From a virus (taxonomy: Duplodnaviria > Caudoviricetes): a stretch of DNA of 52,962 nt. The DNA lies in IMG/VR virus record IMGVR_UViG_3300009154_000076, positions 1 through 52,962 of that record, one strand, 5' to 3'. The notes under the pieces are model-generated. The model made no database searches and was not told where the DNA came from. It saw only the letters and a list, made by a program, of their open reading frames with translations. Position numbers and translations under genes: made by a program. Shown in pieces: positions 1 to 52,962 of the stretch (the stretch's first letter is position 1; each line of letters starts with the position of its first letter).

Positions 1-83
1 AATATCATGCATGGTATCATGAGAAAAGTCATGATCATTGCCACACGTACAAGTTTGTATGAGATTATTATTCAAATCAACCA

Positions 84-917
84 TTAGAAGTATCGTCCAT
101 TTAATCTAGGAAACCATGCATCCCCAAAACCTTGGGGTGTTCGGGTTGCTTCATAGTCTAGTCTGATCTCACACCAGTATGATTTTCCCAGACCCAGTGC
201 CAACGTCAATGCCATACTTTGATTACCAATAAATTGTTCAGCGCCTTGAATGATTCTGGCCAATTCCAACATATCAGAAACCGGGCGATATTCCACATTG
301 CATTGATGTAATTCACAGAAATCTTGGTGTTCTTTGGGTGTTCCCACAAAGACAGCCATTGTTTCTAAATTATAATTGTCGATCCAATCAGTCCACTGTG
401 GATTGACCATGGAAATATTATAATGCTCTCGTTTAATGTGTCTACCAGTGCGATTAATAACCACTGGTTTTCCGGGAATCACAATGGGATTATCCACGGT
501 CAACCAAGGATCCAATAATAGAGCTTGACGATGCTCATGAATATCCAAACCACACACCAAGGCATAGCATTCGGTGGCGTTGCCCGCCCAATCTTCTACC
601 TTGCCGTTTCGTCTAGCCCAAAATTTATGGTGATTTCTGAGATCATATGAAACTGGTTGATTCTCCCATATTTGGAGATTGTTTATATATGGCTGTTTTT
701 CTAACAGTGGCCATATAAAATCCAAGTCTCGTTGGGTGTATCTACCAGCATGGCATCCTGCATCACCTCCGCCCCACATGGCTCTGGCAATATTGTCCAT
801 GCCATTGAGTTCCACATATAAGTCACCGCCTCCTAAAATTTTAATTACATTCAACGAGAGTACAGTATCCCCAAATGTACCTGCATGCAAAAAACTAAGA
901 TTAGACATATTATGCAC
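84..917 (-). CDS. Putative glycosyltransferase (GT9/heptosyltransferase-like)
   Basis: N-terminal 'HAGTFGDTVLS' and C-terminal 'LARIIQGAEQFIGNQSMALTLALGLGK' resemble the GD and 'FIGxDSG...LA.ALG' motifs of the GT9 family. Confidence 0.55.
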   Translation of the reverse strand: MHNMSNLSFLHAGTFGDTVLSLNVIKILGGGDLYVELNGMDNIARAMWGGGDAGCHAGRYTQRDLDFIWPLLEKQPYINNLQIWENQPVSYDLRNHHKFWARRNGKVEDWAGNATECYALVCGLDIHEHRQALLLDPWLTVDNPIVIPGKPVVINRTGRHIKREHYNISMVNPQWTDWIDNYNLETMAVFVGTPKEHQDFCELHQCNVEYRPVSDMLELARIIQGAEQFIGNQSMALTLALGLGKSYWCEIRLDYEATRTPQGFGDAWFPRLNGRYF

Positions 918-1716
918 CTCCCGTCAACCATAATTTGGGAGTATTATTCCATAATGCATCGATGTCCACAAATGGATCACGTCCATCTTCAACCATGATA
1001 TGAAATGCCAGACCAGGAATGGGACTAAACATCATGACGTCTGGGCTATCCCAGACTTTGCACAATGTATGGGTTTCGTCTTTGATACATATCCACTGAG
1101 CTGCAGCTTGAAAATGCTCTCGATACTTGTCATAGATGGCGCGACTGGCCAGACAAGTATAGGTACTATGACGTACAGTGCGGTAATGGCGATATGGACC
1201 CAGCAATAGAATGCTGTCATAAATTTGGCGAGTATATCGCCAGATGTCATCATGTGGGTTAATAGCAATCATGTGCCCAGTATTGCCTTCTAGCTTGTCT
1301 ACAGTATCAATCATATCCTGAATAGCTTCGGGCTGATGAAGATAATCATCTTCAATATGATACCATAGATCAGTGGCGTGCTTTTCCACTTGATCGTATA
1401 CGCGGTAACAGGTGTGACTGGGCCCAGTGCCATCCTCTACCGGAATAAATTCATTGGGAAACTTGCAATTAGACAGAATTGTCTTGAAATCTTGAATGGC
1501 TTCTGGACTACTATGATCATCCAAAACCACCAATTTGACTTGATGATTGGTCACTTGGTTGATACTGTTGACCAAACTGCTCATGCAGTGATTGACCAGT
1601 TCATGTTTAGGAACTTTAATATATCGACCGCCATCCTCTTCGCCGTGTAACATATTGATTCTGGTACAGGTTCTTAAAACAATTAATAAATTTCTGGAGT
1701 TATTTGTTGAAGTCAT
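910..1716 (-). CDS. Putative GT-A fold (GT2-like) glycosyltransferase
   Basis: 'VVLDDHS' and 'YHIEDDYLH' DxD-like motifs; GAGGA RBS upstream on the minus strand. Confidence 0.65.
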   Translation of the reverse strand: MTSTNNSRNLLIVLRTCTRINMLHGEEDGGRYIKVPKHELVNHCMSSLVNSINQVTNHQVKLVVLDDHSSPEAIQDFKTILSNCKFPNEFIPVEDGTGPSHTCYRVYDQVEKHATDLWYHIEDDYLHQPEAIQDMIDTVDKLEGNTGHMIAINPHDDIWRYTRQIYDSILLLGPYRHYRTVRHSTYTCLASRAIYDKYREHFQAAAQWICIKDETHTLCKVWDSPDVMMFSPIPGLAFHIMVEDGRDPFVDIDALWNNTPKLWLTGGA

Positions 1717-1817
1717 AATTTCCTCTAATTATATGTATATTTAATCATATTTTGACGGTAAAGTCAAGTTATGTTTTTGTTGCGTTGCACATAAATAATA
1801 GATAATAAGGAGCATAT

Positions 1818-2228
1818 ATGTTGGCCGATTTGGTGGCATCTCTTTTTAGCTATGCTGTGCTCCTGAGTGGGTTATCCGGGGACGTACCTCCTTTCCTAGA
1901 ATTCCAACCCAAAGAATTTTTCATAACCCATGCTTGTGGTGGATCTCCTAATTGTCATGCTGTGGGGTGGTATCCGGCCACCGGTGGTGATACTATATAT
2001 CTGCTAAACACATTGGATTTGGAAAATCCAATTGTTGACAGTATCATTGTACACGAATCTGTGCATTATCTACAGTTCAAACACGGAAAATATGCCAATA
2101 AAAGCTGTGCTAACAGTTTGGAACTTGAATATCAAGCCTATGGCGTTCAAAAAGAATATCTACTCCGCGAAGGTAATGTGGCCAACGGCGTTGGGTTGAC
2201 CGCGATCTCAATGCACTGCGAAGAATAA
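1818..2228 (+). CDS. Exported HExxH (zincin-like) protein
   Basis: Hydrophobic N-terminus; 'IIVHESVHYLQ' with downstream 'ELEYQAY'; AAGGAG RBS. Confidence 0.55.
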   Translation: MLADLVASLFSYAVLLSGLSGDVPPFLEFQPKEFFITHACGGSPNCHAVGWYPATGGDTIYLLNTLDLENPIVDSIIVHESVHYLQFKHGKYANKSCANSLELEYQAYGVQKEYLLREGNVANGVGLTAISMHCEE

Positions 2229-2268
2229 TTCCAGCCCCTCTACCAACATTAAATAACTCTATACATAA

Positions 2269-2297
2269 TTGACTACGCAAGCGTGATCGCGTATAAT
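2269..2297 (+). promoter_or_regulatory. Sigma70-type promoter
   Basis: TTGACT-N17-TATAAT upstream of the rpoZ-like gene. Confidence 0.75.
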
Positions 2298-2321
2298 TTT
2301 TGTTTACGTCAAGGAGATGTT

Positions 2322-2522
2322 ATGTTTAGGTTTCCCATAGAAGAAAAAGAAAAAATGTTTGAAAATCGATTTATGCAGGTAATCGTTGCCGCCATGCGGG
2401 CACGTGAACTACGTCGCGGTAATCCACCAAAAATAATTAGTCGAAACGGTGCAGCAGTGACAGCACTTAAAGAAATTGAATTGGGCCATATCGGCGTTGA
2501 ATACTTAGATAAAGTTCGTTAA
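2322..2522 (+). CDS. rpoZ: RNA polymerase omega subunit homologue
   Basis: 'ENRFMQVIVAAMRARELRRG...AAVTALKEIELGHIG' matches the omega consensus (NRF.LV..AA.RARQL...VTAL.EI..G.I); ATG at 2322 follows AAGGAG. Confidence 0.8.
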   Translation: MFRFPIEEKEKMFENRFMQVIVAAMRARELRRGNPPKIISRNGAAVTALKEIELGHIGVEYLDKVR

Positions 2523-2538
2523 TAGAGAGGAATATACC

Positions 2539-2778
2539 ATGTCTGAAAATAAGAAAAATCGTAGAGTAGCAGATCCATTCAAAACCAAAACTGGCAAAAC
2601 CAGAATGGGGCCATTGAATCGTGAACAACTGATGAAATTTATTGAATCAGCATCCAAGCCCAAACATCGTGCCATGGCACAACGGGTCTATGACCGGAAA
2701 TATGGGCATCTAGTTGTAGAAACTCCGGTGGTAGAGTCAGTGGATACCCAAGAAGTAACTCCCGAAACATCTAATTAA
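2539..2778 (+). CDS. Hypothetical basic protein
   Basis: GAGG RBS; packed in operon. Confidence 0.6.
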   Translation: MSENKKNRRVADPFKTKTGKTRMGPLNREQLMKFIESASKPKHRAMAQRVYDRKYGHLVVETPVVESVDTQEVTPETSN

Positions 2779-2796
2779 TATAATAAGGAAAACAAA

Positions 2797-2985
2797 ATGG
2801 CATACGATATCAGAGCAGTAAAAATTGGCAAAGACATCAAACGTGCAACGTGCATGATCAAAGATAAACATGTGCGTGGAGAATTCTTGCGTAGCTATGT
2901 AAAAATCGCCGAAGATGAAGGCAGGATGCGCAGTAGTCGCAATCGTGGAGATCGTGACACCAAGAGCACCGATGATGGTAAATAA
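2797..2985 (+). CDS. Hypothetical small basic protein
   Basis: AAGGA RBS; tandem gene spacing. Confidence 0.55.
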   Translation: MAYDIRAVKIGKDIKRATCMIKDKHVRGEFLRSYVKIAEDEGRMRSSRNRGDRDTKSTDDGK

Positions 2986-3007
2986 TATAGAGGAGGACAT
3001 ACCTACT

Positions 3008-3196
3008 ATGACCACACCAGCACCAAAGAAAAGTAAAAATCCATTTATTAACTTGGTTAATGAAGCAAACGCAGCAAAACATGTCCCAGTCACCGATGAA
3101 ACCAAATTGGAGTTGACTGTGCCTAAAGCAGCAAAATTAAAGAATCAAGTACAAATTAACAAACCTACCAAACGCAGCGCAGGTCGGGGTCGTTAA
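3008..3196 (+). CDS. Hypothetical small basic protein
   Basis: GAGGAGG RBS before ATG 3008; TAAATA motif at 2979. Confidence 0.55.
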   Translation: MTTPAPKKSKNPFINLVNEANAAKHVPVTDETKLELTVPKAAKLKNQVQINKPTKRSAGRGR

Positions 3197-3219
3197 TAGA
3201 CTTAAGTACTAGGTCAATG

Positions 3220-3258
3220 GTGATACACGTGGATATAAATAATATCCATGTGTATTGT
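3220..3258 (+). promoter_or_regulatory. T4-like late promoter inside a hairpin that covers the start codon
   Basis: TATAAATA at 3234-3241 within GTGATACACGTGGATAT-AAATA-ATATCCATGTGTATTGT (about 17-bp stem with G-U pairs), which includes ATG 3248. Confidence 0.65.
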
Positions 3259-4111
3259 ACTAGGAAAATATTTTGAAGGTATAGGATGGGTCGGGGTCAA
3301 GAACCGTGATCGAAACTATGTACCTACCATTTCATTCAAAAACAAATCTCTCAAAGACGGGCTAGAGATTATGTATTACGAAGATCAAGACACCAAGTAT
3401 TGTGAAGGTATTAATTCGCAAGGTGTTGCTATTATCGGTGCCAGCCTCATGGTCAAAGACGATGAAATGGAAATAAAAAGTAGAAAAAAGATTGGCACTG
3501 AAAATTCTGGCACCAAAATCAAACATGGGTTGGAACAAAGTACTGCAAAAGATGCTGTCAAAGCGTTGATTGATAAGAAATTAACAGGCAACACCTTGGT
3601 ATTTGATCAAGAAAATATGTATATTTTGGAAGGAGCATGGCGTCCTAACGAATACAAAACCAAGGGATATTCATACAAAGTACAACACATTCCGCATGAT
3701 CAGGTTATTGCACGAACCAATCATGGTGTGATACTTAAATGGACCGGGTATCAGCACACAGGTGAAAAAAAGCAAGATTTAAAAAGAATCAGCAGTGAAG
3801 CGCGTTTACTTGTTGCCAATTTTGTTGGACAACAATCCCAAGAACCTAATGAAATGCTTGATGGACTGACCATGAAATTCAGTGATAACCCACAACTCAA
3901 TGGGCTTCGTACATCGACACAAGCATCCAAAATGCGCACAACAGCCCAGATCATGTTGATTCCCAGCGAAAAAACCTTGTATTTCAGACCAGTTCAAAGT
4001 AACATTAAATTTGATTTTTGGGAATTAAATCACCCAGAACAACAGACTTGGGTAGAAGTATTAAGCAATCGCCCAGCCTATCAACATTTGATTGACCATT
4101 CTGCCAAATAA
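3248..4111 (+). CDS. Ntn-hydrolase superfamily protein (N-terminal Cys nucleophile)
   Basis: Begins MC...KNRDR; contains 'EGINSQG' and 'RTNHG', typical of C45/NRDE/choloylglycine-hydrolase-like proteins. Confidence 0.65.
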   Translation: MCIVLGKYFEGIGWVGVKNRDRNYVPTISFKNKSLKDGLEIMYYEDQDTKYCEGINSQGVAIIGASLMVKDDEMEIKSRKKIGTENSGTKIKHGLEQSTAKDAVKALIDKKLTGNTLVFDQENMYILEGAWRPNEYKTKGYSYKVQHIPHDQVIARTNHGVILKWTGYQHTGEKKQDLKRISSEARLLVANFVGQQSQEPNEMLDGLTMKFSDNPQLNGLRTSTQASKMRTTAQIMLIPSEKTLYFRPVQSNIKFDFWELNHPEQQTWVEVLSNRPAYQHLIDHSAK

Positions 4112-4215
4112 AAATTATCAAAAACATTCAAAGACTTATCTCGTAACAACAAATAATCTGTAGTTCTTCCATTTCAAAAATTTTTAGACCATTATCTACA
4201 AGGATAATTAATGGT

Positions 4216-5241
4216 ATGAAACCCACATTACATATCTTATCTAGCCCATACAGTACCGTAAATTTAAACAATAGAATGGATCCATTCTCCATCAGCACAT
4301 TGAAGTTCATCGATTGGATGACTGACTTTGGCTGGAACTGTATTCATTATAGTGTCGCTGGCAGTCAAGTTAATTGCCAGCAAATCCAATGTTTGGATGT
4401 TATCGGCCCAGACAACAATGATAACATTATGAAATACAATACTCGCGCAGCTCACGCAATTGGATTAAACAAAAAGCCCGGTGATATTGCTCTATGTTTT
4501 TATGGCGTGGCCAACAAGGGCGCGGTTGATCCCCATCCCGATATCAGGGTTGTCGAACCAGGAATTGGATATGCAACTAGTGCGGTTTTTGCTCCCTATA
4601 GGGTATTTGTCTCCTATGCCCAACAACATATGTACTACGGTGAACAAAATAAATTAATGTCCCCAAGTTGGTTTGATGCCGTAATACCTAACGGGTTTAC
4701 CCCCACTGAATTTGATTATAACCCAAACAAAGGTGATTACTTCCTGTGTTTTGGGCGTGTTATGGAAACCAAAGGCATACACTTGGCTATTCAAGCCACA
4801 GCCGCCACTGGTAAAAAATTGGTCATAGCTGGACCCGGATCTTTGAGTGATATGGGATATCCCAGTATACCAAGCCATGTTACCATGGTGGGTTTATGCG
4901 ATGCAGAACAGCGTAGAGTATTGATGCGGGATGCCAACGCTATTATCGGGGCCACCTATTATATTGAGCCGTTTGGCAACATGGTAGTAGAGGGATATAT
5001 GAGTGGCACGCCCGCTATCACCACTGATTGGGGAGCATTTGCTGAAACGGTGGTTCATGGTGTAACTGGATTTAGATGTAGGGAATTCAGGGAATTTGTA
5101 CAAGCAATAAACAATATTGATCAGATTAATCCGCAAATATGCCGTGATTGGGCCATGGCCAACTATAGTGATCAAGTTGTCCATGAAAAATTTAATCAAT
5201 ATCTTGAAAAGATTAGTCAGTTGGATTTTTATAGACCATGA
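4216..5241 (+). CDS. GT4 (GT-B) glycosyltransferase
   Basis: 'FGRVMETKG', 'EPFGNMVVE' (EX7E motif) and 'GTPAITTDWGAFAETVVHGVTG'. Confidence 0.85.
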   Translation: MKPTLHILSSPYSTVNLNNRMDPFSISTLKFIDWMTDFGWNCIHYSVAGSQVNCQQIQCLDVIGPDNNDNIMKYNTRAAHAIGLNKKPGDIALCFYGVANKGAVDPHPDIRVVEPGIGYATSAVFAPYRVFVSYAQQHMYYGEQNKLMSPSWFDAVIPNGFTPTEFDYNPNKGDYFLCFGRVMETKGIHLAIQATAATGKKLVIAGPGSLSDMGYPSIPSHVTMVGLCDAEQRRVLMRDANAIIGATYYIEPFGNMVVEGYMSGTPAITTDWGAFAETVVHGVTGFRCREFREFVQAINNIDQINPQICRDWAMANYSDQVVHEKFNQYLEKISQLDFYRP

Positions 5242-6005
5242 AAACCGCATTTATAGTCACTAGTAGTATTGAAGTCAACAATCAATATCCACTGAGTTAC
5301 ATTGGCACCAGAACTGCATTTACTGCTGATGAGAGACTACGGCAAACTGTCATGACTATTAATAGTCTGAATTTTTTGAGTAATTCAGACACGGTAATCT
5401 ATTTGATAGACACCAGTGAAAATTACCAAGAGTATCTGGAATTTTTCAGGTACCAAGGGAATTTAAGATTTATCAGTGTCAAAGAAGAAATGCCAGAAAT
5501 ACACAATGAGGTTACCACACATCCCAATAAAAGTAGGTGTGAAACGTTAATTATTAGCAATTTTTTAAGGAAATATGCCAAAGAATTGGATCAATTTGAC
5601 TATTTTGTTAAATTAACTGGCAGATATTCACTAGACACCACATTTGATCAAACTGTATTCAATCAAGACAATTTAGATAAGATGTTTTTTAAGACGACAT
5701 GGAGCTGGGAATGGGTCGATGGTTGGGGAGATTCTTATCAGATGGTGGATCAACGTGCATATCAGGGTGATAATCGATTAAATCAATATTGCACGGGTGT
5801 GTTTGCATGGGGACGAGAAAAAACAGCATATATGCTAGAAATCTTTACTGTGGTGGCATCAATTTTAAATGTGCCAAGATTTATTCATTATGATATAGAA
5901 ACTCTAATATATTACTTTACTGGATCAGCCAGACATGATATAATAGAAACAACATGGCTGGTATGTGGTTGGTACGGTGCCGACGGGAAATTTTTTAGGT
6001 ATTGA
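5238..6005 (+). CDS. Hypothetical protein, possibly glycosyltransferase-related
   Basis: ATGA overlap within the GT cluster; 'FVKLTGRY' motif. Confidence 0.5.
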   Translation: MKTAFIVTSSIEVNNQYPLSYIGTRTAFTADERLRQTVMTINSLNFLSNSDTVIYLIDTSENYQEYLEFFRYQGNLRFISVKEEMPEIHNEVTTHPNKSRCETLIISNFLRKYAKELDQFDYFVKLTGRYSLDTTFDQTVFNQDNLDKMFFKTTWSWEWVDGWGDSYQMVDQRAYQGDNRLNQYCTGVFAWGREKTAYMLEIFTVVASILNVPRFIHYDIETLIYYFTGSARHDIIETTWLVCGWYGADGKFFRY

Positions 6006-6012
6006 TAATATT

Positions 6013-6561
6013 ATGAGTGTGACATTAATTATAGTTGATGATTTTTATTCTAATCCAGATGCTGTGCGAAATTTTGCACTATCTCAGGAATTTGGAGTGC
6101 GTGGTAACTACCCCGGATCAAGGACTCTGCCATTTTTGACTGATGATGTCAAGGAAGCAATACAAGATAAACTACAGTTTGCTGGTCCAGTCACTGACTG
6201 GTTAGAGCATAGTGGTTACACTGGCTGTTTTCAAATGACCACGGCCATTGATAGAACATGGATCCACAGTGACAGCTATAATACATGGGCTGGTGTATGT
6301 TATCTCACTCCAGATGCGCCCTATACTGGCGGCACTGGGTTGTTTCGCCACAAAGCCACCGGTGAACACCGACGTGTCACAGATGATCACGAAGGATATG
6401 ATTATACCAAATGGGATTTATTTGATCGCATTGGTAACAAATACAACCGATTAATCTTGTACCGTGGTGATTTATTTCACGCTAGCTTGGACTATTTTGG
6501 GGATAATCCACAAAATGGTAGATTGTTCCAGACATTTTTCTTTAACACGGCCAGAATCTAG
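6013..6561 (+). CDS. 2OG-Fe(II) oxygenase (DUF6445-like)
   Basis: 'IVDDFYSNPD', HxD motif 'WIHSD', 'AGVCYL', 'GGTG', 'YNRLILY', distal His and 'RLFQTFF'. Confidence 0.75.
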   Translation: MSVTLIIVDDFYSNPDAVRNFALSQEFGVRGNYPGSRTLPFLTDDVKEAIQDKLQFAGPVTDWLEHSGYTGCFQMTTAIDRTWIHSDSYNTWAGVCYLTPDAPYTGGTGLFRHKATGEHRRVTDDHEGYDYTKWDLFDRIGNKYNRLILYRGDLFHASLDYFGDNPQNGRLFQTFFFNTARI

Positions 6562-6563
6562 CG

Positions 6564-7355
6564 ATGACGTACAAGGTTTGTCAAGTCATATTTTCTGCAA
6601 ATAGAGTAGAATATTTGACCAGAACATTAGAATCCCAAAAGTTTTTGGATTTCTCTGGATGTTCTGTTGATAAAATCTTTATTGATGATTTGCCTCTTAA
6701 CCGCAATGATCGGTTGATCACTGATTTGGTACGCGCCTATGATTACCAAGAACTGTATTTGCATCCTGTAAACCTTGGACTTAGTGTAACTTGGACTGAA
6801 TTCTGGAATTTGATCAGGGGTCGTGATTATGATTATATCTGGCACCAAGAAGACGATGTGGAGATATTGGAGCCTGTAAAAATTGTTGATCTGATCGATC
6901 TACTGAAATCTAACCCATCTCTTGCGCAGATAGTACTCAAACGCCAAGCTTGGTATAGTAATGAGTTGCCAACACAGGCATTGGCCGATGATATCATTGT
7001 TGACATCGGTAGAATTGAAATTATGAATCAGCTGGTTTTTTCTCCCATGGCCAGTCTATATAGTATAGACCGAGTGCGGTTTGATTATAGTTCTTGGTAT
7101 CGTGAGAATTATCCAGATACCAATTTACATTCTATTAATTTTAACGAAGGTATGATTGGTGTAGCACTTCATGGTGCTCAACAATTGATTCCAGCTCGTT
7201 TAAAAAATCCGGCTGGTCATAATCTTATAAATCACATTGGTGAATATTTTTCTGGTCGCCGTGTGCTGCCAGATGAACCGGGCTATCAGGCATTTGCTGG
7301 ATATGATCCAGATAAAAAATATAATAGCCGTGATGGCAGCGAGTATCAATCATGA
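6564..7355 (+). CDS. GT-A fold (GT2-like) glycosyltransferase
   Basis: 'IFIDD' and 'YDYIWHQEDD' motifs. Confidence 0.65.
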   Translation: MTYKVCQVIFSANRVEYLTRTLESQKFLDFSGCSVDKIFIDDLPLNRNDRLITDLVRAYDYQELYLHPVNLGLSVTWTEFWNLIRGRDYDYIWHQEDDVEILEPVKIVDLIDLLKSNPSLAQIVLKRQAWYSNELPTQALADDIIVDIGRIEIMNQLVFSPMASLYSIDRVRFDYSSWYRENYPDTNLHSINFNEGMIGVALHGAQQLIPARLKNPAGHNLINHIGEYFSGRRVLPDEPGYQAFAGYDPDKKYNSRDGSEYQS

Positions 7356-8068
7356 TTGAATTTGATTGGTCTAAATTGACCCATGCAGAATTATATTCAA
7401 TTATGTATGCCATTACGCCAAAAGTAGAAAATAGGCAGTTGCTTCCTGAACAATTCCACCGCATCGCCGCCGCCAATCTGAGAAAATACTTGCCCATAAA
7501 GGTGGTAATGCAATATAACAAAATAGTTCGACCAAGGCTGGTCTACATGGGCGGAGCATACTATCCCTCGTCTGATCAAGATGGTAAGAAATGTATAGAA
7601 ATAAATTTCAATTACGATCTATCAAGGGCTCCGCTGAATCTTACTCGATTGAGAATGCACAGAATTTCTGTGTTATTTGCCGATACCATGTTACATGAAA
7701 TCATACACATGAAGCAATATCGCTCAAGAGATCACGAAGCAAACTCAAGTTACCCCAGCCAAGTTCCCAATCAGAAAAAACGAAATGAACAATCTTATTT
7801 GGGAAATCCAGATGAAATTGAAGCATACTCATTTAACATTGCATGTGAATTGCTTAGAAAATATAAATTAGATCAGCAAAAAGCATTGGAACATCTTGAC
7901 TTGGAATATCGTCCAGCCAAAGATAACTTTAGCAAATATTTGAGAATTTTTGATAAAGATTACTCCCATCCTGTGATAATCAAATTAAAAAAATTAGTAA
8001 GATATTATATACCTCGTGCTGCATCAGTTGGCAAGCCATATACCAGATCAAAATGGCTGAATAATTAA
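7352..8068 (+). CDS. Putative HExxH metallopeptidase-like phage protein
   Basis: 'MLHEIIHMKQY' and downstream 'YLGNPDEIEAY'. Confidence 0.55.
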   Translation: MIEFDWSKLTHAELYSIMYAITPKVENRQLLPEQFHRIAAANLRKYLPIKVVMQYNKIVRPRLVYMGGAYYPSSDQDGKKCIEINFNYDLSRAPLNLTRLRMHRISVLFADTMLHEIIHMKQYRSRDHEANSSYPSQVPNQKKRNEQSYLGNPDEIEAYSFNIACELLRKYKLDQQKALEHLDLEYRPAKDNFSKYLRIFDKDYSHPVIIKLKKLVRYYIPRAASVGKPYTRSKWLNN

Positions 8069-8075
8069 AAAATAG

Positions 8076-8104
8076 TTGCAATTTTTTAACAAATGCTGTA
8101 AAAT
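8076..8104 (+). promoter_or_regulatory. Sigma70-type promoter
   Basis: TTGCAA-N17-TAAAAT in the intergenic space. Confidence 0.55.
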
Positions 8105-8127
8105 ATATCCATTCATCAAGGAAAATT

Positions 8128-8895
8128 ATGAAAAACAACAAACTTAATATCCCAACCAAAAAACCATTGGCAGCTCAGGTAGAAGTAGCTACTGGATCTC
8201 CATTATCCCCACGGTTAAACGTTAACAAACCTGCCAGTTCACCACCTCCCACTGTAAATACTACTGGCAAACGTCCCAGTGTTATGATTGCTGTGCCTGC
8301 TATGGAAATGGTCAACGCTGAGTTTGCTCAACATTTGACCATGGCCGCTGCCAACATGGTAGCCAATGGCATCCGAATCAACTGTGCATTTAATATTGGC
8401 TCTGTGGTTACCATCGCCCGACGCAATCTAGTTGATATTTTCTTAAAAAGCGATTTTGATTATATCTGGTGGGTTGATTCGGATATGAAATTCCCAATTG
8501 ATGCCCCCATGCGATTGTTGGCACGCAATAAAGATGTGGTAGGCGCAAACTATCGTCGTCGTCGGTTTCCTAATCCCAACTTTACTGGAATGATGGGCAC
8601 TAGTGGATCATTTAGTGAGTTTCAAACCACTGACAATAGTCCAGACATGGAATTGATTGATGTCCTTCCCCATGGCATGGTATTAGTCAAACGTGAAGTT
8701 TATCTAAAAGTACCTCAGCCACATTATCTACAAGAATATATTCCAGAATATAATCTTGAGATTGGAGAAGATATTTACTTTTGCCAGCAAGCACAAAAAG
8801 CCGGATATCAACTCTGGGTTGATCAACAGCTTAGTCGTGAAGTAGCACATATTGGTATCTTCCATTTCACGTATAACTTATCAGTACCACAGTAA
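8128..8895 (+). CDS. GT-A fold glycosyltransferase
   Basis: 'ARRNLV', DxD 'WVDSDM', 'GEDIYFC' and 'HIG'. Confidence 0.7.
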   Translation: MKNNKLNIPTKKPLAAQVEVATGSPLSPRLNVNKPASSPPPTVNTTGKRPSVMIAVPAMEMVNAEFAQHLTMAAANMVANGIRINCAFNIGSVVTIARRNLVDIFLKSDFDYIWWVDSDMKFPIDAPMRLLARNKDVVGANYRRRRFPNPNFTGMMGTSGSFSEFQTTDNSPDMELIDVLPHGMVLVKREVYLKVPQPHYLQEYIPEYNLEIGEDIYFCQQAQKAGYQLWVDQQLSREVAHIGIFHFTYNLSVPQ

Positions 8896-8912
8896 TAATC
8901 AAGGATATAATA

Positions 8913-9092
8913 ATGATTCCTACAAAAATTGATTTTGAATCCATTGAATTACGCCAAGTAAAAAATGGCGTAATTGTGGTATTACGTTCTGAAACTGATG
9001 AAGATTTAGAATACGTTTTTGACAATGCCCGTAAAGCCATGAAATTCATTCGTGAATTATTGGAAGGCAAACCACCGACTATTAAATCTTGA
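8913..9092 (+). CDS. Hypothetical 59-aa protein (absent from the ORF track)
   Basis: MIPTKIDFESIELRQVKNGVIVV...; AAGGA RBS; stop overlaps the next gene's TTG. Confidence 0.6.
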   Translation: MIPTKIDFESIELRQVKNGVIVVLRSETDEDLEYVFDNARKAMKFIRELLEGKPPTIKS

Positions 9093-9472
9093 TTAAACGA
9101 AAATATACAACTGGAGAAAATGCTTGGATCCACGGTATTTCCACGAACAACAATAAGTTGTACAAGGGAACCGTGGTAAAAGTACTGGACCTCAGTGATT
9201 GTGGATACACACATCCACATTATATCATTTCAATACCCAACCAAGTAGAAGCATTGCTTGAGATCCGCACTTGGGAAACCATGAGTCAGGATGAGCGTGG
9301 TCCCGTGGGCGGTCTACGTGAAGTATTGAACTCAGAAAACACTTGGCCAACCCATAAAAAAATGTGTCAGACGGGATACGCTTATGATCCAGAATACACC
9401 GAAGTTGCGCCTGTCGAAACTCCCAAACGCAAACCACGTGCCAAAAAGAAAAGAAACACACAGCCAACATAA
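9089..9472 (+). CDS. Hypothetical phage protein
   Basis: Overlaps the upstream stop; basic C-terminus. Confidence 0.55.
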   Translation: MIKRKYTTGENAWIHGISTNNNKLYKGTVVKVLDLSDCGYTHPHYIISIPNQVEALLEIRTWETMSQDERGPVGGLREVLNSENTWPTHKKMCQTGYAYDPEYTEVAPVETPKRKPRAKKKRNTQPT

Positions 9473-9488
9473 TTATGGTGTATTGAAG

Positions 9489-9776
9489 ATGTTGGGGTTA
9501 TATCCAAAAATTGTCCCAATTATTACCAGCACTGAATTAGGCGCTTTTCAACTTCATTTGTCTGAAGAATGGCCAGACATTGACAAGACTTGGGATGACG
9601 TTCGAGATGATGGATATGGTTCCGAAGATACTCTGTGGATCAAAGCAGATTGGTGCAATGAGAAATTAAAAAATTGTCCAGGTTGCACCAAAGTGGCATT
9701 TGATCGGTGGGATTTCCAAGATTTGTACCAATTAGAAAAATTCATAACCCTATACCAACTAACATGGCAGACCTAA
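9489..9776 (+). CDS. Hypothetical phage protein
   Basis: Internal ATG of the track ORF fits gene packing. Confidence 0.5.
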   Translation: MLGLYPKIVPIITSTELGAFQLHLSEEWPDIDKTWDDVRDDGYGSEDTLWIKADWCNEKLKNCPGCTKVAFDRWDFQDLYQLEKFITLYQLTWQT

Positions 9777-10045
9777 AAAAAGTAATTGTACATACATTTA
9801 CCATGGGGGATGTGGATGACCCCGATATCCATGCTGCTGAACCAATTTGGAAATGGCAGCAAACCGAAGTAGGAAAATTCGTGATGAAGCGTGCTGCAGA
9901 GACTCCGATTTGGCATCGTGACCTGGATAGATATAGTATGGGGTGGAGGTTTTCTATCGTGGCAAAATTTGACGAAAGAGCATTAGTGGAGTATTATTTG
10001 AGGGGAGGGGAAGATTATTCCTCAAAATATGACATAGGAGAATAG
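9764..10045 (+). CDS. Hypothetical phage protein
   Basis: MADLKKV start; 'GDVDDPDIHAAEPIWKWQQTE'. Confidence 0.55.
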   Translation: MADLKKVIVHTFTMGDVDDPDIHAAEPIWKWQQTEVGKFVMKRAAETPIWHRDLDRYSMGWRFSIVAKFDERALVEYYLRGGEDYSSKYDIGE

Positions 10046-10046
10046 C

Positions 10047-10487
10047 ATGATTACAGCACAAGAACCAGCAGAAGGAATAATGAAAACAGATGACTGGGGT
10101 GATTCAAAAGTTTACCGAGTTGCCTGTAATTGTGGCAGTGCAGAGCACATTCATGAGGTATGGGTAGAAGCTGATGATTGTGGCGTTAATGTGAAAATAT
10201 ATACCAAAGTTACAACAAAATTATGGAATACTTTTATCAAACCACGGTATAATATTGATAACCAATGGTTACAAGAATTAGACTGGTTTTGGAAAGGACT
10301 GGTCAATGGGCTTGTAAACAAAATGAAATTGACGTGGTCACTGTGGATCAAAGGGCATATCGAAGAAGAATCCGTTATTTGGTTGACTGAGCAGCAAGCA
10401 TATAACTATTCTAATGTATTGATATGCGCTGTGGGCGATGTTCAAGAATTCAAAAAATCTTACAATCTAGAAAAAACCAAGGAGTAA
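10047..10487 (+). CDS. Hypothetical phage protein
   Basis: AGGAG RBS; CxCxxxxH motif. Confidence 0.55.
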   Translation: MITAQEPAEGIMKTDDWGDSKVYRVACNCGSAEHIHEVWVEADDCGVNVKIYTKVTTKLWNTFIKPRYNIDNQWLQELDWFWKGLVNGLVNKMKLTWSLWIKGHIEEESVIWLTEQQAYNYSNVLICAVGDVQEFKKSYNLEKTKE

Positions 10488-10490
10488 ATT

Positions 10491-10868
10491 ATGTGCAATA
10501 TTTTTAATGATCAGAAAAAGTTTATGCGTGCCTGTGACCAAACTGTGGGTGAAAATAACCCAGATCAGTTTAAGTTACATTTGAAATTAATCGAAGAAGA
10601 GTATAATGAGTTGCTGCTGGCAGTCAACCAACAAGATCATGTTGAGATCTTGGATGCTCTTGTGGATATCTTGGCAGTAACCGTGGGTGCGATTAATAGC
10701 ATGGGCGCCGATGGTGAAGGTGCTTGGAAAGAAGTAGTACGTAGTAATTTCAGTAAAATTGACCATGAAACTGGAAAAGTACGCAAACGTGAAGATGGTA
10801 AAATTATGAAAACTATTTCTTATAGCCCACCTGAATTACAGCCATTTTTACATGGGAGTATGAAATGA
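10491..10868 (+). CDS. MazG-like all-alpha NTP pyrophosphohydrolase
   Basis: 'LIEEEYNEL...EILDALVD...VVRSNFSK...REDGKIMK'. Confidence 0.8.
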   Translation: MCNIFNDQKKFMRACDQTVGENNPDQFKLHLKLIEEEYNELLLAVNQQDHVEILDALVDILAVTVGAINSMGADGEGAWKEVVRSNFSKIDHETGKVRKREDGKIMKTISYSPPELQPFLHGSMK

Positions 10869-11239
10869 GTGATGATTTGGAAAAAATAGCAGATCTGGTG
10901 TTCAAATCGTCTATTTGGAAACCTGCCGATGTTAGCCAAGAGCCAGAGACCAAACTGATTCAATGGCAAGTATATAAAGTTATGCTACCGGGTTTAGATG
11001 AGTTTACACTGCATTTCAATGGATACACTGCTGGTTATTATGGGGAAGGTCGTGTGTGTTCTCCAGTGATGGAATTTGATAAGAATACCATGCGTGGCGT
11101 CACTAGATCTGGTAGAGTATACGAATTAGTAGGTAGTCCGGGGCACAATAGTGATGCAGCATATGTTTGGAATAAATGGCTATCATTGAATGATGTTGAA
11201 AAGTATGAATGCGTTACTGATCAATTTTGGAGTGAGTAA
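10865..11239 (+). CDS. Hypothetical phage protein
   Basis: ATGA overlap; 'GRVCSPVMEFD...GVTRSGRVYELVGSPG'. Confidence 0.55.
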   Translation: MSDDLEKIADLVFKSSIWKPADVSQEPETKLIQWQVYKVMLPGLDEFTLHFNGYTAGYYGEGRVCSPVMEFDKNTMRGVTRSGRVYELVGSPGHNSDAAYVWNKWLSLNDVEKYECVTDQFWSE

Positions 11240-11241
11240 AG

Positions 11242-11574
11242 ATGGGTATGTTTGACGAGCTAACATATAAAGGTCATCAATACCAAACTAAAGATACGCC
11301 AGCTCAATTATTGGATCAATATGAGATTCGTGATGATGGCACTCTTTGGCACCAAGAATATGATGCTAGATGGGAAGAAAATTCTGAATCTCTATTCGGT
11401 GGATATATTAGGCACGATAATGAAAGATGGGTATTTTGTTATGACTTTGATGGTTTGATTGTGTTCTATCGAGAAGATAAAGAGAATGGTGGATACAAAG
11501 AAGATAACTGGATAGAACATAAAGCATTATTTAATAGTGGTAAAATGATCAAATTAGATGGGGAAAATCTGTGA
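11242..11574 (+). CDS. Hypothetical phage protein (MGMFD start)
   Basis: 'MGMFD...YQTKD' pattern; packed in operon. Confidence 0.55.
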   Translation: MGMFDELTYKGHQYQTKDTPAQLLDQYEIRDDGTLWHQEYDARWEENSESLFGGYIRHDNERWVFCYDFDGLIVFYREDKENGGYKEDNWIEHKALFNSGKMIKLDGENL

Positions 11575-12173
11575 ATGCAGTACAAAGCTATATTGCATTA
11601 GATTTAGAATTAAATAATGCGCCCGATGGCAGCACTCCCAATCCTAAAATTATTCAGGTGGGGGTGGCTATTGGGTCATGGGATCATTTTGCTGATAATG
11701 CTATTATTACTAAAAAGTGGTACTTGAATCCAGAAGAACCTATCTATCCGTTTATCACACAGCTAACAGGAATTACTGATCAAGATGTACAAATTAAATC
11801 AGTCAGTCATGCTCAATTAGCGGAAGAATTGTATGCTTTGTGTCAAGAACATCGTGTTTATAAAAACTTTATAACGTGGGGACAAGGTGATTACGCTGAA
11901 TTAAAGGCTGAATTTGATGCGAGAAATATTCCATTTAAATTTGGTGGGCATCGAATTATTGATGTTAAAACATTTTACACTTTGCACATGTTAGCCAAAA
12001 GTAAAATGCCAAATGGCGGATTATCATCTGGACTTGCCGAATTTAAAATGAAGTTTCAAGGTACGCCACATCGCGCAGATGATGATGCATTGAATACATT
12101 AAGATTATTCTTTACAATTGTAGATAAACAGACTAAACTATATTACTTGATTAACACTGCCAAGGAAATCTAA
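11571..12173 (+). CDS. DEDDh 3'-5' exonuclease
   Basis: 'ALDLE', 'LTGIT', 'WGQGD' and 'HRADDDALNT'. Confidence 0.85.
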   Translation: MNAVQSYIALDLELNNAPDGSTPNPKIIQVGVAIGSWDHFADNAIITKKWYLNPEEPIYPFITQLTGITDQDVQIKSVSHAQLAEELYALCQEHRVYKNFITWGQGDYAELKAEFDARNIPFKFGGHRIIDVKTFYTLHMLAKSKMPNGGLSSGLAEFKMKFQGTPHRADDDALNTLRLFFTIVDKQTKLYYLINTAKEI

Positions 12174-12413
12174 GTGAATCACTTAATTCAAGAACTTGTA
12201 GATCAATCAACAAATAATGTTAGATTGACCTTGCCGCAAAAAAATCAAGTGTTTCGACCAGGGATTTACGCTAATCATAAATTTGATCTAGAAAAATATA
12301 CCGGGTTGGTGGTCAAAGAATGTTTCCAGATTATGCAAGCACTGGACATTGACCCAGAATTTAAGTTGCAAATGGGTAGAGCACTAATAGAACATTTTGG
12401 AATCAAGGAATAA
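12174..12413 (+). CDS. Hypothetical phage protein
   Basis: GTG start abutting the previous stop; ends 'EHFGIKE'. Confidence 0.5.
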   Translation: MNHLIQELVDQSTNNVRLTLPQKNQVFRPGIYANHKFDLEKYTGLVVKECFQIMQALDIDPEFKLQMGRALIEHFGIKE

Positions 12414-12420
12414 GAGAATT

Positions 12421-13260
12421 ATGCCATCTAGAGTACATTACTGGAGCTGCTCCACATTAGCAGATTGGATTCGTGGTAAACCCAAATTAGTTGTTGGAAC
12501 AAGTGATGAATGGAATGACTGGAAAAATGCTGCACGAAAAGAACGTCCTATTCGATTTTGGATTGCAGAAGAAATGTTGGACAAAATTCAGAATTTTGTT
12601 TATTGGCCCATGGATCGATTAAATGATATCAGATACTATATTAACAATCGTTGGGTATCCCGTAGCCATGCTTGTACTGCCCATGCTAGGGATATTAAGC
12701 CTGGAACTTGGTGTGACGTGGGAAATCGCTTTCTTCCCTGTCTTTTTAACGAACTTGTGGATTTTGTCGAAGTAGAAACTGCTTGGCATCATGTTTGGTG
12801 TGACGATGAAGCACGTAAAAAATATCAGACCCCTTGGTGGCGGTCAGGCTGGTTGCGCTGGAGAACTTGGCGTTGCGCAGAGGCTGGATTGGCACACCTT
12901 GATTGGGCGTCTACGCTGACCAACGAAGAATGGTTAGATGACGATCAAAAGCATTTGGCAGAGCCAACCAGACAAGCATTGGCTGCTATTGAAATAAAAG
13001 AATTATATTTTTGGTGGACTAATGTTTATCGCAACCGCACAGATCCACATGAAGCAAGTGGCTGGAGTGAGTATTGTGAAGCTATGCGTGTAAAATATAA
13101 CGTTAACTTCTTTGGTAGTCTTAATAGCAAAGACGAAGATGATCGTGCTTGGAGTGATCGTACTCATAAAAAGTTAAGAGAAATTGAAGAGGCATATGCG
13201 GCAGAAGAAGAAGCCATGATGATACGTTTGATTAAGATCAGAGATTCACTTTGGACCTAA
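12421..13260 (+). CDS. Hypothetical Trp-rich phage protein
   Basis: Long ORF; ATG at 12421. Confidence 0.6.
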   Translation: MPSRVHYWSCSTLADWIRGKPKLVVGTSDEWNDWKNAARKERPIRFWIAEEMLDKIQNFVYWPMDRLNDIRYYINNRWVSRSHACTAHARDIKPGTWCDVGNRFLPCLFNELVDFVEVETAWHHVWCDDEARKKYQTPWWRSGWLRWRTWRCAEAGLAHLDWASTLTNEEWLDDDQKHLAEPTRQALAAIEIKELYFWWTNVYRNRTDPHEASGWSEYCEAMRVKYNVNFFGSLNSKDEDDRAWSDRTHKKLREIEEAYAAEEEAMMIRLIKIRDSLWT

Positions 13261-13262
13261 GC

Positions 13263-13721
13263 ATGGCTGATCTTTCCTCTAGCACAGCAAGTAATAGATT
13301 TGTTAATCCATTTGATGAAGAAAAGGAACCTGTTGAAAAAGTATGGTCCGATTATGACTTGGAGTATGATCTAAGAACCACTGATTGGATTTTAGAAAAG
13401 GTACGTGGGTCTGAAAGTTATGCACAAAATTTATATGCGGCAATGTGTAATAATCAATTTCAAAAGATTGAGGTTTTACCTATACTAAAAAATCAAGTCT
13501 GGCATTGCAGTTGGCGGCGTTCTGGTGGAATTATTGCTGACATGCGGCAACAGGGTGACTATCTTGATTGGTATTGCAGTGGAATGGGCGGACTGATCGA
13601 AGAACATGAAGAAATGCAGCACGATGGATTTGTACCTGAAGGAAAAATCACTCAAGAAGTTCTTGACGATTTAAAACAATTAAAATGGGCCGTAGTTACA
13701 AAAGAAAACGATGATGACTAA
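13263..13721 (+). CDS. Hypothetical phage protein
   Basis: 'YAQNLYAAMCNN...CSWR..GG..AD...GDY.DWYCSG'. Confidence 0.6.
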   Translation: MADLSSSTASNRFVNPFDEEKEPVEKVWSDYDLEYDLRTTDWILEKVRGSESYAQNLYAAMCNNQFQKIEVLPILKNQVWHCSWRRSGGIIADMRQQGDYLDWYCSGMGGLIEEHEEMQHDGFVPEGKITQEVLDDLKQLKWAVVTKENDDD

Positions 13722-14883
13722 AACTCTTACCAGCTCTCAACAAATTCGTGAAAACGCCAAACGTGATCATAGCCCAAAATGGGACAATGCCACAACTTGG
13801 TCTGCAGATAAATTTACTGAGCATTTTCATAATGCCATGAATTATTACAATGTAGAGTCTAATCCACGTGATCTAAAAGTCAAAGTCATGGAATGGATGA
13901 AGCTTAATGGATTTGGCGACAATCAAATCTTAGATTTCAAAAATTCAAAAGATTGGCGCTGTAATGTAACTATGGGCGCTATGGCGTGCTGTATGTTAAA
14001 GGGCATGCCAGCAGTACACCCTGGATTTAACAATGGCAGAGATTCTGCAGAATGGTTGACTCTAAAAATTAATCAGGTAATATCACAGAGTAAACAGGAT
14101 CTGCCAATCAAACCGACAAAAAAAGCGCAGCCAATTGAGATCACCGTACAGGATCGTATTCTTGAGCAGGCTGTGGATATGAGTCAAGAACTAGATTATG
14201 CTATTGATAAATTCATCGCTAATCCGGATAACTTTAATTCAAAATCATTTAAGCCACAAGATATGTTACGTGCTGCCAGTGTCAAAGCCGCGCAAGCCAG
14301 ATATATTAAAACATTTTTTGAATCAGATCATGCGGAATTGTCGGAAGTTGTTAATGGAACGCAAGATGAGCAACTTACGGAATCGTATAATCATCTTTCG
14401 CAACGCCATATTCGAGAACTAATCAACTTTTATGAAAGCATCAACTCAGCTTGTGACCAAATCATTGCTGAAAATAGAGTAATAAAACAGCTGCGCATTA
14501 AAAAATTCAAACCAGCAGATGACTTGGTTAAAAAGTTGAAATTTAAAATCAGTGATGATAGTTTGGGTATTGCGTCTATTCCGCCAAATCAAATAATTGG
14601 TGCACAAGGGTTAATTGTATATAACACCGCTACCAGAAAGATTGGTTATTATATTTCCACAGACAGCAATGGACTCGGCGTCAAAGGGTCATCGTTGACA
14701 AATTACACTGAAAAAAGTATGCAACGTGCTTTAAGAAAACCTGTTGAACAATTGAAAGAATTCAAAGAGCAGAACACACCAAAGAAATTTGTATCATGGC
14801 TTGATAAAAATGTAAAAACCATGGAAACAGTATTGTCTGGTAGAATTAATGAAGACATTATTATATTACGGGCTTTTAAGTAA
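13711..14883 (+). CDS. Hypothetical phage protein (390 aa)
   Basis: Long ORF; C-terminal 'VYNTATRKIG...GVKGSSL..RALRKP...GRINEDIIILR'. Confidence 0.65.
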   Translation: MMTKTLTSSQQIRENAKRDHSPKWDNATTWSADKFTEHFHNAMNYYNVESNPRDLKVKVMEWMKLNGFGDNQILDFKNSKDWRCNVTMGAMACCMLKGMPAVHPGFNNGRDSAEWLTLKINQVISQSKQDLPIKPTKKAQPIEITVQDRILEQAVDMSQELDYAIDKFIANPDNFNSKSFKPQDMLRAASVKAAQARYIKTFFESDHAELSEVVNGTQDEQLTESYNHLSQRHIRELINFYESINSACDQIIAENRVIKQLRIKKFKPADDLVKKLKFKISDDSLGIASIPPNQIIGAQGLIVYNTATRKIGYYISTDSNGLGVKGSSLTNYTEKSMQRALRKPVEQLKEFKEQNTPKKFVSWLDKNVKTMETVLSGRINEDIIILRAFK

Positions 14884-14888
14884 TATCT

Positions 14889-15293
14889 ATGATTGATGAT
14901 CTTCCTCTAGGCTGCCATTTGGTTTTTAACAACGGTGACAGAAAAACGTTTTACTATCGAATTACCCCAGAATTTGCACCACTAATTGCTGCTGGTCTTT
15001 ATGCTGAAGATACATTGTCTAATGCTATTATGGAAGCCACTGATTTAAGGCCAAACAAAACCCCACTAACTCCGGGTCAAATAGCTGCATGGGAGAATCT
15101 ATCCAAGGAATTCGGGGATCAAATACATGCATTGGCGTGGCCTAGCGCCAGAGAAGCCAGTGACCAAGCTATTAAAGTATTGATTGCAGAAGCAGAAAAG
15201 CTCATGTATAATCCCACTATACGCAAAGCTTATGATAATTTTATGTTGACCGTGAAACTATCTTATCAAGAGGACAAAAATGATCACAATTAA
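14889..15293 (+). CDS. Hypothetical phage protein
   Basis: Packed in operon. Confidence 0.55.
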   Translation: MIDDLPLGCHLVFNNGDRKTFYYRITPEFAPLIAAGLYAEDTLSNAIMEATDLRPNKTPLTPGQIAAWENLSKEFGDQIHALAWPSAREASDQAIKVLIAEAEKLMYNPTIRKAYDNFMLTVKLSYQEDKNDHN

Positions 15294-15849
15294 AGATTTT
15301 ATGGAAGTAGTTAATTACCGTATCACTGAAGGTAGTGAATTTATGTGGCAGTGTTTTGGTATCTATGCTTATCAATTAGACAGTTGGAATGGTGACAATG
15401 ATACCGGGCACAGCGTCAGTATTGTGTTTGATACTCAAGACCAAACCGTATATCAAATGGAAACGTATGATTATAAGAATCAACGTGCTTATCGCTGGAC
15501 TCATCCAGAATATGTTGAAAAACACTCAATCGAAGCCAAAAACCGCGGCGTAGACATCAATGAAGCACTAGAAGACATTAAATTCACGGATCTTGATGTA
15601 GAAGAGGATATGTTAGAAAAAACACGTGCCATTGTTGCTGGAGAAGATTATGACACTGATGTTATGATCAACATTGATATACCCGATGATGAATTATTGG
15701 CATTGATGAAGCGTGCTCACCAACTTGACATTACATTTAATCAATTAGTTAGTAATGCGTTGAATGAGTTTGTAAGAGATCGGATGGACACGGACTTGGA
15801 ACAAGAAACACATTTACCAAGTTGGAACATAGAAGACCAAGAGGATTAA
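15280..15849 (+). CDS. Hypothetical phage protein
   Basis: GAGGA RBS; possible small DNA-binding module at the C-terminus. Confidence 0.55.
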   Translation: MITIKDFMEVVNYRITEGSEFMWQCFGIYAYQLDSWNGDNDTGHSVSIVFDTQDQTVYQMETYDYKNQRAYRWTHPEYVEKHSIEAKNRGVDINEALEDIKFTDLDVEEDMLEKTRAIVAGEDYDTDVMINIDIPDDELLALMKRAHQLDITFNQLVSNALNEFVRDRMDTDLEQETHLPSWNIEDQED

Positions 15850-15921
15850 TTTCTGATTATTTTCTAGGTTATCTAATGTTATAACAGGAAAAATACAGTT
15901 AAGCCATCTTAAAACCACATA

Positions 15922-15955
15922 CCCCCCGCTGTTAAATATTTTGACAACCGGGGGA
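15922..15955 (+). promoter_or_regulatory. Hairpin containing a TAAATA motif and pairing with the RBS
   Basis: CCCCCCG...TAAATA...CGGGGG; the 3' arm is the SD of ATG 15963. Confidence 0.5.
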
Positions 15956-15962
15956 ATTTTTT

Positions 15963-16289
15963 ATGCAAAAATTTCTAGAATTATATCAACAGAGAATCAA
16001 CACCATACAAGTACAAAAGCGATCATGGGTTATCGTGAGTTTAGTATTTTTAATATCTGTAATATCAATTATGGTGGAATGGGGTGATATATCAAAGATC
16101 AACAACCTATATCTATGGATTTTTGTATTCTCCTCATTGATTTCAACTTCTGTTATATGGTGGTTTTGGACTATGCATATCATGAATACATTTCTCAAAC
16201 ATAGAAAGCAAGAAATTGCGATATTGGAAGAAATAGTGGTTGATATTCGTGAGATGAAACGTGACATTGAACGATTGAAAAAACCTTGA
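15963..16289 (+). CDS. Small two-TM membrane protein with coiled-coil tail
   Basis: Two hydrophobic segments followed by a charged C-terminus. Confidence 0.55.
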
Positions 16290-16314
16290 TTTTCGGTATT
16301 GTTGATGATATACT
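16286..16314 (+). promoter_or_regulatory. Sigma70-type promoter (extended -10)
   Basis: TTGATT-N17-TATACT with TGn. Confidence 0.65.
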
Positions 16315-16339
16315 GTTAACAATACTGGAGATTACAAAC

Positions 16340-17284
16340 TTGAAGAAAATATTAGTAACTGGCGCAGCTGGGTTCCTTGGATCACATCTCTGTGATAGAC
16401 TGGTTGAGCAAGGACATCATGTATTGGGAGTTGACAACTACTTTACTGGGTCCAAAAAAAATATTGAACATCTTCTAGATTATAAAAATTTTGAAATTAT
16501 TCGCCAAGACGTATGTTTTCCATTATACGTTGAGGTCGATGAAATTTACAATTTAGCATGTCCGGCAAGTCCATACTTTTACCAGTTGGATCCCATTCAA
16601 ACAATGAAAACATCAGTGCTGGGTGCCTATAATATGCTTGGGTTGGCCAAACGCACTGGTGCTAAAATATTGCAAGCCAGCACCAGTGAAGTTTATGGTG
16701 ATCCATCAGTACATCCCCAACCAGAAGAATATTGGGGCAATGTAAATCCAATTGGTATCCGTAGTTGCTATGATGAAGGCAAACGTGCAGCAGAAACATT
16801 GTTTATGGATTACCATCGTGAACACGGCGTCAATTCCAAGATTATACGTATTTTTAATACATATGGTCCCAGAATGGCCAAGGATGATGGAAGGGTGGTC
16901 AGCAATTTTATTGTGCAGGCTCTACAGGGCACCGACATTACCATTTACGGCACTGGACAACAAACTCGCAGTTTTTGTTATGTTGATGATTTAATTGAAG
17001 GCATGATCAAATATATGAACAATGACAGTGCGGGCACGGGGCCAATCAATCTTGGCAACCCTGGTGAATTTACCATGTTAGAGTTGGCACAACTGGTATT
17101 ATCCATGACCGGCAGTTCCAGTAAAATAATTCAAACAGAATTGCCATTAGATGATCCAAAACAACGCCGCCCTGATATTAGTAAAGCCAAAGAGTTACTT
17201 GGATGGGAACCAACTATTTCATTAGAACGTGGTTTATCTAAAACCATTGGTTATTTTGGTGAGTTGCTTGACTCAGAACGCTGA
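16340..17284 (+). CDS. uxs: UDP-glucuronate decarboxylase (UDP-xylose synthase), extended SDR
   Basis: '[12 protein letters not shown]', 'YNLACPASP', '[10 protein letters not shown]', 'YDEGKR', 'RIFNTYGP', '[10 protein letters not shown]' and '[10 protein letters not shown]'; TTG start after GGAG. Confidence 0.9.
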
Positions 17285-17296
17285 CAATGTTACAAT
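17268..17296 (+). promoter_or_regulatory. Sigma70-type promoter (extended -10)
   Basis: TTGACT-N17-TACAAT with TGn; ATG 7 nt downstream suggests a leaderless transcript. Confidence 0.65.
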
Positions 17297-17302
17297 AAGC
17301 TC

Positions 17303-17470
17303 ATGGAATCAAAATTCATAAAAACTAATTGGTCTCAACCATATTCTTCAATGTGGCCATTAAACAATGAAGATCGGTTAATCAATGAAATCGAACAAAG
17401 GATTGATCAAGGCGATCTGACTTTGGCCATTAATATATTAGAGAAAATCAAAGATGACGCAAGAAAATAA
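17303..17470 (+). CDS. Hypothetical 55-aa protein (absent from the ORF track)
   Basis: MESKFIKTNWSQ...DDARK*; directly follows the promoter. Confidence 0.45.
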   Translation: MESKFIKTNWSQPYSSMWPLNNEDRLINEIEQRIDQGDLTLAINILEKIKDDARK

Positions 17471-17627
17471 AAGAACTTGGGAAATTACGGTAGAGCAAGA
17501 TCCAGAAACAGGAGAATTGATTTTACCGTTGCCACCTGAACTAATTGAATTACAAGGATGGAAGGAAGGTGATGAATTAGACTGGATTGATTCTGGTGAT
17601 GGCACATACACTCTTCAAAAAGTGTAA
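17454..17627 (+). CDS. AbrB/MazE/SpoVT-like small DNA-binding protein (absent from the ORF track)
   Basis: MTQENKRTWEITVEQDPETGELILPLPPELIELQGWKEGDELDWIDSGDGTYTLQKV; fits the 'LP.E....LGW.EGD.L.W' swapped-hairpin pattern. Confidence 0.7.
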   Translation: MTQENKRTWEITVEQDPETGELILPLPPELIELQGWKEGDELDWIDSGDGTYTLQKV

Positions 17628-17753
17628 AGCTCATATATATTTTCTATATGATCAGTACTGAAGTATTACTACTACCTTGGCAGGGCATAAATGAGTATAT
17701 ATGCATACTAAGTAATAGTATAATAGTAAAATATATATAGAGGATAATATATT

Positions 17754-18473
17754 ATGGATATTACACAAATTCTAGCGGGCCTGACTATGGACAATAGGGA
17801 AAAGCCAGTGATACTTTATTTTCGCGGAGATGTTATAACTAGCCCACCCGCCAGTATTATATCTTACATAGAGCAGCATGCCAATTGTTCTATTATTTTC
17901 TGTGATTCTTGGGATGAACTATCCAAAGGAATATCATTTGTTCCAGACCTAATTTCATTTCACTCCGATGTCATCAAACGAGAAAACGTAACTACTTACG
18001 AATTTGTTTCCATGGTCACTACCATGGCAAAATATATTTTACCAGAAGATAATAAGCCAAAGTTTGCTGCAGTTATTGAACCAAATTGCCGATATGAATT
18101 TATCAAAGAATTACAGAGCACAGGTATATCCGGAGTGATACCTTCTTCATCTGGCTTTGGTGTCAATCATACCATCGACGCTATTTCAGCTATTTTGAAT
18201 TCGAACAAATATTGGCCAAAAGAAATTGTTAATAAACTACATGTCAAGAAAGCTCAAAAGAATGATGACAATTCACAAATAAAATTAACTGATCGTCAAG
18301 CACAAATTTTAGATTTAGTGTGTCATCGTGGTTTGAGTAACAAACATATTGCCAGAGCATTACAAATTTCAGAGAGCACAGTCAAAGTTCACATGAGCGC
18401 AATATTAAAAGAATATGGTGTAAAAAATCGCACTCAATTGGCATTGGCAGCAATGTCGTCCTTATCTGCATAG
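17754..18473 (+). CDS. NarL/LuxR-family regulator with degenerate receiver domain
   Basis: C-terminal 'LTDRQAQILDLV..GLSNKHIARALQISESTVKVHMSAILKEYGVKNRTQL' is a LuxR HTH; N-terminal region is receiver-like. Confidence 0.85.
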   Translation: MDITQILAGLTMDNREKPVILYFRGDVITSPPASIISYIEQHANCSIIFCDSWDELSKGISFVPDLISFHSDVIKRENVTTYEFVSMVTTMAKYILPEDNKPKFAAVIEPNCRYEFIKELQSTGISGVIPSSSGFGVNHTIDAISAILNSNKYWPKEIVNKLHVKKAQKNDDNSQIKLTDRQAQILDLVCHRGLSNKHIARALQISESTVKVHMSAILKEYGVKNRTQLALAAMSSLSA

Positions 18474-18505
18474 CAGTTTACCTAGATCAATCCCCGCGTA
18501 GTTTA

Positions 18506-18531
18506 ATAAACCCCCTTAACAGGGGGTTTAT
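18506..18531 (+). terminator. Probable intrinsic terminator
   Basis: ATAAACCCCCT-TAAC-AGGGGGTTTAT, perfect 11-bp stem just after the regulator gene. Confidence 0.65.
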
Positions 18532-18592
18532 CATTTCTAATACCGAAGTTTCTATAGCACGTTGGTATAACAAAACCATCCATTTTTCCCGG

Positions 18593-18760
18593 TAAGTACT
18601 TATACATATACTCAAATTAACATATTTGAGTTTTGAATTTCAATGTACTTTAATTAAAAACCAAGGTCATTGATACAGGTAACAATGCTGGTGCATTGTT
18701 AGGCCATGAATAGAAAATCTTTTTATGGTCACAGACTGAATTCAATATATTTGGATTCAG
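18593..18760 (+). promoter_or_regulatory. Structured 5' leader or candidate ncRNA with five tandem hairpins
   Basis: Stems at 18610-31, 18640-73, 18680-701, 18702-30 and 18736-60, following the palindrome TAAGTACTTA. Confidence 0.5.
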
Positions 18761-18783
18761 AATTTTAATCTAAGGAAAATAAA

Positions 18784-19344
18784 ATGGCTGATTTTATGAA
18801 TTTAACAACCGACCCTTTCTTTTCATTGAGTGGTCAAATCAATGACGTGAAAACTAAAGTTGCAGATAGTATTTTTGAAAACTATAAGTTACAAGTTGCA
18901 CAAACCAATGATGTCAACAACCGTGCTATGCAAGTTGCTTTGCATGATTCTTCAGCATTGGCTGATCTAAAACAAGCTGTTGCCGATGGCACATTGCAGA
19001 CCATGTTGGCTGCTTCTCGTACCGATTCCGCAATTGGTGCTACAGCAATGCAAACACAACGCGAGATCATGAATCAGGGCGAAATGACCCGTGGATTGAT
19101 CAATGCATTGAACACACAAAACTTGAATACTGCGTTGATCAACACCAACACAGCATTGACAGGTCTTGGTGGTCAGTATGCTGGTCTTGGTTTGGCTTAT
19201 GGCGGTGCAGTTGCAGCATATCAAAGTGCTAATACAGTAAGTGCAGTTAACGCACTAAACAGTGCTATTGCTAGCCAAGGTGTTATTAACACCGGAACAA
19301 TGTCTGGAACAACTCAGACTGCAAATCCAACAACTATTCGCTAA
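18784..19344 (+). CDS. Ala/Asn/Gln/Thr-rich helical protein, paralogue 1 (function unknown)
   Basis: AAGGA RBS; highly similar to 19415-19984. Confidence 0.75.
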   Translation: MADFMNLTTDPFFSLSGQINDVKTKVADSIFENYKLQVAQTNDVNNRAMQVALHDSSALADLKQAVADGTLQTMLAASRTDSAIGATAMQTQREIMNQGEMTRGLINALNTQNLNTALINTNTALTGLGGQYAGLGLAYGGAVAAYQSANTVSAVNALNSAIASQGVINTGTMSGTTQTANPTTIR

Positions 19345-19361
19345 TAGTTGATGGTGTAGTG

Positions 19362-19394
19362 ATACTGGGTCATGGAGACCCCCTGACCCAGTAT
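19362..19394 (+). promoter_or_regulatory. Intergenic hairpin
   Basis: ATACTGGGTCA...TGACCCAGTAT 11-bp stem followed by T residues. Confidence 0.55.
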
Positions 19395-19414
19395 TTTAAT
19401 TTAGGAGAATAAAA

Positions 19415-19984
19415 ATGGATGGTTCAACATCAACATATACTATCACAACCGACCCTTTCTTTTCATTGAGTAATGAGATCAATAATGTGAAAACTAAGGT
19501 TGCAGATAGTGTTTTTGAAAATTATAAGCTACAGGTTGCACAAGCCGCCGATATTAATAACCGCGCCATGCAAGTTGCTCTGCATGATGCTAGTGAATTG
19601 GCTGCACTAAAACAAGCTGCTAGTAATAGCACTTTGCAAACAATGCTGGCTTCTGCTCGTACTGATTCTGCAATTGGTGCAACTGCTATGCAAACACAGC
19701 GTGAAGTCATGCATCAGGGTGAAAAAGATCGTGGTTTGGCCAATTTCTTGAACACACAAAACTTGAATACTGCGTTGATCAATATCAACACAGCAATCAC
19801 TGGCTTTGGTGGACAATACGCTGGTCTTGGTTTGGCTTATGGTGGTGCGGTTGCTGCAGTACAGAGTGCAGACTCAGTAAATGCATTAAATGCAGTAAAC
19901 AGTGCTATATCTGGCCAAGGAATTGTAAACACTGGAGTAATGACTACAAGTACTCAGACATCTACACCAGTCAGCATTGGTTAA
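19415..19984 (+). CDS. Ala/Asn/Gln/Thr-rich helical protein, paralogue 2 (function unknown)
   Basis: AGGAG RBS; tandem duplicate sharing 'TTDPFFSLS...KTKVADS.FENYKLQVAQ'. Confidence 0.75.
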   Translation: MDGSTSTYTITTDPFFSLSNEINNVKTKVADSVFENYKLQVAQAADINNRAMQVALHDASELAALKQAASNSTLQTMLASARTDSAIGATAMQTQREVMHQGEKDRGLANFLNTQNLNTALININTAITGFGGQYAGLGLAYGGAVAAVQSADSVNALNAVNSAISGQGIVNTGVMTTSTQTSTPVSIG

Positions 19985-20001
19985 CTTTTAAGGAAAACAT
20001 T

Positions 20002-20172
20002 ATGTTTAGATCCGGTATAGGTTTTGGAGGTGGGTTTTATCCTAGGGGATATCTTGGAGCAGGCATAGGCTACCCCTATTACGGTCTCTTGGCTTATCCA
20101 TACTTCGGCGCAATCGGTTACCCATATTATGGTGGGTGTGGATATTGTGGCGGCGGTGGTTATTATTATTAA
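20002..20172 (+). CDS. 56-aa Gly/Tyr-rich protein (absent from the ORF track)
   Basis: MFRSGIGFGGGFYPRGYLGAGIGYPYYGLLAYPYFGAIGYPYYGGCGYCGGGGYYY; AAGGA RBS; fills the gap between genes. Confidence 0.7.
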   Translation: MFRSGIGFGGGFYPRGYLGAGIGYPYYGLLAYPYFGAIGYPYYGGCGYCGGGGYYY

Positions 20173-20184
20173 TATCTAGAAACA

Positions 20185-20211
20185 ATGAGCCAACTCAAAA
20201 GGTTGGCTCAT
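20185..20211 (+). terminator. Intergenic hairpin (terminator or mRNA stabiliser)
   Basis: ATGAGCCAAC-N7-GTTGGCTCAT perfect 10-bp stem. Confidence 0.55.
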
Positions 20212-20233
20212 CTGCATTTTACAGGAGAATATT

Positions 20234-20434
20234 ATGTACTCAGGTTATTATTACCCATATTATAGAAGTTTTGGTTACGGTTATCCAGTGTTTGGTCAGC
20301 CATATGGTTATTTCCCATCCAATTATGGATACAGTAGCAACATAATCGGCAGTGCCATTGCCAATCAAGGCATTGTTAACACTGGAACCATGACGGGAAC
20401 AACTCAAGTTGCCACCCCAACGGTAATTTGGTGA
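20234..20434 (+). CDS. Tyr-rich small protein carrying the C-terminal motif shared with paralogues 1 and 2
   Basis: AGGAG RBS; ends 'SAIANQGIVNTGTMTGTTQVATPTVIW'. Confidence 0.7.
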   Translation: MYSGYYYPYYRSFGYGYPVFGQPYGYFPSNYGYSSNIIGSAIANQGIVNTGTMTGTTQVATPTVIW

Positions 20435-20439
20435 TCAAA

Positions 20440-21141
20440 ATGTACAAAAAAATAACACACAACATCGTAGAAGAACATCATGGAATCCATCCAATGCTGG
20501 CCAACAATTCTGTTGCGGGGGCATTTGTGCCCGGTCAGTTAGAACCACTGCCCAATGTTGTAATTAATGAACAAACTTTGACATTTCGTATGGATTCTAG
20601 AACATTATGGACCAGATATAGTTTGGGCATGATCAACTATTCCGTGAGTAGTTTCGGAAACCTAAGTAGCACCGATTCGGTAGAAAGAAATCTATATAAA
20701 TCAGCAAGTAATATAGGAGATTACTTTATTCCATATTATGGAATAGCTGCCGGATCTAAAATTGGCGGATTACTCATCGCCATAGCCACCAATGGAACCA
20801 AAGTCGTAGAGGCTATTGGAGCTAACAGAGATATCGCAGTATTCCAAGACATTTGGATTAAACAAATTCATGAGTTATCGGTATATCTTAATGAACTTAA
20901 TCCAGGGCAATATCCTGTTCCTCTATTGGAAGAAATGTTAATTAATCTTACCAAGTTTTGGACTGATGATTTTACTGCTAGATTTAACAAAGATTTTGCA
21001 GCAGATGCCATTGCGTTGGACAATATATTAAAAGTGGCAGTGAGTGGAATACCAGATCATGCCAACAAAGGATATCAAAGTTTAGCTGACATTCTCAGTA
21101 GAGGAATTATCGCGCAGTACCCATTATCTTTTGTGGAGTAA
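20440..21141 (+). CDS. All-helical protein of unknown function, paralogue A (MYKKITH start)
   Basis: Aligns with 25125-25826 (MYKK.THxI.EEH; 'YYG.AA'; 'LN..NP'; 'G.I.Q.P..F'). Confidence 0.7.
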   Translation: MYKKITHNIVEEHHGIHPMLANNSVAGAFVPGQLEPLPNVVINEQTLTFRMDSRTLWTRYSLGMINYSVSSFGNLSSTDSVERNLYKSASNIGDYFIPYYGIAAGSKIGGLLIAIATNGTKVVEAIGANRDIAVFQDIWIKQIHELSVYLNELNPGQYPVPLLEEMLINLTKFWTDDFTARFNKDFAADAIALDNILKVAVSGIPDHANKGYQSLADILSRGIIAQYPLSFVE

Positions 21142-21145
21142 TTCA

Positions 21146-21400
21146 ATGAGTATAATCCGTGTTCAAGACAACAGTGATGATAACAAAGATTTAGAATATA
21201 AGAATCTAGAAGCACATGTAATTCTTTGTAAACAGCGGTATTCTGCGCTAGAGAGTAGGATAGAACGGATTGAAAAAAAGGTGGATGATATCATTGAACA
21301 AGCCAGAGTAAATCGTAGGTTATTGATCAAAGTATCAATTACTATTATGTCAGTGATTATCACCACCGCCGTATCTTTATTATTGAAATATAACGGGTGA
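21146..21400 (+). CDS. Coiled-coil protein with C-terminal TM segment (XhlA/holin-like architecture)
   Basis: 'LEAHVILCKQRYSALESRIERIEKKVDDI' followed by a hydrophobic tail; GGAG RBS. Confidence 0.55.
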   Translation: MSIIRVQDNSDDNKDLEYKNLEAHVILCKQRYSALESRIERIEKKVDDIIEQARVNRRLLIKVSITIMSVIITTAVSLLLKYNG

Positions 21401-21404
21401 TATC

Positions 21405-21935
21405 ATGAATGAATTTGAAAAAAATAAACAAAAAATAGAATTAATAAAAAAAGCCCGCCAACTGTTAAATCAAGAATATATTGAGCAACGTGCCAAGGAC
21501 TATACGAACTGGGAAACGGCATGCAATATAGCATGGAAAACCAGTGGTACTAAATTACCGTTTCCATCAATACCACCAATGCCAACCGAAGAGGATGTGG
21601 TTGCTAGAGCTTTGGTTCTTTACAATGAAATGTACCCACCTGTTGTTTCGCCACCCGTTGAGGAACCCATGACTCAACCAACAGAACAGCCTGAGAAAAC
21701 GTCGATGGCCGTTGATGCAAGTAGCACTGATGTTATATCCGACACTGCATCGGAAGAACCTAAAGAATCAATAATTCCAGAAGATTCACAACCAAAAGTA
21801 TTAAATTCTGGACAACAAAATGTATTAATTTCTGAGATGCCGGTTGCAACCCATCAAGCGATATCGCCATGGTATACGTATCTGACGTCAGGCAATAAAA
21901 CGAATAAAAAAGATAGTTCTTTAATCAAGGAATAA
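21405..21935 (+). CDS. Hypothetical protein with Pro/Glu-rich tail
   Basis: Packed in operon. Confidence 0.55.
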   Translation: MNEFEKNKQKIELIKKARQLLNQEYIEQRAKDYTNWETACNIAWKTSGTKLPFPSIPPMPTEEDVVARALVLYNEMYPPVVSPPVEEPMTQPTEQPEKTSMAVDASSTDVISDTASEEPKESIIPEDSQPKVLNSGQQNVLISEMPVATHQAISPWYTYLTSGNKTNKKDSSLIKE

Positions 21936-21939
21936 TAAA

Positions 21940-23058
21940 ATGTTTAATAATTTGGGATTTTTTTCTCCGCCACGTGCTGTTAGGTATAGATTGCGAGTTT
22001 CCCCTGTAACAACAATTGGGGGCATTGAAAATGAAGTATTTATGGTTGGATCCGGAGCCTCTGGATTCACCGGTAGCGCGGGACCGCAAGGCCCACAGGG
22101 ATTTACTGGTAGTGCTGGTTCAGCCGGTGGATTTACCGGAAGCGTTGGTGCACAAGGCCCACATGGTTATTCAGGGTCGGCTGGGTTCACTGGATCTGCT
22201 GGATTTACGGGATCCATTGGTGCAACTGGTGCACAAGGACCACAAGGATATACTGGTTCGAATGGGTTCACTGGTAGTACTGGATCTACCGGTAGTGTAG
22301 GTGCGCAGGGACCACAGGGACCACAAGGTTATACTGGAAGTATTGGTTTTACCGGTAGTATTGGATTTACTGGATCTATTGGCGCAACTGGTGCACAGGG
22401 ACCACAGGGACCACAGGGACCACAAGGTTATACTGGAAGTATTGGTTTTACCGGATCGGTTGGTGCTCAAGGTCCTCAGGGATCATTGGGATTTACTGGA
22501 TCTGTTGGTGCACAGGGTCCACAAGGTGCCACTGGATTTACTGGTAGTACTGGATTTACCGGAAGTGTAGGTGTACAGGGACCACAAGGTTTTGCTGGAT
22601 CAGTAGGCACACAAGGACCACAAGGTTATACTGGAAGTGTTGGATTTACTGGATCAGTAGGCGCAACTGGTGCACAGGGACCACAAGGTTATACTGGAAG
22701 TGTTGGCGATATTGGATTTACAGGATCAGTTGGATTTACCGGAAGTGCTGGTGGACTAATCGTGCCAGTGACCACTGTCACACAGATTGCACCATATGTT
22801 GCGACTACCAGCGATTATTTTATTGCAATGAACGTCCCCGCTGCTAGTGTAGTCAACCTTCCAGCTGTCCCCGTCGGTAAAGTCTATATAATAAAAGATG
22901 CTGCCGGAAAAGCCGGACCAGTTATTTCCGGTGGATTAAACAATACCATCACGGTTTCCGATGTTACCACTATTGATGGCGCAGCCAGCGCGCTAATCAA
23001 TGTCAACTATGGAAGTTTGACATTGATATTCAATGGCACTGAATGGAATATTGTGTAA
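21940..23058 (+). CDS. Collagen-like protein with C-terminal beta domain
   Basis: About 230 aa of Gly-X-Y (GFTGS, GPQ); globular C-terminus ending 'IFNGTEWNIV'. Confidence 0.8.
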   Translation: MFNNLGFFSPPRAVRYRLRVSPVTTIGGIENEVFMVGSGASGFTGSAGPQGPQGFTGSAGSAGGFTGSVGAQGPHGYSGSAGFTGSAGFTGSIGATGAQGPQGYTGSNGFTGSTGSTGSVGAQGPQGPQGYTGSIGFTGSIGFTGSIGATGAQGPQGPQGPQGYTGSIGFTGSVGAQGPQGSLGFTGSVGAQGPQGATGFTGSTGFTGSVGVQGPQGFAGSVGTQGPQGYTGSVGFTGSVGATGAQGPQGYTGSVGDIGFTGSVGFTGSAGGLIVPVTTVTQIAPYVATTSDYFIAMNVPAASVVNLPAVPVGKVYIIKDAAGKAGPVISGGLNNTITVSDVTTIDGAASALINVNYGSLTLIFNGTEWNIV

Positions 23059-23612
23059 TGTCTTATAAACTTCCAGTGACCAGCACAACAAGTAGCGGCG
23101 GCATGATTGTTGGCGGGGGATTAAACGTGTCTGACGGGGTTGTTAGTGTGCAGACAGGCGGATTGTTGGATCTGGGCTACTTTTACAGTACCGTAACACA
23201 AACTAATCCAGTGGCAAATGCTATCAATACGGTAACTTTCAGTAATACTGGAATTAGTCAAGGTATTACGCTGGTATCTGGGACACGACTCACCGTTAGC
23301 AAAACTGCAAATTACACCATAACCAGTATTATACAATACGATAAAACTGCTGGCGGCAGTGCCAGCATTGATATTTGGTTAAGAAAAAATGGTGTTGATG
23401 TGGCTAATAGTAACATCAATACTGCAATCACAGCCAATGGATCCGCCAATACTGCTGCATCTAATTATTCACCGGCCATGAATGCTGGGGATTATTTGGA
23501 ATTAGTGTGGCAGGGAAGTAGTACTGGTGCGGAATTATTAGCGGTCCCCGCTCAAATAGGCCCGGTAAGACCGGCAAGTCCCAGCGTCAGATCTACAATA
23601 GTACAACTATAA
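23058..23612 (+). CDS. C1q/BclA-C-terminal-like beta-sandwich protein
   Basis: TAATG coupling; 'GYFYSTVTQ...VTFSNT...GIT.VSGTRLTV..TANY...DIWLRKNGVDV..S...MNAGDYLELVW'. Confidence 0.6.
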   Translation: MSYKLPVTSTTSSGGMIVGGGLNVSDGVVSVQTGGLLDLGYFYSTVTQTNPVANAINTVTFSNTGISQGITLVSGTRLTVSKTANYTITSIIQYDKTAGGSASIDIWLRKNGVDVANSNINTAITANGSANTAASNYSPAMNAGDYLELVWQGSSTGAELLAVPAQIGPVRPASPSVRSTIVQL

Positions 23613-23627
23613 AAAGGAGAAATAAAA

Positions 23628-24341
23628 ATGGCATACTTAAGTTCACCAGCATCGACAAGTAGTTACGGATTAGTAACAATCGGATCAAATATTGTAGTTG
23701 ATAATCTTGGGGTAATATCATTACCCCAAAGTGTTGCAACCACATCTAGTGTAAGTTTTAGTTCAGTTGGAATAACCAGTGGAGCTCCTTCCACATCATC
23801 TACTACTGGAGCACTGACAGTATCTGGTGGAGTTGGAATTAGTGGAAATATCTATGCTGCCAATGTATATGACAATGGCAATCGTGTAATCACCAGTGTG
23901 ACAGCAGTTGCTGGCACTGGATTAAGTGGTGGAGGAACCATCACTGGATCAACTGGAACAGTTACATTTACTAATACTGGGGTATTGAGTATAACAGCCG
24001 GCACTGGAATAACATTAAACACCAGTACAGGGGTAATTACCATATCTGCAAATGGAACCAACACTGTTAACACCGTTTATGTCACCACCGGTTCTTACAC
24101 TACGCTAACAACTGATGATTATATCGGGGTTAATTATGCCGGAAATTGCACAATTACGTTGACCACCGGCAGCAACGGAATATCCTATCAAATCAAAAAA
24201 GAACGCAGCGATAACGGAAATAAAATTGTTATTCAAGGATCTAGTGGACAAACCATAGATGGCAATCCGTCTTATTCAATGCAGCTAGGATACTCAAGTG
24301 TTAGTTTGGTATTCAGGGGAACCAACTGGAACATTGTCTGA
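23628..24341 (+). CDS. Fibre-like Thr/Ser/Gly-rich protein
   Basis: 'TGALTVSGGVGISGN' and 'AGTGL/AGTGI' fibre motifs; C-terminal domain similar to that of 21940 ('TIDG...GTNWNIV'). Confidence 0.65.
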   Translation: MAYLSSPASTSSYGLVTIGSNIVVDNLGVISLPQSVATTSSVSFSSVGITSGAPSTSSTTGALTVSGGVGISGNIYAANVYDNGNRVITSVTAVAGTGLSGGGTITGSTGTVTFTNTGVLSITAGTGITLNTSTGVITISANGTNTVNTVYVTTGSYTTLTTDDYIGVNYAGNCTITLTTGSNGISYQIKKERSDNGNKIVIQGSSGQTIDGNPSYSMQLGYSSVSLVFRGTNWNIV

Positions 24342-24371
24342 AAGCAACAAAATTTATAATAGGAATCAACA

Positions 24372-25103
24372 ATGGCATACATTAGACCACCAAACACCAT
24401 AATAGCTGGATCGGGATTAATCCAAGATCCAGATCCCGCAACGAATATTCCATCTGGTGTTTTGCCAGTGGTATTCAATGTTACTACAGCGACTACATCT
24501 ACATTAGGAGGAGTTATCGTTGGTGAAAATATTGATGTGACACCAGATGGGGTTATATCCGTGGCCGATCCAATTCCGGGGTATACTGGATCAGTTGGTG
24601 CACAGGGTCCACGAGGACCACAGGGGTTTACAGGTAGTATTGGACCACAAGGCCCACGTGGATATACTGGTTCAGCTGGCGGTTGTGGGGATGATTATAC
24701 ATTTGGATCATGGCAGCCAGCATTGGTTGCCAATGTAGCTGGCACTATTTCATTGAGTACTAGAAATGCCAATTATACCAAGATTGGTCAAATGGTGTTT
24801 TGTACATTTGATATAAAAATAAACTCAATCACCGGCGGTGCCAGTACTGCCACAATTATACTATCTGGTCTACCAGTGTCGGCAATATCAAGTACCGGCA
24901 CAGTGGGAAGCGTTTTTATATCATTTAATTCTGGCCTAAACACCAATATCGTACAACTGTCTGGCACTGTAATTAATTCTTCTAAACAAGCCATTATATG
25001 GTACAGCAAGGCAGTCGGACAAAATTTAACTAGTTTGACACAAGATCAACTAGCAAATAACGCGATATTAACTGGAACTGTTAGTTATATCAGCGCAACA
25101 TAA
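24372..25103 (+). CDS. Short collagen/fibre-like protein
   Basis: 'ATTSTLGGVIVG' motif, short Gly-X-Y run and 'YTKIGQMVFC...GLP' fibre-tip domain. Confidence 0.65.
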   Translation: MAYIRPPNTIIAGSGLIQDPDPATNIPSGVLPVVFNVTTATTSTLGGVIVGENIDVTPDGVISVADPIPGYTGSVGAQGPRGPQGFTGSIGPQGPRGYTGSAGGCGDDYTFGSWQPALVANVAGTISLSTRNANYTKIGQMVFCTFDIKINSITGGASTATIILSGLPVSAISSTGTVGSVFISFNSGLNTNIVQLSGTVINSSKQAIIWYSKAVGQNLTSLTQDQLANNAILTGTVSYISAT

Positions 25104-25124
25104 TAATTATAAAGGAGAAACACC

Positions 25125-25826
25125 ATGTATAAAAAAGTAACACATCATATAATCGAAGAACATTTTGATCATCCCATGGCAGCGCACGTCAAGGAAGTCG
25201 TAGATCATGGCCACCATACCACACCAATTCCATATGACCACAAATCAATGTTGATTCCAACATCCCCATCGTCTATTAAACTAACCAGCGATGCTATGCA
25301 TTTGTTTGGTAATTATTATTGGAGATTGCGTAGCTATTTGATCAGTGCATTGGATTCTGGAGAAGATCGCGCTGCGATTGAAAACCATCTTATGACAGAT
25401 ATTACCAATCTGGGCAATGTTGTAAAAACATACTATGGAGATGCTGCAGCTACTTCTTTTGAAAAATATTTAAAAGCCTATACCATGGCAATCATAGACG
25501 TAATCAATGCCATCAAATCTGGTCAATCTGTGACTGATATAACACCAAAAGTATCCACTAGTGTCAATGATTTGGCTAACTTCTTAAATCAAGCTAACCC
25601 TGCTTACTGGCCAGCCAGCACTGTTTCTCATATTTTAAATCAAGAAGTTGATGCTTGGGTTGCACAAGCCAATGACAGAAAGAGAAAAGATTGGATTGCT
25701 GATTTTGCTGCACTAGAAAGAGGCAAAGGCATTTTGATAACGGGGCAACCTGATAAAACGCCAAGTTTTGCTACCACGTTTGCCAATGGCGTAATTCAAC
25801 AGTTCCCAAGTAAATTCATCTCTTGA
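25125..25826 (+). CDS. All-helical protein of unknown function, paralogue B (His-rich N-terminus)
   Basis: AAGGAG RBS; paralogous to 20440-21141. Confidence 0.7.
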   Translation: MYKKVTHHIIEEHFDHPMAAHVKEVVDHGHHTTPIPYDHKSMLIPTSPSSIKLTSDAMHLFGNYYWRLRSYLISALDSGEDRAAIENHLMTDITNLGNVVKTYYGDAAATSFEKYLKAYTMAIIDVINAIKSGQSVTDITPKVSTSVNDLANFLNQANPAYWPASTVSHILNQEVDAWVAQANDRKRKDWIADFAALERGKGILITGQPDKTPSFATTFANGVIQQFPSKFIS

Positions 25827-25832
25827 CATGTT

Positions 25833-26597
25833 ATGTTGGTTTCTGGTAAAAAAGAAATATATAAGGTTCGCGCCGATCATGATGATTGGCGCGATCTTGT
25901 CTATCGCCCAGCTAGAATACCACTTAGAGAAAAAGTAGATTTACGCAATTGGGCAAGTCCTGTTGAAAATCAATCACACCTTGGTAGTTGTACAGGCAAC
26001 GCAATAGCTGGTGCATATGAGTTATTGCTCAACAAAGAAATTCCACAAAAATATGTGGAACTTAGTAGATTATTTGTTTATTATAATTCTAGATTGATTG
26101 AAGGCACCGTTGACACAGATACGGGAGCATATATCAGAGATGGCATAAAAGCTGTAAAGAAATATGGTATTTGCAGTGAAAAAGTATGGCCGTATAATAT
26201 CAGTAATTTTGCCACAGTGCCACCCACTGCCAGTTATGATGATGCCAAAACCAGAAATATCAAAAATTATTATAGATTATTTGGGTTAGAAGATATTTTA
26301 GATGCATTGACCCAAGATATTCCAGTGGTGTTTAGCATGAAAGTCTATGAAGAATTTGATGATTTAACTGATAGTGATAACTATACCATACATTTACCAG
26401 ATGAATTAGAATCTCCTATAGGTGGCCATGCAATGTGTTTGGTGGGCTATGACTTGGAATCGCAGAGACTTTTATCAAGAAATAGCTTTGGACCCAATTG
26501 GTGTCTGGGCGGTTATTGTTGGATTGATTTTAGTTACGCTGACAGCGAATTCATGGACATTTGGATTTTTGATGTTGATTTGATTGACACAGTTTGA
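25833..26597 (+). CDS. Papain-family (C1A) cysteine protease
   Basis: 'VDLR', 'NQSHLGSCTGNA' (oxyanion Gln, catalytic Cys), 'GGHAM' (His) and 'RNSFG' (Asn). Confidence 0.9.
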   Translation: MLVSGKKEIYKVRADHDDWRDLVYRPARIPLREKVDLRNWASPVENQSHLGSCTGNAIAGAYELLLNKEIPQKYVELSRLFVYYNSRLIEGTVDTDTGAYIRDGIKAVKKYGICSEKVWPYNISNFATVPPTASYDDAKTRNIKNYYRLFGLEDILDALTQDIPVVFSMKVYEEFDDLTDSDNYTIHLPDELESPIGGHAMCLVGYDLESQRLLSRNSFGPNWCLGGYCWIDFSYADSEFMDIWIFDVDLIDTV

Positions 26598-26612
26598 AAA
26601 TGTGGGTACTAT
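26584..26612 (+). promoter_or_regulatory. Sigma70-type promoter
   Basis: TTGACA-N17-TACTAT upstream of uvsE. Confidence 0.65.
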
Positions 26613-26642
26613 GGTGTTTTACTTTGAGTATCATCACTAATC

Positions 26643-27671
26643 ATGATCAAACGTATTGGTTTTGCCTGCAAGTTGATTGACAATTTGGATCAAGTCGACG
26701 GGATCAAACCCACCGATGATTGCAAACGGTACAACACCAGCACTACAACGGCTGCTTGGCTAAATAGACAGACCAAGGATGTGGCCGTTAACAAGCTGTG
26801 GGAATTAATGCAGCATAACATCGAATCTGCCAGACTTCTTGTAGAAAAGGTGGGTACGTTTGATGAAAATCTTAGGATGGTACGATTATCTAGCGATTTG
26901 CTGGCTATGTACACTGAGCCAAGCTGGCGTTGGTTTTATCAACAATCAGACGTCAGGGATTACTGTCAACGAGAATTTCTCCGAGTGGGAAATTCAGCTC
27001 GCCAGAATAATGTTAGGATCAGCTTCCATCCTGGGCAGTGGTGCGTTCTTGCTAGTTCTAATCCAGAAATAGTAACCCGCAGTCTTGAGGAGTTTGAGTA
27101 TCATGTCGCAATGGCCAGTTGGATGGACTTTGGAAGACGCTTCCAAGACATCAAAATCAACATCCACTTATCGGGCAAGCAAGGAACTCAGGGATTCAGA
27201 GATTCCTACCAAAGACTCTCCCCAGAAGCTAGGAATTGTATTACAATCGAAAACGACGAAATAAGTTACGGACTTGAAGATTGCTTGTCGATCAGTGATA
27301 TTGTGCCTATCGTACTAGACCTACATCATAACTGGGTCAAGGAAGGAACATATATCGACCCCAACAGTGACAGTATTAAAAGAGTAGTTGATAGTTGGCG
27401 CGGAGTACGTCCGACCATGCATTACAGTGTATCCAGAGAAGATTATCTGATTGATCACGATCCAACTATTATGCTAGACCATTCTAAATTGCTATCTCAG
27501 GGATTTAAAAAATCTAAACTAAGAGCCCACAGTGATGGTTATTGGAATATGGCCATCAATCAGTGGGCTCTTAATCATTTAGATTGGGCAGACATTATGT
27601 GCGAGTCAAAATCAAAGAATCTCGCCAGTGCTGCCCTATATCAGCAAGCCAAAGAATTAAACTTTCTTTGA
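26643..27671 (+). CDS. uvsE: UV DNA damage endonuclease
   Basis: 'RIGFACK', 'RLSSD', 'RISFHPGQ', 'IENDE', 'VLDLHH', 'RAHSD' and 'DIMCESKSK'. Confidence 0.9.
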   Translation: MIKRIGFACKLIDNLDQVDGIKPTDDCKRYNTSTTTAAWLNRQTKDVAVNKLWELMQHNIESARLLVEKVGTFDENLRMVRLSSDLLAMYTEPSWRWFYQQSDVRDYCQREFLRVGNSARQNNVRISFHPGQWCVLASSNPEIVTRSLEEFEYHVAMASWMDFGRRFQDIKINIHLSGKQGTQGFRDSYQRLSPEARNCITIENDEISYGLEDCLSISDIVPIVLDLHHNWVKEGTYIDPNSDSIKRVVDSWRGVRPTMHYSVSREDYLIDHDPTIMLDHSKLLSQGFKKSKLRAHSDGYWNMAINQWALNHLDWADIMCESKSKNLASAALYQQAKELNFL

Positions 27672-27992
27672 ACGTGGTTTTGTAACTTTTGCAGGCTGAA
27701 CTTCAGCTGCTTTGGGCTTACGACCACGAGTAGTTGCTGGCTTTTTAACTTCAGTTGCTGCAGCTTTGGGTTTGCGTCCACGGGTCGTTGCTGGCTTTTT
27801 AACTTCAGCCGCCTTGACTGCGGTTGCTTCTCCCTTGATTGTACGTGGTTTGCGTGGTTTTTTAGCTGGTTTTTCAACAACGGTTTCGAATTTTGCTGCT
27901 TTTTTGTAAGAAAAAAGCGTGTTGATACAAACTACCAATCCAGCCAACACTACTGCGACACCACCGATATAATATTCCATGTATTGTTCCAT
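27657..27992 (-). CDS. Lys/Ala/Pro-rich histone-like protein with N-terminal TM segment
   Basis: Hydrophobic N-terminus; repeated EVKKPATTRGRKPKAA; AAGGA RBS; TATAAATA at 28023-30 on the minus strand. Confidence 0.65.
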   Translation of the reverse strand: MEQYMEYYIGGVAVVLAGLVVCINTLFSYKKAAKFETVVEKPAKKPRKPRTIKGEATAVKAAEVKKPATTRGRKPKAAATEVKKPATTRGRKPKAAEVQPAKVTKPRSKKV

Positions 27993-28149
27993 AATTTCAA
28001 TTCCTTTAAAAAAGTGTAATTATATTTATACTTTATTCAAGACCATGGCAAAATTCCGTACAAACATTTACTTCTAACTTAGGTGAAATAAATAATAATG
28101 TGCAAATCAGAACTACAGGTTTCCACATTATACAAGTTAGGGGTAATCA

Positions 28150-28368
28150 ATGTCTGACCTAGAGAATTTTGTAGAAGAACTGGAAGAATCAGAAGATGAT
28201 ATTATTGGTCAAGACGATTTTATAATTGTAGTGGGACCTGATGGGGAACTAAAAAACATTATGTTTCCTGATACGTTGGACGGACCGCCACCAGAAGAAA
28301 TACAGTTAATTCTGCATATGTACGGAATTGACGACATTGATGAGCTGGGCGGCCAGACCATCCACTAA
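28150..28368 (+). CDS. Hypothetical acidic protein
   Basis: AGGG RBS; TAAATA at 28089. Confidence 0.55.
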   Translation: MSDLENFVEELEESEDDIIGQDDFIIVVGPDGELKNIMFPDTLDGPPPEEIQLILHMYGIDDIDELGGQTIH

Positions 28369-28382
28369 TTGGCAGAATTAGG

Positions 28383-28443
28383 TAAATACTAGTAGAAATT
28401 CCGGCACATACTGAATGGTCAGTTACCCGGAAAACATGCTAGT
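28383..28443 (+). promoter_or_regulatory. Late-type promoter with structured leader
   Basis: TAAATA at 28383; nested stems ACTAGTA/TGCTAGT, TTCCGG/CCGGAA and ACTGA/TCAGT. Confidence 0.45.
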
Positions 28444-28457
28444 TAACAACTATTTTT

Positions 28458-31400
28458 ATGCCATTAGACCAATTACAAATCCCAACCACATTTTCCACAT
28501 CAACTACTGTACCATTTAATTCAATCAGTAACGATGTGGTTTTGAATGTCGCTGGGATATACACTAGCGTAGACGTAGTCACCTCGCCGATCAATGGATT
28601 GGCGGCGGCTAATGGCATTAATATCTCCTATAGACCAAATATTGACTACGCTGGTCCAGACAGTTTTACCTATAGCGCCACTGGTCCAGATGGTACTTCA
28701 AATATTTCCACGGTCACTGTTACCGTGCTGCAGGCACCGCCAATAGCCAGAAGCTTTATTAAATCAGTTGGATATGATTCTTCGAATAATATAATAGCGC
28801 CAATTATCACCAATCCTTATTCTAGCGTATCCCTTATAAGTACAGCAAAAGTGGGAACGGTTGCCATGACTGGCACCAATTTCATATATAGTCCACTTGT
28901 GGGCTACTACGGTACTGATACTTTTAGTTACTCTGCCGTTAATGCTGGTGGCGTGTCAAACACTGGCACTATTACCGTCAGAGTCAGTGACCCATTAATA
29001 ATAATATCCCCATCAAATCAAGAATTGGGGTCAGCAAGTCTCAATGATCCATACGTTCCTGTAAATTTCTCTGCAACTGGTGGAGCTGGACCCTATAATT
29101 TTTCATTAACCGGCGGATCTCTGCCACACGGAATGACATTTACGTCCGGTGTATTGAGTGGAACACCAACTGTTGGCGGGACATATAATTTCGTCATCAC
29201 TGCTCGTGACCATAGTACTCTAATTCCAGCAACGACTTCGACTGAATATTCTTTAGAAGTCAAGGGAGTTAGATGGATTACCAGTCCAGGATTTTTATCT
29301 ACGCTAACAGAGTTGACAACTTCTTCTGTACATCTATCAGCAACAGGCACCAATATAACTTACAGTGTAATCAGCGGTCATCTGCCATCCGGATTAAGTT
29401 TAGATCCTGTTCACGGAATAATTTCTGGGAATCCAGATCCAGTAATCAATAAAACTAACAGCGAATTTGTCGTTAGAATTCAAGATTATCACAATCGACT
29501 CAGAGACAGAACTTTTTCAATTGATGTAGTTGGTGCGACACAACCTACGTGGGTTACTCCACCGGGATATCTTAATGTGGGCGTAAACGATGAATTTTAT
29601 GCCATCAACAATCAGTATATCAATTTTCAGCTGGCGGCTCACCCCACTGCCGCTCCATCTGACGCAACAATAAAATATTATATAGCAGATGGTGATGGAA
29701 AATTGCCTCCGGGAATCACATTAAACCAACAAGGTTTATTATCAGGTTACTTACACGATAAATTAGTTCCTGATTCCGCAATTTCATCTGGTGGCGGTTA
29801 TGACACCGAGTCATATGATGGCTACATATATGACCACGTTGTTGTTGCTGCAAATACTTCAACCTCTGTCATGGTTGGATACCCTAAGATTTATAATTTT
29901 AATGTAACCGCCACCGATGGCGTCGCTCAATCAATACAACCATTAACCATTGTAGTAACTAGCATGGATATCTTGCAGTATGCACCAAATCTCATGCCCG
30001 CTGACATCACATTGGCCACATATTCTACATATATTCAACCGCCACAGTGGGTATCTAGCACTGATTTGGGTATTATTCGTGCAGGACATGAACATGATAT
30101 TTCAGTGCAAGCATATGATCCAATTCCAGAATTTGGTGTGTTGCGGTATCAATTAGCATCCAAAACCACGGGTGCTATTGGTGATTATGGACAGCTACCT
30201 AGGGGACTGTCTCTGGACTCTGTCACAGGGCATATACATGGATTCATTCCATATCAGCCATTTTATTCAGAATACTATTCATTCGATATAAGTGCCTCTA
30301 AATTTGACCCCACCACTGGCCAAGCAGTATTGGTGATGAATACTTTCAATTTAACAGTCAAAGGGCAGACTGAAAATGACATGGTTTGGATCACAGACAG
30401 TAATCTGGGAAATATCAATGCAGGATATATCAGTGAATTATCAGTTGTTGCCAAACATGTTACCGCTGACGCCAGAATAACTTACAAATTAGAGTCTGGC
30501 GCATTACCCCATGGGCTAACATTACAACAAGACGGCAGCATCAGTGGGCGTGCTGATTATACTTCTTCAACTGGAACTTACTCGTTTACTGTTTTGGCAT
30601 CCGATATCTATGAACTAAACAGAATTTCAAAAACATTTAATATGTCTGTGTCATTTGTGGATAACTTACAATATGCTCAGATTTACGCAAGACCATTTTT
30701 ATCACAAAATTCCAGAGATTATTATAATAATTTTATCAATAATGGCTCTGTTTTCGATCCAAATTTAATTTATAGATACTTTGATACAAATTTTGGAATT
30801 CAACAAAATATAAAATTAACTCTAGAGTTTGGTATAGAGTTTACTAATATCGACCAGTATGCCCCTGCCTTGCGAGAAAACTTTTATCGTAGAAGATTAT
30901 ATTTTGGGGACATCAAAACAGCTATAGCACAAGACAGCACCGGAACCACTCTATATGAAGTAATTTATGTAGATATCGTAGATGATATGACCAATTCTTC
31001 AGGAAAATCTGTGAGTTCAGTGATATATACCAACGATGGGGCTAACATCTATTATCCAAGCAGTATTGACAACATGAGAAATCGGTTGGCAAGTGTTGTT
31101 TTGTCAGACAATACACTGATCAAAGTGGATAAATATCAAAATCCGCTATTCATGCGAACTCCACAACCCGGTGATTACCATGCTCCTGAATTTATGACTG
31201 TTATGATTTTATGTTACGCACTACCCGGGCAGGGAGCAAAAATTGTCAATAAAATAAAGCAATCTGGGTTTGATTTTAAACTACTTGACTTTACCATAGA
31301 TAGATTAATCGTACAGAATGGACAAGATGACTCCACTGCTAAATATCTAATAATAGAGAGATCTAGTTTGGGAGATTCAATACCAGAAGATAGTATTATC

Positions 31401-31463
31401 TACAGTGATAACGGTGGAATTTCGTTTGAACTATCGAATGGTGTCTCGTTGAGCCTTAAGTAA
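28458..31463 (+). CDS. Virion structural protein with multiple Ig-like (Big/He_PIG) domains
   Basis: Two 'Y.P...Y.G.D.F.Y' Ig repeats and several 'G.LP.GL.L...G.ISG.P' putative-Ig repeats. Confidence 0.75.
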   Translation: MPLDQLQIPTTFSTSTTVPFNSISNDVVLNVAGIYTSVDVVTSPINGLAAANGINISYRPNIDYAGPDSFTYSATGPDGTSNISTVTVTVLQAPPIARSFIKSVGYDSSNNIIAPIITNPYSSVSLISTAKVGTVAMTGTNFIYSPLVGYYGTDTFSYSAVNAGGVSNTGTITVRVSDPLIIISPSNQELGSASLNDPYVPVNFSATGGAGPYNFSLTGGSLPHGMTFTSGVLSGTPTVGGTYNFVITARDHSTLIPATTSTEYSLEVKGVRWITSPGFLSTLTELTTSSVHLSATGTNITYSVISGHLPSGLSLDPVHGIISGNPDPVINKTNSEFVVRIQDYHNRLRDRTFSIDVVGATQPTWVTPPGYLNVGVNDEFYAINNQYINFQLAAHPTAAPSDATIKYYIADGDGKLPPGITLNQQGLLSGYLHDKLVPDSAISSGGGYDTESYDGYIYDHVVVAANTSTSVMVGYPKIYNFNVTATDGVAQSIQPLTIVVTSMDILQYAPNLMPADITLATYSTYIQPPQWVSSTDLGIIRAGHEHDISVQAYDPIPEFGVLRYQLASKTTGAIGDYGQLPRGLSLDSVTGHIHGFIPYQPFYSEYYSFDISASKFDPTTGQAVLVMNTFNLTVKGQTENDMVWITDSNLGNINAGYISELSVVAKHVTADARITYKLESGALPHGLTLQQDGSISGRADYTSSTGTYSFTVLASDIYELNRISKTFNMSVSFVDNLQYAQIYARPFLSQNSRDYYNNFINNGSVFDPNLIYRYFDTNFGIQQNIKLTLEFGIEFTNIDQYAPALRENFYRRRLYFGDIKTAIAQDSTGTTLYEVIYVDIVDDMTNSSGKSVSSVIYTNDGANIYYPSSIDNMRNRLASVVLSDNTLIKVDKYQNPLFMRTPQPGDYHAPEFMTVMILCYALPGQGAKIVNKIKQSGFDFKLLDFTIDRLIVQNGQDDSTAKYLIIERSSLGDSIPEDSIIYSDNGGISFELSNGVSLSLK

Positions 31464-31477
31464 CCAGGATTTGATTA

Positions 31478-34400
31478 ATGACCACAATCAGTAACTTACC
31501 TTCTTTAAACAATCTGACTAGCGACACCGCTAGCAGTATTCTTATTCCTGCTGAGGATACGACCTCTAATCCGTCAGTTGCAAGAAAAATCACGGTTGCT
31601 CAAATAGCTAGTCTATCATCGGGATTTACTGGATCTGCCGGCGACCGTGGCGGTCTGGGTTTCTCTGGTTCCCGTGGCCCTGCCGGTTTCAATGGATCAA
31701 TAGGCGGACTTGGTTACACTGGTAGTGCAGGTAAAGATGGTGCATCGATTACAGTAAAAGGGCAAGTAGCGTCTTTTGTCAATTTGCCAGCAAGTGGCAA
31801 TAATTTTGGTGATGCCTATATCGCAGCAGATACTCTGTTTTTGTGGGTTTATACCAATTCTAGCGTTTCTGGAACATTTAACGGATTTATCAATGCGGGA
31901 CCCATCGCACAAGGAAGTCCAGGACGTCCCGGTATAGACGGACCTCAAGGTTATACCGGATCAGTAGGCCCCAAAGGCGATACTGGGTCATCAGGAGAAC
32001 AAGGATATACTGGATCAATTGGCGCACAGGGGCCACAAGGAGCATTGGGCTTTACAGGATCATCTGGTGCGGGATCATTGGGATTTACGGGTTCAATTGG
32101 TAAAATTGGATTTACTGGATCATTAGGTGGCACTGGATTTACTGGATCATTTGGATTTCAAGGATCACTAGGTTACACAGGATCAGTGGGTGATATTGGC
32201 TATACTGGATCCATCGGCGGCACTGGATTTACTGGATCAGGCGGTCTTGGATACACGGGTTCAGTTGGATTTGGATTCACTGGATCAATTGGCGGACTTG
32301 GTTACACAGGTTCAATTGGTCCATCTGGCCCAGCCGGCACCAGCGTGCGTGTTGTCGGAAGCGTGGCTGATAATGCTTCGTTATTGTCTTTTGCTGCAGG
32401 CGGACTAAATCTAGGCGACGGCGTTATACAAGAAGATACCGGACATCTACAAGTTTGGGATGGTAGTCAATTTGTTGATGTTGGCCAAATTAAAGGTGAT
32501 ATTGGATTTACCGGATCAATAGGTGGTACTGGTTATACTGGTTCCACCGGAGCAGCTGGAACTAGTATAAGCATTGTTGGTTCTGTTGCTGATTCACAGG
32601 GGTTGGCAGCATTTAACACAGCCATTTTGGTAGCTGGAAACGGAATTTTTCAGCAAGATACCGGGGATTTACATTTATGGAATGGAAGCTCGTTTGATAA
32701 TGTAGGACGAGTACGAGGCGATTTAGGATATTCCGGATCAATCGGAGGTCTCGGATATTCTGGATCGGTTGGATCGCTGGGCTATACCGGATCTATTGGT
32801 GCCAGTTTAACTATCGTTGGCAGTGTTGCAGATAGTGCATCGTTATTATTTCTTAATACCAACATATTTTCTGCTGGCAATGCAGTCATACAACAAGACA
32901 ATGGACATTTACAGGTTTGGAACGGCCGTAGTTTTACTGATGTTGGCCAAATTAAAGGAAATTTAGGTTATACCGGTTCACAAGGAGACCAAGGTATTAC
33001 CGGATTTACCGGATCGTTTGGTGATCAAGGATTTACGGGTTCAGCCGGATCAAATGGTACAAGTGTACACATTATAGGCACAGTAATAGACAACGTTGAT
33101 CTATTACTCATCAATACTAGTATACTATCAATTGGTGATAGTTTCATTCAGCAGGATACCGGACATTTACAAATATGGAACGGTAGTTCATTTAATAACG
33201 TTGGACAAATCAGAGGCGACATTGGTTATACTGGATCGTTTGGGGATCAAGGATATACTGGTTCACGCGGTGATACTGGATTTACCGGATCTTACGGCGA
33301 CTTAGGTTATACTGGCTCATTTGGACTTCGTGGTTTTGCCGGATCTCAAGGAGATCAGGGATTCGCTGGATCCCGTGGTGATTTGGGCTATACAGGTTCA
33401 TATGGGGATCAAGGATATACTGGATCAATTGGAAATCAGGGATACTTTGGATCTCGCGGTGATCAAGGTTACACTGGCTCTCAGGGAGATCAGGGATTTA
33501 CGGGATCAGTTGGCGCTCAAGGTTTTACTGGATCTCAAGGAGATCAAGGTTATACCGGATCGTTTGGTGACCAAGGTTATGCCGGATCATTCGGAGAACA
33601 AGGATATACCGGATCTTTGGGGGGTCAAGGATTTACCGGATCTCATGGAGATTTAGGTTATACCGGTTCATTTGGTAGTCAAGGTTTTACTGGATCGTTT
33701 GGTAATCAAGGTTACACTGGATCAGCTGGAACCAGTTTAAGTATTGTTGGTACTGTTCCAAACACTGTAAGTTTATCACTATTTGACACATCTGGCTTGT
33801 CAATAGGCAATGGACTTATTCAGCAAGATACTGGTCATCTACAAGTATGGAACGGCGTTTCATTTGATGATTTTGGTCAAATTAAAGGTGATAACGGATA
33901 TACCGGATCTGCTGGCCTTCAGGGATTTACTGGTTCAACCGGACCACGTGGACTAGCTGGTGTATTTGGTGAACAGGGATATACTGGTTCTTACGGTGAC
34001 CAAGGATATACCGGATCTTTGGGAGGTCAAGGATTTACTGGTTCTCAAGGAGACCAAGGTTATACTGGATCATTTGGTGATCGGGGATATACTGGATCTA
34101 TTGGTATCACTGGTTACGTTGGTTCTATAGGTCCTCAAGGTCCAGCTGGAGTTAACGGAACCAGTATACAGATAATTGGCAGGGTTCTCAACAGTGCAGG
34201 TTTGGCGTCTTACAATACGGTTGGGTTGCCAATCGGTGATGGATTGATTCAAGAAGATACTGGACACCTACATATATGGAATGGCACTTCATTTAATGAT
34301 GTTGGTCAAATAAGAGGCGACCGTGGCTACGATGGGTCAATTGGTATCCAAGGTTATACTGGATCGTTTGGAGATCAAGGTTATACAGGTTCATTTGGTA

Positions 34401-37400
34401 TTCAAGGATACACAGGATCCCAGGGGGTTCAAGGTTATACTGGATCCCAAGGAGATCAAGGTTATACCGGATCCCATGGAGACTTGGGTTATACCGGTTC
34501 ATATGGAGACCAAGGTTATACCGGTTCATTTGGTAGTCAGGGTTATACTGGATCCCATGGAGACTTGGGTTATACCGGTTCATATGGAGACCAAGGTTAT
34601 ACCGGTTCATTTGGTGATCAAGGATATACTGGATCGTATGGAGACCAAGGTTATACCGGTTCCCATGGGGACTTGGGATATACAGGTTCTTTTGGTAATC
34701 AAGGATTTACCGGTTCATTTGGTGATCAAGGATATACCGGCTCACAGGGAGACCAAGGTTATACCGGATCCTTTGGAGATCAAGGTTATACTGGTTCACA
34801 GGGAGACCAAGGTTATACTGGTTCCCACGGAAATGTAGGATATACTGGATCATTTGGTATTCAAGGATTTACTGGTTCATTGGGTGCTCAAGGATTTACT
34901 GGTTCATTGGGTGCTCAAGGTTATACGGGATCCTTTGGAGATCAAGGATACACTGGATCTCTGGGAGACCAAGGTTATGCTGGATCAGTTGGACCCCAAG
35001 GCCCAACTGGCAGAGATGGAACCAGTGTACGTATAATTGGCACTATTCCGGATAATGCTGGATTATTATCTTATAACACTGCTGGATTACTAATTGGCGA
35101 TGGTCTAATACAAGAAGATACTGGACACTTCCAAGTATGGAACGGAGGTTCATTTAATGACATTGGTCAAATAAAAGGGAATTTAGGATATACCGGATCT
35201 ATAGGAATTCAAGGATATTCAGGATCAATTGGTGCTCAAGGTTATACTGGATCATTTGGTGAACAAGGATATACCGGATCTATAGGAATCCAAGGATATT
35301 CAGGATCGATTGGTGAACAAGGTTATACTGGATCAGTTGGTGAACAAGGTTATACTGGATCAGTTGGTATCCAAGGATTTACTGGTTCATTGGGTGATCA
35401 GGGTTACACCGGATCTCACGGAGATTTGGGTTATACTGGTTCCCATGGAGATTTTGGTTACACTGGTTCATATGGAGATCAAGGATACACTGGTTCATAT
35501 GGAGATCAAGGATATACAGGATCGTTTGGTGAACAAGGATTTACTGGATCATTTGGAGATCAAGGATACACTGGATCATTTGGACTACAAGGATATACTG
35601 GTTCCCACGGCGATTTTGGTTATACTGGTTCATATGGAGATCAAGGTTATACTGGTTCATATGGAGATCAAGGTTATACTGGTTCCCATGGAGACTTGGG
35701 CTATACAGGATCATACGGTGACCAAGGTTATACCGGATCCCAAGGAGATCACGGTTATACCGGATCACATGGAGATTTTGGTTATACTGGTTCTCAAGGA
35801 GATCAAGGTTATACTGGTTCTCAAGGAATTCAAGGTTATACTGGATCAGTGGGATCTCAAGGCCCAGCTGGCGCAGATGGAACTAGTATACGTATAATTG
35901 GAACCGTCCAAGATGCAGTAGAATTATCATCATATATCACAACGAACTTATTAATTGGTGATAGTCTTATTCAAGAAGACACCGGTCATATGCAAGTATG
36001 GAATGGTGGATCTTTTAATAATATCGGTCAATTAAAAGGTGATCGCGGATATACCGGATCCATTGGAATTCAGGGATATGACGGTTCACTGGGAGACCAA
36101 GGTTATACTGGATCGTTTGGTGAACAAGGTTACACAGGATCTTTGGGGAACCAAGGTTATGCTGGTTCATTGGGTGCTCAAGGTTATACTGGTTCAGTTG
36201 GTGATCAAGGTTATACTGGTTCAGTTGGTGATCAAGGTTATACTGGTTCAGTTGGTGATCAAGGCTACACTGGGTCTCGTGGGGATTTTGGTTATACTGG
36301 CTCATATGGTGATCAAGGTTATACTGGTTCATTCGGTATCACAGGATATGATGGTTCACGGGGAGATCAAGGATTTACAGGTTCATATGGAGATCAAGGT
36401 TATACTGGATCCCATGGAGATTTTGGTTATACAGGATCATATGGAGATCAGGGTTATACAGGATCTCATGGTGATTTAGGATATACTGGATCATACGGGG
36501 ATCAAGGTTATACAGGATCATATGGAGATCAAGGGTACACAGGATCTCATGGTGATTTAGGATATACTGGATCATTTGGTATTCAAGGCTTTACCGGATC
36601 ACATGGAGATTTTGGTTATACTGGTTCCCATGGTGACTTGGGTTATACTGGTTCATATGGAGACCAAGGTTATACCGGTTCATTTGGTGATCAAGGTTAT
36701 ACTGGATCGGTGGGATCTCAAGGACCAGCGGGCGCAGATGGAACTAGCATACGCATAATTAGAACAGTCCAAGATGCAGTAGAATTATCATCTTATAATA
36801 CAGCAGGATTATTGATCGGGGATAGCCTGATTCAAGAAGACACCGGCCATCTACTAGTATGGAATGGTGGATCTTTTAACAATATCGGTCAATTAAAAGG
36901 TGATCGCGGATATACCGGATCTATTGGAATCCAAGGATATTCTGGATCGATTGGGGATCAGGGATACACTGGTTCATTTGGTGTTCAGGGATTTACCGGA
37001 TCTCAGGGTGACCATGGTTATACTGGATCATTGGGTATCCAAGGTTATACCGGATCATTTGGTGATCAGGGATATACTGGTTCAGTTGGTATTCAAGGAT
37101 ATGACGGATCTCTGGGAGATCAAGGTTATACCGGTTCGCATGGGGATTTTGGTTATACTGGTTCGTATGGAGATCAGGGTTATACCGGTTCATTTGGTAT
37201 TACTGGATATGACGGTTCACAAGGAGATCAAGGTTATACTGGATCATTTGGTGCTCAAGGTTATACTGGTTCCCACGGTGATTTTGGTTATACCGGATCA
37301 TTTGGTATTCAAGGTTATACCGGATCCCACGGTGATTTAGGATACACAGGTTCTCAGGGCGATCAAGGATATGATGGTTCTCAAGGAATCCAAGGATTTA

Positions 37401-39958
37401 CTGGTTCTCATGGTGACTTGGGTTATACAGGATCATATGGGGACCAAGGTTATACAGGTTCTCAAGGAGCTCAAGGTTATACTGGTTCCCATGGAGACTT
37501 GGGTTATACCGGTTCATATGGAGATCAAGGTTATACAGGTTCTCAAGGAATCCAAGGTTATACTGGATCAGCAGGGTCTCAGGGACCAGCTGGTGCGGAT
37601 GGAACCAGTATACGTATAATTGGCACTGTAGAGAATGCCGCAGAATTATCATCGTACAATACAACCACGCTATTAATTGGTGATAGTCTAATTCAAGAAG
37701 ATACTGGCCATATGCAAGTATGGAACGGTGGCTCTTTTAATAATATTGGTCAATTAAAAGGTGATCGTGGATACACCGGATCTATTGGAATTCAGGGATA
37801 CTCAGGATCCCATGGAGATTTAGGTTATACCGGTTCATTTGGATTAATTGGTTATTCTGGATCTGCTGGACTTCAAGGATTCACCGGTTCATTTGGTATC
37901 ACCGGATATGCCGGCTCAGTTGGTGACCAAGGCTATACAGGATCATATGGAGACCAAGGTTATGCCGGATCTCGTGGAGATTTTGGTTTTACTGGTTCCT
38001 TGGGTGGTCAAGGATTTACCGGATCTCATGGTGACTTGGGTTATACCGGGTCATATGGAGATCAAGGATTTACTGGTTCCTTGGGTGGTCAAGGATTTAC
38101 CGGATCTCATGGTGACTTGGGTTATGCCGGGTCATATGGAGATCAAGGATTTACTGGATCATTTGGTGGAACTGGATATACTGGATCTTTTGGCCTACAA
38201 GGATATACCGGATCACTGGGATTACAAGGATTTTCCGGTTCTGTTGGAAATCAAGGTTATAATGGATCAGTTGGTTATACCGGGTCAGCTGGAGCTGATG
38301 GCTATAATGTAAAAGTTATCGGAACCGTTCCAAATAATACTGGTTTGATCAGTTACAATACCACTAATTTATCAATTGGCGACGGTCTAATACAAGAAGA
38401 CAATGGACATTTCCAAGTATGGAATGGCACATCTTTCAATGATGTGGGTCAAATAAAAGGTGACATTGGATATACTGGATCGATAGGGGTCTTGGGTTAT
38501 TCTGGATCGATTGGTGGACTTGGATTTACTGGTTCGGTTGGTCCTATAGGATATACCGGATCTATTGGAGATCAAGGTTATACTGGATCACTTGGTGGTC
38601 TTGGATATACTGGATCGGCCGGAACTAGCGTAAACATTGTTGGCAGCGTGCCAAACGCCGCAAGTCTGTTAGCTTATGACACATCAGATTTCTTGAAAGG
38701 TAACAGTCTCATACAAGAAGACACCGGACATCTTCAATGGTGGAACGGACTTTCATTTACTGATGTTGGTCAGATAAAAGGTGATATTGGCTATACTGGA
38801 TCTCTTGGTGGAACTGGATATACTGGATCATTTGGGTCTATTGGATATACCGGTTCACAAGGTTATACAGGGTCACTAGGGGATCAGGGATATACTGGTT
38901 CGTTTGGTAACCAAGGTTATTCTGGATCGTATGGAGATCAAGGCTACACTGGATCCGTTGGCGTTCAAGGTTATACTGGATCACTTGGTGGAACCGGGTA
39001 TACTGGATCTCATGGTGACTTAGGTTATACCGGTTCATCTGGAGATAGAGGACCAGCTGGTGGATCCGGAACAAGTTTAAGCATTGTTGGGTCAGTAGCA
39101 GATGCTGCAGGATTGGCAGCTTACGATTCAACCACATTGGGGGTTGGTGATTGCCTGATTCAAGAAGATACCGGACATTTACAGTTTTGGAATGGCAGTG
39201 CATTTAATGACGTTGGCAAAATAAGAGGCGATTTAGGATATACCGGTTCATATGGGGATCAAGGTTATACTGGATCACTTGGTGGAACTGGATATACTGG
39301 ATCATTCTCAGGAACAACATCATTACCGTTAATCACCACCAACACCACCACATCCACCTCGACTACAACTGGTGCACTCGTTGTGGCCGGAGGTGCTGCG
39401 ATTGGTGGAGATATTTACATTGACGGAAGCGCATATGTCAACGGCATCATTGTAATTAACGGATCTTACTCATCCACTACTTCGACTCATTATACATTTG
39501 ATCAGAGTCTAAACACCACTGATTTAGTTACATTTGCTGGACTTTCGGTGCATGGTAATATTACCGCAACTGGCGATATTACTGCACATTTCTCTGATCA
39601 ACGTTTGAAAAATATACTGGGAACCATCGCCAATCCATTAGAAAAAATAATGGCAATAGACGGTATATATTACGAATCAAATCAGGTAGCTCGGTCCCTG
39701 GGCATTAATGATACTGAAAAAGTACGTGTTGGTGTAATAGCCCAACAAATTCAAAAAGTATTACCAGAGGTCGTTAAATCAGCACCAATTGATCGTGCCA
39801 CGGATGAAAATGGTCAAGAATATTCAAAATCTGGAGAAAATTACCTCACAGTTCAATATGATTTATTGGTGCCTTTGTTAATCGAAGCTATCAAAGAACA
39901 GCAGGGAATGATTACCCAATTATCCGATGCTATAAATAGATTGACAAATAAAGAATAA
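31478..39958 (+). CDS. Giant collagen-like tail fibre with C-terminal intramolecular chaperone (peptidase S74-like)
   Basis: Extensive GYTGSxGDQ repeats; 14 interspersed globular modules; 'FSDQRLKN...GVIAQQIQKVLPEVV...[14 protein letters not shown]'. Confidence 0.85.
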   Translation: MTTISNLPSLNNLTSDTASSILIPAEDTTSNPSVARKITVAQIASLSSGFTGSAGDRGGLGFSGSRGPAGFNGSIGGLGYTGSAGKDGASITVKGQVASFVNLPASGNNFGDAYIAADTLFLWVYTNSSVSGTFNGFINAGPIAQGSPGRPGIDGPQGYTGSVGPKGDTGSSGEQGYTGSIGAQGPQGALGFTGSSGAGSLGFTGSIGKIGFTGSLGGTGFTGSFGFQGSLGYTGSVGDIGYTGSIGGTGFTGSGGLGYTGSVGFGFTGSIGGLGYTGSIGPSGPAGTSVRVVGSVADNASLLSFAAGGLNLGDGVIQEDTGHLQVWDGSQFVDVGQIKGDIGFTGSIGGTGYTGSTGAAGTSISIVGSVADSQGLAAFNTAILVAGNGIFQQDTGDLHLWNGSSFDNVGRVRGDLGYSGSIGGLGYSGSVGSLGYTGSIGASLTIVGSVADSASLLFLNTNIFSAGNAVIQQDNGHLQVWNGRSFTDVGQIKGNLGYTGSQGDQGITGFTGSFGDQGFTGSAGSNGTSVHIIGTVIDNVDLLLINTSILSIGDSFIQQDTGHLQIWNGSSFNNVGQIRGDIGYTGSFGDQGYTGSRGDTGFTGSYGDLGYTGSFGLRGFAGSQGDQGFAGSRGDLGYTGSYGDQGYTGSIGNQGYFGSRGDQGYTGSQGDQGFTGSVGAQGFTGSQGDQGYTGSFGDQGYAGSFGEQGYTGSLGGQGFTGSHGDLGYTGSFGSQGFTGSFGNQGYTGSAGTSLSIVGTVPNTVSLSLFDTSGLSIGNGLIQQDTGHLQVWNGVSFDDFGQIKGDNGYTGSAGLQGFTGSTGPRGLAGVFGEQGYTGSYGDQGYTGSLGGQGFTGSQGDQGYTGSFGDRGYTGSIGITGYVGSIGPQGPAGVNGTSIQIIGRVLNSAGLASYNTVGLPIGDGLIQEDTGHLHIWNGTSFNDVGQIRGDRGYDGSIGIQGYTGSFGDQGYTGSFGIQGYTGSQGVQGYTGSQGDQGYTGSHGDLGYTGSYGDQGYTGSFGSQGYTGSHGDLGYTGSYGDQGYTGSFGDQGYTGSYGDQGYTGSHGDLGYTGSFGNQGFTGSFGDQGYTGSQGDQGYTGSFGDQGYTGSQGDQGYTGSHGNVGYTGSFGIQGFTGSLGAQGFTGSLGAQGYTGSFGDQGYTGSLGDQGYAGSVGPQGPTGRDGTSVRIIGTIPDNAGLLSYNTAGLLIGDGLIQEDTGHFQVWNGGSFNDIGQIKGNLGYTGSIGIQGYSGSIGAQGYTGSFGEQGYTGSIGIQGYSGSIGEQGYTGSVGEQGYTGSVGIQGFTGSLGDQGYTGSHGDLGYTGSHGDFGYTGSYGDQGYTGSYGDQGYTGSFGEQGFTGSFGDQGYTGSFGLQGYTGSHGDFGYTGSYGDQGYTGSYGDQGYTGSHGDLGYTGSYGDQGYTGSQGDHGYTGSHGDFGYTGSQGDQGYTGSQGIQGYTGSVGSQGPAGADGTSIRIIGTVQDAVELSSYITTNLLIGDSLIQEDTGHMQVWNGGSFNNIGQLKGDRGYTGSIGIQGYDGSLGDQGYTGSFGEQGYTGSLGNQGYAGSLGAQGYTGSVGDQGYTGSVGDQGYTGSVGDQGYTGSRGDFGYTGSYGDQGYTGSFGITGYDGSRGDQGFTGSYGDQGYTGSHGDFGYTGSYGDQGYTGSHGDLGYTGSYGDQGYTGSYGDQGYTGSHGDLGYTGSFGIQGFTGSHGDFGYTGSHGDLGYTGSYGDQGYTGSFGDQGYTGSVGSQGPAGADGTSIRIIRTVQDAVELSSYNTAGLLIGDSLIQEDTGHLLVWNGGSFNNIGQLKGDRGYTGSIGIQGYSGSIGDQGYTGSFGVQGFTGSQGDHGYTGSLGIQGYTGSFGDQGYTGSVGIQGYDGSLGDQGYTGSHGDFGYTGSYGDQGYTGSFGITGYDGSQGDQGYTGSFGAQGYTGSHGDFGYTGSFGIQGYTGSHGDLGYTGSQGDQGYDGSQGIQGFTGSHGDLGYTGSYGDQGYTGSQGAQGYTGSHGDLGYTGSYGDQGYTGSQGIQGYTGSAGSQGPAGADGTSIRIIGTVENAAELSSYNTTTLLIGDSLIQEDTGHMQVWNGGSFNNIGQLKGDRGYTGSIGIQGYSGSHGDLGYTGSFGLIGYSGSAGLQGFTGSFGITGYAGSVGDQGYTGSYGDQGYAGSRGDFGFTGSLGGQGFTGSHGDLGYTGSYGDQGFTGSLGGQGFTGSHGDLGYAGSYGDQGFTGSFGGTGYTGSFGLQGYTGSLGLQGFSGSVGNQGYNGSVGYTGSAGADGYNVKVIGTVPNNTGLISYNTTNLSIGDGLIQEDNGHFQVWNGTSFNDVGQIKGDIGYTGSIGVLGYSGSIGGLGFTGSVGPIGYTGSIGDQGYTGSLGGLGYTGSAGTSVNIVGSVPNAASLLAYDTSDFLKGNSLIQEDTGHLQWWNGLSFTDVGQIKGDIGYTGSLGGTGYTGSFGSIGYTGSQGYTGSLGDQGYTGSFGNQGYSGSYGDQGYTGSVGVQGYTGSLGGTGYTGSHGDLGYTGSSGDRGPAGGSGTSLSIVGSVADAAGLAAYDSTTLGVGDCLIQEDTGHLQFWNGSAFNDVGKIRGDLGYTGSYGDQGYTGSLGGTGYTGSFSGTTSLPLITTNTTTSTSTTTGALVVAGGAAIGGDIYIDGSAYVNGIIVINGSYSSTTSTHYTFDQSLNTTDLVTFAGLSVHGNITATGDITAHFSDQRLKNILGTIANPLEKIMAIDGIYYESNQVARSLGINDTEKVRVGVIAQQIQKVLPEVVKSAPIDRATDENGQEYSKSGENYLTVQYDLLVPLLIEAIKEQQGMITQLSDAINRLTNKE
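34157..37600 (+). repeat. Four higher-order 861-bp units built from 27-bp subrepeats
   Basis: Module starts (GGA ACn AGy) at 34157, 35018, 35879, 36740 and 37601. Confidence 0.85.
39931..39938 (+). promoter_or_regulatory. T4-like late promoter
   Basis: TATAAATA 25 nt upstream of ATG 39964. Confidence 0.55.
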
Positions 39959-39963
39959 TAACC

Positions 39964-41616
39964 ATGACTGTAACTTTTAATAATTTACCCACATTACTGA
40001 ATCCAACTTCAGCAGAGACTTTATTCTTGGTTGCGGACAAGGGAACTCAACAAACATTAACAGTATCACAGGTTGCCCAACTCACTTCTGTAAAAGGAGA
40101 TACTGGAGCACAGGGTCCACAAGGTTATTCCGGTTCATTTGGATTTACTGGTAGTGTTGGATATACTGGATCCATAGGCGCACAAGGACCACAAGGAGTT
40201 ACTGGACCAATTGGGTTTACTGGAAGCCGCGGGTTCACTGGATCCATAGGCGCACAAGGGCCACAGGGTTATACTGGATCACTTGGCTTTACTGGAAGCC
40301 GCGGATTTACCGGATCAGCCGGTCTATCTGGATTTACTGGTTCGATTGGCACCACCGGAAACGTTGGGCCAACAGGACCAATTGGATTTGCAGGATCTTC
40401 TGGTGCCGCTGCTGCTCGTGGGTTTAATGGTTCCGCTGGTTACGCTGGAAGCTTGGGATTTACCGGAAGCGCGGGATTTTCTGGAAGCGCGGGATTTGCC
40501 GGTAGTGTAGGTGCGCAAGGACCTGTTGGAAATATTGGTTTTACTGGAAGTATTGGCGCGGCTAGTGCTATTGGATTTACCGGATCCATTGGATTTACCG
40601 GATCTAGAGGAGTTGGATTCGTTGGATCTATTGGGCAGAAAGGTGACATTGGGCCGCAAGGGCCACAGGGATTCAGTGGAAGTTTCGGATTCACTGGATC
40701 AATTGGTGCCCAAGGTCCACAGGGATTCTCCGGTTCAAAGGGATTTACTGGATCAATAGGTGCACAGGGACCACAGGGTATTAATGGGTTTAATGGAAGT
40801 ATTGGGCCACAGGGACCGCAAGGACCTCAAGGGCCGCAAGGGTTTACTGGAAGTACTGGACCTGCCGGAACCTCAGTTAGAATTATTGGATCCACGAGTA
40901 CCGCTTCAGTGCTAGCATTTTCTAACTTTGACCCATCTCCGGCATTGGGAGATGGCATACTTACTGCTGACACCGGGCATCTATGGGTTTTTTCAAATGC
41001 ATCAGTGGGAGGAGTCAATGGATTTGTTGATGTAGGTAATATCGCTGGACCACAGGGAGCAAGAGGACCTCAGGGATTAATTGGACCACAAGGGCCACAA
41101 GGTATATTTGGATTTACTGGATCATTTGGACCGCAAGGACCACAGGGCGTGGTCGGTGCCACCGGAAGCGTTGGTCCACAGGGCCCAACTGGTCCATCAG
41201 CTGGTTCTGCTAATCAAGTTTTATATAAAAATTCATCTAATGTTATTAGTGGCACTAATAATTTCACCTTTGATGGCACGAATTTATCCGTGGCCGGAGA
41301 TATCACTGCTTTTGCATCAGATGATAGACTAAAAAATAAATTAGGAATTATAGAAAATTCATTAGAAAAAGTTAACAAATTAACCGGATTTTATTACGAA
41401 TTTAATGAAATTGCTCAAGGATTTGGACTTTCTTCTAAAAGAGAGGTTGGGGTCTCTGCGCAACAAGTACAGTCAGTATTGCCAGAAGTGGTGTCACCGG
41501 CCCCAGTTGATCCCCAATATTTAACGGTCAACTATGAAAAAATTATTCCATTATTAATAGAAGCAATCAAAGAATTGTCGGTTGAGTTAAGTTATATCAA
41601 GGATAAGATACAATAA
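39964..41616 (+). CDS. Collagen-like tail fibre with S74-like chaperone
   Basis: Gly-X-Y runs, one globular module and 'ASDDRLKN...[15 protein letters not shown]...[15 protein letters not shown]'. Confidence 0.85.
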
Positions 41617-41617
41617 T

Positions 41618-42631
41618 ATGTCATATACCATTTTAAACACTGATGGAAGTACACTGTTATTACTGGCAGATGGAACTGTGGACAGTGAAGCCACCAGCCT
41701 TGATTTAGTTGGACGCAACGTAACTCCATATGGGCAATATCTCAATAATAACCTAGTAAAGATGTTGGCCAATAGTGCCAGTACTGCTGGAAGTCCACCT
41801 AGGAGCCCATTGACTGGGCAAATTTGGTATGACACCACGTCTAAAAGATTAAAAGTTTACGACGGAACCTTTACCACAGTTAGTGGCGCAATCGTATCAG
41901 CAACTCAGCCAGATACGTTAATTGAAGGGGATTTGTGGTTTGATACCACCAATAAGCAAATAAATGTCTATGATGGAACCAACACACTTGTGATCGGTCC
42001 AGCAACTCCAAGCACACTTGGAGAAATTGGATGGGTATTGCCTACAAATCCCATTCATGATATCAATAATAATACTCAAAATGTTATTTTATTAAAAAGC
42101 TATGGTAAATTCATAGGAATTGCATCCTCGCAGGCATTTAATATGTCCAGTTCGGATAGTACTAATTATTTTAATACTTCTACTATGAAAGTGGTATCAG
42201 GGTTGACAGTCTTGGGAGATATTTCAAATACTGGACAAAATTCAAACAAGTACTTTTCGGTGTCCATTGACATGGATCGTATCAATCTCAATAGTGACCC
42301 AACATATAACAATGATGTAACTTCAAAAGATGGTTATGTGCAACAAAACTCTTACATCAGTACAATCCTTGGAGTTATGTTCCCATTAACCGCCAGCACA
42401 TCAACATATGATGTTGGAGTTCCAATCGGATCTGAAGCCAGAGTTTTATGCACGTATACTCGTGCCATGGGCAGATCAAATTTAGGTACACAATTCCGCA
42501 GATTCAAAGCCACACAAATTACACCAACAATAGCAAATTGGACACCGTATGAAGTTTATTCATACCGCGCTGCTCCATATGGAACGTTTACTAATATGGT
42601 AAACGTAATTCCGTTGTCTAATTTAGCATAA
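41618..42631 (+). CDS. Tail/baseplate-associated structural protein
   Basis: 'Y.I.NTDG...L.LVG.N...YG', 'P..GQIWYD' and 'GDLWFD'; N-terminus paralogous to the next two genes. Confidence 0.65.
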   Translation: MSYTILNTDGSTLLLLADGTVDSEATSLDLVGRNVTPYGQYLNNNLVKMLANSASTAGSPPRSPLTGQIWYDTTSKRLKVYDGTFTTVSGAIVSATQPDTLIEGDLWFDTTNKQINVYDGTNTLVIGPATPSTLGEIGWVLPTNPIHDINNNTQNVILLKSYGKFIGIASSQAFNMSSSDSTNYFNTSTMKVVSGLTVLGDISNTGQNSNKYFSVSIDMDRINLNSDPTYNNDVTSKDGYVQQNSYISTILGVMFPLTASTSTYDVGVPIGSEARVLCTYTRAMGRSNLGTQFRRFKATQITPTIANWTPYEVYSYRAAPYGTFTNMVNVIPLSNLA

Positions 42632-42649
42632 TGACGAGAGAAATAACCC

Positions 42650-43873
42650 ATGACATACGAATTAAATAAAAGCGATGGAACATTACTCTTAGAGCTGGCA
42701 GATGGTGCCACTGACAAGTCATTTTCTAATATAACATTTATTGGAAAAAATGTAGTTAATTATGGTGCATCTCAAAACGAGAATTTTCTATACCTTCTAG
42801 AGAATTTTGCCAACACACAAGCCCCATCAAATCCATTGATTGGACAACTCTGGTTTGACGAAGGCACTAAACGCCTAAAAGTCAATGATGGTTCTCTATG
42901 GAACCAGATGCCCTCTATCGTTTATAGTAATACTGCAACCAATCAAATGCCAGGTGACCTTTGGTTTAATACGGACACTAGACAGCTTTCAATAAAAACA
43001 GTGTCTTCGTATACTTTGATCGGCCCAAACTCAGCTGCAACCACGGCACAACGACTACTCAAGCCAGCCCATATTAATGGAGTTTCTTTTGATGGCTCGG
43101 CTGATATTACATTATCAGCATCGGCGCCACATTTTCTAATCGCCGGAAATTCATTATCTGGACAGCCATTTAATGGATCTACCAATGTCACTTGGTCCGT
43201 ATACTCTGAGTCAGAAAATGTACCAAACACCATTATATCCAGAGATGCAAATGGTGATTTTAGTGCTAGGAATATTAATGTAACTACCGTTAATGCGACT
43301 ACTGTTAATGCAAACGCTTCTTCTGCTTCAAAATGGAATGCCCCTATAAATGTCTCCTTGGCCGGTGCAATATCTGGTACTGTTACAGTAGACGGAACAA
43401 CCGATGTAACAATTCAAACTAGAAACACGGGCATCGTTATACCAAATAGTATTCCGCCGGGCGGAATAATTATGTGGTCTGGATCTGCTGATGTAGTACC
43501 ATCTGGATGGGTATTATGCGATGGAACCAATGGGACCCCAGACTTACGTGATAGGTTTGTGATCGGTGCCGGAAATCGTTATCCAGTTCATACTATTGGC
43601 GGTAACAAAGACGCCATCGTACCAGCACATAGCCACAGTGCTAATAGTGTTGTCAACGACCCAGGTCATACTCATACATATCAAACTGCCACGGCAACAG
43701 CTCCCCAGTCTGGGCGTGATACGCAATGTTATTTTAGTTCACTTAACTCATTGGTTACGGGAAGATCAACGACGGGAATTACTGTCAATACCACGGTCAA
43801 TAGTGCTGGGGTCAGTGTAAATGATGCCAATTTGCCACCATTTTTAGCATTGTGCTATATTATGAAACTATAA
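42650..43873 (+). CDS. Tail fibre protein with phage tail-collar domain
   Basis: 'IPPGGIIMWSG...PSGWVLCDGTNGTPDLRDRFVIGAG...NLPPFLALCYIMK'. Confidence 0.8.
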   Translation: MTYELNKSDGTLLLELADGATDKSFSNITFIGKNVVNYGASQNENFLYLLENFANTQAPSNPLIGQLWFDEGTKRLKVNDGSLWNQMPSIVYSNTATNQMPGDLWFNTDTRQLSIKTVSSYTLIGPNSAATTAQRLLKPAHINGVSFDGSADITLSASAPHFLIAGNSLSGQPFNGSTNVTWSVYSESENVPNTIISRDANGDFSARNINVTTVNATTVNANASSASKWNAPINVSLAGAISGTVTVDGTTDVTIQTRNTGIVIPNSIPPGGIIMWSGSADVVPSGWVLCDGTNGTPDLRDRFVIGAGNRYPVHTIGGNKDAIVPAHSHSANSVVNDPGHTHTYQTATATAPQSGRDTQCYFSSLNSLVTGRSTTGITVNTTVNSAGVSVNDANLPPFLALCYIMKL

Positions 43874-43883
43874 AAAGAAAATT

Positions 43884-45077
43884 ATGCCATACATTTTAAA
43901 AAAAACCGATGGAAATACCTTAGTCACAGTAGATGATGCATCTATAGATTCCAGTACCAGCTTGTCATTTGTTGGCAAGAATTACTCTGGTTATGGGTTT
44001 GCAGTCAATGAAAACTTTTTAAAATTATTAGAAAATTCTTCATACACCAGTGCACCATCAAATCCAATTCAGGGACAACTGTGGTTCAACAATAACAAAG
44101 ATACTCGCAGATTGCAAGTTTGTTACGATGGTTCATCCTTCAAGGGTATTGCTAACATACAAATAGGATCCACTCACCCATCATCCAATTCCGTCACCGA
44201 AGGCGACCTATGGTGGGACAGCGGCAATGGAATATTAAATGTTTTTAATTCTTCTCTGGCAGCAGTGCCTATTGGTCCACAAAATTCAGGAAGATCAAGC
44301 TGGGTATCTGTAGAAGAGCCTCTTCCTTTTTCTGACTTTACCAATCCTGTACTTGAAGCAAATATAGGCAATGATCCAATAGTTGCTATTTCTCTACAAT
44401 CATTTACTCCACAAAATAAACCAAATTTTCCGTTTATACAGCAGGGAATAACCTTGGCTGGCTGTGATATTAATGGATCATCGGCCGATTCCGGATATTA
44501 CTTTTGGGGTACAGCATCAGATGCTCTAACATCAGATACAGCATCCACAGTGTCGGTGGCCAGTACCACAACCGGAGTATATTCAGTAATTTTATCTGGT
44601 TCTGGATCAGGAAACAAAAAATTAAATTCTGATGGGTCCGGAAGCCCTCTGTCATACAATGTAGACACTGGTGTACTCAAAGCCATAGCGTCAGCAGCAT
44701 TATATGCGGATCTGGCAGAAAGATATGCTGCTGACGCAGTGTATCCAGTTGGCACCGTGGTTGTTATCGGAGGGGAGCATGAGATAACCACAACAACTAT
44801 TCATGCGGATACTGCCATAGCGGGTGTTATATCTAAAGATCCAGCATATCGAATGAACTCCGATGCGGGAACCGATGAAACTCATCCATATGTTGCACTA
44901 CGCGGAAGAGTACCATGCCAAGTGGTTGGACCAATCAAAAAGGGAGATATGCTAGTTGCCAGTAATTCACCCGGATTTGCAACCTCATACCGAACTGGTG
45001 ATGATCCCAACGCAGTATTTGCACGTGCACTTGAAAACTTTGATGGATTTTTGGGTATTATCGAAATTTTAGTTTAA
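43884..45077 (+). CDS. Tail-associated protein with C-terminal autocleaving chaperone-like domain
   Basis: 'ALYADLAERY...GTVV...AGVIS..PAY.MN...VALRGRVPC.V.G.IKKGD.LV'. Confidence 0.7.
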   Translation: MPYILKKTDGNTLVTVDDASIDSSTSLSFVGKNYSGYGFAVNENFLKLLENSSYTSAPSNPIQGQLWFNNNKDTRRLQVCYDGSSFKGIANIQIGSTHPSSNSVTEGDLWWDSGNGILNVFNSSLAAVPIGPQNSGRSSWVSVEEPLPFSDFTNPVLEANIGNDPIVAISLQSFTPQNKPNFPFIQQGITLAGCDINGSSADSGYYFWGTASDALTSDTASTVSVASTTTGVYSVILSGSGSGNKKLNSDGSGSPLSYNVDTGVLKAIASAALYADLAERYAADAVYPVGTVVVIGGEHEITTTTIHADTAIAGVISKDPAYRMNSDAGTDETHPYVALRGRVPCQVVGPIKKGDMLVASNSPGFATSYRTGDDPNAVFARALENFDGFLGIIEILV

Positions 45078-45973
45078 ACCGCCATTTTCATAATAATAGC
45101 GGGATGATGTTGATAATCAATTAACTTGGCACTGTCCATGGTAAAATCTGTGATGCTTTTAATTTCCGGATCTAACCATAATGTTGGTGCTGGATATGGC
45201 TTTTTAGTCAGCTGAATTTTCAAATGTTCGATTTGATCTTGGTAGATATGTGCATCACCAAAACTCATGATCAGATCACCCACCGTTAATTCACAAACCT
45301 GAGCGATCATGTGCGTCAATAATGCATATGATGCAATATTATATGGAACACCCAATCCTAAATCAGCGGATCGTTGATACATATGGCAACTTAATTTATT
45401 GTCAGTACTAACATAAAATTGACACATCATATGACATGGTGGCAATGCCATCAAATCAATCTCACCCGGGTTGTAGCTCATCAAAATGTGACGACGACTA
45501 TATGGATCGGTTTTTATACCATCAATCAATTCTAATAACTGATCATGGTTTTGCAACACAACTTTATTGACACGAATAAGTGGTTTACGCCACCGACGCC
45601 ATTGCACGCCGTAAATCCTGCCTAGATCACCTGGATGACGCTGTTGCCTGCGTTTGGTCCAATACTCTGCTTGAGAATTTTCTGTCCAAATAGTGGTCTT
45701 TTCACTATATCGATCACCGTGTAAAATTTCCCTCAACCGATATTCATCTCCACTGCCTTCTATCATCCAAAGAAGTTCACTTAGCATAGAACGCCATGCC
45801 AATTTTTTAGTGGTAACTGCTGGGAATCCCTGTGATAAATCAAACTTGAGTTGTGGGCCAAAAATACTCTTGGTTCCAACTCCAGTGCGATCTGGTCTAT
45901 CTTGACCATTTTTCAAGACTTCACTTAGTAAGTCTAAGTACGCCTGTTCTGGATGATTATGATTATTTTTCAA
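45074..45973 (-). CDS. thyA: Thymidylate synthase
   Basis: 'DRTGVGT', 'TTKKL', 'MALPPCH', 'YQRSAD.GLGVPYNIASY' and 'GDAHIY'. Confidence 0.95.
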   Translation of the reverse strand: MKNNHNHPEQAYLDLLSEVLKNGQDRPDRTGVGTKSIFGPQLKFDLSQGFPAVTTKKLAWRSMLSELLWMIEGSGDEYRLREILHGDRYSEKTTIWTENSQAEYWTKRRQQRHPGDLGRIYGVQWRRWRKPLIRVNKVVLQNHDQLLELIDGIKTDPYSRRHILMSYNPGEIDLMALPPCHMMCQFYVSTDNKLSCHMYQRSADLGLGVPYNIASYALLTHMIAQVCELTVGDLIMSFGDAHIYQDQIEHLKIQLTKKPYPAPTLWLDPEIKSITDFTMDSAKLIDYQHHPAIIMKMAV

Positions 45974-46452
45974 TTCGAATACTCTGTTATTGTATATGGC
46001 ACCGGATCGGTATATCTATGATGTTCCTGCACTCTTTGGTAATTCTGCTGGACATAATCTAAATTAAAAAATCGATCACATTGATAATCTTGATCAATTT
46101 CCGTAATATAACATTTATCAGCCAACATTATGGTGCTATCATATAGCTGTTGTCCGCCAATAATATATATTTCAGATTCTGGGTACAACTTTTTGCATTC
46201 TTGAATTGCTTGAATAGGTGAAGTAAATGAATGGTCTGCATCGGACCAAGATTTTTTACTAACAACCACGTTGACTCTATCTGGAAGTTTACAGCAGGAA
46301 ATACTCTCCCATGTAACTGAACCCATGATAATAACATTGTTTTTGGTCAAATTCCTAAACCATTTCATGTCATTGTCAAGATGAGGCCATGGTATAGACC
46401 CATTCCGGCCTATACCATGTCTCTTATCTACTGCAACTACTATACTGATCAT
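45970..46452 (-). CDS. folA: Dihydrofolate reductase
   Basis: 'GIGRNGSIPW...DMKWF', 'IMG..TWES', 'LPDRVNVV', 'IIGG.QLY' and 'CDRFF'. Confidence 0.9.
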   Translation of the reverse strand: MISIVVAVDKRHGIGRNGSIPWPHLDNDMKWFRNLTKNNVIIMGSVTWESISCCKLPDRVNVVVSKKSWSDADHSFTSPIQAIQECKKLYPESEIYIIGGQQLYDSTIMLADKCYITEIDQDYQCDRFFNLDYVQQNYQRVQEHHRYTDPVPYTITEYSN

Positions 46453-46453
46453 T

Positions 46454-47011
46454 TTATACTGTTACTTTTTTAGCCTTACTTTTAGCAACAGGTGGATCAA
46501 TTGCATCAGCTTGAGCCAACAATTCCTGAGCTTGCTTACGTAGTTCCTGTGCCTTTTCTTTTGGATCTTCGGCAATTTCTACATACTCAGCCACAGAAGA
46601 CGCTTTGGGTTTGGTTTCTGATTTTGCAAGTTCATCATTAACCGCTAAATCTTCAACACTCACGCCTTTTTGTTCAGCAATAAGCTTGTTTAACTCATCC
46701 AACTGAATAGAAGTTTGAGTTGTAGGGGTCATGATAACCATGCTGGTCGAAACTTTCCTAAGGTGCCCATTGCTATGTAACCAAGACAGCATGTTACTGC
46801 CATCTGGAAACTTTCGCACAGCCAAGATGTCTGCCAATTCATTTGCCTGTTGTGCACTGGTATCTTGTACCAAATTCATTAAGCTGTCATGGTATGAATC
46901 CATAAGTACATTAGTTCCTACAACCAGTGCACTTTTGGCATCGCCAGGCAGAGTACGGTAAGCTACAACTACTTTAGCCCCGTTATTTTTCATCTTTCCT
47001 ACGTGTTTCAT
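46454..47011 (-). CDS. Hypothetical phage protein
   Basis: GGAGG RBS; 'MKHVGKMKNN...YRTLPGD'. Confidence 0.65.
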   Translation of the reverse strand: MKHVGKMKNNGAKVVVAYRTLPGDAKSALVVGTNVLMDSYHDSLMNLVQDTSAQQANELADILAVRKFPDGSNMLSWLHSNGHLRKVSTSMVIMTPTTQTSIQLDELNKLIAEQKGVSVEDLAVNDELAKSETKPKASSVAEYVEIAEDPKEKAQELRKQAQELLAQADAIDPPVAKSKAKKVTV

Positions 47012-47023
47012 TTGAACCTCCTA

Positions 47024-47314
47024 TTATGCTGCTGGTGCATCCTGTGATGCATCACCGGCTTGTTCAGCAGGCGCAGCAGCTGGCGTTTCATCAGTTGACA
47101 AACTATTCAAAAATGCACTAACGCGATCAAACGTTGCGCCAACTGCACTCATTTCATTGGCTGGAAATGCGCCACGGCGTGTAGCCATGTCAACAATTGC
47201 CAATAGATTTTTAAGATCATTAATACCCAACTGTGGGGTTTGAGCTGCTGGAATTTCTCCACCAACATCAGGGGTCATTGTAGCTTGGGTAGTGTCTTGG
47301 GTTTGATTTTCCAT
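47024..47314 (-). CDS. Hypothetical phage protein
   Basis: GAGG RBS; 'LGINDL...IVD.A..RGAF...E'. Confidence 0.6.
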   Translation of the reverse strand: MENQTQDTTQATMTPDVGGEIPAAQTPQLGINDLKNLLAIVDMATRRGAFPANEMSAVGATFDRVSAFLNSLSTDETPAAAPAEQAGDASQDAPAA

Positions 47315-47330
47315 TTGTATTTTCCTCTTT

Positions 47331-47618
47331 TTAAATTAAATGGGGACAGCCTAATGCTAGCATAGATAGCTCACTGGGATCTTCTATGCCAACTTCAATC
47401 ACTTCAATCATTTTATTATCTTGATTGATAGTGAAATTCTTTTTTATTGCGTACCTACTATTTAGGTGGTAGTTAATCCAGTTATCCAAAAATTTAATAT
47501 CTTTTACAAATATTTTAATTTTTATAACAGTAAAGTGTTGAGGTATAAAATTTAATTTTCGTAACTGTAACACTGACAACGGATTAACTTCACCACGATT
47601 CATACTCATATTATACAC
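47331..47618 (-). CDS. Hypothetical phage protein
   Basis: Packed in operon. Confidence 0.5.
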   Translation of the reverse strand: MYNMSMNRGEVNPLSVLQLRKLNFIPQHFTVIKIKIFVKDIKFLDNWINYHLNSRYAIKKNFTINQDNKMIEVIEVGIEDPSELSMLALGCPHLI

Positions 47619-47621
47619 TAA

Positions 47622-48875
47622 TTAATTATAATATGCAACTTGTCCAAATGGAGGAACTATAGAATCACTGCCATGTATAATAAACAATGTGTCACAGTAA
47701 TCAGGGTTTCCAAAAGAATCCCCGGGCATTCCGTCCGTGAACATGACAAACTTTTTGGGTTGAATATCATTCTCTTCCATGAATTCCCAATTACACATGA
47801 ATAATGTTCCACCACCGCCCTTGACCTCATAAGCTACTAGATCTGCGGAGTTGTCTTTGGTAAATTTCTCATATCCATAAACTTGAGTATCAAATGTCCA
47901 CAAATCAATATTGAAATCAGTATATTCATCCATGATACCACTGACTTCACTCAAAAAATCTTTGGCCTGACGATCACTAATACTTCCACTCATATCAATG
48001 GCAATACTAATATCAATGGTTTCCTCATTGACCATTCCGGGTAATATTGCCCCACATTGTTGACTTTTACGATTGGGACGAGTGAAACTATAATTACTTT
48101 TAATAATACTCTGAATATTCATGCGCAACAATTGACGCCAATCCATTTTTGGATTAGTAAAAGCATTGATCATTCTGGCGATACCTGCTGGAACTTTGCC
48201 CGCTCCAGCACTCTGTGCAGCAGCAACGGTGGCTTCTTTTATTTCATCACGAATTTTCTTTCGTTCTTCAGCAGATATTTTTGGTCGACCAGTGCTATTG
48301 CCATCTGGGCCATCCTCACCGCCATCACCGTCACCATCCCCTTCACCATCCAAGTGCTCATCAAGAAGTTCACCCAGAGAGCTGATGTCAATTTTAATTG
48401 CTTGTTTTTCTAAATCTTCATAGATTTTTTCATAACTCCAACCGCGATATTTGTCATCTTGAAAAATATTAATCCATTTTGGCGCATTGCCGATTTTCTC
48501 ATCCTTGAGAATTTGATTGACTGCAAAATCAGCAGCAATGTTGCTTAGTTGCGGATCACGCTTGTCTCTGCGACCCATGTGATCAAACACGTTGTGTAAA
48601 ACTTCATGAGCAAACCCAAATATGACTTCACTAGGAGTCAATCTATCGACAAAATCATTATTATAATAGAAAGTACGACCATCAGTGGCCAAAGTGGGTA
48701 ACCAATCAGTGGCATCAACCAGCTTCATACGGGTGGCCAAGTTTCCAAAAAATGGATGACGGATCAATAACGCAACCCGAGCTGTTATCAACTTTTCAAT
48801 AATTGCATTTTTTTGTTCCGGCGTAAATGTTTTTGTTTGCAGTTTTTTGGTTTTTTCAGACTTCATCACCGCCAT
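47622..48875 (-). CDS. HExxH metallopeptidase-like plus vWA domain protein (DUF2201-like)
   Basis: 'TLATDG', 'AHEVLH', MIDAS 'DMSGS', 'GGGGT' and 'FTDG'. Confidence 0.85.
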   Translation of the reverse strand: MAVMKSEKTKKLQTKTFTPEQKNAIIEKLITARVALLIRHPFFGNLATRMKLVDATDWLPTLATDGRTFYYNNDFVDRLTPSEVIFGFAHEVLHNVFDHMGRRDKRDPQLSNIAADFAVNQILKDEKIGNAPKWINIFQDDKYRGWSYEKIYEDLEKQAIKIDISSLGELLDEHLDGEGDGDGDGGEDGPDGNSTGRPKISAEERKKIRDEIKEATVAAAQSAGAGKVPAGIARMINAFTNPKMDWRQLLRMNIQSIIKSNYSFTRPNRKSQQCGAILPGMVNEETIDISIAIDMSGSISDRQAKDFLSEVSGIMDEYTDFNIDLWTFDTQVYGYEKFTKDNSADLVAYEVKGGGGTLFMCNWEFMEENDIQPKKFVMFTDGMPGDSFGNPDYCDTLFIIHGSDSIVPPFGQVAYYN

Positions 48876-48905
48876 GGTCGATTCCTCACTAAGGGTATAC
48901 CCATA

Positions 48906-48934
48906 ATTATAGATACAAATCTATTGCTTGTCAA
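48906..48934 (-). promoter_or_regulatory. Consensus sigma70 promoter
   Basis: TTGACA-N17-TATAAT on the minus strand. Confidence 0.8.
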
Positions 48935-49002
48935 TAAAATTAAACAAAACGAGAATACCCATAAAAATGAATATTCTCGTTTATCGTTACCATTCGATAT
49001 TA

Positions 49003-50085
49003 TCAAGCAGCAATACTAGACAACACATATCGACCATAATTCTTATGGAATCGATCAAAGTTCTTGAGTTTACTAGTGTCAAATGGCAATCCAAATGTAG
49101 TAAGCGCAACCCGTGAACCCATTACTACCAGCTCAACTGGAAAGTTGTCCATCATGAATCCAAAGAAATTGTCGCTCATTTCATCCCAATTCTTGGCATT
49201 CTTTTGATTTGCTGTCTGCAATTCATAACACATACTGGTAGTCAAAGAATACATAGCAGAAATCTCTTTGATATCAGATTTCTTGATCTTTCCCTGCAAG
49301 ATATCATTGGGATTGGGCATCTGACTAGCAATTTTACGATGCGCCATGAATTTAATAGCCAATCCTTCCCCAATTGCACCAGCAACTAAGTCAGTCAGTG
49401 TGTTTTCTGATAGTTCATCATCTTCTAGCAATTGGCTTACAAAACTCCAGCTACGCGGTGTTGCAAAGCTACGGCTGATGGATTTGGGATCAAAATCGTA
49501 GAGATCTTGTTTGGCAAAGTTCAAATAACCTACCACCTGAGGATGTTGACGATTCCGTGTAGCCCACTCATTCCAATCTTCAAAATCGGTACGCAATTCC
49601 AGATGTAGGAAACGATTGGCCAATGGTGCTGGCATGCGGAATGTAACACCCTTGTCAGAGTCACGATTTCCAGCAGCAACAATACTAACACCATCTGGCA
49701 AGATATATGTTCCCACACGACGATTAAGAATCAATTGGTATGCGGCAGCTTGTGTGGCCGGTGCGGCACTATTCAACTCATCCAAAAATAGAATAGCGGT
49801 GGATTTTTTATCGGAAGGCAATTCTGCAGGAGGAGCCCATTCCATGGTATTCTGTTTTGAGTTATAATAAGGAATGCCTTTGATATCAGTTGGCTCCCAT
49901 AGGCTTAGACGAACATCAATTACTTCACGATCTTGTTCAGCACCAATTTGCTTGACAATATCTGACTTTCCAATACCAGGTGGCCCCCACATAAACACTG
50001 GACGCTGGATCTTAATGCATTTGCGAATAGCACGTTTGGCTTCATTGGGGCTTACAGTGCGGTTACCGGAACTTTGTTCTGCCAT
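49003..50085 (-). CDS. MoxR-like AAA+ ATPase
   Basis: Walker A 'GPPGIGKS', Walker B 'LFLDE', 'AAGN', 'PLANRF' and 'TPRSW'; adjacent vWA partner. Confidence 0.9.
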   Translation of the reverse strand: MAEQSSGNRTVSPNEAKRAIRKCIKIQRPVFMWGPPGIGKSDIVKQIGAEQDREVIDVRLSLWEPTDIKGIPYYNSKQNTMEWAPPAELPSDKKSTAILFLDELNSAAPATQAAAYQLILNRRVGTYILPDGVSIVAAGNRDSDKGVTFRMPAPLANRFLHLELRTDFEDWNEWATRNRQHPQVVGYLNFAKQDLYDFDPKSISRSFATPRSWSFVSQLLEDDELSENTLTDLVAGAIGEGLAIKFMAHRKIASQMPNPNDILQGKIKKSDIKEISAMYSLTTSMCYELQTANQKNAKNWDEMSDNFFGFMMDNFPVELVVMGSRVALTTFGLPFDTSKLKNFDRFHKNYGRYVLSSIAA

Positions 50086-50141
50086 GATTTCCTCATATAT
50101 TCATTAAAAATGGTGATTGGTTTGAATACCAACATGAATAT

Positions 50142-50171
50142 ATTCTACCGCATAAATTTTATATACGTCAA
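50142..50171 (-). promoter_or_regulatory. Sigma70-type promoter
   Basis: TTGACG-N18-TAGAAT on the minus strand. Confidence 0.55.
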
Positions 50172-50551
50172 GCGTTTTTTTCTTTTCTTTTCTTGGCGCG
50201 ACCATATTTCAAGATATTTCCAGAAAATAATACCAATTGGATTGCCATGTGCTCACCAAACACTCGCAATTCTTTTTCTGAAAAGTAAAAGGGACAATCA
50301 ATGAGCTGATCCATCCAGATAGTCATCTGACTTGGAGTTATTTTCATGCGGTCTTCGAATTTTATTTGATATTCTTTGATACCAGCTTGAACCAGTGCCT
50401 GATAACCGGCTTCTGTCAACCTAAGTCCGCCGTTGGTTTTTATACGGCGGCTGAACCACCATTCGGCCATGGCCTGCTCAAACTCTTTATGGGTATATTC
50501 TGGGTTTAATATTTCAAGAGTTTTTATGGTGATTCTAATCTTGGGAAGCAT
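50168..50551 (-). CDS. Hypothetical phage protein
   Basis: 'WWFS.R.K..GGLRLTEAG'. Confidence 0.6.
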   Translation of the reverse strand: MLPKIRITIKTLEILNPEYTHKEFEQAMAEWWFSRRIKTNGGLRLTEAGYQALVQAGIKEYQIKFEDRMKITPSQMTIWMDQLIDCPFYFSEKELRVFGEHMAIQLVLFSGNILKYGRAKKRKEKNA

Positions 50552-50834
50552 CCTCTACTTTGGTCCCTGTGGTCAGTTTATATACAGAAAAATCAGAAGT
50601 ATTATAGGTTTTATTCAACTTTTCGGCCAAGTTAAACGCATGCCCGCTGTTACTAAATGAGCATTTGCGATACTTGGTGGCCATTCTGTTGGCCATTAAT
50701 CCATTGGTTTTTAGATTAATGGGTTTGCCTTTATAAAAAACAGCCCAGATAGCGTCGGATTCCAATACTTGTTCAACATGATAATTTTTTTTGTTTGTTA
50801 TTTCCAACAATACTGTGGGTTTAGGGCGTGACAT
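50535..50834 (-). CDS. Hypothetical phage protein (MSRPKP start)
   Basis: GGAG RBS before ATG 50834; TAAATA at 50862-67 on the minus strand. Confidence 0.65.
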   Translation of the reverse strand: MSRPKPTVLLEITNKKNYHVEQVLESDAIWAVFYKGKPINLKTNGLMANRMATKYRKCSFSNSGHAFNLAEKLNKTYNTSDFSVYKLTTGTKVEDASQD

Positions 50835-50876
50835 TCTGTATATCTCCAAAAAGTATACAGATATTTATCACTTTAA

Positions 50877-51101
50877 CTAAAATTTACCACCATCGACTTC
50901 CACTTCAACTGATCCAGATTGCGATGCATTGGCCAAAATCTGGTCCAATTCTCCGGTTATTCTGGTCATGACCACACTCAGACTATTTTGAAGGTCAGTG
51001 GCCTCTTTGATGGTCAATACCAGCTCCTTTTTGTTTGATTTGATGGCAACTCGTGCTTTATCTAGGAATTCTTCTATTGGTAAGGTGTTTAATGGTTTCA
51101 T
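50877..51101 (-). CDS. Hypothetical phage protein
   Basis: ATGA overlap; ends 'VDGGKF'. Confidence 0.6.
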   Translation of the reverse strand: MKPLNTLPIEEFLDKARVAIKSNKKELVLTIKEATDLQNSLSVVMTRITGELDQILANASQSGSVEVEVDGGKF

Positions 51102-51586
51102 TCCGTGGTCTCCGTGACTGCGTTAAATGCAGAATTTGCCTCATCTTGAGTTTTAAATGGTCCTTGATAGGAATATCTGCGTAATGTAATCAATTTTGGG
51201 CAAAAACTCTTGATCCAATTATTTTTAAAATTAATAATATAATAACCAGCACAATAGCAGCTTTTACTTTTTGGGCTTTTTATATATACTGGAATTCGGT
51301 CTTTTATGCTGTACATGGGTTCATAAGGGCGAGAACTGCATGGATACCCATAGATTGAATCAATAGTAACCGCATTATGATATTTTTTATACTGCGTTGA
51401 ATCAAATACCGTGATATTCAATTTGGTCTTGATTTCCGACAAACTGTGAAAATTGACAATTTTCCCACCACGATAGACTGCATATCCTCGTTTGGTTTTG
51501 GATATACTGCCGATTTTGGCATCGTTGGATTTGATCAGCCATTCTTTATTGGGTATCAAAACCTTGGTTGTATTAGTATCAGTCAT
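51098..51586 (-). CDS. Hypothetical phage protein
   Basis: 'SKSCYCAGYY...FCPKLITL.RY.YQGPFK'. Confidence 0.6.
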   Translation of the reverse strand: MTDTNTTKVLIPNKEWLIKSNDAKIGSISKTKRGYAVYRGGKIVNFHSLSEIKTKLNITVFDSTQYKKYHNAVTIDSIYGYPCSSRPYEPMYSIKDRIPVYIKSPKSKSCYCAGYYIINFKNNWIKSFCPKLITLRRYSYQGPFKTQDEANSAFNAVTETTE

Positions 51587-51589
51587 AGA

Positions 51590-52588
51590 TTATCCCCCTG
51601 TATTATATTTTGCATTCAATGGTTCCGCATAATTTTGCACCTGCTCACTGATTTTGACCAGATCATAGGTAGAACAAAACTTCAGAAGCCTTACTCCAAC
51701 CTGAGAAACACTTTTATTTTTGTCGATCTCTGCAATAATAGTATCTCGCATTGCTTGTTTGATATTGTCTGGCTGCGCAGTCAAATCACATAATATTTGG
51801 TTACGTTTGTAGTCATCGTATACCAAATGTTCTACATTTTCATGGTCTACCCACTTCTGTAGCATGACATTATTCCAATTATACCCTCGGCTAATTCGAT
51901 CAGCAAATGCTTCCCTGAGTCCAACTTTATTTTTAGTACCCTTTTCTCGAACGCCTGGATATGCACTAAAAATGTTATCAGAAACATCACCACGCATGCA
52001 TTTTTCAAACAATAACCATTCTGGATCTGGGGCAGGCTTTTCTAAATTGGTCTTTTTATCAATAACTGGTTTACCTTCTTGGTCAAAATATCCAAGATGA
52101 GTGGTCATGATCTGAGTTACACCATTATATTGCTTGACGTTTTTAGAAATTAACTGAGCAAAATCACCATCCGTTGAGATAATGATATGTTGATCATGTG
52201 GATGATATTGAACCCAACCCGCAATCAAGTCATCTGCCTCTAATTGAGGATGCTGTAATACTGTGCAGTTGGTTTTTTCTGAAATAAACTTTGAAAAATC
52301 ATCAAAAGTCTCATAAAAAACGGCCTCTTCTTGCTGTTCTCGTACACTTAATGCTGCTTTTGCTTCTTTTCTTTTTCGTTTATATGGAGGGTATATATCT
52401 TTGCGCCAACTACGCCCCTCAAGCGCAAAAACAACATGGGTACCACCGAACTCTCTCCATGATTTACGGATACCACTTAACACTGTGTGTAGACTCAGTC
52501 CAACTTTATCATTCAAATCACCCTGAGTAACCCAACGGGAACGCCAGAATAAATTGGATAAATCTACAATAATAAAAGTATGTGCCAT
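51590..52588 (-). CDS. rnh: T4 RNase H-like 5'-3' exonuclease (FEN family)
   Basis: 'IVDLSN', 'WRKDIYPPYK..R', 'LEADDLIA', 'ISTDGDF.QL' and 'GDVSDNI'. Confidence 0.85.
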   Translation of the reverse strand: MAHTFIIVDLSNLFWRSRWVTQGDLNDKVGLSLHTVLSGIRKSWREFGGTHVVFALEGRSWRKDIYPPYKRKRKEAKAALSVREQQEEAVFYETFDDFSKFISEKTNCTVLQHPQLEADDLIAGWVQYHPHDQHIIISTDGDFAQLISKNVKQYNGVTQIMTTHLGYFDQEGKPVIDKKTNLEKPAPDPEWLLFEKCMRGDVSDNIFSAYPGVREKGTKNKVGLREAFADRISRGYNWNNVMLQKWVDHENVEHLVYDDYKRNQILCDLTAQPDNIKQAMRDTIIAEIDKNKSVSQVGVRLLKFCSTYDLVKISEQVQNYAEPLNAKYNTGG

Positions 52589-52589
52589 A

Positions 52590-52949
52590 TTAGCTTACTT
52601 CTGACCGGCCATCGCCCAGACTATTGACGTTGACATATCCGCTACCGCGACGATCCATGTTGACGCTTTCTTCTTCTCCAATATTTTTACATAATTGAAT
52701 GAACCAAGCGTTGACAACTTCTTCATCGGTAGACCCGGTATATCCATTGGCCACCAACTGCATGATAAAATATTCGTTCCAATCAAGTTCAAAAAACCCA
52801 TTACGAATATTTTCTTGATTAATGTGTGTGGTCAACACTGATACCCATGGCTCTTTGTTTTCTGTGGCAATTTCTTTTTCAGTCTTGGGTATGGCGGTGA
52901 TCTCTTGTGATTTAGTCTTGCCAAACCAATTTTTTAATGTTTCAAACAT
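52590..52949 (-). CDS. Hypothetical phage protein
   Basis: 'EPWV.VL...NGFFELDWNEYF...GY.G..DEE.V..WF'; AAGGA RBS. Confidence 0.65.
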   Translation of the reverse strand: MFETLKNWFGKTKSQEITAIPKTEKEIATENKEPWVSVLTTHINQENIRNGFFELDWNEYFIMQLVANGYTGSTDEEVVNAWFIQLCKNIGEEESVNMDRRGSGYVNVNSLGDGRSEVS

Positions 52950-52962
52950 GATTAATCCTTGT

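What the first reader, a model, noticed from the sequence alone, without database searches (positions are those of the whole stretch)
17454..26597. Candidate undescribed system: phage-encoded, regulator-controlled spore-coat/exosporium-like cassette
Seen in sequence: a contiguous same-strand block made of an AbrB-like gene, a LuxR-type regulator and its terminator, a five-hairpin leader, two tandem helical paralogues, two tiny Tyr/Gly-rich proteins, two copies of an all-helical family that bracket four collagen/C1q/fibre-like genes, and a papain protease. The next gene (uvsE) has its own sigma70 promoter, and the tail module proper only starts at 28.4 kb. Established knowledge: Tyr/Gly-rich cross-linkable proteins, collagen/BclA fibres and processing proteases are the ingredients of bacterial spore coats and exosporia. 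Inference: the phage may build a proteinaceous coat, either around virions (analogous to an occlusion body) or around the infected cell (a cyst or dormancy shell), under a conditional switch.
Basis: partly seen in the sequence, partly recalled or inferred. Interest (0 to 1): 0.9.

Follow-up and report, generated by a model that had tools for sequence, protein, structure and literature searches.

The report
Accessory fibre cassette of jumbo phages
A conserved block of about 14 genes in freshwater T4-like jumbo phages, made mostly of unannotated protein families, most likely builds an optional set of virion fibres; the proposed spore-coat-like shell is neither supported nor excluded.

Summary
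Two genes were not listed: an 89-aa tail-anchored protein and a 176-aa protein.

The window is about 15% of a roughly 350-kb jumbo phage, and a relative carries a T4-type capsid gene.

The block is a real unit. In 12 related viral loci the order is the same: 186-aa long-helix protein (one or two copies), Tyr/Gly peptides, helical bundle, 89 aa, 176-aa N-domain, variable fibres. Helical bundle 2 and the C1 peptidase follow in about half of the loci. The flanks (uvsE, AbrB-like gene) move. A 303-kb relative (86% complete) lacks all of it yet keeps uvsE and its neighbours, so the block is accessory.

No protein has a signal peptide. The fibres are ordinary phage-type: collagen stalks, BclA_C-like tips, variable gene content. 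The block lies beside tail-fibre genes.

The resemblance to spore coat or exosporium is one of composition, plus a sub-threshold BclA_C signal. No coat morphogenetic family was found. The helical bundle does have bacterial homologues, but these are secreted proteins found in many phyla, most of them not known as spore formers (recalled).

Best reading (about 0.5): a self-regulated accessory virion-fibre or decoration module. The shell reading stays at about 0.1.

The parts
17454..17627 (+). 57-aa AbrB/MazE-like protein. It is a neighbour, not a core part of the unit.
   Evidence: Pfam PF04014, E 3.7e-5, 24.0 bits against a 24.7-bit cut-off. In L003 and L007 its homologue lies after the peptidase, next to uvsE.
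17754..18473 (+). 239-aa regulator with a C-terminal LuxR/GerE HTH. The N-terminal 170 aa match no known family.
   Evidence: PF00196, E 3e-15. A homologue lies directly upstream of the first 186-aa gene in L003, L004, L006, L008, L009, L010, L011 and L012.
18506..18531 (+). Terminator-like hairpin after the regulator gene.
   Evidence: 11-pair stem with 5 GC pairs and a T-rich tail.
18532..18783 (+). Structured 5' leader of the first 186-aa gene, ending in a strong ribosome-binding site (AAGGAAAA).
   Evidence: MFE -65.7 kcal/mol, z -5.5. The leaders of relatives are also structured, z -2.9 to -6.8 in 8 of 9, but their sequence is not conserved. No Rfam family matches.
18784..19344 (+). 186-aa long-helix protein A. 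It is the most conserved gene of the block, and its last 25-30 residues form the shared C-terminal motif.
   Evidence: 764 homologues at E<=1e-3; the 120 listed are 76-100% identical. No Pfam, PHROG, NCBIfam, PADLOC or PDB match. AF2 gives a helix over residues 11-164 at pLDDT 62.
19415..19984 (+). 189-aa paralogue B of the long-helix protein.
   Evidence: 75% identical to A. Related loci carry one or two copies.
20002..20172 (+). 56-aa Gly/Tyr-rich peptide 1 (14 Tyr, 19 Gly).
   Evidence: A conserved ORF of 49-65 aa with the motif PRGYL(G/A)AG(I/L)GYPY is present in 11 of 12 related loci.
20185..20211 (+). Hairpin between the two peptide genes.
   Evidence: 11-pair stem.
20234..20434 (+). 66-aa Tyr-rich peptide 2. 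Its C-terminal 31 residues carry the same motif as the 186-aa proteins.
   Evidence: 65% identity over 31 residues to the C-terminus of protein A, E 4e-10. In the six-frame translation of the window the motif is found only in these three proteins. The peptide is present in 12 of 12 related loci.
20440..21141 (+). Helical-bundle protein 1 (233 aa). It has an invariant N-terminal peptide MYKK(I/V)(T/S)HxIVEEHF.
   Evidence: AF2 pLDDT 85.7, seven helices over residues 44-231. 388 close homologues. The profile finds 2539 clusters at E<=1e-3. No Pfam or NCBIfam match.
21131..21400 (+). 89-aa protein with a coiled-coil region and one C-terminal hydrophobic segment (tail-anchored).
   Evidence: Hydropathy 2.0 over residues 66-84. 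Weak match to NF048001, a GTA head-formation protein: E 1e-5, 25 bits against a 50-bit cut-off. Present in 11 of 12 loci.
21405..21935 (+). 176-aa protein: a conserved N-terminal domain of about 80 aa followed by a Pro/Glu-rich tail.
   Evidence: The N-domain is conserved in all 12 loci. In L014 it is fused to a C-domain like that of the 243-aa fibre.
21940..23058 (+). 372-aa collagen-like fibre with a C-terminal domain of about 90 aa.
   Evidence: Pfam Collagen, E 4e-36. PHROG tail-fibre families match through the collagen repeats. The C-domain is shared with the 237-aa protein, E 8e-5.
23058..23612 (+). 184-aa short fibre with a probable BclA_C / TNF-like jelly-roll tip.
   Evidence: 407 homologues. 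Homologues about 58% identical match PF18573 BclA_C at E 3e-7 to 4e-6, below the 38-bit cut-off. The window's own protein gives no match.
23628..24341 (+). 237-aa Ser/Thr/Gly-rich fibre.
   Evidence: No family matches. It shares its N-terminal motif with the 184- and 243-aa proteins (seen in the sequences) and its C-domain with the 372-aa protein.
24372..25103 (+). 243-aa fibre with a short collagen stretch and a C-terminal globular domain.
   Evidence: Pfam Collagen, E 1.8e-5, below cut-off. Weak match to BclA (PDB 1wck), E 0.012.
25125..25826 (+). Helical-bundle protein 2 (233 aa), with the same N-terminal peptide.
   Evidence: 26% identical to bundle 1, E 2e-22. N-terminal motif confirmed.
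25833..26597 (+). 254-aa papain-family (C1) cysteine peptidase with no signal peptide.
   Evidence: PF00112, E 9.5e-11. phrog_16701 peptidase, E 4e-18. PDB 3ois, E 3e-34, with the Cys and His motifs aligned. Present in 6 of the 9 loci that reach far enough.

Best explanation
The block is a self-contained, dispensable fibre (or 'hair') module of a clade of freshwater T4-like jumbo phages. It is assembled in the cytoplasm and most likely mounted on the virion.

Proposed working; every step is inferred unless marked as shown:
- The phage's own LuxR-type factor turns on an operon. The first and most strongly translated product is the 186/189-aa long-helix protein. Shown: gene order, strong ribosome-binding sites and hairpins after the first genes.
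- The helix of about 150 residues oligomerises into a stalk or scaffold.
- Its C-terminal Thr/Asn/Gln/Gly motif is shared with Tyr-rich peptide 2 (shown). This motif lets the helix protein and the peptide dock on, or co-assemble at, the same site.
- The Gly/Tyr peptides act as glue or cross-linkable filler.
- The 176-aa protein supplies an anchor domain plus a flexible spacer.
- The short fibres, with collagen or Ser/Thr stalks and BclA_C-like or other tips, are the exposed parts. They vary from phage to phage (shown).
- The two helical-bundle proteins, with their invariant His/Glu-rich N-terminal peptide, are assembly factors or adaptors.
- The C1 peptidase, present in only some relatives, matures a component.
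For: 1. Phage type. The window is a virus record at 15% completeness. A relative that carries the cassette has a T4-type Gp23 capsid gene, E 2e-99.

2. Conserved unit. In all 12 related loci the order is the same: 186-aa gene(s), Tyr/Gly peptides, helical bundle, 89 aa, 176-aa N-domain, fibres. Helical bundle 2 and the peptidase follow in about half of the loci. The positions of uvsE and the AbrB-like gene change.

3. The fibre genes look like ordinary phage fibres.
- Collagen repeats match PHROG tail-fibre families.
- Homologues carry a BclA_C-like tip signal.
- The number and type of fibre genes differ between loci, while the non-fibre genes stay.

4. Neighbours. The block lies beside virion fibre genes in three records.
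- Window: He_PIG protein, 2826-aa collagen fibre and tail fibres at 28-45 kb.
- L003: a tail-fibre homologue downstream.
- L011: the block lies between the giant collagen fibre and the He_PIG protein.

5. No export. No cassette protein has an N-terminal hydrophobic signal: maximum 12-residue hydropathy 1.6, against 2.6-3.1 in the bacterial homologues. Assembly should therefore take place where virions assemble.

6. Not the head scaffold. In G001 a separate 366-aa helical protein sits next to the capsid gene.

7. Strong expression signals. There are strong ribosome-binding sites on the 186-aa, 189-aa, peptide, fibre and helical-2 genes, and hairpins after the first genes.

8. RNA trace. Contigs from an RNA library cover parts of the block: 19873-20062 exactly, and 18662-19079 from a relative. 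This shows presence in an RNA library only.
Against: - Apart from collagen repeats, no cassette protein matches any known virion family.
- The cassette fibres do not share the N-terminal domain common to the three downstream tail-fibre proteins, so their attachment site is unknown.
- A dedicated transcription factor and a long structured leader are unusual for late structural genes.
- The T4 late-promoter word TATAAATA (recalled) is not enriched: 3 found, 5.5 expected.
- Tyr/Gly-rich peptides are not known virion components (searches found nothing relevant).
- G006, 86% complete and with a capsid protein 87% identical to that of G001, lacks the whole block. The block is therefore not needed to build a virion of this family.
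- There are no proteomic or imaging data; no cultured relative was found.
Confidence: 0.5

Rival explanations
1. One reading: the cassette builds a cross-linkable proteinaceous matrix or shell of Tyr/Gly peptides plus collagen/BclA-like fibres, processed by the protease. The shell would enclose virions inside the cell (like an occlusion body) or coat the infected cell, and would be switched on conditionally by the LuxR-type factor.
For: - The ingredients match by composition: two conserved Tyr/Gly-rich peptides, collagen-like proteins, a BclA_C signal in homologues, a weak match to BclA 1wck at E 0.012, and a cysteine peptidase.
- The block has its own regulator and a structured leader.
- The block is dispensable, which fits an optional programme.
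- The 89-aa tail-anchored protein could tie an assembly to the inner membrane.
- The helical bundle has many homologues in Bacillus and Paenibacillus.
Against: - No homology to any coat or exosporium morphogenetic protein.
- The BclA_C evidence is below the curated cut-off and absent for the window's own protein. BclA_C/TNF-like tips are, from recall, also common on phage fibres.
- The bacterial homologues of the helical bundle are secreted proteins that occur in many phyla, most of them not known as spore formers (recalled). They show no consistent sporulation context: one of the two loci examined lies next to spoIID and the other does not.
- No export signals, so a shell outside the cell is unlikely.
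- Variation of the fibre genes from phage to phage fits adhesins better than a shell lattice.
- The peptidase is missing from 3 of the 9 loci that reach far enough.
Confidence: 0.12
2. The non-fibre proteins are delivered to or act on the host rather than decorating the virion. In this reading the helical-bundle proteins carry an N-terminal peptide of about 12 residues ending in I-V-E-E that works like the T4 capsid-targeting sequence. That sequence is cleaved after (L/I)-x-E by the prohead protease (recalled from the T4 literature). The proteins would then be packed in the head and injected.
For: - The N-terminal 17 residues are nearly invariant in 19 ORFs, although the two paralogue groups are otherwise only about 26% identical.
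- Two short ORFs of 93-96 aa (L004 9670, L006 7823) carry the same N-terminus without the bundle.
- The bacterial homologues carry Sec signals in the same place, so the phage has swapped one targeting device for another peptide.
- The phage is T4-like.
Against: - The motif occurs only inside the cassette in the three records of about 57-110 kb that carry it: 6 hits, all in the block. In T4, by contrast, the signal is shared by scattered genes (recalled).
- Cleavage was not tested.
- This reading does not explain the fibres, the peptides or the 186-aa protein.
Confidence: 0.1
3. There is no functional unit. The genes stay together only because the compared phages are close relatives, and the block is a patch of unrelated accessory genes in a variable region.
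For: - All 12 related loci come from one clade, with 186-aa protein identity of 49-82%.
- The region around the block is variable: most of window 0-12 kb is also absent from G006.
Against: - The flanks change while the internal order is kept.
- Even the most distant locus, L014, keeps the 186-aa pair, a helical protein, the Tyr peptide with the C-motif, the fibres and the 176-aa N-domain.
- Sequence motifs link different genes of the block: the C-terminal motif is shared by three proteins, and the N-terminal motif by the helical proteins.
- Genes are tightly spaced or overlapping on one strand.
Confidence: 0.08

Closest known systems
T4 fibritin whiskers and Hoc-type head decoration (accessory, non-essential virion fibres of T4-like phages; knowledge recalled)
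   Same: - The host phage is T4-like.
- A dispensable module.
- A long alpha-helical protein with a short distinct C-terminal element.
- Assembly in the cytoplasm.
- A position beside fibre genes.
   Different: - No sequence or family match to fibritin or Hoc.
- Trimer formation is not established.
- The module has about 14 genes, with its own regulator, Tyr/Gly peptides, helical bundles and a protease. The T4 whisker and Hoc systems have none of these.
Bacillus exosporium nap (BclA collagen-like fibres on a basal layer) and Tyr-rich coat proteins (knowledge recalled)
   Same: - Collagen-like proteins with a BclA_C-like tip signal in homologues and a weak match to 1wck.
- Small Tyr-rich proteins.
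- A protease in the set.
- Sugar-nucleotide and glycosyltransferase genes nearby.
   Different: - No basal-layer or morphogenetic proteins and no exosporium families.
- The BclA_C signal is below cut-off.
- The protease belongs to family C1.
- The set is encoded by a phage of unknown host.
- Only the helical bundle has bacterial homologues, and these are not restricted to spore formers.
Fibril layer of Mimiviridae capsids (glycosylated fibrils, collagen-like genes; knowledge recalled)
   Same: - Collagen-like genes beside glycosyltransferase and UDP-sugar enzyme genes.
- The helical-bundle model matches predicted structures from Bodo saltans virus (E 7e-5, TM 0.69/0.76) and Tupanvirus (TM 0.52/0.56).
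   Different: - The structural matches are to uncharacterised proteins. The 'glycosyl transferase' label is an annotation only.
- No GMC-oxidoreductase-type fibril protein is present.
- The host virus is a tailed phage.
Ordinary phage tail-fibre clusters with chaperones
   Same: - Several short fibre genes in a row, variable between relatives.
- Small non-fibre genes lie between the fibres that could be assembly factors.
- PHROG tail-fibre matches through collagen repeats.
   Different: - The fibres do not share the N-terminal attachment domain of the neighbouring tail fibres.
- The non-fibre genes match no known chaperone family.
- The module has a dedicated LuxR-type regulator and Tyr/Gly peptides.

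Membership tests
Bacillus exosporium / spore-coat system | BclA-type protein: a collagen-like stalk plus a BclA_C (TNF/C1q-like) C-terminal domain. | tested here: inconclusive
   The collagen stalk is present. PF18573 BclA_C matches only homologues about 58% identical, at E 3e-7 to 4e-6 and 27-31 bits against a 38-bit cut-off. The window's 184-aa protein and the C-domains of the 243-, 372- and 237-aa proteins give no match. PDB 1wck matches at E 0.012. Profile A4 matches PDB 7r1m ('Exosporium protein') at E 0.54.
Bacillus exosporium / spore-coat system | Basal-layer or morphogenetic proteins (CotY/ExsY, ExsFA/BxpB, CotE, SpoIVA, SafA; list recalled). | tested here: not met
   No Pfam or NCBIfam match of that kind for any of the cassette proteins at E<=0.1 to 1.
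Bacillus exosporium / spore-coat system | Occurrence of the set in spore-forming bacteria. | tested here: not met
   The nearest clusters of the 186-aa family are 94-100% viral, and its 120 listed homologues lie on phage-like or metagenome contigs. Only the helical bundle has bacterial homologues: 510 of 600 candidate stretches were confirmed, spread across many phyla.
Phage virion fibre module | Fibre proteins with trimer-type stalks (collagen repeats) and globular tips. | tested here: met
   Pfam Collagen, E 4e-36 and 1.8e-5. PHROG tail-fibre families match through the repeats. The C-terminal domains are conserved.
Phage virion fibre module | Position within or beside virion structural genes. 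| tested here: met
   Shown for the window, L003 and L011. The flanks of the other loci were not informative.
Phage virion fibre module | The proteins are present in purified virions. | not testable with these tools
   No cultured relative exists in the phage collection, and no proteomic data are available.
T4 fibritin (wac) | Sequence homology to fibritin, or to its C-terminal foldon. | tested here: not met
   No Pfam, PHROG or PDB match for the 186-aa family.
T4 fibritin (wac) | A long parallel coiled coil. | tested here: inconclusive
   The AF2 monomer model is a single helix over residues 11-164, but at pLDDT 62 and pTM 0.25.
LuxR/GerE-type transcription factor | C-terminal GerE HTH. | tested here: met
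   PF00196, E 3e-15, 56 bits against a 23.5-bit cut-off.
LuxR/GerE-type transcription factor | N-terminal receiver or autoinducer-binding domain. | tested here: not met
   No Pfam match over residues 1-170 at E<=0.1.
Peptidase family C1 (papain) | Family match with the catalytic Cys and His in place. | tested here: met
   PF00112, 42.6 bits against a 20.7-bit cut-off. The alignment to 3ois keeps the GSCT and GGHA motifs.
T4-type capsid-targeted internal proteins | A short N-terminal targeting peptide ending in (L/I)-x-E, shared by otherwise unrelated proteins (recalled). | tested here: inconclusive
   The peptide MYKK(I/V)(T/S)HxIVEE is shared by both helical paralogue groups and by two short ORFs. 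It is found only inside the cassette. Cleavage cannot be tested here.

The most novel reading that the evidence does not exclude
A clade of freshwater jumbo phages carries an optional, regulator-controlled programme. It assembles a composite extracapsid material inside the cell: a long-helix scaffold, Gly/Tyr-rich cross-linkable peptides that dock through a shared C-terminal motif, and collagen/BclA-like fibres. This material would form a hair coat or an enclosing matrix around virions. It would be a phage analogue of an exosporium or of the mimivirus fibril layer, built from protein families with no described members.
Probability: 0.12. Interest if true: 0.85.

Novelty: new variant of a known kind. 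Interest (0 to 1): 0.5.

Why it matters
The clade is abundant. At least 599 viral contigs carry its capsid gene type, and hundreds of sequence clusters exist for each cassette family. Yet nearly every non-fibre protein of the block is unannotated.

If the block decorates virions, it defines a new set of building parts for accessory phage fibres:
- a long-helix protein with a portable C-terminal docking motif;
- Gly/Tyr peptides;
- a 7-helix bundle with a His/Glu N-terminal peptide.

It also shows that a phage can run such a module under its own transcription factor and gain or lose it as a unit.

The helical bundle links to a large uncharacterised family of secreted bacterial proteins: 2539 clusters, some fused to cupredoxin, CBM6/35 or T9SS sorting domains. 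That family deserves a name of its own.

Tried and rejected
Searches that found nothing useful:
- Nucleotide and protein searches of the cultured-phage collection gave no match.
- Rfam gave no match anywhere in the window.
- PADLOC gave only generic HTH matches for the regulator.
- Profiles of the 186-aa, helical and 184-aa families found nothing significant in the PDB sequence set.

Fold searches with the helical-bundle model:
- Foldseek against the PDB gave nothing at E<=0.001.
- VIA-align wide gave a best Z of 8.8, with rhodopsin-like seven-helix bundles at Z about 8. That is within the stated background for helical proteins, so no fold assignment was made.

Other leads dropped:
- Complex prediction with three copies of the 186-aa protein returned no verdict: score 0.32, mark 0.42. 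It counts neither for nor against oligomerisation.
- The low-confidence 186-aa model was not used for fold search.
- Promoter words (TATAAATA, TCTAATAC, TAAGTAAT) are not enriched in the window. A recurrent T(T/C)TAAGTA(A/T)T upstream of the 186-aa gene in six relatives was seen by eye and not pursued.
- Bacterial gene context of the helical homologue was examined in 2 of the 80 loci kept. It is not consistent.
- Head scaffold was considered for the 186-aa protein and rejected, because G001 has a scaffold-like gene next to its capsid gene.
- A RiPP or bacteriocin cluster was considered because of the weak Peptidase_C39_2 match (E 3.6e-4). It was dropped because the block has no modifying enzyme or transporter.
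- A run's parts without cover are not used as evidence.

Literature: searches for jumbo phage / collagen-like / hairy, for tyrosine-rich / glycine-rich phage virion proteins, and for 'UFOVP116' found nothing on this cassette. Of bioRxiv 10.1101/2024.07.03.599014 I saw the search listing and passages only. It describes lake virus-like particles with a capsid inside an outer structure. Nothing links those particles to this phage. Supplementary files were not consulted.

Full report
WHAT THE WINDOW IS

The window is an IMG/VR virus record of 52,962 bases with an estimated completeness of 15%. That implies a genome of roughly 350 kb.

Around the finding lie these genes:
- upstream, glycosyltransferase genes at 4-9 kb and a UDP-sugar epimerase/decarboxylase-type gene at 16286-17284;
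- downstream, a UV endonuclease gene (uvsE), a 1001-aa He_PIG/Ig-repeat protein, a 2826-aa collagen-like fibre, further tail-fibre genes, and replication and nucleotide-metabolism genes.

A related contig that carries the same cassette (G001) encodes a T4-type Gp23 major capsid protein, E 2e-99. A scaffold-like 366-aa helical protein lies next to it.

This capsid type is common. At least 599 viral contigs hold it, the best 80 at 77-90% identity. The runs that hold the window's DNA are labelled freshwater or lake metagenomes.

THE OBSERVATION

- The 57-aa protein is a marginal MazE/AbrB-type match.
- The 239-aa protein has a clear GerE/LuxR HTH. It is followed by a terminator-like hairpin and a leader of about 250 nt that folds far better than shuffled sequence, z -5.5.
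- The two 'helical paralogues' (186 and 189 aa) are 75% identical.
- The two tiny proteins are 25% Tyr with 34% Gly, and 18% Tyr with 15% Gly.
- The two 233-aa proteins are 26% identical. The model is a confident seven-helix bundle.
- Four fibre genes lie between them, and a C1 peptidase with aligned catalytic motifs closes the block.
- Two genes were overlooked: an 89-aa protein with a single C-terminal hydrophobic segment, and a 176-aa protein with a conserved N-domain and a Pro/Glu-rich tail.

IS IT A UNIT?

Two scans of viral contigs gave 12 related loci. Mapping the window's proteins on them, plus reading the most distant locus, gives these counts:

- 186-aa family: 12 of 12 loci, in one or two copies.
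- Tyr-rich peptide 2 with the C-motif: 12 of 12.
- Gly/Tyr peptide 1: 11 of 12.
- Helical bundle: 12 of 12. In L014 it is a divergent member (hhalign probability 86%, E 5e-6).
- 89-aa protein: 11 of 12.
- 176-aa N-domain: 12 of 12.
- Fibre genes: 12 of 12, but differing in number and kind.
- C1 peptidase: 6 of the 9 loci that extend far enough. It is absent in L005, L011 and L014. L009, L010 and L013 are cut short.
- LuxR-type gene directly upstream: 8 of 11 informative loci. It is absent in L005, L013 and L014. L007 is cut short. L009 and L010 are near-duplicates.

The order is constant, but the flanks are not:
- uvsE lies just downstream in the window, L003 and L007, but 9 kb upstream in L009.
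- The AbrB-like gene travels with uvsE in L003 and L007.
- In L011 the block sits between the giant collagen fibre and the He_PIG protein.

Two sequence motifs tie different genes of the block together.
- The last 25-30 residues of the 186/189-aa proteins recur at the end of Tyr peptide 2 (E 4e-10). The motif occurs nowhere else in the window.
- All helical proteins begin with MYKK(I/V)(T/S)HxIVEEHF: 19 ORFs, including two short ones that lack the bundle. In three larger records this motif occurs only inside the block.

GAIN AND LOSS

G006 is a 303-kb contig, 86% complete, whose capsid protein is 87% identical to that of G001. It gave no match to the 186-aa or helical profiles, while the positive controls G001 and G003 matched strongly.

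A tblastn of 57 window proteins against G006 showed:
- None of the non-collagen cassette proteins matched; only the collagen repeats of the 372-aa fibre found collagen-like sequence elsewhere in G006. The He_PIG protein did not match.
- uvsE (53%), thymidylate synthase (55%), the ATPase (59%) and other window genes did match, clustered at 50-73 kb.

The block is therefore accessory, and here it is missing as a whole.

Caveats: 14% of G006 is unseen, and contigs of this clade tend to break in or near the block (G001, G002). Only one nearly complete cassette-free genome could be examined.

WHAT THE PARTS ARE

186-aa family
- It has 764 homologues at E<=1e-3; the listed ones are 76-100% identical. 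They sit on contigs of up to 332 kb. One is labelled 'uncultured Caudovirales phage'.
- It is the most conserved gene of the region. The block of residues 25-52 is almost invariant even in L014.
- No Pfam, PHROG, NCBIfam, PADLOC or PDB match was found.
- The model is one long helix at low confidence.
- Its nearest Atlas clusters are 94-100% viral.

Helical bundle
- It belongs to a very large unannotated family: 2539 clusters at E<=1e-3.
- The bacterial members are secreted proteins in many phyla. They have Sec-type N-termini and, in alignment A3 of six bacterial-type members, an invariant Asp and three invariant His.
- Some bacterial members are tandem or fused to cupredoxin/plastocyanin, CBM6/35 or a T9SS sorting domain.
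- No Pfam or NCBIfam model covers them.
- In the phage members those His positions are not among the conserved columns of alignment A1, and the signal peptide is replaced by the His/Glu-rich N-terminal peptide.
- Structure searches gave only uncharacterised viral proteins, among them one each from Bodo saltans virus and Tupanvirus, Bacillota clusters in the Atlas, and generic helical bundles in the PDB.

Fibres
- Two carry collagen repeats.
- The 184-, 237- and 243-aa proteins share an N-terminal Gly/Val-rich motif (seen in the sequences).
- The 372- and 237-aa proteins share a C-domain.
- Homologues of the 184-aa protein match BclA_C below the curated cut-off.

Peptidase
- It is a C1 enzyme closest to PDB 3ois, which is labelled only 'Cysteine protease'.

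Export
- None of the proteins has an export signal.

HOW IT MOST LIKELY WORKS

The parts list reads as follows:
- a highly expressed, very conserved long-helix protein;
- small Gly/Tyr peptides, one carrying the same C-terminal motif;
- an anchor-plus-spacer protein;
- a changeable set of short trimer-type fibres;
- two non-catalytic-looking helical bundles;
- an optional protease.

All are made in the cytoplasm, next to the tail-fibre genes of a T4-like phage. This fits best an accessory fibre or decoration module of the virion (confidence 0.5).

What is shown: the gene content, its conservation, the shared motifs, the variability of the fibres, the lack of export signals and the dispensability. 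What is inferred: the destination (virion), the roles of the individual proteins and the control by the LuxR-type factor.

It rests on composition and on a sub-threshold BclA_C signal, and nothing here excludes an intracellular matrix.

A third reading (0.1) takes the invariant N-terminal peptide ending in I-V-E-E as a T4-like capsid-targeting signal (recalled). I could neither support nor exclude it.

That the block is a chance neighbourhood (0.08) is made unlikely by the moving flanks and the shared motifs.

COMPARISON AND NOVELTY

The module works most like the accessory fibres of T4-like phages (fibritin whiskers, Hoc). It is not a member of those families. It shares ingredients, but not proteins, with the exosporium nap and the mimivirus fibril layer.

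I rate it a new variant of a known kind, with interest 0.5. It is a widespread, self-regulated cassette, gained and lost as a unit and made almost wholly of undescribed families. Its function is still unproven.

TOOLS NOT AVAILABLE

Noticed in passing
window 20440-21141 and 25125-25826; loci L017-L096: The helical-bundle domain belongs to a very large family of secreted bacterial proteins that has no Pfam or NCBIfam model: 2539 clusters at E<=1e-3. In a six-member alignment (A3) an Asp and three His are invariant. Some members are tandem or fused to cupredoxin/plastocyanin, CBM6/35 or a T9SS sorting domain. The fusions hint at a metal- or carbohydrate-related extracellular role.
   Followed up: partly
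window 31478-39958: A single ORF of 2826 aa is made almost wholly of collagen-like repeats. Its C-terminal domain is shared with the next gene (39964-41616) and matches T4-type long-tail-fibre tip families.
   Followed up: no
window 22305-22405: A contig of run X1 (possibly the source sample) skips 99 bases inside the 372-aa collagen gene. This would be an in-frame loss of 33 residues. It is either repeat-length variation in the population or an assembly collapse (tables 5 and 8).
   Followed up: no
L006 10223-12195: Three further tandem paralogues of the LuxR-type regulator lie about 1 kb downstream of the peptidase gene in one relative. L008 has two copies upstream of its cassette. The regulator family is expanded in this clade.
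   Followed up: no
window 27657-27992 (- strand): This 111-aa protein has an N-terminal membrane segment and a Lys/Pro/Ala-rich tail with a repeated KKPATTRGRKPKAA unit. The tail looks like an AT-hook or histone-type DNA-binding tail. The Pfam H-NS match is only E 0.039.
   Followed up: no
L015 474-1293 (G001, next to the capsid gene): Two paralogous small proteins of 122 and 135 aa lie directly downstream of the T4-type capsid gene. They may be head decoration proteins.
   Followed up: no
upstream of the first 186-aa gene in L003, L004, L006, L009, L011, L012; window 17709: A recurrent word T(T/C)TAAGTA(A/T)T lies 60-100 nt upstream of the first 186-aa gene in six relatives. In the window it lies upstream of the regulator gene. 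It may be a clade-specific promoter element.
   Followed up: partly
L005 and L013, about 250 nt upstream of the 186-aa gene: In the two relatives that lack the LuxR-type gene, the sequence upstream of the cassette looks like a tRNA gene: a T-arm-like GGAGTTCGATTCTCC was seen by eye. It was not checked with the tRNA finder.
   Followed up: no
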